64,000 bases of DNA from positions 186,001 through 250,000 of the forward strand of contig JAANOX010000061.1 in the NCBI GenBank assembly GCA_020184695.1, given 5' to 3'. This document shows, piece by piece, positions 1-64,000 of this stretch. The first letter of the stretch is position 1. Each line of letters opens with the position of its first letter. Origin of the DNA: Histomonas meleagridis 2922-C6/04-290x. Its lineage: Eukaryota; Protista; Parabasalia. The position numbers were made by a program, and so were the translations under genes. The notes below the pieces were generated by a model. That model searched no databases and was not told where the DNA came from. It saw only the letters and a list, made by a program, of their open reading frames with translations.

Positions 1-1108
1 GAGGTGGTTGATTAAAATCAATTGTATTCGTGATTGAATAAAATATATTTTTTAAATTAGAATAGATATAATATGATTGATTTTGGTGAACAGATTGAAT
101 TAATATGTTTAAAAATTGGAAAATATATGGTAACGTTATTTCTAAATTAGGATACTCTATTATAAATTTTGAGAAATTTTCACATGTATCAAAAATGTTT
201 TCTTCATTTAAAAGAGTTGGCAAAATCCGTAAGAAAATTTCAATAAGCTGAAAAGTGGTTTTAACACGTGTATCGTCATAGAAAAAGTCGGTGTCATAAT
301 TGAAAAATGCACCAAAAAGTGGCACTGAATATTCCATATGTGCTGAACATAGCTGTAATGACATCATTATTATAGCTTCTAAAAAAGTTGGGAAAGATGG
401 ACTATCAGAAACTAATGAAGAAAACGTGTCAAAAAAAAGTGTAAAAAGTTCTGCTGAAAAATCTGGATTGTTAATAACATTAGATATTTTAGGAAGTAAA
501 GGATATAAGATATCCGTGTTTTCATACCGTTGAAAAACTAGATAGTAAAGATCGAGCCAATCTTTGGATACTTCGTTTCCATTCAATGTGGAAATAATAA
601 ATGGACATAATTGGTTAAGCGTGTTTTTAAATACTCTATTGGTGTCATATTTTTGAACAAATGGTAAGTTGGCCTCTTCAAGGAGAATTTTAAAAAACAA
701 TATGATCAGATTTGGTGGAAGTGATTCAAGTGTAGACTGAATTAACTGATTGCAAAGAAGACAAATGTCACAAATTATAATAAGATACAATTTGTTTTCA
801 GGAGAATTTATTCTGTCTGGACTTTGCCTAATTTTTTCCAAAAGAAGGAGAACAATTTGTGACAAATTTTCAAAACTAAAAATACGAAAATTATAACGTA
901 TAGAATACCTTATGCATCCACCTGCAATAAAACAAATATTTGAGTCTGTTAATGATGAAATAATTTGAAGAGAGGATTGAATAGATGCTGGTGATTGTTG
1001 CCATAAGGTAATAATCTTCTCGGCTTCATGGCGTTCTTGTTCAGATGGCGAAGTTAGAAAAATTTGTATTAAAACTTGGAATTGGTCGAGAGGTATTACA
1101 GGCTCCAT
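1..1108 (-). CDS. Partial (runs off window edge) helical-repeat protein, N-terminus resembling importin-beta/karyopherin family
   Basis: Manually translated from ATG at 1108: open to position 1 with no stop (absent from ORF track because it has no stop). Starts MEPVIPLDQFQVLIQIFLTSPSEQERHEAEKIITLWQQSPASIQSSLQII, reminiscent of the IBN_N helix pattern. Family call is by recognition only. Confidence 0.6.
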   Translation of the reverse strand, partial: MEPVIPLDQFQVLIQIFLTSPSEQERHEAEKIITLWQQSPASIQSSLQIISSLTDSNICFIAGGCIRYSIRYNFRIFSFENLSQIVLLLLEKIRQSPDRINSPENKLYLIIICDICLLCNQLIQSTLESLPPNLIILFFKILLEEANLPFVQKYDTNRVFKNTLNQLCPFIISTLNGNEVSKDWLDLYYLVFQRYENTDILYPLLPKISNVINNPDFSAELFTLFFDTFSSLVSDSPSFPTFLEAIIMMSLQLCSAHMEYSVPLFGAFFNYDTDFFYDDTRVKTTFQLIEIFLRILPTLLNEENIFDTCENFSKFIIEYPNLEITLPYIFQFLNILIQSVHQNQSYYIYSNLKNIFYSITNTIDFNQPP

Positions 1109-1795
1109 CTCATATAAATTTGAGAAATTTTAAACATGACATATATATTTGAATATAAAATATATGCCAACTCAAAAACCCAAAGACTAGACCTAGTCTC
1201 TAGTTCAATTGTTGAATGCTTTAATAATAATGGAAAAAATAACTCACCAACACCTGATTCTAATTCTTGAATATTTGTGCTCGTAAGGAAATTTGAAAAT
1301 AGGTCAAATATTTTTATTTTGCTATTTTTATGTTGTTCTAATTTTTCAATTTCTTGTAAAAAAACTTAAATATATATATATAAATTATTCATTCGAACAA
1401 AAAATAATGTATAAATTATTATGCTAATCATAATGTCAATTGATAATGGATTTTTATAAAAATTATTGAATATTGTAATTGCTGATTGATAAATATTTCC
1501 TTTATTAAACCAAAAAGAATATCTTTTATTGATTTTATTTTTTCCCATTTGTATTGATTTTTTTTGGATTATTTTTTGATATTTTTCTGTACATGTTTTA
1601 AAGAATCTGATTTCATCCATTTCATTGAAATTTGGGATTGTGAAGTTTCATAGAAAATTTTGATTAAAAACAACCCACACATATGAGAGCACCCTGATTA
1701 ACTGCCAATTTCTTTTTCACAGATATAACCGTTGTATTTCGTTCTTAAAAATTCGTTTGAATACTTTATTTGTTATATAACGCGACAAAAAGAAA

Positions 1796-2101
1796 ATGAC
1801 CAACGCTGAGCTACACGCACAATCCCAGCAAAATTTTGCAGAAATAGATAGAAGAATTGACGCACTAGTTGATGTTTCAAGTGATCTAAAACAATCGGCA
1901 AATTCAATTGGAAAAGAATTAGAAGATCAAATTAAAATGTGTGATGAAATAAATGATAATATGGATAAAACCCAAGCAGAGGTTGACAAAGCTACTGATG
2001 CAGTCGTTAAAGTGAAAAATTCTCCCGGAAATTGGGTTGCATGGATATTGATTATTGTTTTGGTCGTTTTAATTATTATTTTATGGGTTGCTTGGAAGTA
2101 A
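1796..2101 (+). CDS. Small tail-anchored SNARE (Qc-like)
   Basis: 101 aa; heptad coiled coil (LKQSANSIGKELEDQIKMCDEINDNMDKT) followed by a C-terminal hydrophobic TM helix. Confidence 0.85.
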   Translation: MTNAELHAQSQQNFAEIDRRIDALVDVSSDLKQSANSIGKELEDQIKMCDEINDNMDKTQAEVDKATDAVVKVKNSPGNWVAWILIIVLVVLIIILWVAWK

Positions 2102-2806
2102 ATGGGAATCTTACTCATAAACAAAAGATATTTTACTAAATAATCGAAATGACAAATCTACAATTAATAATTTTAAAAGATATTTGATCAATTATATAAT
2201 ATTTTAATTTTTGTAAAATATTAAAAATAATAAATCAATGTGTTAATATGATTAAAATGGTTTAGAGTTCTTAAGAAGCTTTTTCAGTATAATATATCCA
2301 TTATTAATAATAATAATCTATTATGTATACATATTTTTTATAAGCATTAATATTATTCATGCATATTTAAAGAAAGTAAAATTTATCATCTTATCTTTTA
2401 ATAACAAAAGCATTATCATTAGGAACAGAAATACATTGTATGCAATGATTAGAGTTTATAATATTAGAAAATAATTTTGTTTTTAGACTTTAATTATTAA
2501 CATGCAATGTAAAAAAAATTAAAAAATTAATATCAATCAAAAGAAAATTTTTTTTTTTTTTTAAAACACCAAATGTAAAATAATTACTTTTATAATTTTT
2601 ATCATTTCTTATATAAAGAAAAATATTTTTGAAAAAATTAGTAAAAGCTAGAAAAAGTTTCTTAATGATTACTTTAATTTGAAAAATTTAATACCATCTA
2701 TTATTAATGACCTTTGTATTATTTATATATGCTTTTTTCTGAGTTTTATGCCATTTTTGGTTTATCTTTTGAAAAAAAAAAGTTTTTTGGGTAGTACTTA
2801 AATTAT

Positions 2807-4612
2807 ATGCATGTTGCTTTCATCCTGGGATTTTATTATCAATGTATTCATAATCATTACCAGGATGAAGCACTCAGAAAATGTTTCCCAACGAAATTAT
2901 TAAATAATACTTTTAACGAAAACCAATTTTCAACAAAAAACAGAAAACCAATTAGAATCAAATTGGAATATATATTTTTAAATGAAACATCCAATAATAA
3001 AAAGTTTGTTCTTAGACAAACTTTTAGAAATGTAAAAAAATTTCTTTCTTCGATCATAAATGTAACAACATATCAAAAAACTATAACAGCAAAAGAAGAA
3101 TATAAAGCGCTAAAGAAAAATTATCCAAATAATTTTACTAATTATGATTTAGTCATCACTGTACTATGCAATTATTTTCCAAAATCAAATAAAAATAGAA
3201 AAGATGAAAGTTTGCTTGCAAAGGCTCATAGTTTTGAGTTAAATCAAAACAAAAATGATTTAAATAGACCTATTCAAGGTGAAATCTCTATTAATATAAA
3301 TACAATACCTGATTATCCACAAGGAGAGAATAGTCTAATTCGTTATTATTTTGGAACTCTTTTACATGAAACAATGCATATTTTAGGGTTTTCACATTCA
3401 TTATATTATAAATGGATAAACAAGGAAAAAGGTATTCCTTATGAAAATCCAATTACAATATATCACAATAAAAAATATGGAATTACTCAACAATTTATTT
3501 CAACACCTAAATTAACAAAATGGGTCAATCAAAGATTTCAAGTTTATGATCCTATATTATCTAAACTTGGATTAGAACTTGAAGATGGTGGAGGTGAGGG
3601 GACATCATCTTCACATCCAAACTCACGTTTGTATTTCACTGATGTTATGCAAGGTAAATCACATTTAATAAATTATTTTAGTGGAATTATGTTTAATTTA
3701 CTTGAAGATACAGGTTGGTATACTGTAAATTTTACAAAAGAAGAGGAATTAATTTATATGAATAATAAATATAATAAATATATATCACAAAATGTTATGG
3801 TTAATCCACCAAGAATTTCCTTTCCAAAAGATTATTTATGTGACAGTGATAAATCATATTGTTTTTATGATTATTCTTCGAAAGCATCTTGTACACTAAA
3901 AAAAGTTAATGAATTAAGTGAAGAAGAAGGTTGGAAAGATAACATGAAAAATATTAAATGGTATTATGATCAAAATCAAAAATTTTTAGGTGTTGATGAG
4001 TTACGTGATTTCGCTCCAGTTTTAGCACCTACTGACCATTGTAAAGATGAAAATGTTTCATTTAAAAAATCATTTGAAACATTTGGAGAATCAAGTGTAT
4101 GTGCAATGTCTACATTTTATGGTAATTTTAAAGAGTTCTTTTATGACATTTCTCCTTCTTGTTTTAAAGCAAGATGTGGAACAGATGGAAATTTAAGATT
4201 AATCTTTGAAAATGATGTTGAATATCTTTGCACTAGAAAAAATAAGAAAATATACCAAAAAGGTAGAATTGGTTATGCCTTATGTCCTGACCCTAAAATA
4301 GCATGTGCAAATCTAAATAAAACAAAGATGATTAATATTCATCATGTAATTCCTGATCGTGGTTCTATACATGGAAATAATTATATAACAATTATTGGAG
4401 AAAAATTAAACACATATAAAAATTTAAAAATATTATTAGGAAAATATATAAAAATTGAAATAGTCGATATCCAAAAAAACTTTATTTTAGCAAAAATTCC
4501 TGCATTACTAAATGATAAAAATGTTAAAAAATTGATTCCATATAATCTTCATGTTACTGCTGATAATGAACCAGATACTACTATCGAATCATTTTATACA
4601 TTTGTGGATTAA
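2807..4612 (+). CDS. GP63/leishmanolysin-like metalloprotease (M8) with C-terminal IPT/TIG-like domain
   Basis: HETMHILGF zinc motif, ELEDGGGEGTSSSHP, Met-turn DVMQG, Cys-rich C-half; tail IHHVIPDRGSIHGNNYITIIGE resembles an IPT/TIG start. Confidence 0.88.
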   Translation: MHVAFILGFYYQCIHNHYQDEALRKCFPTKLLNNTFNENQFSTKNRKPIRIKLEYIFLNETSNNKKFVLRQTFRNVKKFLSSIINVTTYQKTITAKEEYKALKKNYPNNFTNYDLVITVLCNYFPKSNKNRKDESLLAKAHSFELNQNKNDLNRPIQGEISININTIPDYPQGENSLIRYYFGTLLHETMHILGFSHSLYYKWINKEKGIPYENPITIYHNKKYGITQQFISTPKLTKWVNQRFQVYDPILSKLGLELEDGGGEGTSSSHPNSRLYFTDVMQGKSHLINYFSGIMFNLLEDTGWYTVNFTKEEELIYMNNKYNKYISQNVMVNPPRISFPKDYLCDSDKSYCFYDYSSKASCTLKKVNELSEEEGWKDNMKNIKWYYDQNQKFLGVDELRDFAPVLAPTDHCKDENVSFKKSFETFGESSVCAMSTFYGNFKEFFYDISPSCFKARCGTDGNLRLIFENDVEYLCTRKNKKIYQKGRIGYALCPDPKIACANLNKTKMINIHHVIPDRGSIHGNNYITIIGEKLNTYKNLKILLGKYIKIEIVDIQKNFILAKIPALLNDKNVKKLIPYNLHVTADNEPDTTIESFYTFVD

Positions 4613-4823
4613 TGTGAAAAAAATACATTTGAGTTTATAATTTGAATAAATAAATTTAAAAAATAACTATTACTATGGCCTAATAATTTGTTTTTTGAAG
4701 TTTTTAAATAAATATTAACAATGATATTGAGATACTTATTTTTTCTTTTAAAAGATCTCTCACACCAATCACCGAAGCTTTGAAATTTAGTAATTTGGAT
4801 TAAATTATAATTAATTAACAGCG

Positions 4824-4905
4824 CCGCTCTTAGCTCAGTGGTAGAGCATTTGACTGTAGAAAAGTAGTCATCAAAGGGTCGCCGGTTCGATTCCAGCAGC
4901 GCGGA
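4824..4905 (+). tRNA. tRNA-Tyr(GTA) with 10-nt intron (4860-4869)
   Basis: TAGCTCAGTGGTAGAGC D-arm, anticodon stem TTTGA/TCAAA with GTA, intron after position 37, GGTTCGATTCC T-loop, C1:G72 and A73 identity elements, T-run downstream. One mismatch each in acceptor and T stems. Confidence 0.88.
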
Positions 4906-4992
4906 ATGGATTTTTTATTTTTTTCACCTGAGCAACTTAGAGAGGGGAAAAGCGCACCATTGGATAGAGCTCCCGGAGAGGAGCAGAACCAT

Positions 4993-5436
4993 ATGAGTTC
5001 CGACGATCATTGGAGAATCTCGGAACATATCAGATTATCTCTCCGAGATAAACATTTAGGCTCGAAACTATGCACAACACGAAAATCAAGACCAAAAATA
5101 GAGCCTAATAATGCTAAATTTATCAAGAAGAACCCGTTTTTTAAGTCCGGCCATCCTGAATCAGATGCAGAAGAAAGTTCGACGGAGAACATCACAAGCA
5201 ACACAGAATCAATATACACCAGCCCAGAGCCATTCAGAGAAAGTTTGAGCCCATATGACGAACGAAATTCCGAAATCAGATTTCGATTAGATGCAGAAGA
5301 AAGTTCAACGAAGTACACCGCAAGCAACACAGAATCGACATACACCAGTCCAGAACCTTTCAGAGAGAATATGGGACCAAATGAAGAACAAAATCTCGAA
5401 ATCAGATTTCGATCAGATCAAACACCAAGTTACCAA
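4993..5436 (+). pseudogene. GC-richer coding fragment with a 42-aa tandem repeat, cut off by the palindromic element
   Basis: Two 126-nt repeats (DAEESSTENITSNTESIYTSPEPFRE / DAEESSTKYTASNTESTYTSPEPFRE) with synonymous-type divergence; frame runs straight into the (AC)10 tract at 5437. Confidence 0.5.
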
Positions 5437-5660
5437 ACACACACACACACACACACAGCGCTATGTGAGCTTCGTGCTACGCACTCGCTCCCACTCGCGC
5501 TACATAAACTAAAGGATGAACGGTGTAAACGCGATTGATTTTCATAAATCGGTTGGTTTTGATTGAAAGTAATAAAATATATTTAAATTCATGATGACAT
5601 TTATATTTAAAATGTGTGAGGCATTAATCCGGCTGAGTTGTTGTTAATCCTATGTGGTAA
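5437..5660 (+). repeat. Left terminal inverted repeat, begins (AC)10-AGCGCTATGTGAGC
   Basis: Reverse complement of 25950-26169; the ~65 nt after the AC tract are identical, the remainder has scattered differences. Confidence 0.95.
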
Positions 5661-6067
5661 GTTGTGTTTGGAGCTTAAAATATTTCTAATGCTACTTAAC
5701 AACCTAACCTAACCTAACTTAACCTATCATTAAAAATTCGAGAAAGCCTTTTCGTAAAAGTCCATATATTTTAGAGGTTGAAGTCTAGCTTGATGACTTG
5801 ACGTGAATTTTACATGTTTACTGGAGCTGCTAACTATAAGTTCACGGAAGAATTGCTGTTATTTCTCTGTGGAAATGAGGGTTTTGATGTTAATCCTATG
5901 TAGATTTTAGTGTTTGGAGCTTAAAGTTTTATATGCTACTTAACAACCTAACCTAACTTAACTTAACCTATCATTAAAAATTCGAGAAAGCCTTTTCGTA
6001 AAATTCCATATATTTTTGAGGTTGAAGTCTAGCTTGATGACTTGACGTGAATTTTACATGTTTACTG
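5643..6067 (+). repeat. Subterminal direct duplication (period ~246 nt) containing CCTAA/CTTAA runs
   Basis: GTTAATCCTATGT...CATGTTTACTG block occurs at 5643-5823 and 5889-6067. Confidence 0.85.
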
Positions 6068-6135
6068 CTTCTGATGATGATTAATTGACGGGAAAGGCTT
6101 GTTTCTATGTTGAATGTTGTATTTAGTGCTGTTTC

Positions 6136-7352
6136 TTGCATTTCGAAAGCGTTATTAAACACAGTGAAGAAAAATTAAAACTATTCGACAAAGAAGCAAT
6201 TGAAACTTACGTTAATGAAAATTTTGATGATTCATATGATGTTTTAGATCATAAAATCGAAAAGAAATTGAAACAATACGACGCTATTATCGGAAAATAT
6301 GAATTAGATAAAGATGATTTAGAAGATATTGAAAATTTAAAGAATATGCAAAAGAACCTTCCCGAAATAATTGAAGATAGATTAATTAATAAATATTACC
6401 GGGAGAATCACATTTACAAAGAAATGGAACAAGAACTTCAAGAACAAATTGTCGTTTACGACCGCTTAGCTCACCAACAAAAATTCACGTTGGTTGAATG
6501 GAAAGAAAAATGTTTACAGAGAGAGCAAGAAGAAGAAAGGAAAAGATTGATTGAATATTTATCTATACCACATTCAAACAAAGATGTGATAAGAAATCTT
6601 AATGAATTTGTTCATGAATGCGTCAATAAGAATTATACGGAATTGTTGGATGAATACTATGACATGTATAAAAATGCTTTTGATGAAATTAGTCGGAATA
6701 AATATGAAAAAACTATACGAAATGTATTTGACACTAAGTCATCACAAAAAGTAATCAAAGCGTTTACCGAACACAATCAAACTTTAATTAATAGATTACA
6801 ATTTCTAATCGCAAAAATACAATTTAATGAAACAGAAGAGTATTTAACAATTGAACAATATTTAAAGAAATCATTTGAAAAATTCATTTCTGATCATTTT
6901 ATGACCATTTATAATTTTATGAAAAACTCCATCGGTTCAATAGCTAAAAGTTCAGTAACATTTGAAAATTCAACTGCAATAAAAGTTTATGCTCAATCAA
7001 TCGTAAGAGATATAAATCAAATTTTAATTAGAGACTTACCGGAAGTATTAGAAAGTAGATTTTCCGATTATATTCAAACGTTAATGGAGAAATTTAGGTA
7101 TTAATACAGAAGAGAAAACAAGAAAGTAAAAAAACAAAAGTTCAGAGTATTGAATTAAGTTTTGATTCATTTCTTAATTCAGTTCCTGACGGAGAATTAG
7201 AGATTGGTGAACTATGCGATATGTATAATAATTACTTTGGATCAAATTTAACAACAAGAAGCTTTTCATTATTGAAAGTTGTTAAAGAACATTTTAATAA
7301 AAGATCAACCGTTAGAAACAAAAAGAAAACCACATACTATGCAAAATGCTGA
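6136..7352 (+). CDS. Element-specific helical protein (322-aa ORF) plus a frameshifted or separate ~70-aa downstream segment
   Basis: ORF 6136-7104 lacks a clear ATG; a downstream frame reads KVQSIELSFDSFLNSVPDGELEIGELCDMYNNYFGSNLTTRSFSLLKVVKEHF...YYAKC*. No family recognised. Confidence 0.55.
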
Positions 7353-7362
7353 ATTTCATAAA

Positions 7363-7950
7363 GTTTTAAAATAATGATATATCATTAATTCCTTTGTCGA
7401 ATGTTGTAACAAACGCTGATAAATTGAACGAACGTAAACTTGTTTTAATAAATGTTTTATCATTAATCCTTTGTCGAATATAAGCAAGCAAACGCATAAA
7501 TCTACATCTGATGTTAATGTTTTTCATTGAATCCTTCGTCGAATGTTGCAATAGAGCTGAAAAATTGAACGAACGTAAACTTGCTTTAAAATAATGATAT
7601 ATCATTAATTCCTTTGTCGAATGTTGTAACAAATGCTGATAAATTGAACGAACGTAAACTTGTTTTAAAATAATGATATATCATAAATTCCTTTGTCGAT
7701 ATAAGCATAAACGCCTTAAATCAACATAGTCATTAATGTTTTTCATTGAATCCTTTGTCGAACTTTGCAAAAACACTGATAAATTGAACGAACGTAACTT
7801 GTTTCGTTCGTATTGAATCGTAAGTGATTTGCAAATTTTGAGCGTTTGATGCTTAAAAATTGTTGTTTTAAAATAATGATTATTCATAAACTCCTTTGTC
7901 GAACTTTGCAAAAACACTGATAAATTCAACGAACGTAAACTTGTTTTAGT
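7363..7950. repeat. Modular ~65-70-nt repeat array (TTCCTTTGTCGAA / AAATTGAACGAACGTAAAC); mirror at ~23390-23775
   Basis: Recurring blocks visible at least 6 times. Confidence 0.85.
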
Positions 7951-8260
7951 TCACGTGAGTCGTTAATGGTTGTGTCGATTTTAGATTTTTTTTTAAATAA
8001 TGAGGTAGCAAAGTAACCGGTAATTTTTATATTAACAGTATAGTGTCGGAGACCTCCGACATCCGACATGAATTTTGATTTGTGACTTGTTACTGTTACC
8101 AGCACATTTTACAGAATTCTGTTTATAAGAATAAATTAACAGAAGAAACAACAGACAAAAACAACTAGATGAAAGAATAACAGAAGAAACAAGAATATAA
8201 TACTTATAAATGTACTGTTAAATGAAGGTATCAAATGCTGTTAATTTTGTTACCGCTATT

Positions 8261-8510
8261 GTTACCATCACCTTTAACAGTAATTATAAGAAAACAATGA
8301 CTCATTCAAATCAAAAACAGCAAAGAAAACTCCGATTCACAAAATTGACTTTGAAAATTGTTACCATCACCTTTAACAGTAATTATAAGAAAACAATGAC
8401 TCATTCAAATCAAAAACAGCAAAGAAAACTCCGACTCACACATAATTGACTTTGAAAATTGTTACCATCACCTTTAACAGTAATTATAAGAAAACAATGA
8501 CTCATTATTT
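8261..8510. repeat. ~100-nt tandem repeat x2.5; mirror at ~22830-23075
   Basis: GTTACCATCACC starts at 8261, 8360 and 8461. Confidence 0.9.
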
Positions 8511-8559
8511 AGAATCATTAACTTTTATCATTAAATTCAAAAAATAATTACAATATAAT

Positions 8560-10812
8560 TTATCTCTTAACATCAAACTCTCCATTAAATTCTTCATTAA
8601 ATTCTTCGTCGATTTTCTTTCTATAAAATACACGTGTATTTCTTCCAAATATTTTATACTGCATTTTATAAATTTCTTTTTCCATCAGCTCTCTTTCAAA
8701 TGATTTCTTACTTAGTTTAAAACGATCGTATTTTGAGTACTGAACGTATAACCGGTTCATTTCTGATACTGTTATATATTCTATTTCTTCGTCATGATAT
8801 ATTGCATTCTTCCAACATTCTTGAATATCATCAAGGAAATCTTCAAGTGGCGATTCTTTAATGCCTCTAAGTTGATTTTGAACAATCGACGAGTCGTAAC
8901 GGTCAAATAAATTTCTTTTCACAAAATCATTTAGATCTAAAGACATTAAATAATTATATAAAGATAATGGAAAATTAATATCGTCAATAACATCTTTATC
9001 CTTAACAAATTCAGATTCAAAAATACTTCTTTCTTTAAATCTTATTATACAAAATCTTGACAGCAAGGCTTGATCTCCTGAATTCAACATACCGTATAAA
9101 TCCGCGTGATTTGTGTTTAATACGTCGATGGCAAAATCATTTTCTTGGCGTGTATCACGATTCATCGATCGCACCGTTTGTGAGTTATTAGTCAATCGTT
9201 TGATGATATTATTAGTTGTTTTATTTGAATAATTATCAGTTGAAAACTCATCATAAGAACGATAAAGCTTTTTGGCAAAACCACCGTTGTGCTTCTCACT
9301 TAGTTGTAGTTCATTTATTCCGACTAAGGCAAAATCTCGATAAAGTTTTTTGAATGAATTGTCGATATATGTTTTTCCAGAATTTCCGGTTGAAGAATAT
9401 TTAATAAAGAATACTGGAGCTTTTTTACGAAACTTTAAAGTAAAAGCTGCTATTTTAAGTAGATGATGAAAAGCTTTTATTGCTTCATCATCAAAAAGTT
9501 GATCTTCAATTAATTGAATCCATTTACTAATAAGATCAGGTTTATCTTCTATTGAGGTATAACTCATTGTGATTGAGGGAGCTCTAAAGAGAGAGAAAAT
9601 TTTGTCATCATCTCCAATAACTTCAAACCTCACAAAACTTTTGAATCTATCTCTATTCTTAACGTTTCGTAATTCTTTAAACAAAGATATAGTTTTTGTG
9701 TCTGAAATCTTTTTTTATGCCTTTTTTCGCATCAGTTCTTTTTCTTCGTTTGTTGTTGGCAGTGTGATGTCAAAATTGAAATAATTCTGAAGTGATTTTT
9801 GAATCTAAAATTTGAAAATCAATTTTTTTCCATCATTGAAAACTTTCATTATATAATCTCCCCAAATCAGTGAACGCCAAACATTTTTATAAGGTTATTT
9901 ATATAGTCGTCAACTGTTGAAAAAAACTAATCATTTCTTTCAAATAATCAGAAAAAAACAGTATTTAGAATTTAAAAAAACTCATCTATTTTTAGCATTA
10001 ACTGTTAAATCAGCTGATTCACAATTTTTCATAAACGCATCGTTTATTAAATCGCGATTGATTGTTTCACTTTCAAAAGAATTAAAACCGCAAATTACAG
10101 GAAGCAGAGAAATTTCTTGATCTACTGATTTATTGCAGTCGTTGTGGATTTCAAGATTTTTAAAACCATTAACTAAAGCATTAAATAATTTTAATTCATT
10201 CTCTGGATTTCTTTCTTCTGTTTCTTCTTCAAATAATTCTTCATTAAAATTTAATTCTTCATTAAAATTCAATTCTTCATTAAAAACAGTAACTTTTTCG
10301 TTTTGTTTCTCAATCAAACTTTCAAAATCAATTCCAATCTCATCAAAAAGTATATTTTTTAAATCATCAAAAGTCATTAATTCATCATTATTGCAATCGT
10401 TTATTAATATATACTCACCAATAACTCCATCGTGATTCTTTGCTTTACTTCCCGGTAATACTACTATCGATCGTTTCTCTCTATCTATCGGAACGAATAA
10501 ATCAACATCGAACAATTCACAACTGAAGCATTTAATAAATCTATTCTTATTTAAAGACATCGATTGATCCCAAAAACTATAAATATGAATTCCTCCTGAC
10601 GCAGTTTTTACAATTTTACACTTATTAAAAGCTTTAGAATTAAAAGATTTCAAAACTTCTTCTTGTTCACATTTAACGTCTATATCAACAATCGCGTACG
10701 GCGATAAATTAGCAAGTAAAGCTTCTCCGGTTCTTTTTCCGATCTTTACTCCATCGTGTTTTTCATAATTACGCAAAGTTATTTTATCACCAATGAATGT
10801 ATCGTTATTCAT
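8560..10812 (-). pseudogene. Damaged copy of the primase-helicase
   Basis: Mirror of 20420-22780; split into ORFs 9982-10950 and 8560-9684 by a ~140-nt deletion near 9990 and homopolymer indels. Confidence 0.9.
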
Positions 10813-10974
10813 ATTCTTTTTAATGCTGCTAAAAAAAGTAATTACAACATTAAAACTAAGCTTAATTACAAAACATATTTTTAATATTTTTACGACTAAT
10901 AAATGGAAACCATTAATGATATTAATAACACAGAAGATAACAAAAAACATAGATTAAAAAAACACATCTTGCAT

Positions 10975-11260
10975 TAACGTTATCATCAGCTTTATCATCA
11001 TCAGCTTTATCATTCAACGAAAGCATTAATTAAAGAACTCTCGACACATCATTTTTGTTCTTATCATTCAACGAAAAGCATTAATTAAAGAACTCTCGAC
11101 ATATACATAAACGTTATCATTCAACGAAAAGCATTAATTAAAGAACTCTCGACACATCATTTTTGTTCTTATCATTCAACGAAAAGCATTAATTAAAGAA
11201 CTCTCGACACATCATTTTTGTTCTTATCATTCAGCTTTATCATCAGCTTTACATCAACGC
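10975..11260. repeat. ~55-nt tandem repeats upstream of the primase unit; mirror at ~19795-20030
   Basis: TTATCATTCAACGAAAAGCATTAATTAAAGAACTCTCGACA x4. Confidence 0.9.
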
Positions 11261-11309
11261 CAAAGTCATTAATTTTAAATTATCATTTTATAATTTTATT
11301 TTTATATAA

Positions 11310-11684
11310 ATGGAGTTATTAATTCCAGAAGAATTTTTAAGATATAATATATCATTTTGTTTTGAAGATGAAGAATTCACTAACGCAAACACTATTATAG
11401 AAAATATATTTAGAATTTACGGCAAACAAAATTTTATAGAGTTTTACTTCGACTTTGACGAATCACAAACGTTTGACAATATAGTGTATCGCATTAGAAT
11501 AAAGAACATAAAATTTGGTGATTCAAGCATAACGTTTGAAATTCCCGTTTATATTTACGTTACTAACACAAAGCATAGAACGCTGACAAAGAACAATAAC
11601 AAAGTCGTTTATTTTACAAAAAACTATGAGACGTTCAGGAATGAAGATGGAGTCGTCATTAAATATTATTATTATTATTTTTAG
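11310..11684 (+). CDS. Element ORF124, unknown function (copy 1)
   Basis: Intact in both arms (partner 19360-19740); TATATAAATG start context. Confidence 0.7.
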   Translation: MELLIPEEFLRYNISFCFEDEEFTNANTIIENIFRIYGKQNFIEFYFDFDESQTFDNIVYRIRIKNIKFGDSSITFEIPVYIYVTNTKHRTLTKNNNKVVYFTKNYETFRNEDGVVIKYYYYYF

Positions 11685-11699
11685 TTGAAAAATCACTAA

Positions 11700-12075
11700 T
11701 TAAAAATCAATAATGAATACGTTGATTTTAGCATCAAACGTATAAAAATACTTCTTCCGTTCGTGTTATATCAATAATGATTATGTTGATTTAAAACAAG
11801 TGGATTTAAGTGCGAACGACTTAAAAATACTTCTTCCGTTTGTGTTATATAACTAATGATTACGTCGATTTAAAACATGTTGATTTAAGCGTGAACGACT
11901 TAAAAATACTTCTTATGTTTACTTATATGTTAATCCTATGTCGATTTTAGCATCAAATGCATAAAAATACTTCTTCTGTTTACTTATATGTTAATCCTAT
12001 GTCGATTTTAGCATCAAACGCTTAAAAAATACTTCTTCCGTTCGTGTTATATCAATAATGATTTCGTCGATTATA
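11700..12075. repeat. ~60-65-nt degenerate repeat array (AAAAATACTTCTT core); mirror at ~18960-19340
   Basis: Core motif recurs at least 6 times. Confidence 0.85.
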
Positions 12076-12517
12076 GAATTACTGTTAAAACATAAGGCGG
12101 TACGATTTGACCACCATCAATTTTTTAAAATTCTTTTGGTAACAAAGTAACGAGTCCCAGGTACCATTTATGTTTTTATATAAGTGTCGGACGACACCGC
12201 TCCCCGACATTAATTTTGATTTGTGACTTGGGACTGGGACCGATACATTTAACAGTATAATTAAGAAAAACATTGAACAAATCATAATAAATCGTTAATC
12301 CTTTGTCGAAACTAATAATTACCTCTTAAAAATACTTCTTCATTTACTGATGAATAACTAATGATACGTCGATTATAAAATTACTGTTAAAACATAAGAT
12401 GACAGGATCCTGTCGCCATGAATTTTTTAAATTTTATGACACTGTGCAATTTTGCACACCCTTGATTTTAAAGTTAATTTTTAAATCATTAATGTAAATT
12501 TTTTTACTGATTATAAA

Positions 12518-12817
12518 ATGAGTAAGTTAACAGTTGACCGCAAAAAAATAAAATACGAAAGAATCAAGTGATAGATTTTTATCGTTTGGTATGATACATT
12601 GAAAGATAGTTTAAAAAATATGAGCCGTTCAAAAATTCAAGAGCTTTATTTAAATGACTCTGGCGTCGCTGTCTCAAATAATTTTGTGGCACAAATATTT
12701 AAAAACGACTATTTGATAAAAGGGAACAAGGTTTATAGGTTATATGGCTTGATTAATGACGGCGTTAATGAAAACAAAGACGGAGAGAATGAAGAAGAAG
12801 ACAAAGAAATACATTAA
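12518..12817 (+). CDS. Small element ORF (~100 aa with one frameshift in an A7 run), acidic tail (copy 1)
   Basis: MSKLTVDRKK joins the IRKNQVIVFIVWYDTLKDSLKNMSRSKIQELY frame only if one base is added in the A-run; same in both arms. Confidence 0.55.
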
Positions 12818-12969
12818 CGAAAAGGATTATTTTGAAACGTGTCAAAACAAGAATTTTTTAGTGTGAATGACAAAAAAAAAAAAAAAAATAAAACGACAAA
12901 ATTAATTATAAAATATAAATTAAAAGTCATTCATGAGAAGAGAACGTAATTTATTTTTCTCTTCATTCT

Positions 12970-13508
12970 CTACAGCAACAAAAAAACTAACGCTTGAAAT
13001 AAAGCATCTGCCACGTCATCTTTCTTATCAAACGATTCGAAAGAACTTATACACTCATTTTTTTGTATTTTTTTCAAAAGAAATTACTTATCAATCGCAT
13101 ACTTAGTTTTTTTATGTTCTTTATTCTTTGTATTATAACTGATTTTTAATTTTGAAAATTTACTTTTTGGATCAAATAATATTATATCTTCAGGTTGAAC
13201 GTAATTTAGAGATATAGAAATAATGCTATACATTAAACAGCTCGCGATAATGTTTTGTTTTACTTGTCGTTCAATTATTATTTTATGAAAAGCATATTTT
13301 TCAGCAATAATTTCAAATATATTTTTTAATTGTAATGCTCTATCAATCGAAACTTGAAATTTTGACTTCGTTTTTGTTTAAATCAAACAATTTAATATCA
13401 ACGGATAGCTCGTTAAAGCCTTTGATGTAATCGGAAATGATTACAACAGCGAGATTTTTTTAATTCCAATATCAATTGAAACAATAACTTTTTTTGTTTT
13501 TTTTGCAT
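12970..13508 (-). CDS. Poxvirus A22/RuvC-like Holliday junction resolvase, frameshifted in homopolymer runs
   Basis: Manual translation across frames: VIVSIDIGIK(N)LAVV ... KIIIERQVKQN ... FDPKSKF ... KKDDVADALFQAL. These are the D, E and DD catalytic motifs of RuvC/A22 resolvases. Absent from the ORF track. Confidence 0.75.
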
Positions 13509-13869
13509 TTTTAATTAAATTAAAAAGTTATAAATGAAAAACATAAATAAGAACATAAATAAGAACTTTCAAACACAATCACTTAACGACAACGTAAATT
13601 TAAAACAAGTGATTTTTAAGCGTGAAATGACTTAAAAATTTGTTGTTCAGTAATTACAAAAAAACGATAATGAAGTACTCATTAACGACAACGTAAATTT
13701 AAAACAAGTATTTTTTTAAGCATAAATGACTTAAAATTTGATATTCAGTAATTATAAAACAATAATGATTTCATAAATACAATCACATTAACGGCAAACG
13801 TGAATTTGAAACAAGTATTTTTAAGTGTGAATGACTTAAAATTTGATATTCAGTAATTACAAAAACAAT

Positions 13870-15078
13870 AATGAAAATCATTTAACGACAAACGTAAATT
13901 TAAAACGTGTGGATTTGAGCGCTAGATGTTTAAATCTTGATGATTCATTCATCCGAAGTTATTGATTGTGTCGAAAAGTTCTTATTCTTGATGTTACATT
14001 TGTGATTGTGGAAAAAGTTAACCTCTTACAAACTCGAGTAAATCAGCGTTTTTCGGATGATTTGACGTGAATATTGCAAGTTTACTGCAGTTACTGAAAG
14101 GTTAACTTTTTTTGTTTTTTAACCTTGAATTTTTTATATATATTTTTTGATGAATGAAGTCTCATTAACGACTAAACGTGAATTTGAAACAAGTATTTTT
14201 CAGTAGAATGACAAGAAAATACAAGGACGTTTATGATATTATTAATTCTATGTTTGATTTTTTTTTTTTTTTTAATAATGACAAACTAACTAACTAACTA
14301 AAAAAGTTATTAGCTAAAGGAAATTTCAAATTGACGATTGAGTTTCTCCGTTCAGATGATTTGACGTGAATATTGAGTGTTTACGTGAGCTGCTGATGAT
14401 TCATTAACGACTAAACGTGAATTTAGAAACATGTATTTTTAAGTAAAATAACAAGAAAATACAAGGACGCGAATGATATATATTATTCCTATGTTTGTTT
14501 TTTCATAAAATAAATACTACCTGATAACTTGATATACCAGGTAGTTACCAGGTAATATTGCGATTAGCTAAAGGAAATTTCAAATTGACGATTGAGTTTC
14601 TCCGTTCAGATGATTTCACACGAATATTAAGTGTTTACGTGAGCTGTTAATAATCATTAACGTTAGAAATTGATTTAAAACAACAATTTTTTTAGCATAA
14701 ATGACTCATTTCCACATATCATTCAATGACTCATTAACGTGAATGTTGATTTTTACAAGTTTCTTGTTCTTCAATCTTCGGATAATAAATGATTGTGTCG
14801 AATGAATCTTATATTTTGTTCTTCGTTAATGATTGTGTCGAATGAATCTTATATTTTGTTCTTCGTTAATGATTGTATCAAATGAATCTTATATTTTGTT
14901 CTTCATTAATGATTGTGTCGAATGAATCTTATTTCTTGTTATTCATTAATGATTGTATCAAATGAATCTTATATTTTGTTATTCAATCTTCGGATAATAA
15001 ATGATTGTGTCGAATGAATCTTATTTCTTGATTCTCTGAAGATTTAAGTGTTTGATGTTGTCGTTGACGTTATAAAAT
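13870..15078. repeat. Left arm of inner ~1.2-kb inverted repeat (partner ~15677-16935), incl. 40-nt tandem array at ~14780-15030
   Basis: Direct reverse-complement match, e.g. 14521-14640 with 16120-16235. Confidence 0.92.
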
Positions 15079-15149
15079 ATTTTCTATTATGTTAATATAA
15101 TGATAAGTTCATTTTTAATATTATTTTTCATTTTTTTTATTTATATAAA

Positions 15150-15613
15150 ATGAGCTTTAAAAAGCATATTTCAGACGAAGAAGAAGAATATGAAGTTGTT
15201 GATTCAATTGAGCGAGAAGAAGAAATTATAACAGAAAATTTGATTCAAAAAAATCAAAACATTAAAACTAAACGAAAAAAATTAGAAATTTTTAAAAGAA
15301 AATAACTAATCCGGAATTTCATGACAAAAAGCAAATTTCAAAAGAAGACGACGAAGAAGAATATGAGCTTGAAACTTTAGCTGATCTTCCTTTCGATGCG
15401 ATTGAAGTCAGAGAATTTAAAAATTCAAAGTTTGAGAATTATTATTTTGATATTCGCGTTCATGGTTTTTATTTCTTTGATGGTATCCTTTATCATCGTT
15501 TGCGTGTGAATTATGACCGTTTGGGAAACGCTATTGTTTTCTTGCGTGATATTAATTACGGTTTGGTCATTGTGCGATTATCGGAATATTTTAAATTTGT
15601 GGGATTGCGCTGA
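15150..15613 (+). CDS. Acidic protein carrying the C-terminal domain of the element HNH proteins but no HNH motif (one frameshift)
   Basis: MSFKKHISDEEEEY...LADLPFDAIEVREFKNSKFENYYFDIRVHGFYFFDGILYHRLRVNYDRLGNAIVFLRDIN aligns by eye with FDEINEDSIEVREYNNYQFEDYYYDDETDAFYFWNGLQFRKLTICYNKRSYAFVNARDIN. Confidence 0.65.
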
Positions 15614-15676
15614 AACTTTTTATTTTTGTAATTTGTTCATCCGAACCGTTAGTTTTATTGTGAATAGAAGCATGAA

Positions 15677-16935
15677 TGTTTATAACGTCAACGACAACAT
15701 CAAACACTTAAATCTTCAGAGAATCAAGAAATAAGATTCATTCGACACAATCATTTATTATCCGAAGATTGAATAACAAAATATAAGATTCATTTGATAC
15801 AATCATTAATGAATAACAAGAAATAAGATTCATTCGACACAATCATTAATGAAGAACAAAATATAAGATTCATTTGATACAATCATTAACGAAGAACAAA
15901 ATATAAGATTCATTCGACACAATCATTAACGAAGAACAAAATATAAGATTCATTCGACACAATCATTTATTATCCGAAGATTGAAGAACAAGAAACTTGT
16001 AAAATCAACATTCACGTTAATGAGTCATTGAATGATATGTGGAAATGAGTCATTTATGCTCAAAAAAATTGTTTTTTTAAATCAATTTCTAACGTTAATG
16101 ATTATTAACAGCTCACGTAAACACTTAATATTCGTGTGAAATCATCTGAACGGAGAAACTCAATCGTCAATTTGAAATTTCCTTTAGCTAATCGCAATAT
16201 TACCTGGTAACTACCTGGTATATCAAGTTATCAGGTAGTATTTATTTTTATGAAAAAAACAAACATAGGATTAATATATATCATTCGCGTCCTTGTATTT
16301 TTTCTTGTCATTCTACTGAAAAAAATACATGTTTCTAAATTCACGTTTAGTCGTTAATGAATCATCAGCAGCTCACGTAAACACTCAATATTCACGTCAA
16401 ATCATCTGAACGGAGAAACTCAATCGTCAATTTGAAATTTCCTTTAGCTAATAACTTTTTTAGTTAGTTAGTTAGTTTGTCATTATTAAAATAATATGAA
16501 AAAAATCAAACATAGAATTAATAATATCATAAACGTCCTTGTATTTTCTTGTCATTCTACTGAAAAAAATACTTGTTTCAAATTCACGTTTAGTCGTTAA
16601 TGAGACTTCATCCATCAAAAAATATATATAAAAAATTCAAGGCTACCCAACAAAAAACGCTAACCTTTCAGTACCTGCAGTAACCTTGAAATATTCACGT
16701 CAAATCATCCGAAAAAAACGCTGATTTACTCGAGTTTGTAAGAGGTTAACTTTTTCGGGTTAAAAAAATATTTTTAAAAATTAAAAGATACTTTTTACAT
16801 CAAAACCTCAGTTAATAAGAACTTTTCGACACAATCACAAATGTAACATCAAGAATAAGAACTTTTCGACACAATCAATAACTTCGGATGAATGAATCAT
16901 CAAGATTTAAACATCTAGCGCTCAAATCCACATAT
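15677..16935. repeat. Right arm of inner inverted repeat
   Basis: Reverse complement of 13870-15078; runs into a 64-nt tandem repeat (16877, 16941, 17005). Confidence 0.9.
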
Positions 16936-17029
16936 CATCAAATAACTTCGGATGAATGAATCATCAAGATTTAAACATCTAGCGCTCAAATCCACATATC
17001 ATCAAATAACTTCGGATGAATGAATCATC

Positions 17030-17215
17030 AAAAAATATATATACAATTTTTGAAAATCACTCTTGGCAAGAATTTTATGATGAATTTTACAAAGAATATT
17101 ATGGTAGCCCGAAAAAGGGCGAGCAAGAGAAACAGCCAATTTATCAATTAAATAAAGGATTTTCTGTAAAGGAAAACTATTTAAGAGGAACATACGTAGA
17201 TCCGCGTTTAATAAA
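17030..17215 (+). pseudogene. KilA-N domain fragment
   Basis: IFENHSWQEFYDEFYKEYY...IYQLNKGF...RGTYVDPRLINY resembles the C-terminal half of KilA-N (GTYVHP-type motif); both ends truncated. Confidence 0.6.
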
Positions 17216-17594
17216 TTATACGAATGTTTTGTCGTTAATGATTCAGTAATTGAATATGTTTACATCTTATTATTATTGCGAAATCAATTTTTAAGTCATT
17301 TCGCGCTTAAATCCACACGTTTTAAATTTACGTTTGTCGTTAATGAAAAAACACGAACAGATAAAGTATTTTTAAGCGTTTGATGCGACATTCGACAAAG
17401 GAATTTATGATATATCATTATTTTGAAACAAGTTTACGTTCGTTCAATTTTTAAGCGGTTGATGTTTCATAAGGTACTGCATTTTTGCACGACCTCAACA
17501 ACTCCAGTAATTTAGCATTTTCCGAATGATTTTGAGATTTCAAAAATTAAGTTTAATTTTTAAAAAATTTAATTTTTTTATTTATATAAAAATA

Positions 17595-18149
17595 ATGAGC
17601 TGGATTGATTGTATTTGTGATTGTAATTATGAAATTTTTACAGAATTTCCTTTTCAGATTCGAAGAAAAAGTAATAAAAAAATTATAAAAGAATCAGTAA
17701 TGAATACAGGATATGTTCAATGTTACTTAAATAACAAATTATATCTCAAACACAGAATTATTGCAGAACAATTCATACCGAATCATGAAAATAAGCCATT
17801 TATTGATCATATAGATCATAATAAAACTAATAATAACATTAATAATCTCCGTTGGGTTTCTGCTTCAGAAAATTCAAAGAATAGAGCATCATATAGGAAA
17901 GATTTTGAGTATTTTGATGAAATCAATGAAGATTCAATTGAAGTTAGAGAGTATAATAATTATCAATTTGAGGATTATTACTATGACGACGAAACAGACG
18001 CGTTTTACTTTTGGAACGGTTTACAGTTCAGAAAATTAACAATCTGTTATAATAAGCGCAGTTATGCTTTCGTCAATGCACGCGACATAAATAATAAACA
18101 AGTCAGGATTTATTATGCAAAATTTAAGAAAATTTATGGCTTCGTTTAA
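17595..18149 (+). CDS. HNH endonuclease (HNH_3-like), 184 aa from the likely ATG
   Basis: FIDHIDHNKTNNNINNLRWVSASEN motif; intact ORF. Confidence 0.88.
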   Translation: MSWIDCICDCNYEIFTEFPFQIRRKSNKKIIKESVMNTGYVQCYLNNKLYLKHRIIAEQFIPNHENKPFIDHIDHNKTNNNINNLRWVSASENSKNRASYRKDFEYFDEINEDSIEVREYNNYQFEDYYYDDETDAFYFWNGLQFRKLTICYNKRSYAFVNARDINNKQVRIYYAKFKKIYGFV

Positions 18150-18234
18150 TTTACAAGTTATATTTTTCAATTAATTTTGTCATTCACACTAAAAAAATTC
18201 TTGTTTTTGACACGTTTCAAAATAATCCTTTTCG

Positions 18235-18533
18235 TTAATGTATTTCTTTGTCTTCTTCTTCATTCTCTCCGTCTTTGTTTTCATTAACGCCGTCATTAAT
18301 CAAGCCATATAACCTATAAACCTTGTTCCCTTTTATCAAATAGTCGTTTTTAAATATTTGTGCCACAAAATTATTTGAGACAGCGACGCCAGAGTCATTT
18401 AAATAAAGCTCTTGAATTTTTGAACGGCTCATATTTTTTAAACTATCTTTCAATGTATCATACCAAACGATAAAAACTATCACTTGATTCTTTCGTATTT
18501 TATTTTTTTGCGGTCAACTGTTAACTTACTCAT
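18235..18533 (-). CDS. Small element ORF (copy 2)
   Basis: Mirror of 12518-12817. Confidence 0.55.
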
Positions 18534-19359
18534 TTTATAATCAGTAAAAATTTACATTAATGATTTAAAATTAACTTTAAAATCAAGGGTGTGCAAAATT
18601 GCACAGTGTCATAAAATTTAAAAAATTCATGGCGACAGGATCCTGTCATCTTATGTTTTAACAGTAATTTTATAATCGACGTATCATTAGTTATTCATCA
18701 GTAAATGAAGAAGTATTTTTAAGAGGTAATTATTAGTTTCGACAAAGGATTAACGATTTATTATGATTTGTTCAATGTTTTTCTTAATTATACTGTTAAA
18801 TGTATCGGTCCGGGTCCCAAGTCACAAATCAAAATTAATGTCGGGAGTCGGAGCTCGCCGCCACTTATATAAAAACATAAATGGTACCTGGGACTCGTTA
18901 CTTTGTTACCAAAAGAATTTTAAAAAATTGATGGTGGTCGAATCATACCGCCTTATGTTTTAACAGTAATTTTATAATCGACGAAATCATTATTGATATA
19001 ACACGAACATAAGAAGTATTTTTATGCGTTTGATGCTAAAATCGACAGAGGATTAACATATTCACAGAATGAAAGAAGTATTTTTATGCATTTGATGCTA
19101 AAATCGACATAGGATTAACATATAAGTAAACATAAGAAGTATTTTTAAGTCGTTCACGCTTAAATCCACATGTTTTAAATCGACGTAATCATTAGTTATA
19201 TAACACAAACGGAAGAAGTATTTTTAAGTCGTTCGCACTTAAATCCACTTGTTTTAAATCAACATAATCATTAGTTATATAACACAAACGGAAGAAGTAT
19301 TTTTAAGCGTTTGATGCTAAAATCAACGTATTCATTATTGATTTTTAATTAGTGATTTC

Positions 19360-19740
19360 TCAATTAAAATAATAATAATAATAATATTTAATGACGACTC
19401 CATCTTCATTCCTGAACGTCTCATAGTTTTTTGTAAAATAAACGACTTTGTTATTATTCTTTGTCAGCGTTCTATGCTTTGTGTTAGTAACGTAAATATA
19501 AACGGGAATTTCAAACGTTATGCTTGAATCACCAAATTTTATGTTCTTTATTCTAATTCTATATACTATATTGTCAAACGTTTGCGCTTCGTCAAAGTCA
19601 AAGTAAAACTCTATAAAATTTTGTTTGCCGTAAATTCTAAATATATTTTCTATAATAGTGTTTGCGTTAGTGAATTCTTCATCTTCAAAACAAAATGATA
19701 TATTATATCTTAAAAATTCTTCTGGAATTAATAACTCCAT
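19360..19740 (-). CDS. Element ORF124 (copy 2, 126 aa)
   Basis: Mirror of 11310-11684. Confidence 0.7.
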   Translation of the reverse strand: MELLIPEEFLRYNISFCFEDEEFTNANTIIENIFRIYGKQNFIEFYFDFDEAQTFDNIVYRIRIKNIKFGDSSITFEIPVYIYVTNTKHRTLTKNNNKVVYFTKNYETFRNEDGVVIKYYYYYYFN

Positions 19741-20107
19741 TTATATAAAAATAAAATTATAAAATGATAATTTAAAATTAATGACTTTGGCGTTGATGTA
19801 AAGCTGATGATAAAGCTGAATGATAAGAACAAAAATGATGTGTCGAGAGTTCTTTAATTAATGCTTTTCGTTGAATGATAAGAACAAAAATGATGTGTCG
19901 AGAGTTCTTTAATTAATGCTTTTCGTTGAATGATAACGTTTATGTATATGTCGAAACTTCTTTAATTAATGCTTTCGTTGAATGATAAAGCTGATGATGA
20001 TAAAGCTGATGATAACGTTAATGCAAGATGTGTTTTTGAGCGTTGACAAAAATAATATTTAACACACAATATAAGTTTGACCTCCATAAATAACTGTTGG
20101 TATGTTA

Positions 20108-20329
20108 TCAGGTTTTTATTAAATAAGCTATATGACGAGATATTTTAATTCCAGTTTCTTTTTCAAAAGCTTCTCTTAAAAAATTCAATTGTGAACGTTT
20201 TGGAATTGTTTTTAAAATTTCTTTTATATCATCTCGCATTAGAAAATCAATATACAATCTTTTTTGATTTTTTGTTAATCTATGTTTTTTGTTATCTTCT
20301 GTGTTATTAATATCATTAATGGTTTCCAT
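20108..20329 (-). CDS. 73-aa basic protein, divergent from and abutting the primase gene; possible DNA binder
   Basis: TAAATG start, Lys/Arg-rich helical sequence; mostly deleted in the left arm. Confidence 0.5.
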   Translation of the reverse strand: METINDINNTEDNKKHRLTKNQKRLYIDFLMRDDIKEILKTIPKRSQLNFLREAFEKETGIKISRHIAYLIKT

Positions 20330-20419
20330 TTATTAGTCGTAAAAATATTAAAAATATGTTTTGTAATTAAGCTTAGTTTTAATGTTGTAATTACTTTTTT
20401 TAGCAGCATTAAAAAGAAT

Positions 20420-22780
20420 ATGAATAACGATACATTCATAGGTGACAAAATCACTTTACGCAATTATGAAAAGCATGATGGAGTAAAGATCGGAAAAAGA
20501 ACCGGAGAAGCTTTACTTGCTAATTTATCGCCGTACGCGATTGTTGATATAGACGTTAAATGTGAACAAGAAGAAGTTTTGAAATCTTTTAATTCTAAAG
20601 CTTTTAATAAGTGTAAAATTGTAAAAACTGCGTCAGGAGGAATTCATATTTATAGTTTTTGGGATCAATCGATGTCTTTAAATAAGAATAGATTTATTAA
20701 ATGCTTCAGTTGTGAATTGTTCGATGTTGATTTATTCGTTCCGATAGATAGAGAGAAACGATCGATAGTAGTATTACCGGGAAGTAAAGCAAAGAATCAC
20801 GATGGAGTTATTGGTGAGTATATATTAATAAACGATTGCAATAATGATGAATTAATGACTTTTGATGATTTAAAAAATATACTTTTTGATGAGATTGGAA
20901 TTGATTTTGAAAGTTTGATTGAGAAACAAAACGAAAAAGTTACTGTTTTTAATGAAGAATTGAATTTTAATGAAGAATTATTTGAAGAAGAAACAGAAGA
21001 AAGAAATCCAGAGAATGAATTAAAATTATTTAATGCTTTAGTTAATGGTTTTAAAAATCTTGAAATCCACAACGACTGCAATAAATCAGTAGATCAAGAA
21101 ATTTCTCTGCTTCCTGTAATTTGCGGTTTTAATTCTTTTGAAAGTGAAACAATCAATCGCGATTTAATAAACGATGCGTTTATGAAAATTTATGAAACAG
21201 CTGATTTAACAGTTAATGCTAAAAATAAATTCTTTGAACAAATAACAAGAAATAGAAGTAAGAGATTTAAACATCATGGCGTGTTATTAAAGATATTAAA
21301 AATTCATAATAATGATTATTATAATAAATTTATATTGCCGTTAATTAAAAAAAATAATGTTTCTAAAGATGAGTTTTTAAATTCTAAATACTGTTTTTCT
21401 GATTATTTGAAAGAAATGATTAGTTTTTCAACAGTTGATGACTATATAAATAACCTTATAAAATGTTTGGCGTTCACTGATTGGGGAGATTATATTATTA
21501 AAGTTTTCAATGATGGAAAAATTGATTTTCAAATTTTAGATTCAAAATCACTTCAGAATTATTTCAATTTTGACATCACACTGCCAACAACAAACGAAGA
21601 AAAAGAACTGATGCGTAAAAGGCATAAAAAGATTTCAGACACAAAAACTATATCTTTGTTTAAAGAATTACGAAACGTTAAGAATAGAGATAGATTCAAA
21701 AGTTTTGTGAGGTTTGAAGTTATTGGAGATGATGATAAAATTTTCTCTCTCTTTAGAGCTCCCTCAAACACAATGAGTTATACCTCAATAGAAGATAAAC
21801 CTGATCTTATTAGTAAATGGATTCAATTAATTGAAGATCAACTTTTTGATGATGAAGCAATAAAAGCTTTTCATCATCTACTTAAAATAGCAGCTTTTAC
21901 TTTAAAGTTTCGTAAAAAAGCTCCAGTATTCTTTATTAAATATTCTTCAACCGGAAATTCTGGAAAAACATATATCGACAATTCATTCAAAAAACTTTAT
22001 CGAGATTTTGCCTTAGTCGGAATAAATGAACTACAACTAAGTGAGAAGCACAACGGTGGTTTTGCTAAAAAGCTTTATCGTTCTTATGATGAGTTTTCAA
22101 CTGATAATTATTCAAATAAAACAACAAATAATATCATCAAACGATTGACTAATAACTCACAAACGGTGCGATCGATGAATCGTGATACACGCCAAGAAAA
22201 TGATTTTGCCATCGACGTATTAAACACAAATCACGCGGATTTATACGGTATGTTGAATTCAGGAGATCAAGCCTTGCTGTCAAGATTTTGTATAATTAGA
22301 TTTAAAGAAAGAAGCATTTTTGAATCAGAATTTGTTAAGGATAAAGATGTTATTGACAACATTAATTTTCCATTATCTTTATATAATTATTTAATGTCTT
22401 TAGATCTAAATGATTTTGTGAAAAGAAATTTATTTGACCGATATGATTCATCAATTGTTCAAAATCAATTGAGAGCCATTAAAGAATCTCCGCTTGAAGA
22501 TTTCCTTGATGATATTCAAGAATGTTGGAAGAATGCAATATATCATGACGAAGAAATAGAATATATAACAGTATCAGAAATGAACCGGTTATACGTTCAG
22601 TACTCAAAATACGATCGTTTTAAACTAAGTAAGAAATCATTTGAAAGAGAGCTGATGGAAAAAGAAATTTATAAAATGCAGTATAAAATATTTGGAAGAA
22701 ATACACGTGTATTTTATAGAAAGAAAATCGACGAAGAATTTAATGAAGAATTTAATGGAGAGTTTGATGTTAAGAGATAA
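20420..22780 (+). CDS. Prim-Pol (AEP) primase fused to SF3/D5-like helicase
   Basis: AEP motifs IVDIDV, KTASGGIHIY and VVLPGS; Walker A STGNSGKT, Walker B SYDE, motif C NTNH, arginine finger ALLSRF. Likely start MNNDT at 20420 (track ORF opens at 20282). Confidence 0.88.
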   Translation: MNNDTFIGDKITLRNYEKHDGVKIGKRTGEALLANLSPYAIVDIDVKCEQEEVLKSFNSKAFNKCKIVKTASGGIHIYSFWDQSMSLNKNRFIKCFSCELFDVDLFVPIDREKRSIVVLPGSKAKNHDGVIGEYILINDCNNDELMTFDDLKNILFDEIGIDFESLIEKQNEKVTVFNEELNFNEELFEEETEERNPENELKLFNALVNGFKNLEIHNDCNKSVDQEISLLPVICGFNSFESETINRDLINDAFMKIYETADLTVNAKNKFFEQITRNRSKRFKHHGVLLKILKIHNNDYYNKFILPLIKKNNVSKDEFLNSKYCFSDYLKEMISFSTVDDYINNLIKCLAFTDWGDYIIKVFNDGKIDFQILDSKSLQNYFNFDITLPTTNEEKELMRKRHKKISDTKTISLFKELRNVKNRDRFKSFVRFEVIGDDDKIFSLFRAPSNTMSYTSIEDKPDLISKWIQLIEDQLFDDEAIKAFHHLLKIAAFTLKFRKKAPVFFIKYSSTGNSGKTYIDNSFKKLYRDFALVGINELQLSEKHNGGFAKKLYRSYDEFSTDNYSNKTTNNIIKRLTNNSQTVRSMNRDTRQENDFAIDVLNTNHADLYGMLNSGDQALLSRFCIIRFKERSIFESEFVKDKDVIDNINFPLSLYNYLMSLDLNDFVKRNLFDRYDSSIVQNQLRAIKESPLEDFLDDIQECWKNAIYHDEEIEYITVSEMNRLYVQYSKYDRFKLSKKSFERELMEKEIYKMQYKIFGRNTRVFYRKKIDEEFNEEFNGEFDVKR

Positions 22781-25182
22781 ATTATATTGTAATTATTTTT
22801 TGAATTTAATGATAAAAGTTAATGATTCTAAATAATGAGTCATTGTTTTCTATAATTACTGTTAAAGGTGATGGTAACAATTTTCAAAGTCAATTATGTG
22901 TGAATCGGAGTTTTCTTTGCTGTTTTTGATTTGAATGAGTCATTGTTTTCTTATAATTACTGTTAAAGGTGATGGTAACAATTTTCAAAGTCGATTATGT
23001 GTGAATCGGAGTTTTCTTTGCTGTTTTTGATTTGAATGAGTCATTGTTTTCTTATAATTACTGTTAAAGGTGATGGTAACAATAGCGGTAACAAAATTAA
23101 CAGCATTTGATACCTTCATTTAACAGTACATTTATAAGTATTATATTCTTGTTTCTTCTGTTATTCTTTCATCTAGTTGTTTTTGTCTGTTGTTTCTTCT
23201 GTTAATTTATTCTTATAAACAGAATTCTGTAAAATGTGCTGGTAACAGTAACAAGTCACAAATCAAAATTCATGTCGGATGTCGGAAGGCTCCGACACTA
23301 TACTGTTAATATAAAAATTACCGGTTACTTTGCTACCTCATTATTTAAAAAAAAATCTAAAATCGACACAACCATTAACGACTCACATTATTTTAAAACG
23401 AGTTTACGTTCGTTCAATTTTTCAGCGTTTATCGCAACATTCGACAGAGGAATTTATGTATATCATTATTTTCAAACAACAATTTTTAAGCATCAAACGC
23501 TCAAAATCCACAAATCACTTACGATTCAGATGAACGAAACAAGTTTACGTTCGTTCAATTTTTCAGCGTTTATTACAACATTCGACAGAGGATTAATGAT
23601 ATATCATTATTTTAAAACAAGTTTACGTTTGTTCAATTTATCATCGTTTGTTACAACATTCACAAAGGAATTTATGATATATCATTATTTTAAAACAAGT
23701 TTACGTTCGTTCAATTTATCAGCGTTTGTTACAACATTCGACAAAGGAATTAATGATATATCATTATTTTAAAACATGAATTTATCAGCGTTGATTGCTA
23801 AAATCGACAAATCACTCACACACACGAATGAAACATCAATTTTTAAGTGTTAATTACAAAAATCTAAAAATAAATTTATGATGTCATCAATTTTAAAACA
23901 TGAAATTATAAGCATTGAATAGTACATAATTTTGCGATTCGTTTGATATGTAAATCATGTAAAAATAACTATCATATAACGAGATAAATTTATTTTAAAA
24001 TTTCAATGTCAGTTTTTCACTTTTTCAATGAACGCCTTACGTTCGATTCCCGTACAGTGCGTTTTTTGTTAATGTCTTACGTTCGATTCCCAAACCTATT
24101 GAATTTTATTTTTAAACTTTTTACTCGTTCTACCTTAACGTTCAACTCTAACGTTCTTCCTTAACGTTCGACTCTAACGTTCTTCCTTAACGTTCACTTT
24201 ATCCTTCGTCATAAACACCGTCATAAAATTCGTCATCGAATATTTTTTACATTTGCCACTAAATTCAATGTGGATTCAAAAAATTTTACGTTTGACACTA
24301 ATTGAAAACATCATTCAAATTTACATTTTCAGTACTCATTCAAATCTCATTACTGCCCGCCAATTTCTAATCCTTAACGTTCAATTACCACCAAAATTTT
24401 TTTCATTGTAAAATAATTCAATACTTTACTTTTTACAACATTGAAAAAAAAATGCTCCTGTGTCGAGAAACGCGTGTCAGATTTTTTTTTAAGATTTCAA
24501 TACTTTTAAAAACTTTTTCAGAACTCATTCAAATTCATTTCCCGCCAATATTTTTCAGTACCTATTCAATTATTAATCGTTTTGCCACCAAATTAAATGA
24601 CAATTCAAAAAATTTTACATTTGCCACTAAATTAAATGATAATTCAAAATATTTTTTTACAACAACTTCAACCGTCATTTTCTCCGTCCGTTAATTTCCG
24701 TTAAATTTTAAACAGAAAACGTTTAAAAAAAATTTTTTGAAATCCGTTAAAAAAAGTTTATTTTTTACAACTTACTTTTTCAGCGGTTGTTCAAATTTAT
24801 CAACCGTCATTTTCTCCGTCAGTTAATTTTTCGTAAACGTATCACTAACGAACGTTAATTTTTCATCAACTGACATGTGATATGAAATGAAAAAACATGT
24901 TATGCGAAATGAATTTTTCGGAAATGTTATGTGAAAATGAAAAACAGAAATGTTATGTGAAATGTTTATATAAAAGTGACACAGACATGTGATATGAAAA
25001 TTTACACAAAAAGTGACACCAAAAGTGACACAAAATTTTTGAGGGTTAAAAAAATAAAAAAGTGAACCCTTTTTTTGAACCCTCAACGAAACGAAGTAAA
25101 TTAACATTTTTCGGATGATTTTACAAAATTAAAAATTAAAGCTAATTTTAAAAAAATTTAATTTTTTATTTTTAATAAAATA

Positions 25183-25746
25183 ATGAGTTGGAAAACTTGC
25201 GTTGTAAACCGAAATTATGAGATTAACACAGAATACCCTTATGCCATTAGAAGAAAAAATGATAAAAAAATCATTAAAGAATTTTCAATAAAAACTACCG
25301 GTTATATTGCATGTAAATTAAACAGAAAATTATATCTTAAACATCGTATTGTTGCATTACAATTTATTCCAAATCCTGATGACAAACCTTTTTATAGATC
25401 ATATAGATCACAATCGTTCAAACAATAACGTTTCAAATCTCCGTTGGGTTTATCAGTCAGAAAATCTAAAAAAATAAAAAGTTCAGGTAAAGGAAAAGAC
25501 TTTGAATTCTTTGACGAAATCAACGAGGATTCAATTGAAGTTAATAAGTATGGCAATCATCAATTAGAAGATTATTATTATGATGATAAAACAGATGCGT
25601 TTTACTTTTGGAACGGTATTAAATTCAGAAAATTAACAATCTGTTATGATAAGCGCGGTTCTGCTCATGTTTATTGCAGAGATACTAATAATTCAAGTTT
25701 TGCACTTTATTATTCAAAATTCAAAAAACTTTACGGTTTCGTTTAA
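25183..25746 (+). CDS. HNH endonuclease paralogue, two frameshifts
   Basis: LKHRIVALQFIPNPDDKP / DHIDHNRSNNNVSNLRWV across frames; C-terminal half matches 17595-18149. Confidence 0.8.
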
Positions 25747-25949
25747 AAATAATTTATTTTTTTGTCATTCAACTTTTGCGTTAAATCCTTCAAAAAATGC
25801 TCATTTTCTCCGTTTCGTAAAGGGTTAAAAAAAAAGGTTAAAAAATCACCTTTGAAAATTAAAAGGTACTTTTTACATTCAAAACCTCAGTTAATAACAA
25901 CTTTAAGCTCCAAACACTAAAATCTACATAGGATTAACAACAAAACACT

Positions 25950-26169
25950 AAAATCCACATAGTATTAACAACAACTCAGCCGGATTCATGCATCACACAT
26001 TTTAAATATAAATGTCATCATGAATTTAAATATATTTTATTACTTTCAACCAAAACCAACCGATTTATGATAATTCAATCGATTTTAGCCGTTCATCCTT
26101 TAGTTTATGTAGCGCGAGTGGGAGCGAGTGCGTAGCACGAAGCTCACATAGCGCTGTGTGTGTGTGTGT
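25950..26169 (-). repeat. Right terminal inverted repeat ending AGCGCT-(GT)7
   Basis: Reverse complement of 5437-5660. Confidence 0.95.
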
Positions 26170-26277
26170 ATTCATTCATTTGTTACATTACTTTTAAAAG
26201 ATATTAATGCCAAAAAAAGCTTAAATAGATTTACGTCAAATCCTTTTGAACATCAATTTGCATGTTTATAAATAAAA

Positions 26278-26989
26278 ATGGGTATGTTCAAAATTTCAAA
26301 ATCAGCATTAAAAAGTATATCAACTGATCAAATAATAGCTAGCATAACAGACCAAAAATTACAACCTTTAAAGGTTTCTAAAAGAGCATCATCATTTGGA
26401 ATTACAATTTCAAACAATGTATATGATAAATCATTATTTCCATATGATGGAAGGACAATTGCTTATTCACTATTAATTGAAGCAGGATTCATAGTAGAAA
26501 AACCTATTGTTAATGTAGAAAATTTTGATATCATTATTAGTAATCATTCTAAAATCGTGGAAGAATTTTTTCAAATATTATTTGATACATTTTATTTTAG
26601 TACAAAAAGAATAATGAATTCCTTGAGTATTAATGCAGTTACCTTGTCTGTTCAGACAGGTTTTAATGGTAGAAATCTTACACAATCCAAAGTATCAATG
26701 GATAAGATATGCTTTATCGAAGATTCTCGAAGATTAAAGATAAGAAGGAAATATATCTTCAATTAATGAAGAAATAATAATTGATTTAAAGAAATTATTT
26801 GGAAATATGTTATTATGTAGTACTCTGAAGGATATCATCGTAAATTGTTCTGAATACTATCAAATTCCATTTTCCAAATATGATACAAAAACAAAGCAAA
26901 ATATGCTCGAATGGATCCAGAAATATTATGATAGCATTAAAGAAACAATAGCAGTGATATCAGTTAACTTAAGATATTTTAATAATTAA
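26278..26989 (+). CDS. Hypothetical host protein, apparently one gene with a single frameshift near 26760
   Basis: ORFs 26278-26766 and 26807-26989 join through NEEIIIDLKKLFGN in the second frame. Confidence 0.45.
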
Positions 26990-27866
26990 GTAGACACCCA
27001 AAAATTCGAATAAAAAAATAGAAATAAATAAAGAAATAATCACTTCACATTATTTTTTTCACTTCATCAAAATTTCAATCATTCATAAAAATCCATGCAA
27101 AAAATATTTTTATTTAACAATCACATTTTTTTTAAATAACAAATCATATATTTTTATTCATAAATAAATAAAGACCACCGCCACTTCATATAAAAAGTTG
27201 CACTCGATTTATTATCGACTAAGTTGATTTTTTCATATATTTTCACTTTTTCTCAAAATTTTTAATGAAAATGATAAAGGATAATAGTTTAGAAAATAAG
27301 CACATCTAATATGCAACATTACTATATAGGAAATAAACCAAAATTCCAGAAAAAGTATGGTCGAAATCAGATCGAATTTAGTAAGATTGTACAGTTGAAA
27401 TTTCGGAAAGAGGGTATTTTTGTAATCTCCTCCCAATGTTATCCTTAACATAAAATTATCGTTGAAAAAATATTGCAGGATTTTGAGTTTTAGTACCTGA
27501 ATAATATTTGTTGACAGATTATTTAGAGATTTTTCAGGGAGTCAAATTTTATGTGACTAGGACTTGAAAGATTCAATGTGATGTGTTCTCTTTATGAAAT
27601 ATGTACTTATGCAATTAGTTATTTTTAAATTATTAAAATTGTCATTACATTTATATTTTCACATAAAGGTTTTCTTGATTATGTAAGATATGTAATCAAA
27701 TATATAAATTTCTTTTTTATAATGATTTTAATGTTACAATTAATTTAAAAAACATAATATAAAATTTATATTAGCGTTGTACAAACATTATGCAACTTTG
27801 TTAGTTTTCTTTATATTTTGATTCATTAGAATATTTTATTTCATATAACATTTCCAAGTTATTCTT

Positions 27867-30800
27867 ATGCAAAAATATGAAACACAGATAAATCATGCAC
27901 TAGCAAAATTTAAACAAGCCAGAAGCTGGCCAGATTTAAATGCTATGCTTCGAAATGTTATAGATATTTTTGGAAAATTTCCAGATTCACATGAAATACC
28001 ACAGCAAATGTTATTTGCAAAAACATTATCACAATGCCTATCTCCTGCGCTTCCAGCAGGTATTCAAACAAAAGCACTTGAAGTTTATAGATGTGTTTTT
28101 GAAAAAGCAGGATCAGATTTTATTCTCGAAAATTTTAATGTATGGTCACCTGGTTTATTCCAATTTTTTCACTCTGCTGGAATTGCACAACGTTCAATTG
28201 CGTTAAAATTATTTAATGATTTTTTTCTTCCTTTAATACCACGAAATCTAAGAGTAGCTCCACCCTTAATCACTGCGATATTACCAGGGCATGCCAATAG
28301 TGGAACAGAAGTACAAACTAAAACCTATGATATGTTAGAAGAAATTCGTCGTATAATAAAAAACAAATATTTCTGGCGAGCTGCGTTTGAAGCAGTTCTT
28401 GTTAACCCATCGACACGAGAACCCTTCCTTCTTTATTCTTTAAAATGTCCATCAAATGAAATCATGGAAATTAATCATGATCAACTTGTTATTTCCACCT
28501 TCAAAACATTATTTAAAGAACCGAATCCGCTAATCATTCGAAGTACACTTGAACTTTTCAATGCATGTTATCCTTTATTTTCGGCAGATATTCAAAATGA
28601 ATTATCATTTTCGTGTATTGAACTTCTTACATTAGAAGACCAATCAATTCGTAGACGTGTTTTTGCATGGATCAATGCAAACAAGGAACAAGCCATCAAA
28701 TCGTTTTGCAAAACCCCATCAATTGGTTCGATTCAAACGATGTTATCAAAAAGTGGTGAATTCAAAGAAATAATTTTTCAATGTCTTCCGACTATTCTTG
28801 AGCAAAATCCGGAATTTGAGCTTTCTAAAATATCCTCGATGATTGACATTGATGAATTATTTACTCTTGTTGGAGATAATATAAATTCTCAGTATTTAAT
28901 TTTAAAGAATTGTGTAATTCCAAGTATTCAAATCCAATCGAAAGCATTAAATAATATTTTGTTATTAATTTCTCAAACATCGAATACTTTAAATAACTTA
29001 TGTGAAATCGCAGAACTTTTAATTGAAAGCCTTAATGAAGAACATATCGAAAATTGTACATTAGCAATAAATAACATTTTCACTAATTTTAAAGATAATG
29101 CAAAAGCACTTTCTTTAAGTATAAAACTTATAAATAAGTTACCGAACATTAATCCGAATTTTAATCTTTTGTTTGAAGAACCTTTTTCATATATAACAAT
29201 CGATACAATATTAAAAATTTCCGAAAACAACTTATTAGCAATATTAACATTAGATAACAATGTCGACAAATGTTTAAAAGTTTGTTTCCAAACATTAAAT
29301 AATAATAATTTGACTATTAATGTAATTAATGATATATGTAATATGATAATATATTTTTCGAAGAATTATTCATCGAATTTCATTATTAGTTTGGATCAAA
29401 ATTGGATTTTTAATGCGATTCAAACATATATAACATATTCGAAGGAGTTACAGGTTTCATTGATAATAGTGTGCCAAAACAAAAACCAATTTAATTTACA
29501 AAGATTACTTCTAAAGCGTTTTAACTATTTATTAAATGATATTAAAAACATTTTATCTAATAGCGATGAACAATTTAATTTAATTGTTATTAAATCATTA
29601 GAAAAATTAATTGATTTTGATGTTTCTTTGTTTTTTGCAAGCATTTCATTAAATGACTTAATCGATTTCGTTAAGTTTTTAATTAATATTAAAAATACAG
29701 AGAATTTGATGTATTTAATTTTAAGTTCTTCAAATAATGAACAGTTTTTAAATAGTGTTTCAGAAGTAATTTTTAATTTCGTATTAAATAATTATGAAAA
29801 TGTAATGTTGCATCGACTTTTAATACCAATTTCAAACCCTGACTTAAAAATTAATGAATTAATTAATAAAATTCCTCAATCTAATGCATTAATTTCTACG
29901 TTGTTGTTCGTGCTAAAGAAAATTCCAATTTCTGAAAACCACTTTGAAAATTTGAAAGAGTTATTCCAAAAGTGCATCAATCTCCTTGAAGAGCAAAATT
30001 TAAACGAATTATTGATTTATGACATATCACTTTTGTGTAAACTTGTCATTTCCTCTATCGAAAAAGAAATTAATGAAGTTAGAAATTCAAATAAATCTTC
30101 AACTTTAAGAAGATTTATTACAACAACAGAAGAGCTAAGTAATGATACTTGTGTTGCTTCTATAACAATTAATTTTATGCCTGATTATTCCGCTTTATAT
30201 TCATCATTACTTCCACAATTTTTACCAAAAATCATTTCAATTTTAAACAAAAAAATTGATTTAGAATTATATCCAAATGTTATTTCCGAACTATTTAATG
30301 CATTTGTACCAAATTGGGAGTTAATGATTTTTTATGCTTTTGTAATATCAAATGATTTAAGTGATTCTAAATTTTATCCTTTTTTGCTAGATATATTAAA
30401 TAATGAGCAATTAATACAATTAATTAAAGATTTAATTTTCGTTTTAACTTATAACGACAAAAGTGACAAAACTTTATGCGTATCGTTTTTTGTAAACTTA
30501 ATAAAATTACATCCAATTGCATTTGCAGATCAAAATGCAATAACTCAATTTCAAACAATGTTTCAACAACTAAGAATAGCACCTTATTATGCGGTGCTTT
30601 TTGTTTGCGAGTTTATAAAAGAATTTCCTGATACTCAAATAATATCATTCCAACAATTATTAACAAATTCTTTGTCTGATATAAAATCATCAACAGAGGA
30701 TTGTCAAGCTGTAATTTCTTACCTTTGTGGAATCGAAAATTCAATTTTATCTTCTCTTGGATCATCAAAAGTATTCTCAATTCTTCTTAAGGTTTTCCAA

Positions 30801-31556
30801 TCAAGTAATAAGTTTTGTATCTCATATCCACAATTCGTTTCCAAGTATTGTTCCTTCGAATTTGAAGGATTTTTATGGGATGAAATTCTTTTCCATCTTA
30901 TTAGTGAGCCACAGTTCTTTTCTAAGAACAAACAATACATCACCGAGACTCAGAAAGCGATAAACTCTGTCTCTAAAAGCTCTCCAAAATTTTGCCAATC
31001 ATTTTTCAATTTCTCATCATCATTCAAACCACTCAAAGAGCAAGACAAAAACACCCAATACAAAATGCTTGCTTTTGTTTTATTTTCATGTGATGTAGAT
31101 TGTTTTTCTAGTGAGCAACAATCGATTAATTCTCAATTATCACATTTGATATCCAATGAAACGCCTCAACTTTCCGACTTCAAAACCTTTTCTTTGCTCA
31201 TAAGGGTCATATTTGTACGGTTTTCACATAAATTTACCGAAACTTTTTCTTCGATAATTATTCATGAGTTAATCACCAACTTTTCGATGGGCGATGAAAT
31301 GCTGAAAGCGCAATCGGAGAAGCTTGCGAGGGCATTCCTCCTTGCTGTTCCGAGCAGTTTCCAATTTATGGAGTTTGCACTGATTCCAGATCTGATCACA
31401 TTCCCAAACAACGACGACATTAGCTGCGGATGGCCAATACTAAAGGAGTCAAAGGACTCATTGTTGCACCTTTCGAAGGATAAAATACAGAAGCAGACGT
31501 ATGAAAATGATCTTCTTGACGATTTCATTGAGGAGGCACGAGTTGAAAATGTTTAA
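27867..31556 (+). CDS. DOP1: Dopey/DOP1 family trafficking protein
   Basis: N-terminal FKQARSWPDL...LSQCLSPALPAGIQTKALEVY matches Dopey_N; 1229 aa. Confidence 0.85.
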   Translation: MQKYETQINHALAKFKQARSWPDLNAMLRNVIDIFGKFPDSHEIPQQMLFAKTLSQCLSPALPAGIQTKALEVYRCVFEKAGSDFILENFNVWSPGLFQFFHSAGIAQRSIALKLFNDFFLPLIPRNLRVAPPLITAILPGHANSGTEVQTKTYDMLEEIRRIIKNKYFWRAAFEAVLVNPSTREPFLLYSLKCPSNEIMEINHDQLVISTFKTLFKEPNPLIIRSTLELFNACYPLFSADIQNELSFSCIELLTLEDQSIRRRVFAWINANKEQAIKSFCKTPSIGSIQTMLSKSGEFKEIIFQCLPTILEQNPEFELSKISSMIDIDELFTLVGDNINSQYLILKNCVIPSIQIQSKALNNILLLISQTSNTLNNLCEIAELLIESLNEEHIENCTLAINNIFTNFKDNAKALSLSIKLINKLPNINPNFNLLFEEPFSYITIDTILKISENNLLAILTLDNNVDKCLKVCFQTLNNNNLTINVINDICNMIIYFSKNYSSNFIISLDQNWIFNAIQTYITYSKELQVSLIIVCQNKNQFNLQRLLLKRFNYLLNDIKNILSNSDEQFNLIVIKSLEKLIDFDVSLFFASISLNDLIDFVKFLINIKNTENLMYLILSSSNNEQFLNSVSEVIFNFVLNNYENVMLHRLLIPISNPDLKINELINKIPQSNALISTLLFVLKKIPISENHFENLKELFQKCINLLEEQNLNELLIYDISLLCKLVISSIEKEINEVRNSNKSSTLRRFITTTEELSNDTCVASITINFMPDYSALYSSLLPQFLPKIISILNKKIDLELYPNVISELFNAFVPNWELMIFYAFVISNDLSDSKFYPFLLDILNNEQLIQLIKDLIFVLTYNDKSDKTLCVSFFVNLIKLHPIAFADQNAITQFQTMFQQLRIAPYYAVLFVCEFIKEFPDTQIISFQQLLTNSLSDIKSSTEDCQAVISYLCGIENSILSSLGSSKVFSILLKVFQSSNKFCISYPQFVSKYCSFEFEGFLWDEILFHLISEPQFFSKNKQYITETQKAINSVSKSSPKFCQSFFNFSSSFKPLKEQDKNTQYKMLAFVLFSCDVDCFSSEQQSINSQLSHLISNETPQLSDFKTFSLLIRVIFVRFSHKFTETFSSIIIHELITNFSMGDEMLKAQSEKLARAFLLAVPSSFQFMEFALIPDLITFPNNDDISCGWPILKESKDSLLHLSKDKIQKQTYENDLLDDFIEEARVENV

Positions 31557-32112
31557 ATGTTTCTTATTTATAAATAAATAAAGTATTATAATAACTTTGT
31601 GGCATTAATGTTTTACTTCAAAATGTCTCGTTCCAATAAATGTTTTTTTTGATAAAGAAAATGAATTTTATGAATGGGAGAGTATGAAATATTCAAATCA
31701 GAAAGAATGATTCATTATACGCATTTGGAATATTAAATAAAAAAAAATGTTTCTGTGATGTATCAGTAGTGAAAATTATATTTTAGGAATTTTAAATACT
31801 AAATAATTATAGAGAATTTTGAAACTTCATTTGATTAGAATCCATTTTGCTCATAATCAGAAATTTATGATGACCCAAAATTTAAAAATTCATTCTAATA
31901 AATGTTATAAAAAATTGAAGAATATGTTAGAAATAAGTGGCAAAAAAAATGATCGAGAGAAAGATAAAAATCTTATGATCGCATAAATAACTTTTTAGGT
32001 GTCTGGTATTTAGTAAAAAAAATGAAAAGAGAGATTTTATTTAACCAGGATACAATATTGAAATTGATCCGATATCGAATGAACTTAGAGGAATCTTTTA
32101 TTTGTGTCCTTT

Positions 32113-34079
32113 TTAAATATTAAATAAAGCAAACAAATATCTTTGTTCAAGAAGTAATTTTCTTATTTTTGTGCAATTATTTTTAGTTGCTTCAATAAGT
32201 GCTGTATTAAATATTTAAAATAATATCCAAATAATATTTAGAAATATCAAATTATTATAGTAAATATCAAATATAATAAATAAATATCTTCAGCATTAAC
32301 GTCAATTCCTTTTTGCTCAAGAAGTAATTTAACTGTTTTTGTGTGACCATAAAAAGATGCCCACATTAAAGACGTTCTAAATAATTTAAATAATTTCCAA
32401 ATATTATTTTCAAATTTCATTTTATTGAAATAAAAAATAAATAAAGCAAATAAACATCTTTAGCATTAATATCAATTCCTTTTTGTTCAAGGAGTAATTT
32501 AACTATTTCTGTATGACTATCCCTGGATGCTTCCATAAGTGCAGAAAAAAAACCTTTAAATAATTACCAAACATCATTTTGAAATATCAAATTATTAAAA
32601 TTTACATTAAATTAAACAAATTAATATCCTTAGAATTAACATAAATTCCTTCTTGTTTCAGAAGAAATTTAACTATTTCCGTATTACCATATTCAGATGC
32701 TTCCATAAGTACTGTTCGAACTGGTTTAAATAATTTCTATATATTATTTTTAAAATATCAAAATAATATTATAAAATTCAAACAAAATAAATAAAAATTT
32801 TCAGTTTTAATTTTAAATTTTTTTTGTTCGAAAAAGAATTTAACTATATCCATACTACCAGACTTAGCTACTTCCATAAGTGGTGTGCGAAATGATTCAA
32901 GTAAATTCCATATCTTATTTTAAAATATTCAATTAATAAAATAAATATTAAATAAAACAAATAAAAATTCTTAGCATTAAAATCAATTCCTTCTTGTTCA
33001 AAAAGGAATTTTACAAGTTCAAAATGACCATTTACAGATGCAACAATAAGTGCTGTATTAAATATTCCAAATAATTTCCAAATAATATTATCATAAAATT
33101 CTAAATTATGAGAATAAAAATCAAATAAAATAAAGAAATATCTTTAGCATTAATATCAATTTTACCTTGTTTTAATATATATTGAATAACTTCAACATTT
33201 CCTGATTTGGATCCTGAAATTATAATGTCTTTTGGGATATTGTTATTATGTAAAAAATATTTAACAAGAAATAGATTCCCGATTTTTGCTGATCTCGTAA
33301 TAATCTCATCATTGATTTTCATTCCATTTTTTTGTAAAAAGTGATGGTTCAATTTCTTGATCGAAATCAAAATCTGTTTGTGATGTTATTTCTTGAAGTT
33401 TTTCGATTTCATCATTTCGAATTATTTTTGCAATTTCATTTGGATTATGTCCTTCTTTAATATATTTTTTATGAAGTTCCCAATCATTCTTTGAAAGTTC
33501 GTCATAATTTTCAATGATTTGATCCATAAAATCTGAATTTTCCATTTTTTGAATGTCTTTTTTTGTCATGTAATTAGCAAAATATGCATTTTTTGTATTT
33601 TGAATAATTTTTGATTCTAGTAAATTATTTTCAATCATATTAGCAATTAGAAGATTATTACTATATTTTTTTGAATGATTTTTAAGAAGAAAACATTCTA
33701 AAACATCTAAAATCTTAGATTTACTTTGATTATTTACCTCAAATGCTTGGATTTCTTTCAGTAAATTGAAATATATATTAGTTTCGTTTATTTTTGTTTC
33801 AAATAACATACATAACATTTGGCTAATAACAGTATTAAAAGTCATAGAGTAACTTTCATCAAATATGTTCAGTAATGAATTTACTGTTTGAGAAATATTT
33901 ATTTTCTCTAAACCATAAATTAACTGCCCAATTGAAGTTATTATTTCCCATTCCTGATTTTTTATAACATTTTTGTTTTCCATGAAGAAAAAATAACTTT
34001 TTGAATGATCTTGCACGTTAAGGAGTTTTCTGCGGTTTACTTGAAGAAATTCTTTTTGCTCGTCTATACCCTCATGCAT
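32113..34079 (-). CDS. DUF3447-ankyrin protein (locus C) with six loop spacers made of 17-nt blocks and single codons
   Basis: HNPNEIAKIIRNDEIEKLQ motif; 90-nt ankyrin modules start at 33056, 32886, 32715, 32545, 32375 and 32205; spacers 83, 80, 81, 80, 80, 80 nt. One frameshift near 33370. Confidence 0.8.
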
Positions 34080-34323
34080 TGCGTATAATGAAAAAATATT
34101 TCCCTGTTATCTCATATATAAAACTATTTTATGGTATAAGGAATTTTGTAATATGTTATACAGACGTGATTTTTCTCAAGTAATGTTATCATTAGATTAA
34201 CCAAACACAAAATTTTGTAATAAAAATCTAGTTTACATGAAGCATCTAGTTTCACTTAGAAACACTTTGTATTACCTAGATTAATCCAAAAAAAAATTTG
34301 CATTCCATGAAGAGACATGTGAT

Positions 34324-35370
34324 ATGAAATGGCCAATGTCTGGGAGAACAAAAACAGAAGCAAATCACCCACCAAACACAGCTTCCCATGAAAAAATTCT
34401 CCACAGCTTGTCTCTTTTAATTTTTAGCGAAAATGGAACTGAAAGTGCTGCCGCTTTAAATGAGTTATATCGATGGTCAACAGGCAATACGCGAACGATT
34501 GAAATACCGCATCCAGGAATCCAACAGCCACCACAGCCACCGCAATCACCACCCCAACCCACACCCATGCTTATTATGTCATTAACAAATTTTATTCATT
34601 ATCATATAAGCCCTTTTAAGCATGGTCCAACCATAAAACCCGCCATCACAGCACTTGACATTCTGAGCAATCTTGTTCGTTGCACAGATCGTATGCAGAG
34701 TCTTACCAACTCCATTTTATTATCCTCTATTAGAGATACTGTACTTTTACTTCATCGATTAAGTTTCTGTCCAAACTCACCCCTTCGTAAGCATTCACAA
34801 GACATTCTTATCCAAATTGCCAAATTCTGTAACATTACGAATGTCATGGGTGACTATACATCTGAATTTATATCATCTCTTTGTTCAATTTTTATGCTTC
34901 TAGATCCATCCGAGGATGATTCCAACCTTATTATCTTCATGAACTTCGCACTTCTTCCAGATAATTGTCGGCTAATTATTGATGAAATCGGAGTCGAGAC
35001 AATGGTCACACGTATCTCACAGCTTCTTTCATTCCCCTCCACGCCCCTTCGAGACCTCCTCCTTGAGTGCGTTTACTTGTTCTGTATGACGATTCCAGAC
35101 TTCAAAGACGCAGTTTGTAATTCGCATTTTCTTCTTCGCTCACTTGTAACATTATCAATTCCGCCATTCATGCCATACGAGACGAAGTTCGTTGTGCCAT
35201 TCACTCCCTGCCAAAAGGCGTGCGTTGTGCTGCTCGAGCTGTGCGACGACTCGAGAGTGAGTTCGTATTTGGCACGATTCAAGATGCAATTAGCGGACGC
35301 AGTGTTGAAGTGGAAGTCATGCGGACTGCCGGAGCTCGCGTTAAAGTTATCAAACATATCACCCCGCTAA
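34324..35370 (+). CDS. ARM-repeat-like protein with Pro/Gln insert; start loosely resembles ARID2/RSC9/BAF250 ARM region
   Basis: 348-aa ORF with elevated GC; ILHSLSLLIFSENGTESAAALNELYRWS. Family call is weak. Confidence 0.6.
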   Translation: MKWPMSGRTKTEANHPPNTASHEKILHSLSLLIFSENGTESAAALNELYRWSTGNTRTIEIPHPGIQQPPQPPQSPPQPTPMLIMSLTNFIHYHISPFKHGPTIKPAITALDILSNLVRCTDRMQSLTNSILLSSIRDTVLLLHRLSFCPNSPLRKHSQDILIQIAKFCNITNVMGDYTSEFISSLCSIFMLLDPSEDDSNLIIFMNFALLPDNCRLIIDEIGVETMVTRISQLLSFPSTPLRDLLLECVYLFCMTIPDFKDAVCNSHFLLRSLVTLSIPPFMPYETKFVVPFTPCQKACVVLLELCDDSRVSSYLARFKMQLADAVLKWKSCGLPELALKLSNISPR

Positions 35371-35419
35371 TAGATTGTATGTTTTGTTGTGATAATTATA
35401 ATAATAAAAATGAAATCAT

Positions 35420-36302
35420 ATAAACGTGTGAACGATGTTAACAGAACGAGAATTTGTGTAAAAGAATTTGTGGATTCAATATGAAAATGTAAAAATTTGT
35501 TGATATTGATGAAGACGTGACAGATGATTCAGTGATTAAAAAAATATTATTATTTCATGCTAAACCAATTTTAAAGTTTATAAATTATTTATTTGAATGA
35601 TTATGAATTAATAGATAATGCATCATTATTGATATGAAATTTACTGAATGATTTATATAAAATGGAATTTGTTTAATAATAAGTTTTCCTTCATAAAAGC
35701 TATGTATAAATGGAAATATATTCAAACTTATTGATGCTATTTGGAGTGAATGGATTAATATTGATAAAATTTCCTTCCATTTTTTCTTGGTTTTTTATTT
35801 ATAATTTTTTCCACATAATAAACAAGCTTTGATGGGATCATTTCATTTTTATTCATTTCTTTAAGAAAACATTCTGATTCATATGTGTTTATTTGATAAA
35901 GATAAATAGTTAATATTTAAGCAGTTTTGAAAAATTTAAATTTTTTATGTTTGATAATAAATTTAAAATTATAATATATATCCTTGCTTCTCTTTTTTGC
36001 GTAAAATAAGACATATAAATAAATTGAGAAATATAAAATTCATAGAGTAAAGGACATACTGGATGATCTTCTAAGATTAGTTTTGAAACTTGTTGAAATG
36101 TTGACTCAAGTTCTTTTCATTTAAATTAATAAACAATTTCTATATCAACAATCTCATCTGGAACAAGTCGTAAGGATGATGAACTTGATGGATGTGGGGA
36201 AAGGGGAGGAGGAATATCCATTAAAACGAATTCGTATGGCACCTTTCAAACAGTTAGATCTAATGAATGTTAAGTTGTAAGACTATTTACATCAATATCC
36301 AT
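35420..36302 (-). pseudogene. Possible hypothetical gene broken by several frameshifts/stops
   Basis: Protein-like stretches in changing frames (VPYEFVLMDIPPPLSPHPSSSSSLRLVPDEIVD; KELESTFQQVSKLILEDHPVCPLLYEF). Confidence 0.3.
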
Positions 36303-36718
36303 GATAAATATATTAAATTTACACACCATATTTTTGCTAAGATAAATCATAAAAAATTATATTTAACAAATTTTTTTGTGAATTCATGAAGATAACATCA
36401 CATTAATGATTGTAGTTGTAAACCATAAAAAAAGAAGAACGGCACTTTTGATTTAAACCATCATAGGCGATCGTTTTCATCACAAATATTCTAACCGTTG
36501 TAATAAAATAACGATACGTATTCAATTAGTACAAATAAAACGGTTGTAAAGGCTTTTTCGGTTCACCAAACTTTCAGACAAAATCAAAAAGATTAAAAAA
36601 AAGCAGTAATCAATTCATATGAAAAGGATCACAAAAATATGATTTAAAATGGCACAAAAGATTTTGCTGACATGGTTGAAGAATTTTTAATTTAAAATTC
36701 AATTATAATTGTTTACTA

Positions 36719-37165
36719 TTATTGTTTTGGTTGGTGCTTCTTGAGGTAACTTTCAACAGCGGCCTTAATAGCATCTTGAGCTAACATTGAACAATGCAAT
36801 TTTACCGGGGGAAGATTTAGTTCATTTGCAATTGCTGTGTTTTTGACTTGAAGTGCTTCATCAAGTGTTTTTCCTTCAATCATTGTGGTTGCAAGTGATG
36901 ATGATGCAACAGCAGCTGGACAACCAAAAGCTCTGAATTTCACTTCCTTAATTTTACCTGTGTTTTCATCAACACGGATTTGGAACTTGAGAGCATCACC
37001 ACAAGCAGGTGCACCAACTATTCCAGTGCCAACATCATCATCATTAGCATTCATAAATCCAGTATTCCTTGGGTTTTTAAAGTGCTCATTGACCTTTTCG
37101 TGATAGAACCTCATTCCAAAACGAGATAGAATCTTTTTACCAGTGCAATTTAAGCTTGAAAGCAT
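36719..37165 (-). CDS. iscU: Fe-S cluster scaffold IscU, probably hydrogenosomal
   Basis: GAPACGD, FGC and LPPVKLHCSMLA motifs; short ML...RF presequence. Confidence 0.96.
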   Translation of the reverse strand: MLSSLNCTGKKILSRFGMRFYHEKVNEHFKNPRNTGFMNANDDDVGTGIVGAPACGDALKFQIRVDENTGKIKEVKFRAFGCPAAVASSSLATTMIEGKTLDEALQVKNTAIANELNLPPVKLHCSMLAQDAIKAAVESYLKKHQPKQ

Positions 37166-38146
37166 TCTTTAAACTGAAAACTTGTGACCAACTATTTCAA
37201 TGTACCCGACCATAAAACAACTCAAACTCACCTAATTTAACGTTTTTATTTAAAAATTAAGTGTGTTAAACGTTTGCAATCCGATTTTAGTAAATTTACC
37301 TGTAATAAAACTCAAACATATAAAAAAACATCATCCGAACCTCAATGTGTTACACTCATTTTTTTTAGAACTGTTTAATATAAAATTTAGTTAGTGTTTA
37401 AATTTATTTTAACGTTAGTAAATTTTAATAAGTTTTGATTGATTAAAAATTATTAAAAGATAAAAAAAATCATACATATGTATGAAAATGTGTTCATTTA
37501 TGATGCATAATAAAATCAAAGAAAAAGAAATCAATAAAAGTAATTATAAATCGGTTGGTTTCATGAGGATCTGTTTATTATGAAAAAACATTTTATTTTA
37601 GAAACCTAAGGTGATGATTTTTGTTCACTTCCACACATTTTAAAAGCATTTTATCCACATAAATTTATATTATAAGAATTTCTAAAAGAACTTCACCTTA
37701 AAGAAAATCATTCATTTAAGAAAATCTTATCATCAAATGAAATATATATAATAGATTTAAATAACATTATTTTCAAGAAGAAATTGGTTTAAATTATTAA
37801 AGTAATTATAAAAAGAATGCAATTATCTCATTTTATATGATTATTCAATCACTGTTTATGTTTCCAAGCTTTAGATTTAAATTCAATATTATCATGGTAT
37901 TGTTGATTTACACTATGCTGTTTTTACATCATTATCAGAACAAGATAATTTTGTTTCTAGTATAACTTTAGATTGTGAAAGTTGTTGTGGTAAGGGAATT
38001 CATTGGATGTCAATTAATCTAATTTAAATATTATCTCATTTAAATGGGTGAATAAAAACAGTATTTTATATCTTTATTTTGGTTTAATTGATCTTTAAAA
38101 ATTTTTTTCTCTTTTATTAAATATTTTATGTCTTATTGAGAACATA

Positions 38147-39343
38147 AAGTGTTGCCAAAAATTATTCCCATACGATAGAAATAATTCAAAAATAATTGAC
38201 TTAATTACGATTGTTTTAAATTGGAAATATTTTACATTTGGGAATAAAATTTGGTCAAAGAAGTTTCACTTTTATTCAGAAAATTCAGAAGCTTGTTGGC
38301 CCACCAAAATTCCTTATTACTTCCTTCATACGCTCTTTCATGGAGTCAATAAGGTGATTTATAACTTCTTCAGAGATTTAACTCCATACAGCAAAGATAT
38401 ATTCAATTAGTTCCTCTTTCGTTTGCGGATTTAATTCATATCCTCTCGCCTTAATGATATACCATAGATTCTCAATAGGGTTGAGGTCAGGCGACATCGC
38501 CGGCCAATTCTCTATAATATTTACATAATTTTTCAAATAATCAATAGTTATTTTGGATGTGTGAGCCATGGCTCCATCCTGCATTAAAATCCATTTTTGC
38601 ACTCCATAGGCTTGGTTCATGTCTGGAATAAAACCGGATTGATCTATTAATTCATCAATGTATGTGATCGTATCAACAGTACCTTTTTCCACAATTATTA
38701 ATGATGTTTTGACTATCCTTGATATTCCACCAAAGATTAATATCTTTTCAGGAAATTTCTTTTCACATATTTTAATCTCATCACGAATTTCTCCTCTTCT
38801 TCTGTATAACGAATGGTGATCATCTCCAAGCCAAAAATAGGATTCATCCGTAAAAAGCATATATCCCATTTTGTTTTTTCAAATAGGTGTTTGCGACAAA
38901 AAAAGACTCTTGCAATTTTTTGTTCTTCAGTGATATGAAATGTACGAATAGGTGGTAGTAACTTGAATCCTAATTTTTTCTCGATTGTTTGAACAGTTGA
39001 TTATGAGATTATGGGAAATTGATTTGATGAATTGCATATATTGGCCAATTTTTCATTTGAAATTCTACGGTTCTTTTCGGTCATTGTTTATATATATTCG
39101 ACTAAACCTGGGGTTCGTTTTGTTGGTGCCCCAATTTTTCCAAAATTTATAAAAAATATTTTCACCATTGTCAATCATCATTCTGATCTTTGCAACTGTT
39201 TTATGATTTATTCCTGTTTTTCTTTCTATTTCCATATTTGAATATCCTTGTTGAATATTTTGCAGGATAATATATCGCTTTTGCTGATGTTTTTTCATAT
39301 GAAAAAAAAGTAAACGGCCTGGGAATAATTTTTAGCAACACTT
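38147..39343 (-). mobile_element. Tc1-like DNA transposon (1197 bp), TA TSD, decayed transposase
   Basis: TIRs AAGTGTTGC(C/T)AAAAATTATTCCCA, TA at 38145-46 and 39344-45; FTDES, QDGAMAH and WPAMSPDLNPIENLW (DDE) motifs split by frameshifts. Confidence 0.9.
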
Positions 39344-39644
39344 TAGCTAGATAAGAATAAATCTATATGCTAGTTAAATCACTTTAACAATAAAAAAAAT
39401 ATGCAATAAAAACTTTTACATATAAGAACTTGAATTTTTGATTATTCCATTTTTTAATCTTTAATTTTGTCTCGTCATTTTTGCTGTCAACACACATTGA
39501 TAGGACAAAAAAAGCATATTAAAAACGTTAATTCATTTCAGTTTTTGAAATTTGAAAAGCTTTTCAAAGCAAAAGAAAGAATTTCTGAGTATTTCATTCA
39601 AATAGAGTTAACCCCTTTTCTCAATTTTCTATCCATCAAAAAAA

Positions 39645-40823
39645 ATGTTTGTCTTCTTGTTTTCTACACTTGCAGTCGCAGACAATTATGCCATACTAAT
39701 TGCAGGATCAAGTGGATGGATTAATTATCGTCATCAAGCAGATATCTCGACCATTTATCAAATGCTTCTTCGTAACGGTTATCAAAAAGATCATATAATA
39801 CAATTTCAATATGATGATATAGCTAATAATGAACTTAATACATTTCCTGGACAGATTTTCCATGCTGAATCACATGAAAATGTATATCCTGGTGCATCAC
39901 AAATTGATGTCAAAAATGAAGATATTACAGCGGAAAGCTTATATAACGCATTAAGGTCACTTAAGAGCACATCTAATGATAACATATTACTCTATTATGA
40001 TAATCATGGAGCACCAGGAACATTAGGAGTTCCTAATTCCAAAGGTTATCCAATATATGGTGATGAATTAAATAACGTAATACAAGAAATGTATGACAAA
40101 GGCCTTTATAAGAATTTCCTTTTCATAGTTGAAGCATGTGAAAGTGGAAGTCTTATTCCATTTATTAAAGCACCGAATACATTAGTTATTTCTGCGTCAG
40201 GACCAGCCGAAGAATCATGGTCATTAATATATGATTCATCAATAGATAATATGTTAACAAATGAATTTACATATTATCTTCTTTCTCAAATCCAAGAAAA
40301 TCCAACTGCAGAAATCATTGATATCTTCAACAAAGTATTAAAGTTAATGCACGGATCAACACCAAGAATCGGCAAAAACGAAACAATCCAAAAAATGAAA
40401 ATTTCGGAATTCTTTGGAATACCAAACAAAATAAACTTTAGAAAAACAATACAAAAAGTTCATCACGAAAATGGTATCCCTCAAAGAAGTGTTTTATCAC
40501 ATTTCTTAAAGAAGACATCCGAAGAAATTTCAGATCCAATGAAAAGAGCAAGTGCGAGAATTAAGCTTATGAAGATAAAAACTGAACGAGAAAAGTTTTC
40601 TTATGTACTTCGAGAACTTGCAAACGCATTAAATATAAATCCAAATGACATTCCAAAAGAGTATAATGATATTCCTTTGTCTTACTTCAGAGTTTTAAGA
40701 CATTTCGTTAAGAAATATGATCAAATACAACCTGATGATATGGATTTGTTATCAACTTTGGTATATATTTGTAAGAAAAGATCTGAATCAGACATAATTT
40801 CTGCGATTGATTCTCTTCTTTAA
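39645..40823 (+). CDS. Legumain / asparaginyl endopeptidase (C13)
   Basis: Signal peptide, NYRHQAD, catalytic DNHG and VEACESG. Confidence 0.93.
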   Translation: MFVFLFSTLAVADNYAILIAGSSGWINYRHQADISTIYQMLLRNGYQKDHIIQFQYDDIANNELNTFPGQIFHAESHENVYPGASQIDVKNEDITAESLYNALRSLKSTSNDNILLYYDNHGAPGTLGVPNSKGYPIYGDELNNVIQEMYDKGLYKNFLFIVEACESGSLIPFIKAPNTLVISASGPAEESWSLIYDSSIDNMLTNEFTYYLLSQIQENPTAEIIDIFNKVLKLMHGSTPRIGKNETIQKMKISEFFGIPNKINFRKTIQKVHHENGIPQRSVLSHFLKKTSEEISDPMKRASARIKLMKIKTEREKFSYVLRELANALNINPNDIPKEYNDIPLSYFRVLRHFVKKYDQIQPDDMDLLSTLVYICKKRSESDIISAIDSLL

Positions 40824-40941
40824 ATATATAGATAAAGTATTTCTATTAATAAATAAAATATTTCTTCATTTTAATATCAAACAAACCCAGCCAAATTTGA
40901 GCGGTTTTCATCACAAAAAACGTATCGATTCCAAACGTATT

Positions 40942-41673
40942 ATGGAAGAAATGGAGTTGGAAGAAAGAGAAATTTACGGTGTATTCTTTTATGATAGAGA
41001 GCAAAGAGAACTTTTTTCTTGTTCATGCTTAGATGAAGAATATACCAAAAAAATATCAATTCCTAATATTTTTAAAGCTTGTGATATTGAAGATGTTGAA
41101 GGAATTGAATTAATATTTTCATTAAAAATAGATGTTTACATGGTTGACGTTGCTTTTGGAAATGATGTTTATTGTGTTACAATCTTTGATACCAGAACAA
41201 GTCGAAATGGATCAGTGAATCCAATATGTGCCTTATTCTATTTACAAGTCCTTCAAAAGGAATTTTCAGGAGAATACAATTTTGGTCAATTAAAATTTCT
41301 ACCTGTTTTATATACCGAACTTTCTGCAATGTTCTCATGTTTTACATCACCGGATTTTGCCGAGATGTTTATCATTATTTCTCCTTGCCAACAAATTTTC
41401 TGCAAGTTCGGATCTATAAAATTAAGTCCTGAAGCAACTAATATTACATGGTCAATTGCATTGGAACTTGCTTTAGCCATTGAGAATTCTCCATATATCA
41501 TACCACAACAATCAGATTTCATATTTGGTTTTGATTTTTTAAATTTTGCCAAAATTATTGCATTCTTCTCACATCAAGCCGTCGATAATTATGAGCCGCA
41601 GCAAATAATCCAAGAATTCACAAAAAATATCGCTGAGATGATGGAGGCAATGAAGGAATTATTCCTCATGTAA
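40942..41673 (+). CDS. Hypothetical protein
   Basis: Open frame; likely start MEEMELEER at 40942. Confidence 0.65.
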   Translation: MEEMELEEREIYGVFFYDREQRELFSCSCLDEEYTKKISIPNIFKACDIEDVEGIELIFSLKIDVYMVDVAFGNDVYCVTIFDTRTSRNGSVNPICALFYLQVLQKEFSGEYNFGQLKFLPVLYTELSAMFSCFTSPDFAEMFIIISPCQQIFCKFGSIKLSPEATNITWSIALELALAIENSPYIIPQQSDFIFGFDFLNFAKIIAFFSHQAVDNYEPQQIIQEFTKNIAEMMEAMKELFLM

Positions 41674-41802
41674 TCCTAAAACGGAACAACTGTTTATAAA
41701 TATATTGTCGATTTTGCTTTTTTTTTTTTAATAAAATATTACGTAATTTGTTTAACACTAAATTTAATACTTAAATATATAGAAAACGTTTAAATTTAGA
41801 TC

Positions 41803-42267
41803 TTATTTCTTACGTTCAACACCAACTGCAACACCGCGACGACCAGTAGATTTAGTGCATTGGCCACGAACTTTAAGTCCAAGGCTATGACGAATACCAC
41901 GCTTCATTCTCATCTTCTTCATACGTTCGATTTCGTTACGGTGATTAGATGAAAGATCAGTTGATGCCCATTGAAGGTTCTTGCCTGAAGCACGATCATT
42001 TCTACGGTTGAGCATCCAAACAGGAATTCCATTTTCAACTGGGTTTTGAATGATTGCAACAATACGTTCTTCTTCTTGTGAAGTGAGTGTACCTGCGCGT
42101 TTGAGTGGATCAAGACCAGCACGGCGAGCAACAGCGTGTGCAAATCTACGTCCGAGACCTGCAATAGCTGTGAGTGCTAAATAAAGTGGCTTGCGTCCAT
42201 CGACATTTGTTGAGAGCATACGAACCATATCGCGAAAGGCAGAAGGATCAGTTACTTCGAGAGGCAT
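41803..42267 (-). CDS. RPS18: 40S ribosomal protein S18 (uS13)
   Basis: ALTAIAGLGRRFA, WMLNR, RHSLGLKVRGQCTKSTGRRG; likely ATG at 42267 (MPLEVTD). Confidence 0.97.
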   Translation of the reverse strand: MPLEVTDPSAFRDMVRMLSTNVDGRKPLYLALTAIAGLGRRFAHAVARRAGLDPLKRAGTLTSQEEERIVAIIQNPVENGIPVWMLNRRNDRASGKNLQWASTDLSSNHRNEIERMKKMRMKRGIRHSLGLKVRGQCTKSTGRRGVAVGVERKK

Positions 42268-42384
42268 AAAATCTCTTTTAGTGTGGCCAGATCTCGGTTT
42301 TCCATTCAATTTTGGGCCGCCCTAATCATGGGGTGGTTTTTTATCAAAAAAGTGCTTTAATTTAAACGGCTTCATATTAAAATG

Positions 42385-42390
42385 TCACTT
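42385..42390 (+). promoter_or_regulatory. Trichomonad-type initiator (Inr) TCACTT
   Basis: Matches the TCA(C/T)(T/A) Inr consensus 5 nt before the COMMD ATG, in a ~130-nt divergent intergenic region shared with RPS18. Confidence 0.45.
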
Positions 42391-42394
42391 TTAT

Positions 42395-42946
42395 ATGCTA
42401 ACCCAACAACAAATTCGAGATAACATCCCTTTACTAAATTCTATTTCTGAAGATGGTATACGACAACTATGCTCAACTGTTATAGACAGTATTCAATATC
42501 AAACAAACCTTCAAACACAACTTAATTCGTTAACTGATATTGCAGACATTTCAACATTACAAAATGTTGCCGATACAATATCATCTCTTGTTTATAGGTT
42601 ACTTCAGTCACGCTCTAATACTTCAGATTCTGCCGATACTTTTAAATCACTTGGAATTTCAGAGCAACACTCAGCTATTCTATCTTCAGTCGTAAACAAT
42701 AGAATAGATAGTTTATGTAAGGACATGGCATCTCGTTCATCTGGAGATAAGCTTTCAGATCTTGAATGGCGATTTGGTTTGACAGCTGCATCAAGTTCAG
42801 AAAACGGATCCGCCTTTGTCCAAATGAAATTGTCATTTGAAAACAATGATCCTGTTTCTGTTGAAATGGGAATGAAGGAATTTTATGAATTTGCTGCTGA
42901 CATTAAGCACATTCAGCAACAGATGGAAAATAGTCTAAGTATCTAA
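42395..42946 (+). CDS. COMM-domain (COMMD) protein
   Basis: C-terminal LSDLEWRFGLTAASS...FVQMKLSF COMM signature. Confidence 0.88.
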   Translation: MLTQQQIRDNIPLLNSISEDGIRQLCSTVIDSIQYQTNLQTQLNSLTDIADISTLQNVADTISSLVYRLLQSRSNTSDSADTFKSLGISEQHSAILSSVVNNRIDSLCKDMASRSSGDKLSDLEWRFGLTAASSSENGSAFVQMKLSFENNDPVSVEMGMKEFYEFAADIKHIQQQMENSLSI

Positions 42947-43181
42947 ATAAAGGTTTCTTATTCTAATTCTTTCTATGAAAACCATTTTTAAAAATCATTT
43001 TTAAGGATCCTTCAAATTTTCAGTTCATATGTCTTAGAAGAGAGACCGTTTAGGAAAATTGAACCGAATTTTACTCTGAAAATTTCAATTAAAACGATTA
43101 TCCGGCCAATTGTAAACTTTTGAAAAAATATTTCATGTTTCCTTGAGTTTAATGGAATGGCTTTAACTTCATTTTAATTTA

Positions 43182-43631
43182 ATGTCACTCAAAACAATCT
43201 CTGAAGGAAGCAACTATACTGCTGTTAATGTAGGTCCTGCATCAGAAATAGAAAAATATGTTTTCACAGGTTTTGGTCAACCAATTCCTGGAAAAGTTTT
43301 CTTACAACAAGCTCTTCATTTAACAGGATCTGAAATTTCATATACATCAATTCCTGCAGGTGTCCAACTATCATTCTTCCATTCACATAAAGAAAATGAA
43401 GAAGTATATATTGTTATTCAAGGAAAAGGCGAATATCAAGTAGATGATACCGTTTTCCCAATTGAAGAAGGATCTGTTATTCGTGTTGGAACTGGAGCTA
43501 GTCGTTGCTACAAGAACACAGGAACTGAACCTCTAGTTATAATCTGTATACAAACCAAAGAATCTAAAGAACCACTTAAAACTGGTCATGACGCAGAGTT
43601 CCTCCAAACAGAACCAAAATTCACTAAGTAA
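43182..43631 (+). CDS. Cupin-domain protein, bacterial-like
   Basis: FFHSHKENEEVYIVIQGKG and EGSVIRV cupin motifs. Confidence 0.88.
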   Translation: MSLKTISEGSNYTAVNVGPASEIEKYVFTGFGQPIPGKVFLQQALHLTGSEISYTSIPAGVQLSFFHSHKENEEVYIVIQGKGEYQVDDTVFPIEEGSVIRVGTGASRCYKNTGTEPLVIICIQTKESKEPLKTGHDAEFLQTEPKFTK

Positions 43632-44132
43632 ACCAAAATAACTTCTCAATTTTAAAATTTTTATCAATCACAAAATATATTTTATTTCGATTATTATTCA
43701 CAATGATTTTAAACATTATATTTATGTTTTCTTAAAAAAAATGAATCCCTTTCATTGTGCACTTTGCCTATTTACATTTATTTATATTGAAAATTTATAA
43801 ATTATATTTAAAACAACCAATAACTAAATTAAAATATAAAAGAAGCCAGTGCATTTCATTAAAACTTTTACAGTTTTTGTGTTAAATTTAGTATTTATCA
43901 AAAATCTACACTTATAATTTATTATGTGATAACAATGTAAAAGTTATATAACAATAATGGAAATTCATAATAATTTGTTCTATATATTCTAAAAACAATC
44001 TTTTATTAAGTTAAAAACAAATTTCAGCATAACACCGATCAAACCAATACGACAAAATTTAAATTCATTTTCACAAAACATTCTAAATCATCGTATTTTA
44101 TTTACAACAGTTAATTTAATTCTTATTCTACT

Positions 44133-45539
44133 CTATTCGTTCTCCTTTACATAACTTTCCAAGTCAATACTTTGGCAATGGGATATCAATCCCTCGAAAT
44201 TTCTTTCTGCATATTCGAAAGGCGGAGACAGTGATTCCTTATCCAGAAAAGAGTCGATCATCCAAAACGTATAAAATATGTCCGGATGCTCTGATGAAAG
44301 TGTAGTTCCGAGGAACAACGAAAAAAGGTCGTCGAAACATATCAATTGCTTTATGTCGCTTAAGCTTGCCAAGTTCGATCCCTTTTGGATAATTATCGCC
44401 GCCTTTTGTACTCCGATTAATTCCTTATGTATGTAATAAAGGGCATCAATCGGATTGGGGCAGAAGATCGACTCATAGAGGAAAAGTGATGCGGAATGAT
44501 AAAAGTTTATGTTTCGGAATAAGTTTCGAATACTTTCTTCTCCATCTCCGACGTGGATATATTCGGTTGGAAGATGAAAGTATTTAGAGGGTAACGAGGC
44601 AAGTTTCTCAAGTTTTATTAGATTAGGATTCGGCTTAGGTGCGAAGTAATGCGGAAATCGTTCATAACATCGTTGAAATAAACAACGATAGAGAATTACG
44701 AATGCTATGGATTGCTCTTGGGGCGTTAAAGAAGCGCGTTTAGGGATGATTCGAAGCGCAAAGTCAATGAGCTCACGAGTAAATGTGGCATGATCGACTT
44801 TGGTAAATGTATTGATTAATAAATCGATCTCATATTGATATGGTGACTTATAACAAAAGAAACATTGGGATAAGGAGACTTCAATTTCCATGGGAAATAT
44901 GTATGAAATGTCGGAGATGACACGTGAGCGAGAATCAATGACTAATTGTGTGAAAAAAGGTCTGAAATCTTGATGCCAGGGAGCTTTAGGAAGAGTCTCA
45001 ATATGTGATTTAGTACGTTCAACATAATAATATAGATATTTGATGGAATTCTGAAGTCGAGATGATGATTCAGGTTCGAGATATTCAAAAAATTCAGAGC
45101 AAACACAACACATATAGTCTGTTGGAATTATGTCAGATTGAAGAAGTTGGATTATTTCATGTGATTGTTCTATTCTATCTTTAAAATAGCCATATTGTTT
45201 TGTAGCAAGTTCAATTTGATATCCACGAAGCTCTTGCTGCATAGCAGTTAGTTTTCGGAGTAATATTATTGTATTCTTATCATCATAACATGCATAAGGA
45301 AGATCTGGAATTTCTTGTTCAGATAATTGATCAATCCTATTTTCTTCACATGTACATAATTTTTCTACTTGTGCGATAAATTCAAGTAATTTTTTCCGAA
45401 GAGATTGGTGTTTCTTTTCTCTTTTGAAAAGAAAAGCTTCTTGTTGTTTTTGTTTGTCGTTTTGAAAATAATGAACGTATGGAAGCAGATTTATATGTTC
45501 TAAACACCATGTTTTTAGTTTATCATGGTTCTCCTCCAT
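44133..45539 (-). CDS. Hypothetical protein, possibly divergent VPS9-like C-terminus
   Basis: 468-aa ORF; NPIDALYYI...CFDDLFSLF pattern only loosely VPS9-like. Confidence 0.65.
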   Translation of the reverse strand: MEENHDKLKTWCLEHINLLPYVHYFQNDKQKQQEAFLFKREKKHQSLRKKLLEFIAQVEKLCTCEENRIDQLSEQEIPDLPYACYDDKNTIILLRKLTAMQQELRGYQIELATKQYGYFKDRIEQSHEIIQLLQSDIIPTDYMCCVCSEFFEYLEPESSSRLQNSIKYLYYYVERTKSHIETLPKAPWHQDFRPFFTQLVIDSRSRVISDISYIFPMEIEVSLSQCFFCYKSPYQYEIDLLINTFTKVDHATFTRELIDFALRIIPKRASLTPQEQSIAFVILYRCLFQRCYERFPHYFAPKPNPNLIKLEKLASLPSKYFHLPTEYIHVGDGEESIRNLFRNINFYHSASLFLYESIFCPNPIDALYYIHKELIGVQKAAIIIQKGSNLASLSDIKQLICFDDLFSLFLGTTLSSEHPDIFYTFWMIDSFLDKESLSPPFEYAERNFEGLISHCQSIDLESYVKENE

Positions 45540-45772
45540 TTTTATTGGTTAATCCCAAGGGAATAAACGGGCGATGGGTTATTTAAACGGTCACCCGAAG
45601 ACATACATATTTATCAGGTTTACAAAAAGTGAACTCGATATTGATGAAAAAATCGATATTGTTTTGGAAGAATAACGATTGATTTTCAATACATAACCGC
45701 TACGATATTCATCGTTTGACAAATTTTATTTAAAAAATAAAATATTCCATTAACCATTTTTAAAAATCCTAT

Positions 45773-46672
45773 CTATTCAAATAATTGGGTGGAAAGATAC
45801 TTTTCACCACGATCAGGGAACAAAACAACAATGACACTACCAGATGGTACTTCTTCTGCAATCTTCAAAGCTGCAACCATTGCAGCACCAGATGACATTC
45901 CGATAAAAATTCCTTCTTTAGCAATGATATCTCTTGCTGCTTGATAAGCTTTCTGTGTTTCAATGATAATATGTTCATCAACTTTTGTTGGATCATAAAT
46001 TTCTGGTACAATTGCTTCTTTCATGTTTTTCAGACCTTGGATTTTATGTCCCATTTCTGGTTGGGCTTCGATAATTTTGATATTTGGATTTTTCTCTTTT
46101 AGATATTTGGCATTACCCATTAAAGTTCCAGATGTTCCAAGAGATGCCACAAAGTGTGTTATTTTCCCATTTGTTTGTTCCCAGATTTCAGGTCCTGTTG
46201 TATAATAATGTGTCATGTAATTAGCAGGATTAGAAAATTGGTTTGGCATATAGTACTTTTCAGGTTCTGCGTCATAGATTTCATGGGCTTTTCTGATGGC
46301 TCCATCTGTTCCTTGATCACCTGGAGTAAGAACAATATCAGCACCAAAGGCCTTAAGGATCTTTCTCCTTTCAACGGATACTGACTCAGACATAACAATT
46401 ACAAGCTTGTAACCTTTGATCGATGCAACCATAGCCAATCCTATTCCTGTATTTCCAGAAGTTGGTTCGATGATTATTTGTCCCTTCTTAAGTTTGCCTT
46501 GCTTTTCTGCTTCATTGATCATGTTCAAAGCTATTCTATCTTTAATTGAACCAGAAGGATTAAAACCTTCAAGTTTTGCATAAACTTCGATGTCATCTCT
46601 TTTAATGATATTGTTTAGTTTTACCATTGGGGTATTACCTACTGTTTCAAGGATGTTATTGTACACTTGCAT
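45773..46672 (-). CDS. Cysteine synthase (PLP-dependent, CysK/CysM family)
   Basis: NPSGSIKDR (PLP Lys), EPTSGNTG, LGTSGT and GMSSGA motifs. Confidence 0.96.
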   Translation of the reverse strand: MQVYNNILETVGNTPMVKLNNIIKRDDIEVYAKLEGFNPSGSIKDRIALNMINEAEKQGKLKKGQIIIEPTSGNTGIGLAMVASIKGYKLVIVMSESVSVERRKILKAFGADIVLTPGDQGTDGAIRKAHEIYDAEPEKYYMPNQFSNPANYMTHYYTTGPEIWEQTNGKITHFVASLGTSGTLMGNAKYLKEKNPNIKIIEAQPEMGHKIQGLKNMKEAIVPEIYDPTKVDEHIIIETQKAYQAARDIIAKEGIFIGMSSGAAMVAALKIAEEVPSGSVIVVLFPDRGEKYLSTQLFE

Positions 46673-46907
46673 GAAAAAAAATAATAAGTATTTGAGCGGC
46701 CAGCCAAGCCCACAAAATTTTCCTTCAAAAGTTAACTTTGTGAAATGAAAAAATATCGCTCTCCATAGAAATAAATGGAATAAACTACAGAATATTTATT
46801 GAATTTTGTGATGTTTACTCACGAGCCGGTAAAACAAACCGATCCCAACGTAAGGAAAGTGACACACTTCAGTTTTCTTATTTAACAAAATACTTTACGA
46901 ATTTCCC

Positions 46908-49755
46908 ATGTCTGAACATGAAGAAATTTCTCAAAAACTTATAAAGAATGAAGACAAGTACCACGAGAATTTAATATCATTGGAAAGGATTTTTTTTAAA
47001 GGAAATAATATCTCACCTGATTTGATTTTAAATTATTATGAACGTAATTTTCCTTATTCATTTAATCTTATTATTTGTCAATTAATGTATTCTTCTATAG
47101 TTTCACAAAGACTTGATTTTAATACATATACTGATTGTTTAAAATCGATTGAATCATATGAAACAGAATTTGATATCAATTCCAAAATAATAAAAGTATT
47201 TGGAAAATTTCTTCTTGGAAATCAATCACAAGAATCTAATTATATATTAGAAAACATGATAGAACAAAAGTTAATTCATCCTAACTTTGTACAAAAGAAA
47301 TTTACTTATTTCTTTTCGCATTTGAAAAACAAAGAAGAAACAAATTATTTAAGATATCATCCATTTGAAGATAGAAGTGCACCATTTTTTGTACAATTTA
47401 ATTCTAATATTAATGAACTTATAAAGGATGATTGGAAGATGCATAAACAATTTATTCATGACGAAGTTAATCCGAATGAACTTTCAAAAATAATACGAAA
47501 TGATGAAATAGAAAAACTTCAAAAGTTATCAACATCAACAAAATTTGATTTTAACAAGAAAATTAAACCATCGCTTTATGAAAGATGTTCATTTGTTAAT
47601 CATGAAAATGTTACATTAATTGATTATGCAGCTTTTTTTGGATCGATTAAATGTTTTCGATTTTTATTATTAAATGAATCAGAAGTAATAAATGGTTTTA
47701 AATATGCTATTGCTGGTGGTAATGTCGAAATCATTCATTTATGTGAACAAAATCATTCATCTTTTGATGGTACTTTAGAAACAGCAATTGAATTTCATCG
47801 AAATGAAATCTTCCATTATCTTTATGAAAATAATATTTTTAATAATAAAGATTTAAATGAATTAGGGAAAATTTGTGTCGAACATAATAACTATGAAATT
47901 CTTTCATTTTTAGAAGATGAAGGAATGAATATAGAAAATTCGATTATAAATTTATCAGCAAAATGTGGTAATATATTTTTGGTTAAACATTTTCTTAAAT
48001 CCCATCAAGTTCCTGAAAATATTTTACTTTTTTCTGCTGAATCGGGAAACTTTGAACTTTTTAAATATGTAATCGAACAAGAAGGTTATAATGTTAATTA
48101 TAAAGATGTTTTTTTGTTAGTTTTGAAGTTTGTTTTTTTCATAAAATGATTTTAAAATAAATTTGGAATTTCTTTAATTTGTTTAATACTGCTTTCATGA
48201 TAGCTTGTCAAGAAGGTAATATTAATATTGTTAAATTACTTTTAGAACAAAAAGGTATAAATATAAATACTAAAAATGTTTTTTTTAATTTTTATAATGT
48301 TTTTCTAAGTAGTTTCATGTTTATAACATAATATTAAAATTTGTTTTAATGTTTTTGTACTGGTTTTATGATTGCTTGTATGAATGGACATTATGAAATT
48401 GTTAGTTTGCTTCTTAATAATATAAAAAATAAAATTAATGTTAAATCAAAAGACATTAATATAATTTATTTGAAATTTAATTTTATTTTTTAATGTTTTG
48501 ATTAAATATTTAGAATTTATTATATTTATTTAATACAGCATTAGATTATGCATGTGCTAAAGGTTATTTAGATATAGCGAAATTGCTTTTAGATCAAAAG
48601 AAAATAAATATTAATCATAAAAATGTTATTTTATAATTAAAAAAATTTAATTAATACGTATAAAGTTAAATAATTATATTTGCAATTTCTTTAATTATTT
48701 TGAAACAGCTCTAATATTGGCATCATTTAATGGGCAACTTGAAGTTGTTAAATTATTACTTCAACAAAAGAAAATGGATATTAATGCAAGAAATATTTAT
48801 AAACTTTTTATTCTATTTGTTTCTTTATTTTTAATGTTTCAAGAAAATTTTTGAAACTTATTCAATTCATTTAGAACAGCATTAATGTTAGCATCTTCAA
48901 ATGGTCATGTTGATATTGTTAAAATACTGCTTGCACAAAATGGAATTGATGTTGAAGCTAAAGACAATTTTTACCTTAATAATTTGTTATTTCAAAAACA
49001 TTTTTGGAATATATTCGTATTGTTTATTACAGCTTTTATGTATGCATGTAGATGTGGGAAATATGATGTAATGAAATATTTTATAGAAAATGAAAAAATC
49101 GACTTTAATTTACAAGATATTAATTTTATATATTTAAAATTTGTTTTGAATATTTTTTGGAAATTATAAATAATATTTAATACAGCTTTAATTTATGCAT
49201 CTAAAATTGGTTATGTTAATATTGTTCAATTATTGCTTGAACAAAAAGAAATTAATATTAATATAAAAAGTGTTTTCTTTAATCATAAACAGAAGTTTTT
49301 TAATTATATAATGGATTTATATATAAAATTTGGAGTTTATTCATTTTATTTAGAGTTGCATTTATGTATGCTTGTTATTATGGTCATACTGATGTTGTGA
49401 AGCTATTTCTTAAACGAAAAGAATGCGATATTAATGCAAAAGATTTTTCTTTTATATTTACTTTTTGTTTATTATAAATATTTAATTTTTACATATTTTA
49501 TTTGACATTTAATTTCTTTTCTTGTAACAGCTTTAATGATTGCATCACATAGAAACAAAATTGATGTAGCAAAGTTGCTTCTTGACCAAAAAAACATTGA
49601 AATTAATGTAAAAAATGTTTAATTAATTTTATATAATGAAGTTTTTGTGTATGATATGGTGTTTATTAACGTTTTTCAAAACTGCTTTATCAATTGCAAC
49701 TGAAGACAAGAATACAGAAATCGAAAAATTACTTCTTTCTAAAGGTGCTATTTAG
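46908..49755 (+). CDS. DUF3447-ankyrin protein (locus A) with ten loop spacers; ends ...LLLSKGAI*
   Basis: Uninterrupted ORF to 48107; then modules at 48188, 48359, 48535, 48705, 48876, 49029, 49182, 49355, 49527 and 49681 with no internal stops; spacers 80, 81, 80, 80, 81, 63, 63, 83, 82, 64 nt. Confidence 0.85.
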
Positions 49756-50498
49756 TTTTCCCATTCTGCTATGTAAAATAAAGAAAACAAATTTGTTAGC
49801 AATGTTTTTATTATAAAATTAATTTTTTAATTTTCGTTTTTTCAATAATATTTTAACACAATTGATTTTAATGAAAGTAATTGTGCGAAATAAATCGACC
49901 AGAATATTCAAGTATTGTTGAAAAAATGTTTAAAATATTTTTATCTTCTGTTTGATTTTGTGATTCCTTGTTGTGAGTATCGCTCACTCGTGGAGGAACG
50001 AATCTTGATGGATTTGTATTAGCAAAATTAATTCAAAAAGTCATTTTTTCTTCTTTGTTTAGAGCCTCCAATAATGAATAAATTGTTTCAAGAATTATCC
50101 TATTGATAGAACATATAAATTGCAAATACAGATTTTTGAATTTTTGCTCTGGTCTATAGATATTGAAAATCTTGTATAACTTAAAAACAGAATGGAAACT
50201 ATAGAAAAATTATATAAATTAATATTGAATATTATTAGTTCTATATTTATTGAATTTGAACTTCTGTATTTAATTCTAGAGCCAAAAAAGCATTTTGAAA
50301 TTTTTGAGATTGCTCATAAAAAAATAAGATAACAAAATTTGGTTAAGATAATTTTATTGAATAGAATGTGTATACTTATTTATTTATGTTTTATTAAATT
50401 TAGGTCAGTGGAAAATGAAAAAAATTGATTTTATGATTTGAAACGACCGTTTATTTGGTTGACAGCGTCTTGTAGGAACAGAACAAGAATTCTTCATT

Positions 50499-52538
50499 TT
50501 GATGAAAAAACAAAAAAAGAAGAATTCATGGGAAACCTATCAATTAATCAATAGAACTATTTACAACTTAAACGAAGGAAATATTTCTCAATCAGTACAA
50601 ACAATATTTGATATATTTGATGATAATTATGCATATTCTTTTAATTTAGTTATAAGTCATATGATATATTCATCATTTGTAGCACAAATAGTTAATTCTA
50701 ATATAATATTCGATTTTCTTAATAAACTTGAAAAAATGTTAAATAATGAAAACAAGCATAAAAAAATATTTGATATTTTAACGCATTTTCTTGTCAACAA
50801 GACTACAGGCGATAGTGAATATCTCATTAATGAAATTCTTAAGAATGAATTTTCTAAACCAGAATGAATTTTCGTTTCCTTAACTCCTTATTTTGCACAT
50901 TACGATGAAATGAATTATTTAAACAATTCAATATATAACCAAGATGATGACAAACAGTTTAATTATTTTTTCGAAAATTATGAAGAACTTTCAAAGAATG
51001 GATGGGAACTTCATAAGCAACTAATTGAAGAAGGAGTCAATCCAAATGAAATTGCGAAAATAATTCGAAATGATGAAATCGAAAAACTTCAAGAAATTTC
51101 ATCACAAACAAAATTTGATTTTGATCAGTTTGTTGAACCATCACTTTATGAAAGATGTTCATTTATAAATCAAGAAAATGTTACATTAATTGATTATGCA
51201 GCATTTTTTGGATCAGTAAAATGTTTTAAATATTTATTTGTGAATGGAGCAAATGTAGAAAACACAGGTAAATATGCAGTTGCAGGTGGAAATGAAGAAA
51301 TTATTCATTTATGTGAACAAAATCATTCATCATTTGAAGGTGCATATAAAACAGCAATTAAGTTTCATCGAAATGATATCTTTAAATATCTTTATGATAA
51401 TAAAATTGAAGATATCAATAATTTAGAAGAATTAGGAAAGAAATGTGTTTTATGTGATAATTTGGATATATTTTTTTGATTTTACTCAAGGGAGGAATGA
51501 AAATTAATAATGATATTATTAATGAATTAGCAAGAGTTGGAAATATATTCCTTATAAAACATTTTCTTAGAGAAAATGAAATTCCAAAGGATATTTTGGT
51601 TTTTTCATCAGCATCAGGAAATTTTGAACTTGTGAAATATATTTTAAAAAAAGAAGGAATTGATATTAATACTAAAGATATTTATTTATTTTATTTAAAA
51701 TTCATTTTAATAATTTTATATTTCAAAATAATATTTGGAAATTATTTATACTATTTTATACAGCACTTATTTTAGCATCTTCAGAAGGTCATACAGAAAT
51801 CGTTAAATTACTTCTTGAACAAGAAGGAATTGATATTAATGCTAAAGAGATTTATTTGTTTTATTTAAAAATTATTTTAATAATTTGATATTTAGAAATA
51901 ATATTTGGAAATTATTTAAATTATTTGATACAGCACTTATTTTGGCATCTGAAAAAGGTCATACAGAAATCGTTAAATTACTTCTTAAGCAAAAAGGAAT
52001 CGATTTTAATGCTAAAAATATTTATTTGTTTTATTTAAAAATTATTTTAATAATTTTATATTTCAAAATAATAATTGGAAATTATTTAAATTATTTAATA
52101 CAGCACTTATATTAGCATCTAGACATGGTCATACAGAAATAGTTAAATTACTTCTAGAACAAGAAGGAATTGATATTAATGCTAAAGATATTTATTTGTT
52201 TTATTTGATATTTATTTGAATAATATAGAATTTCAAAATAATATTTGGAAATTATTTAAATTATTTTGGACAGCACTAATGGTTGCATCTTTTTATGGAC
52301 ATACAGAAATAGTCAGATTACTTCTTGAACAAGAAGGAATTGATATTAATACGGAAGATATTTATATGTTATATTTTGTATTTATTTTAATAATTTGATA
52401 TTTCAAAATAATATTTGGAAATTATATAAATTGTTTAGAACAGCAACAACATGTGCATTTGCAAAAGGCCACATAGAAATTGGTAAATTACTTCTTGAAC
52501 AAAAAGAAAATAAATATATCCTTAAATACTCAAAATAA
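50499..52538 (+). CDS. DUF3447-ankyrin protein (locus B) with five exact 80-nt loop spacers; in-frame TGA at 50865 and one homopolymer frameshift near 51476
   Basis: Modules at 51760, 51930, 52100, 52270 and 52440 (exact 170-nt period). Confidence 0.8.
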
Positions 52539-52717
52539 TGATGGCAATTAAAAAAACAAACTCAACAACATTTATATTAATTTTTTAGTATACTTGAATT
52601 ATAGGTTAAATAAAAAGCATCCCATTGCGACCAACCGAAAACTTAATATTAATATGTAAGAACAAATAACTATGAACCTGTTAAACTTAAAATTAAATAA
52701 AAAATTTAATATTAAAT

Positions 52718-53428
52718 TTATTTAAACACGATAGAGAATAACAAAGGAGTGAAAACAATAGTAAATGTTGCGTTTAACGTTGTTATAGGAGCACCTTTGT
52801 AAAACGATTTCCATTTATCAATTAAGTCAGCAAAAATTGGTTTATTTGTTTCTATATTTATATTTTCTTTTTCTTTTTTCAGGTAAAAAATTTCCGATTT
52901 TGATTTCTTCTTTCTCATCAATTTCTTTTGGTTCTTCTTTCTTTATGAATTTTTCATTGTACTGTTTGGTAGCATTTTCATCACTGGAAATTATTATATC
53001 TGAAATGCCAACCGTTCCATCAATTGTCCATAAATCGAATCCAACCCCTGTGAAGTTTGCAAATTTATGAGGTGACAAATCTTCATAGAAATTTGGGTTT
53101 GGAATTCTTTGTGGAATCCATTTTCCTTTATATTGAGGATTTCGATATCTTGAATGTTCCCAAGGACCTACAAATTTTGGTTTAATAATTAATGGCGGTT
53201 CGTATGGACCACATCCTGGTACATTTTCACATTTTGGATTTGGAATAAGTTCTGGTTCCCATTTTCCAAAAATAGATTCATCCCAATCTTTAGGTTGTTT
53301 GGAATCTTGATTAGGAATTAATTTAGACTCGTCTAGTAACCATCCTTTGGAGGATCAAGTTTTTCTGGATCAGGTATAAATTCGGGTTGTGTTTCATCCC
53401 AATCGGACGGTTTTTTAACGGTCTCTAA
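52718..53428 (-). pseudogene. 5'-truncated calnexin-like fragment (P-domain to TM)
   Basis: KPSDWDE, PKDWDESIFGKWEPELIPNP, CENVPGCGPY, VGFDLWT and a C-terminal TM; two frameshifts; lectin N-domain not found upstream. Confidence 0.75.
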
Positions 53429-53589
53429 ATTAGAAAGAAATTTAAAAAAAATTACTATATCTTCATAAAAATTTGTATACTGTGCTTATATGTTAAAATC
53501 TGATATGTATTAAATACAATACAAATAATTTTAAGATTAAAAAGAAATCTATAAGTGAGAAAGTGGTTGACAATGTATTATTCCACATG

Positions 53590-53750
53590 AAATATTTTAA
53601 TAATTTAATGTTTCAAAATAATATTTGGAAATTATTTAAATTATTTGATACACACTTATTTCAGTAACGAAAAATGGTCATACAGAAACAGTTAATTTAC
53701 TTTTTGAACAGAAAGAAATTGATATTAATGCTAAAGATGTTTATTTATTT
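53590..53750 (+). pseudogene. Orphan single ankyrin module with flanking 17-nt blocks
   Basis: ...AAT|GTTTCAAAATAATATTT|GGA|AATTATTTAAATTATTT|GAT|ACA... then a module with a 1-nt deletion ending GCTAAAGAT. Confidence 0.75.
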
Positions 53751-54029
53751 TCAATAACGAAAATGTAATTAATTTTCATCCAAAATAAACTGTAACAATT
53801 TTCGAGTCACATTTATGCCATGTATGCATGCAAAACAATTTCTGATTTACGAAAAAAACAATAAAAATAGGCTTCAGCCAATCTAATTAGATTGTATTTA
53901 TATTCAAAAACAGGTGGGCATTTTTCAAAATGTAAACAATTTTTTGAATATGTAAACTTTTCAAAATATTTTTGCCCATTTACAAAAAGTTTGATACCAA
54001 AGTCAACTCATTTTTTTTTTTTTTAAATT

Positions 54030-55706
54030 ATGGAAAAATATAATAAAATACGATTTCTTGGATGTGGATCATATGGGAAAGTCAACCTAGTAGAAGAAGT
54101 TATCACAAAGGAAAAATATGCACTTAAAAAAATACCAATACCATTTGAATTTTCAGAAGAACGAGAAACAATTAAGAAACATTATGAAACTTTTGGAAGA
54201 ATAGAACATCCAAACATTGTTAAAATCCATGAAATTTTTGAAACAGCAAAAAACATTTGTGTTGTTATGGAATACTTAGAAGGCGGTAATTTATCAGAAC
54301 GAATTCATTTATTTAAGAAATTCATACCAGAATCGCAAGTTATTCATTATTTTCATCAAATATTAACAGGGATTCAATTTCTTCATGAAAATAAAATCAT
54401 TCATCGAGATTTAAAACCAGAAAACATTTTACTTGATAAGAATGATCATATTAAAATATGTGATTTTGATAATGTTAGAGTTCTTGAAACTATCCATCAA
54501 AAATGCCAAAGTTGTGTAGGTACGCCATTATATGTCTCACCAGAAATCATTAATTTTATGTCATATGATTTAAAAACAGATATTTGGTCATTAGGATGTA
54601 TACTTTATGAATTATGCTCATTAAAAAGACCATTTGATGGGAATAATATAGTGGTATTACGTAAGTTAATAACCAATGGAAAATATGAACCTATTCCATC
54701 ATTTTATAATAAAAATCTTCGGGAACTTGTTACGCGAATGCTTCAAATAAATCCGCAACGCAGACCAACAATCAAACAAATTCTATTAGAACCATTCATT
54801 CAAGAATTCATTTACATCGATAATTTCATTCCATGTAATGCAAATGATCAATTTGAAGAAAAATCCATCAATTCATTTCAAAATAATTACAGAAAAATCA
54901 AAAAACTTGATTCATTTTGTTATTTTTCAGAAAAATGTTATCTTGTTGAATCTAAATCCTCGTCCATTCAATATTTCTTAAAAACACGTATATCTATCCA
55001 TCCCGATGAAATACAAATCACAAAAAAAATTTATGGTACTATTTCTAAAATCTCACATCGAAATATCATTCAAATATACAATTATTTCGAAGATAATGAA
55101 AAAATTTATGTTCTAATGGAATTCGTACCAGGTGATTTATCAGAACTTATAAGACGCCAACGAGAGAATAATAAAAAGATAGAAGAAGTTGATGTTTTAA
55201 ATTATTTTATTCAAATCTGTTTTGCAGTGAAATTTTTTCATGATAATAAAATTATTCATCGCAATTTAAAACCATCAAATATTCTTCTCGATCATTGTAA
55301 TAATGTAAAATTGGCAGGTTTTGATGGTATTCGAATTCTTGAAACTATTAATGAAAAATGTTATAGTATTGTAGGTACACCATTATATATGTCACCAGAA
55401 ATCATTAATTTTATGTCATATGATTTAAAAACAGATATTTGGTCATTAGGATGTATACTTTATGAATTATGCTCATTAAAAAGACCATTTGATGGGAATA
55501 ATATAGTGGTATTACGTAAGTTAATAACCAATGGAAAATATGAACCTATTCCATCATTTTATAGTGAAAATCTTAGGAAACTTGTTTCGCGAATGCTTTC
55601 AATAAATCCTAAACATAGACCAACAATAAATGATATTCTTCAATTTCCATTCATTCAAAAACGTTTATACGAAATGAACAATCTCATGAAAATACAAGAA
55701 CATTAA
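54030..55706 (+). CDS. Tandem two-domain NEK-like protein kinase
   Basis: Domain 1 has GCGSYG, YALKK, HRDLKPEN and DFD; domain 2 lacks the Gly loop and has HRNLKPSN and LAGFDG (probable pseudokinase). Confidence 0.9.
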   Translation: MEKYNKIRFLGCGSYGKVNLVEEVITKEKYALKKIPIPFEFSEERETIKKHYETFGRIEHPNIVKIHEIFETAKNICVVMEYLEGGNLSERIHLFKKFIPESQVIHYFHQILTGIQFLHENKIIHRDLKPENILLDKNDHIKICDFDNVRVLETIHQKCQSCVGTPLYVSPEIINFMSYDLKTDIWSLGCILYELCSLKRPFDGNNIVVLRKLITNGKYEPIPSFYNKNLRELVTRMLQINPQRRPTIKQILLEPFIQEFIYIDNFIPCNANDQFEEKSINSFQNNYRKIKKLDSFCYFSEKCYLVESKSSSIQYFLKTRISIHPDEIQITKKIYGTISKISHRNIIQIYNYFEDNEKIYVLMEFVPGDLSELIRRQRENNKKIEEVDVLNYFIQICFAVKFFHDNKIIHRNLKPSNILLDHCNNVKLAGFDGIRILETINEKCYSIVGTPLYMSPEIINFMSYDLKTDIWSLGCILYELCSLKRPFDGNNIVVLRKLITNGKYEPIPSFYSENLRKLVSRMLSINPKHRPTINDILQFPFIQKRLYEMNNLMKIQEH

Positions 55707-56539
55707 TAAACAACAAAATTTAATTTAAAGGTTTTATCTCAGGTGAAAATTCATGCAAATAGGGTTGGCCCACGATTAATCGATTAATTTTCGATACGAG
55801 TCACTTTTTTTATCGATAAAAATCGATTAATAACGGTTTGAATCTCGATAAAATCGATAAACTCGAAAAAAGCCACTTTTTTATCGAAAAAATCGATTTT
55901 GAAAAGTGACGTTATTTATCGAGGAGGTATAGGATCCTCTCAATCGATTTTTAAAGGGTATATTTCGAACGATATAAAACGATCCCACTTTTCAAAAGAA
56001 ATTATCATTATATCAATTTGATTTTCAATAAAAATATAAATGACACCTATTTTGAATGAAAATAGAAAATGAAATACGGTTTGGCAGAACACAGTCCGAT
56101 TGAAAAACATTAAAAAAGTGGTGAGTGTCACAATAACTTATTGAATACTTTATGAATGTGTAAACTATTCATTGATCAAAGTTGAAATTTGAGTAAAACT
56201 ATATTACATCATATATATACCTAAAGTTTATCAGAATGATTTAGATATGATTATGACCGAAATTTATATGATAGCATTAAATTCGGATTATATATATAAA
56301 TATTCATTATTTCTGATATTTTTTTTCTGTTGTAATGAAATATGATATAAAAATATTCTTCGATCCATCAAATTCGTATTTTCGATATTCTAATAGTCCA
56401 AATATCATGAAATAATAATATTGTATTTAAACAGAGCGGATTTATAAAAAGTCTATTTCGATAATTGGATATCATTATTATTTTATCATTTCGATGAATT
56501 TGGATATCATTATTTTATCATTTCGATGAATTTGGATTT

Positions 56540-58220
56540 AAATAATATATCATTCGAATTATATCTGTATTTATATTTTTTGATGCTATCATATGCACTG
56601 TTTTACATGTTTATAAGTACAGAAGGGTGAAAAAGTACCCAACCCACCCCTCAAAAATGCTCAAATCTTAATATTAATTAATTTAGTTGATGATTTTAAT
56701 TAATGTATTCACCATTGTTTCTAATAACATCTTCCAATCAATTAATCCATTCATGGAACACATTTTGAAGGTCTTCGAAAGTAAGATTGTCCCATGTTTA
56801 TTTAATGGCACTTTTTAACTCATTTTCATTTGAAATGATTTACCTGCAAACTTGTTTTTCGAGTATCCGAAAGACCAGAAGTAACTTGGTAAAATATCGG
56901 GGGAATATGGCCGATGGGATGCTCTTATTGATCCGCTTTTTTTTTAAAAATCAGTGGTCACTTTTGAATTATGAATGCGACAGTTGTCCATATGAATAAA
57001 CATGCCCTTAACTTTTTTATTCTAGTACCAATTCGTCCATTTTTGACGATGCTGGATAAAACGCATCCACAAAAATGTGTTGAATTAAATTTTGAACCTG
57101 GATCTAAAATATTAACTGTTACAAGGCCAACACCAGTAAAGAATATTGTAACCATCCGTTTTTTTGTATTGATACTTTGTCTCAACCTTGGTGTAACAGA
57201 ATCTGGATTTGGTGCCCATTGAAAGGAATGATAATAATGCATATTAAACCAACTTTCACTACCAGTAATAATATTGGCAAAATTGTTTGGTTCATCTGCC
57301 TTAAGTATCTATAAAAGTTCTTCTGATTCTTTAACCCTTTTTAATTTTTGTTCATCTGTAAGTAAATGAGGAATCCATTTTTTTGAATATTTATTATAAT
57401 TCATTTCTAATAAGTTTCTCTTAACAACAAATTTATCAACGTGGAAAGCTTTTGCCATTATTTTGGTTGATGCATAAGGTTCATCATTGAGAAAATTTAA
57501 AATTAATTTTTTAATATCGATTTTTGGCCTTCCACTCCTTGGGAGATCTTCGCCTGTGGTTCTACCCTCTTTCCAGCTTTTAATCCAATATTTTATTTGG
57601 GTTTCAGAGTATGCTTCCTCCTTATACATTTCATCTAATTGCTTTTTGATTTTCCTGCAACCTTGGCCTTGTAGCATTTAAAAATGAATGATATACCTTT
57701 GCTCAATAGACATAATACCAATTATTTTAAACGTTCGAAAATTTAAACGTATATAACTTTTTACTGAATTTATATTTTTTAAAAATTTTTATATACTTAA
57801 ATACACAAGAGTTTATACTTATATATAAATACCATTTTATGTTTTAATTCATTCTTAATAAAGAATTACAGGGGTGGGTCGGGTACTTTTTCACCCCCCT
57901 GTAATTCCAAATGTTTATATGAAATATTCATATTTCCGAATATAATTTGAAAATACCAAATGATTAAAATGAATACAAAATAAAATATATATCTTTAGTA
58001 TTAATATCATATTATTTTTGTTCCATAAGTGATTTAACGATTTATCCATGACCACTTGAAGATACTTATAGTGCTGTTTATAATATTTAAGAAAAAATTA
58101 CTTAAGTGTTTTTTTAATAGAATAAATAAATATCATTAGCATTTATACCACCCATTTCTTTTTGTACTTTTGCAACTGCATAATGACCTTGTTATATTGC
58201 ACAATGAGGTGCTGTTTCAT
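56540..58220 (-). pseudogene. Decayed ankyrin modules with spacers, split by the mariner
   Basis: TAPHCAI*QGH, TAL*VSSSGH and DINTKD fragments; joining the mariner flanks restores GGA|17 nt|AAA|ACA (G-K-T). Confidence 0.7.
56620..57901 (-). mobile_element. Mariner element (1282 bp), TA TSD, decayed transposase
   Basis: ~31-bp TIRs CAG(AA/GG)GGGTGAAAAAGTACCC; WIPHLLT, TGSESW (first catalytic D mutated) and HMDN motifs, with stops and frameshifts. Confidence 0.92.
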
Positions 58221-59344
58221 TAATTTCATATAAATTACAAAAGATATAACACAGTAAATATTCATGAGAAACATTTTTACTATATATATTATTACATAAT
58301 GAAGAATTATTAATTATAACAATTCTATGAGATTAAAAAATGACAAATTATTAGTACTTTATAGAGCATCCGACTTCTAATATTAGAATTATGATTCGAA
58401 ATATTGATAAATTTTTTTATTGATCAAAATTTCCTCTTACATTATGTGAACTATTATAAATACAATCTATATTCACCATCATGATACATAATGTAAATAC
58501 CATAGAATAAACTATCTCATCTGTATAATCCGAATGAAACGAAACATATTAAAAAATAAAATTTAATAATAAATGCATTGCTTTGGAATATATAAAATAT
58601 TCAAAGTTATCGAAAATAAATAAAAGCCTTAATATCTTATTTATGTAAAACATGATTTCTAAAGTCACAGAACATTAATGTTTATTAAATATTTTTTAAT
58701 AAAAATATCAAAAACCCATATCACTCACTGTGATTCGTGTAAAATCAATGAATAGTTTACATATTCATAAAGTATTCAATAAGTTATTGTGACACTCACC
58801 ACTTTTTTAATGTTTTTTAATCGGACTGTGTTCTGCCAAACCGTATTTCATTTTCTATTTTCATTCAAAATAGGTGTCATTTATATTTTTATTGAAAATC
58901 AAATTGATAGAATAATAATTTCTTTTAAAAAGTGGGATCGTTTTATATCGTTCGGAATTTACCTGTTAAAAATCGATTGAGAGGATTTGGAGGTTTGGTC
59001 TGCGGTTGTGTAATTGATCCGACCCCCCTAGTTTTCATGTTATAAGACTAAGTCAATAGGAATGATATTTATATTCTTTATATCACGAAATTTTTGAATG
59101 ATTTTTAATCGACCAAAACCGTTTATTTATCGTGAAATTGATTGATATCGATAAATAAACGGTTTTTATTGATGTTAAATCGAAAAAACCGTATATCGAA
59201 TTTAATCGATTATTAGAAAGCCGATTAATCGAATATCGAACGATATTACGGTTATTTATCGATTTTTATCGATTACCAACCCTACATGCAAAGAAGACAG
59301 CTTCGGAGCCCCGGGAAAGCTTTCTTATGATTTTACATAATATT

Positions 59345-59530
59345 TATAGATGTCTCTTGCTAGCTTGATCAAAATAACATTAAAATTAATGCAAAATGTT
59401 AATTAACTTTATATAATGAAGTTTTGATTTTATGCATAAAACAAATTGAAAAATTACTTCGTTTCAAAGGTGCCACTTAATTTTCTCATTTAACTATGTG
59501 AAATAAAGAAAACAAGATTTATTTAGCATT
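59345..59530 (+). pseudogene. Degenerate partial copy of the 3' end of ankyrin locus A
   Basis: Resembles 49560-49800, including TATATAATGAAGTTTT, GAAAAATTACTTC..AAAGGTGC and AAATAAAGAAAACAA. Confidence 0.65.
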
Positions 59531-59839
59531 GATTTTTTTTTCTCATAATGTTTTGTGTTTTTATTAATGGAACACTTTAATCTACTAAATTTTCTTCATT
59601 CATATTCATTAAAATATAATCAAATTCTTGTGTTAAAACATTAATAATTTTTCTGGAACTTTAATCAAATATTTCTTCTTCTTTTCTTTTTTTGTTTATT
59701 CTTTGAATTCATTCTTTGATTAGTTCCGGTACCAATATAATCATTAGTCACAACTTATGATATCAAATTCATTTCCATGAATAATAACAATAATTTCCAA
59801 AATTCGGATAACATTTTATATTTATTTAATAAGAAAATA

Positions 59840-62800
59840 TTATCGATTAGTGAATTTAAAATGATTTGTCCATTCATTCGACAACAACGAATCGATTAAT
59901 TCTTCCAAATTCTCTCTGTTCAGCTCCAGTATCATTCTATTCCTTAGGCCAGGATCCTGATAACCGAACTGATCCAAATAAATTCCCTTCAACTTAATCA
60001 AAGAGTTAAACTCATTTATACCCAAACTAATTGAAGATGCCGTTTTACCCGACAACACCAAAAACACCGAAAACGAATCGTTAAAGAAGTTCTTTAAATA
60101 ATCGTACACATGAATATATTTTTCATTCTCATCGAAACTCACAATCGAACCAGTCAAAAGACAAACGCCGAATCTTTTATCGAAATGTTGCGAAATGTTT
60201 AAAACTTCAGATTGTTTAAACAAATCCAAAAAATTATCGGGCAAATGAATCAAATTAAATTTCGGTAATTCTTTCGGTAATTTATCATAAGGTTTTATAC
60301 CGAAGAATTTTAAGACGTTTTTAAACTTTAAAACTTTTTTCCAATTTATATTACAATCGAAATTCTCACATAAACAAATTTTCACAAATATTATCACATT
60401 GGAAAGGAATATTAAACTTTCAGTATGTTTTAAAGTGGATGAAATCGTTTTAGCTAAATCGATATAATTAAAATGTGTTATATTACTCATAGCAAAATAC
60501 ATAAATAAAAACAATTGTAAAGGTTCCATTTCATTATCTTCTTCATTATCATCGTCTAATATATACTCTGTTTCTTTCGATTTCACATGCCATATACATA
60601 AAAAGAATTGTCGTAACTTAATATATATTAATTCATTATTTAAACATTCGGGTTTAGATCTAAAACGAATTTCTAATAATTCGATTTCTGATGAAAGTGT
60701 TTCAATAATTCCATTTATATTATTTTTTCCCCAAATGTTATTAAAGAATTGATTAATTCCATTTATCAAATTTTCATTTGTAATTTTCTTGAGTCCATTT
60801 TGGATAATAGGTAATCCATTATTACGTGGACATCGATCATTCGGGCATTCATAACATTTAATATTATCAATACATGAATAATGTATCGGATGCTTACAAA
60901 TATGTAAAGATTTAAATGTGTTTAATTTTGGTGTCTTTCGTGATGAAGGATTTCGAAATTTCCATTTACAATATGATAATAATGGATTGTTAAAGACAAA
61001 TAATGGATATATGAAATAATCATTGGTTGAATCATCACTTTCTATATGACAGATACTACATTCGAATTCATTGTTAATGTTTTCATCATTGAATTGTTGT
61101 GAAAACATTTCTTGATCTTGTGAAAATGTTCGAATTATATTATCTTTTAAGTTACGAATTTTATTTTTTTGTTCTTCAATTAAATTCATATTTTTATTGT
61201 TATTGTTATTATTATTTGTTATTATATTTATTTTCATTTCTTTTATAACTTTTTGTCCTAATTCGCCTAAATTTAATAACAATGTAATTATATTAATTTC
61301 TGTTGCGTTTTGATATTTAATATTTGTATATATGAAATCATTAAATGATTTATATAAAAGTTTTGTATAAAGTTCATTAAAATTATTCGCTTCAATGATT
61401 TCATTATTAATTTCATTAATATTTGTTAATTTCGATGATTCAATTAATAAATATAAAACAAATTGTAAATTATTTTTGTTTTTGTTTAAGTTGTTTTGTG
61501 ATAATATTAAAAATTCAATTGTAAATAAAATCGGCGAAAATAAAATCGATTTAAATTCACTTAATATCTCTGGAAACTTAATTAAAACATTCTGATTCTT
61601 ATCAATGAAAGAATTCATTGACTTTTGTATCTCAATTGGCTTTAAGTAATATAACAATGGATGCCATTCAATGTTCTTAGATGTCCGTAATTGGATACCA
61701 TTACGCGTTTCGATCATTTCGATATGTTTCTTTAATTCTTTAAGGAAAAATTGATTCTTCATTAAGTTGCCCCACATATTCTTTAATAAATCTGATGGAG
61801 TACAACTATTAATTTGTAATTCATTTAATGCTATCATTAATGCAATATTAAACTTTTTGGTTTCTTTAGTGGTGATTAAACATAAAATAAATAATAAAAA
61901 ACAAAATATTATCGAATCAAACTTTTCATTAATTTCTTCATTGTCTTCAAATAAGCCATGAATTGAAGCTATCATTTTAATAAACTCTAACTTGTTTAAT
62001 GTGCTCCGTAATAAGGTTTGAATGATTTGAAACGATGGAATATAACTATATTTTAAATTACATTTAAATTTTTGGGATTTTAATGCAATGATATAATCAT
62101 CTGAATTTCGGATAAATAAATCATAACAAACTAAATTTGTAGAAATCATTAACCTTAATGGAATAAATGCTAATTTTTGATAAAATGTATCAAGATTTTC
62201 TTCGTTGTTGTAAACTTTACAAATTTCTGTAAAGTTCTGAATTTTTGACTTTATACATTTGAACGTTAAAAGTTCGAGTGAATATATAAGCAAAACCTCA
62301 ACGTTACTTTCTAGGACACTTCGATAATATAGGTCATTTTTACCATTATAGTTTGGATCAATAACCGATTTTATTTTATCTAAACATTGAATCAACTCAA
62401 TGAATGGATATTCATTATAATAATTATCAGATATTTGATATATAATATGATTTAAACCAAATTGATAGTTATGTAACGTAGATATCATCCCATCTTTCCC
62501 ATTTACTTTTTCATGAAATTCCCGAATAATTGGTTTCATAAAAAAAGTGATTGATAAAAATTTGGAGAATTCCTCAACAAACATTTCATCGTTGTGCTTA
62601 AAGTGAAATCCAGATTTGACCATAAAACATATCATATTAATGATAGATAATAAATTGATCTTCTCACAAAACGTTTGGTTAAGATTGTTCCCTAAGAATT
62701 TATTAAGTAATTTTAAGATGTCAATTGAAACTTGTACCCAATTAAATGATGAGATTTGTTTTTCATCTTCAAATGAACTCGAAAATAAGTTTAAAGCATA

Positions 62801-63619
62801 ACTTGTTATAGAATATAATGCGAACAGTGGTGGTTCTTTTCGATTATTATCTGAGTTTCGTGATGCTGTTAATTTGGACCAAATATATAATGGAAGTTTG
62901 GGACAAAAATTTTGGATAAAATTGTGTCGGAATGTGTCGTCTTTAACTAATACTCGTAAAAATGAAAAAAATTGTTGGATGAGAATTGTATCAGATGAAT
63001 ATAACCGTGTAAGTAAATCATTAATATCAAGTGTATTAAATATAGAAATTGATATACATCGAATAAATGGATCACCGGTATATGCAATTTGTTTAAGCCA
63101 TAAAATTATGTATTGAAATGTCTTAGGACTAATGCTAATATAATAAGGAAGCCTACGAAGTACAACGGAAATAACTGATATGTATTTTTTGACGACTGCT
63201 GAATCTAATTGATCACATGGATCTGCACTTGAACATTTATGCTCGCAACAAAATCCAGATTCTTTCCAGGCAATACGATCACCACAATCACAATTGCCTC
63301 GTGATGAAATTTGCAAACGAACATCATGCCCTTCATGATTTCCTTTTAAATAACATGATAAACATATAATGGAATTTTTGCATAAACCACATGTTTTGCA
63401 TTGAACACATAATACTGGAGTTGACCATTCTCGTTGACATACTAGTTTTTGAAATGATTTTTTTATGTTGGATAAATAATTTGAAAATTCTTCTGATTCA
63501 TGTTCTGGGCCTTTAAGGTACTGTTCACAAAAATTGATTCCGTCAATAATATCAATTTCAAGTCTGTCATTTAAGGCTTCAATTGGGTCATTTTGCATTC
63601 TGAGTAAAAAAACGTTCAT
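59840..63619 (-). CDS. UBR-box (N-recognin) E3 ubiquitin ligase-like protein with RING-like region
   Basis: CVQCKTC...CLSCYLKGNHEGHD...GNCDCGD UBR zinc finger; CSICH...CKHPIHYSC...CP RING-like segment. Confidence 0.88.
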   Translation of the reverse strand: MNVFLLRMQNDPIEALNDRLEIDIIDGINFCEQYLKGPEHESEEFSNYLSNIKKSFQKLVCQREWSTPVLCVQCKTCGLCKNSIICLSCYLKGNHEGHDVRLQISSRGNCDCGDRIAWKESGFCCEHKCSSADPCDQLDSAVVKKYISVISVVLRRLPYYISISPKTFQYIILWLKQIAYTGDPFIRCISISIFNTLDINDLLTRLYSSDTILIQQFFSFLRVLVKDDTFRHNFIQNFCPKLPLYIWSKLTASRNSDNNRKEPPLFALYSITSYALNLFSSSFEDEKQISSFNWVQVSIDILKLLNKFLGNNLNQTFCEKINLLSIINMICFMVKSGFHFKHNDEMFVEEFSKFLSITFFMKPIIREFHEKVNGKDGMISTLHNYQFGLNHIIYQISDNYYNEYPFIELIQCLDKIKSVIDPNYNGKNDLYYRSVLESNVEVLLIYSLELLTFKCIKSKIQNFTEICKVYNNEENLDTFYQKLAFIPLRLMISTNLVCYDLFIRNSDDYIIALKSQKFKCNLKYSYIPSFQIIQTLLRSTLNKLEFIKMIASIHGLFEDNEEINEKFDSIIFCFLLFILCLITTKETKKFNIALMIALNELQINSCTPSDLLKNMWGNLMKNQFFLKELKKHIEMIETRNGIQLRTSKNIEWHPLLYYLKPIEIQKSMNSFIDKNQNVLIKFPEILSEFKSILFSPILFTIEFLILSQNNLNKNKNNLQFVLYLLIESSKLTNINEINNEIIEANNFNELYTKLLYKSFNDFIYTNIKYQNATEINIITLLLNLGELGQKVIKEMKINIITNNNNNNNKNMNLIEEQKNKIRNLKDNIIRTFSQDQEMFSQQFNDENINNEFECSICHIESDDSTNDYFIYPLFVFNNPLLSYCKWKFRNPSSRKTPKLNTFKSLHICKHPIHYSCIDNIKCYECPNDRCPRNNGLPIIQNGLKKITNENLINGINQFFNNIWGKNNINGIIETLSSEIELLEIRFRSKPECLNNELIYIKLRQFFLCIWHVKSKETEYILDDDNEEDNEMEPLQLFLFMYFAMSNITHFNYIDLAKTISSTLKHTESLIFLSNVIIFVKICLCENFDCNINWKKVLKFKNVLKFFGIKPYDKLPKELPKFNLIHLPDNFLDLFKQSEVLNISQHFDKRFGVCLLTGSIVSFDENEKYIHVYDYLKNFFNDSFSVFLVLSGKTASSISLGINEFNSLIKLKGIYLDQFGYQDPGLRNRMILELNRENLEELIDSLLSNEWTNHFKFTNR

Positions 63620-64000
63620 AACCGATAAATCAATTCAAAAATCATTTTTGAAAAAGCTGACATATTGAAAATCCATATAAACATTTCAAAATATTAATTC
63701 TAAATATCTTGATAATTTCTTAATAAATATTAAAACAATTTTTATTATATTTTAAATCTAAATTATTATTTGGAGTTTCGAATTATAAGCATTTTTTTTT
63801 TTATATTTTCACTCGAAAAAATAATTTTACTTCCATTGGATAAAAGGGATATTTTTTACCCCATCCTATTGAAAAAATGAAATTGAATGACCTTCTGGAA
63901 ACTTTTTAACTGTTTGATGAGAAAAAAAATTTTGCGGAAAGTCTATTTGACAAAAATGTTGTATTTTATTTGAAAGAACAACTATTTTAATATTCGACTA

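Follow-up and report, generated by a model that had tools for sequence, protein, structure and literature searches.

Architecture of the element

The host, identified by S18 at 99% as Histomonas meleagridis, is a protist parasite of poultry. Within the window (the whole 64,000-nucleotide stretch of its DNA that was analysed), positions 5437-26169 hold a 20.7-kb element made up of three nested pairs of inverted repeats with genes within and between them. Its features are listed below; the arms are given without strand.

5437-5657, plus strand: left terminal inverted repeat, (AC)n at its tip (self-BLAST and global alignment)
5638-6114, plus strand: two subterminal direct repeats of 237 bp (86%), with a short motif common to the inner arms
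6127-7352, plus strand: 5'-truncated member of a gene family of 455-490 aa, with long helices and a predicted C-terminal winged helix
7363-12905: left large arm, with 78/79-bp and 99-bp repeat blocks, a primase-helicase copy, 124-aa and 80-aa ORFs, and 55/61/79-bp repeat blocks
8560-10812, minus strand: left copy of the primase-helicase, interrupted in the assembly by homopolymer slips and by a 140-bp gap
11310-11684, plus strand: 124-aa ORF with two close metagenomic relatives
12973-13527, minus strand: probable Holliday junction resolvase of RuvC/A22-like type, split over four frames in the assembly (motifs by eye and a weak Pox_A22 match)
13908-15076: left inner arm, non-coding, with internal repeats of 240 bp and 40 bp
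15150-15613, plus strand: centre gene, with an acidic N-terminus, a region resembling the HNH proteins in their C-terminal half, and one frameshift
15679-16932: right inner arm, in which 16698-16825 resembles the right subterminal region (77%)
17010-17249, plus strand: fragment of KilA-N (below the Pfam cut-off), fused to a 64-bp tandem repeat
17595-18149, plus strand: intact HNH endonuclease gene (Pfam HNH_3, E 1.9e-13)
18146-23776: right large arm, carrying an intact primase-helicase and ORFs of 92, 126 and 73 aa
20420-22780, plus strand: intact 786-aa predicted primase-polymerase (pRN1 ORF904 type), SF3 helicase (NrS-1 like) and predicted winged helix
25183-25746, plus strand: second HNH gene, frameshifted in the assembly, with short imperfect inverted repeats on either side
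25894-26169, minus strand: right subterminal piece and terminal inverted repeat, (TG)n at its end

Self-BLAST and global alignment bear out the three nested inverted-repeat levels of the preliminary description. The terminal repeats (5443-5657 and 25955-26169, about 0.22 kb each) are 95-96% identical, the large arms (7582-12905 and 18146-23776, about 5.5 kb; the left one starts at 7363 when its repeat arrays are included) are 98.0% identical when ungapped, with 104 substitutions and 45 gaps, and the inner arms (13908-15076 and 15679-16932, about 1.2 kb) are 98.5% identical. In the global alignment, 140 bp and 237 bp of the right large arm are missing from the left one. The symmetry is far above that of shuffled sequence: exact inverted words of 504 and 326 nt were observed, as against a longest word of 16-22 nt in all ten shuffles. 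The levels had been called concentric; they are indeed nested but do not have a common axis, as their centres fall at 15806 for the terminal repeats, 15679/15526 for the large arms and 15420/15378 for the inner arms. Likewise, the centre between the inner arms has the size reported (602 bp, given as 0.6 kb) but is not gene-free, since it carries the gene listed above, which is related to the HNH proteins over their C-terminal half.

With its length of 20.7 kb and terminal repeats of about 220 bp, the element lies within the Polinton range (13-25 kb and 100-1500 bp, respectively). No target-site duplication, for which the Polinton/Maverick criterion is 5-8 bp, adjoins its ends, in agreement with the preliminary description. 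The microsatellites at the two tips, (AC)n at 5437-5457 and (TG)n at 26155-26169, are reverse complements of each other and therefore belong to the terminal repeats, so that insertion into a host microsatellite was rejected. Polintons are reported to have short tandem repeats at their tips, a point to which we attach little weight. The left flank of the element (4906-5436) is itself a repeat.

The primase-helicase and the other genes

The 786-aa protein of the right arm displays the AEP catalytic motifs, Walker A and B, motif C and a matching fold, its best fold matches being pRN1 ORF904, ASFV PrimPol, poxvirus D5 and NrS-1 (the last with E 1.9e-29). The motifs of both the primase and the helicase are intact and for the most part invariant among the 11 aligned sequences, and D43, D45, H76, D104, G515, K516, E558 and N604 are the same in all 11. 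Judged by motifs and fold matches, the protein combines a primase-polymerase of pRN1 type with an SF3 helicase. It has domain order and fold matches in common with pRN1 ORF904 and NrS-1; however, these are replicases of an archaeal plasmid and a phage, whereas the activity of the 786-aa protein is predicted. Coding differences between the arms are clustered and comprise 25 synonymous and 4 non-synonymous changes, a pattern pointing to purifying selection on the primase-polymerase-helicase in the pool that supplied both arms. The homopolymer slips of the left copy (9710-9952) are missing from short-read contigs, which match the right arm there.

Relatives of these genes were scarce in the collections searched. 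IMG/VR gave none for the primase alignment, the 455-aa alignment, P0007, HNH, the resolvase piece or the polymerase of the related contig L002 (see below), and PLSDB gave no match. The JGI contigs held no related locus with P0001 as query, and one with the primase alignment; this locus (L001) needs a ciliate-type code, has a stand-alone primase domain and yielded no informative surroundings. Among phages, 549 records matched the helicase half of P0007 only.

ORF322 (6127-7104) of the preliminary description forms, together with the following 84-aa frame, a single 5'-truncated gene of the 455-aa family, with one frameshift near 7093 that is absent from part of the short-read contigs. At the loose end of contigs at 6138, other copies continue in frame into the N-terminus that is missing here. 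Fold searches of PDB and BFVD with the family gave nothing at E<=0.001, only weak winged-helix rows appearing, and a profile comparison of its C-terminus with that of the primase was not significant. The reported KilA-N gene comes down to a fragment that matches profile positions 28-84 of 107 at E 5.9e-4, below the Pfam cut-off. Both this fragment and the 455-aa-family gene are cut off at repeat junctions. The resolvase assignment keeps its motifs by eye, with a weak profile match (Pox_A22, E 0.17, in the last of the four pieces only) and none in PHROGs, NCBIfam or PDB; short-read contigs differ from the window by indels in this region. The second HNH gene has 75% DNA identity to the first, and the centre gene matches the C-terminal half of the HNH proteins at 37-38% and is devoid of the HNH motif.

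A Pfam search of 88 of the 121 six-frame segments of at least 42 aa (the other 33 lie wholly inside the left arm and are duplicated by the right arm) found no integrase, transposase, pPolB, ATPase or capsid family, which over this range confirms the absence of integrase, transposase, pPolB and capsid claimed earlier. The only frames above 220 aa are the primase copies and a 325-aa frame. No capsid-sized frame is left without another explanation, the 455-aa family being predicted all-helical, and neither the pPolB nor the ATPase of L002 has a match in the window. Having no pPolB, retroviral-like integrase or target-site duplication, this copy falls outside the Maverick definition, as had been stated.

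Short-read contigs and depth

The comparison with short-read contigs covered the part of the element to the left of its centre. Right-arm alleles were carried at 15 of the 19 listed contig variant sites, and both exits of the outer end of the arm occur in the contigs, while two left-arm alleles (10022 and 10025) were not seen and no listed contig spans the whole examined stretch. The preliminary description would have fallen had the palindrome been a fold-back or chimera; this did not come true, as the contigs show real arm alleles. The contigs also show the modules in other arrangements, with joints leading directly from subterminal DNA into inner-arm or arm DNA (5901 to 14518, 14396 to 5884, 5915 to 11928 and 7445 to 11706).

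Depth was taken from four runs, representing at most two samples of one study and possibly the source of the window itself. It was about 9-12 times the flank for the arms and 3.6-6.0 times the flank for the resolvase segment, with an arm-to-resolvase ratio of 1.9-2.6 in all four runs; the left terminal repeat was very deep in all four, the ends lying far above the arms. Taken as a hint and not as a copy number, these values suggest some 5-6 copies of the resolvase segment, twice as many arms and far more ends. Depth above the flank, cut genes and alternative joints together make it likely that the element belongs to a multi-copy family whose gene content has been deleted or truncated.

Relationship to Polintons and proposed origin

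The 9.4-kb contig L002 encodes a relative of the primase (37% over the N-terminal 314 aa) next to a pPolB-type gene (PF03175, above the cut-off), an A32-like ATPase (E 0.002) and DUF4108 (E 5.7e-6). The likeness is distant and confined to the N-terminal 40%, and the remaining genes of the window have no match in L002; for the 73-aa ORF, a proposed kinship with an L002 ORF was rejected. G001 showed no A22 and no 455-aa-family match, and its other pPolB contig resembles a bacterial phage.

DUF4108, primase, D5, HNH and KilA-N are all on the gene list of TvMav3, the class-3 Mavericks of Trichomonas vaginalis (PMC12289875). These resemble the element in their parabasalid host, length of about 20 kb, short terminal repeats and primase/D5, HNH and KilA-N genes, the likeness being drawn from gene lists. 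They differ in having pPolB in 74% and integrase in 83% of copies, as well as ATPase and capsid (PMC12289875), all of which this copy lacks, and they are not described as palindromic, whereas the element has the primase-polymerase-helicase fusion twice and a probable resolvase. Certain Polinton-like viruses also have a primase-polymerase-SF3 helicase replacing pPolB, or an accessory resolvase, and terminal inverted repeats; in contrast to the element, Polinton-like viruses possess the capsid and packaging ATPase that define them and often a tyrosine recombinase (PMC11071308; PMC12721341). Histomonas itself harbours Polintons, with 61 and 72 capsid matches in two assemblies and 25-38 copies per capsid cluster (PMC10120064). 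As the arm depth of 9-12 times the flank is below this number, the primase module may be peculiar to the subfamily of the element and missing from most resident Polintons. The Polinton link is one of gene family and host content, not of common termini.

We consider it somewhat more probable than the opposite that the element descends from a resident Polinton/Maverick as a non-autonomous, multi-copy palindrome that arose through recombination and likely depends on a helper for its movement. At the 40-240-bp blocks bounding the cassettes, recombination or template switching would have deleted the core genes and brought two variants of the primase module together in head-to-head orientation, with a smaller inverted-repeat family member caught in the middle; the whole palindromic unit would then have been copied a few times. 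The ends and integration would likely be served in trans by the pPolB and integrase of the helper. The primase-polymerase-helicase would likely aid copying by re-priming and strand displacement, and the predicted resolvase would cut junctions arising from the long inverted repeats. Against such a derivative, an insertion made by an integrase is expected to leave a target-site duplication, and purifying selection (25:4) is unlike a dead derivative.

The preliminary description spoke of a head-to-head dimer of a primase-helicase replicon, or a new class of self-synthesising element. Taken as a head-to-head dimer of a primase-helicase module, the former fits the anatomy well. The latter is weakened by the pPolB neighbour in L002, the TvMav3 gene list and the resident Polintons, and by two genes that repeat junctions cut short, as deletion derivatives would show. 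Polinton-like viruses are already known to include AEP-SF3 helicase fusions and Holliday junction resolvases.

Transposons make up 0.2% of Histomonas by RepeatMasker versus 20% duplicated sequence (PMC8529796); the mobile fraction is essentially unannotated, and the element exposes one such family. A gene-bearing palindrome with a selected primase-helicase, from which pPolB and integrase are gone, offers a testable case of replication-module swapping in Polintons.

Alternative explanations

It is less probable, and on balance doubtful, that the unit is the inner 16.4-kb palindrome, acting as a self-replicating linear replicon of plasmid or transpoviron type that sits in, or captured, the ends of a commoner element. 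The primase-polymerase-helicase would copy the DNA, HNH nicks would start recombination and the resolvase would resolve palindromic intermediates. The intact motifs with their pRN1 ORF904, ASFV PrimPol, D5 and NrS-1 matches, the clustered 25:4 differences (as after recombination between working alleles), the roughly 2:1 arm-to-resolvase depth expected of a repeated palindromic unit and the lack of a target-site duplication are consistent with it, and terminal palindromes accompany non-pPolB replication genes in some Polinton-like viruses and virophages. However, a 602-bp gene-bearing spacer occupies the centre in place of a perfect palindrome that could be resolved, the outer ends amount to ordinary terminal repeats, the match of the resolvase is weak, two genes are truncated and no relative was found in IMG/VR or PLSDB. 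Moreover, the same primase family adjoins pPolB in L002, and the primase need therefore not be the replicase. Transpovirons are likewise small, linear, capsid-free and helper-virus dependent, with a helicase and few genes, but they are 6-8-gene mimivirus plasmids with an SF1 helicase in which long internal palindromes are not described (PMC3671162). We give a similarly low chance to a eukaryotic element devoid of pPolB, integrase and capsid in which primase-polymerase-helicase, homing-type HNH nickases and resolvase would copy a recombination-spread palindrome inside borrowed Polinton ends. If self-copying, it would be a primase-driven, integrase-free mobile replicon within a eukaryotic nucleus.

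That related elements inserted independently into each other, nested and inverted, as a one-off patchwork never copied whole is improbable. The different axes of the three levels, arms differing by alleles under selection as separate copies would, the repeat in the left flank and the missing target-site duplication fit such a history, and Trichomonas Mavericks are reported nested or concatenated; yet the inner junctions bear no evident duplication footprint or terminal-repeat tip, and the unique resolvase segment is several times deeper than the flank, at half the arm depth, in all four runs.

That the structure arose in assembly, from fold-back reads or from a wrong join within a repeat family, is very improbable: poor polishing with the slips at 9710-9952, the unseen left-arm alleles and the want of a spanning contig would suit it, but fold-back cannot produce different genes at matching slots on three levels, the arms differ by 104 substitutions and the 140/237-bp indels, and the contigs agree with the right arm at 15 of 19 sites and show both outer-end exits. 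A simple fold-back was rejected on the asymmetric cassettes and real alleles, and neutral in-place duplication on the 25:4 synonymous excess and clustered changes.

Anatomy of the element

The 20.7-kb mirror-image stretch at 5437..26169 (the element) is real DNA and is undescribed in the literature searched. Self-BLAST and alignments confirmed the three inverted-repeat pairs that the preliminary description had read as a concentric three-level palindrome, but the three levels have different axes.

5443-5657 / 25955-26169, terminal inverted repeats, 95-96% identity, tips (AC)n and (TG)n
7582-12905 / 18146-23776, large arms (the arms), 98.0% ungapped identity, 104 substitutions; in the assembly, stretches of 140 bp and 237 bp of the right arm are missing from the left
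13908-15076 / 15679-16932, inner arms, 98.5% identity, 16 of 17 substitutions within 14000-14500
between the inner arms, centre, 602 bp
6127..7352, 455-aa gene
12973..13527, probable resolvase (the resolvase)

The longest exact inverted word is 504 nt, against 16-22 nt in shuffled sequence. Non-coding DNA makes up about half of the element and consists of 40-240-bp repeat blocks bounding each cassette. Going outwards from the centre, there are two slots per half, and their cargo differs between the halves: the first holds the resolvase in one half and a KilA fragment plus HNH in the other, the second the 455-aa gene in one half and a spacer plus HNH in the other. As the preliminary description had stated, no target-site duplication is present at the ends of the element; this missing footprint may be due to the left flank (4906-5436) being itself a repeat. 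With regard to that side, 4824-5436 contains a tRNA gene left unassigned by ARAGORN (read by eye, probably Tyr with a short intron). Directly after it comes a repeat of higher GC content, which has a tandem unit of 126 bp and is high in contig depth. Together they may form a SINE-like or tRNA-associated element abutted by the left end.

Gene content

In the 88 of 121 six-frame segments scanned (the other 33 lie wholly within the left arm and duplicate the right), the only Pfam matches were HNH, KilA-N, DUF5906 and a weak DUF7411. An intact protein of 786 aa is encoded in the right arm. By alignment profile it matches the NrS-1 primase-helicase (E 1.9e-29), and its predicted structure (mean pLDDT 64.6, helicase part poor) resembles pRN1 ORF904, ASFV PrimPol and poxvirus D5. 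The catalytic residues are invariant in 11/11 aligned sequences of this large family, whose members lie mostly on short contigs.

ORF322 of the preliminary description is not a gene by itself: together with the next frame it makes up a single gene, which belongs to a 455-490-aa family (16 relatives). The family is predicted to have long helices and a winged-helix end; its fold search gave no significant match. About 50 codons at the start of the element's 455-aa gene are replaced by subterminal repeat, and in other copies (contigs, read by hand) the gene runs on in frame into this missing start. The HNH genes held up, one intact and the second frameshifted, while the KilA-N match is present but only as a fragment. 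The centre gene resembles the C-terminal half of the HNH proteins. The second HNH gene (25065-25839) has short imperfect inverted repeats (70-80%) on both sides, like a mobile cassette of its own. The resolvase lies in four frames, of which only the last piece gave a Pox_A22 match, a weak one (E 0.17); its motifs, read by eye, we take to be RuvC-type.

Relationship to Polintons

The element is not an autonomous Polinton; the Polinton definition used is that of 10.1101/2023.08.22.554363, and the transpoviron description that of PMC3671162. A scan of genome contigs returned one locus, L002 (9.4 kb, 1-9384), which is a stray contig of a gut MAG. The primase of L002 shares 37% identity over 314 aa with that of the element and is accompanied by a pPolB-type gene (above the PF03175 cut-off), an A32-like ATPase and DUF4108. 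This Maverick-like contig was binned with a bacterium (MAG, sheep colon), where it is likely a contaminant derived from an element of a gut protist. Another contig, L001 (1-14915), is AT-rich and has tandem repeats close to its two ends; its reading frames are open only with TAA/TAG=Q. It carries a kinase-like ORF and a primase domain that stands alone, and may represent a ciliate virus or element.

According to published work, class-3 Trichomonas Mavericks carry primase, DUF4108, D5, HNH and KilA-N genes and occur in nested or concatenated forms (PMC12289875), two Histomonas assemblies have 61 and 72 Polinton capsid hits (PMC10120064), and KilA is restricted to parabasalid polintons (10.1101/2024.03.23.586382). 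Likewise, Polinton-like viruses include AEP-SF3 fusions and resolvases (PMC11071308, PMC12721341), and in some of them terminal palindromes accompany non-pPolB replication genes (10.64898/2026.07.28.741278). The accessible parts of PMC8529796, PMC13735942 and PMC10045372 do not mention the element, and the literature searched, with subscription journals and Repbase thinly covered, described neither this element nor any palindromic Polinton with a primase.

We favour, with moderate confidence, a helper-dependent Polinton derivative that lost its core genes, doubled its primase module and was copied as a unit. Recombination at the repeat blocks would have removed the core genes and doubled the module head to head, and the palindromic unit would then have been copied a few times whole. 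However, the link rests on gene families and host content rather than shared helper ends, there is no insertion footprint, the primase relationship to L002 is distant, and the primase module is seemingly rarer than capsid genes and still under selection. Because of these points a self-replicating primase replicon stays in play, at rather low probability.

Copy number and other arrangements

Contig depth, which does not equal copy number, gave hints at the latter: 9-12x flank for the arms (longer contigs among those listed, four runs) and 3.6-6.0x for the resolvase segment, the arm:resolvase ratio being 1.9-2.6 in 4/4 runs. Five contigs were excluded from this set: four next to the 99-bp tandem repeat or the 3' end of the primase gene, and one that was diverged and of low depth. 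For the inner arms, two values were taken from the variant table. The bin with the terminal repeat had a summed contig depth several hundred times flank. Contig joints and loose ends indicate other module arrangements elsewhere, among them subterminal DNA fused to inner-arm or arm sequence and a 4.3-kb deletion form. A one-off nested patchwork at this locus appears improbable.

Arm alleles

Contigs of four runs (at most two samples from one study, possibly the window's own source) were compared over 3500-15100. Nineteen of the 40 variants listed (there are 117 more) fall in the arms, and 15 of these 19 alternative letters are the right-arm allele. Contigs with loose ends at the 237-bp gap, or at the outer end of the arm, also agree there with the right-hand sequence. 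The left primase has five homopolymer slips that do not appear in the contigs, which there agree with the right arm; the slips are thus likely assembly errors. Arm differences were 21:3 synonymous:non-synonymous in the primase (indel-rich 9715-10251 excluded) and 4:1 in the 124-aa ORF. The coding differences are clustered, with long identical tracts between, which points to recombination among working alleles. Neutral in-place duplication would not produce such a clustered synonymous excess. Nor would a fold-back read, named in the preliminary description as a refuting case, which would also not yield contig-supported right-arm alleles; an assembly artefact is very unlikely.

Remainder of the window

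The window, a piece of AT-rich eukaryotic DNA, contains genes for leishmanolysin, SNARE, Dopey, ankyrin and kinase proteins. Its S18 protein shares 99% identity with one assigned to Histomonas meleagridis, which identifies this parabasalid as the host. A DDE_3 (Tc1-type) transposase fragment lies at 38378-38869 (E 7e-12). At 55934-58986 there is a 3-kb element whose terminal inverted repeats measure 243 bp (96%); its 122-aa ORF resembles, on visual inspection, the N-terminus of mariner and has no Pfam match. Arrays with a 170-bp period lie 3' of DUF3447/ankyrin genes at 32142-33340, 48050-49640 and 51600-52510. This period would fit units made of a single ankyrin repeat and a short intron, an odd arrangement for an intron-poor genome.
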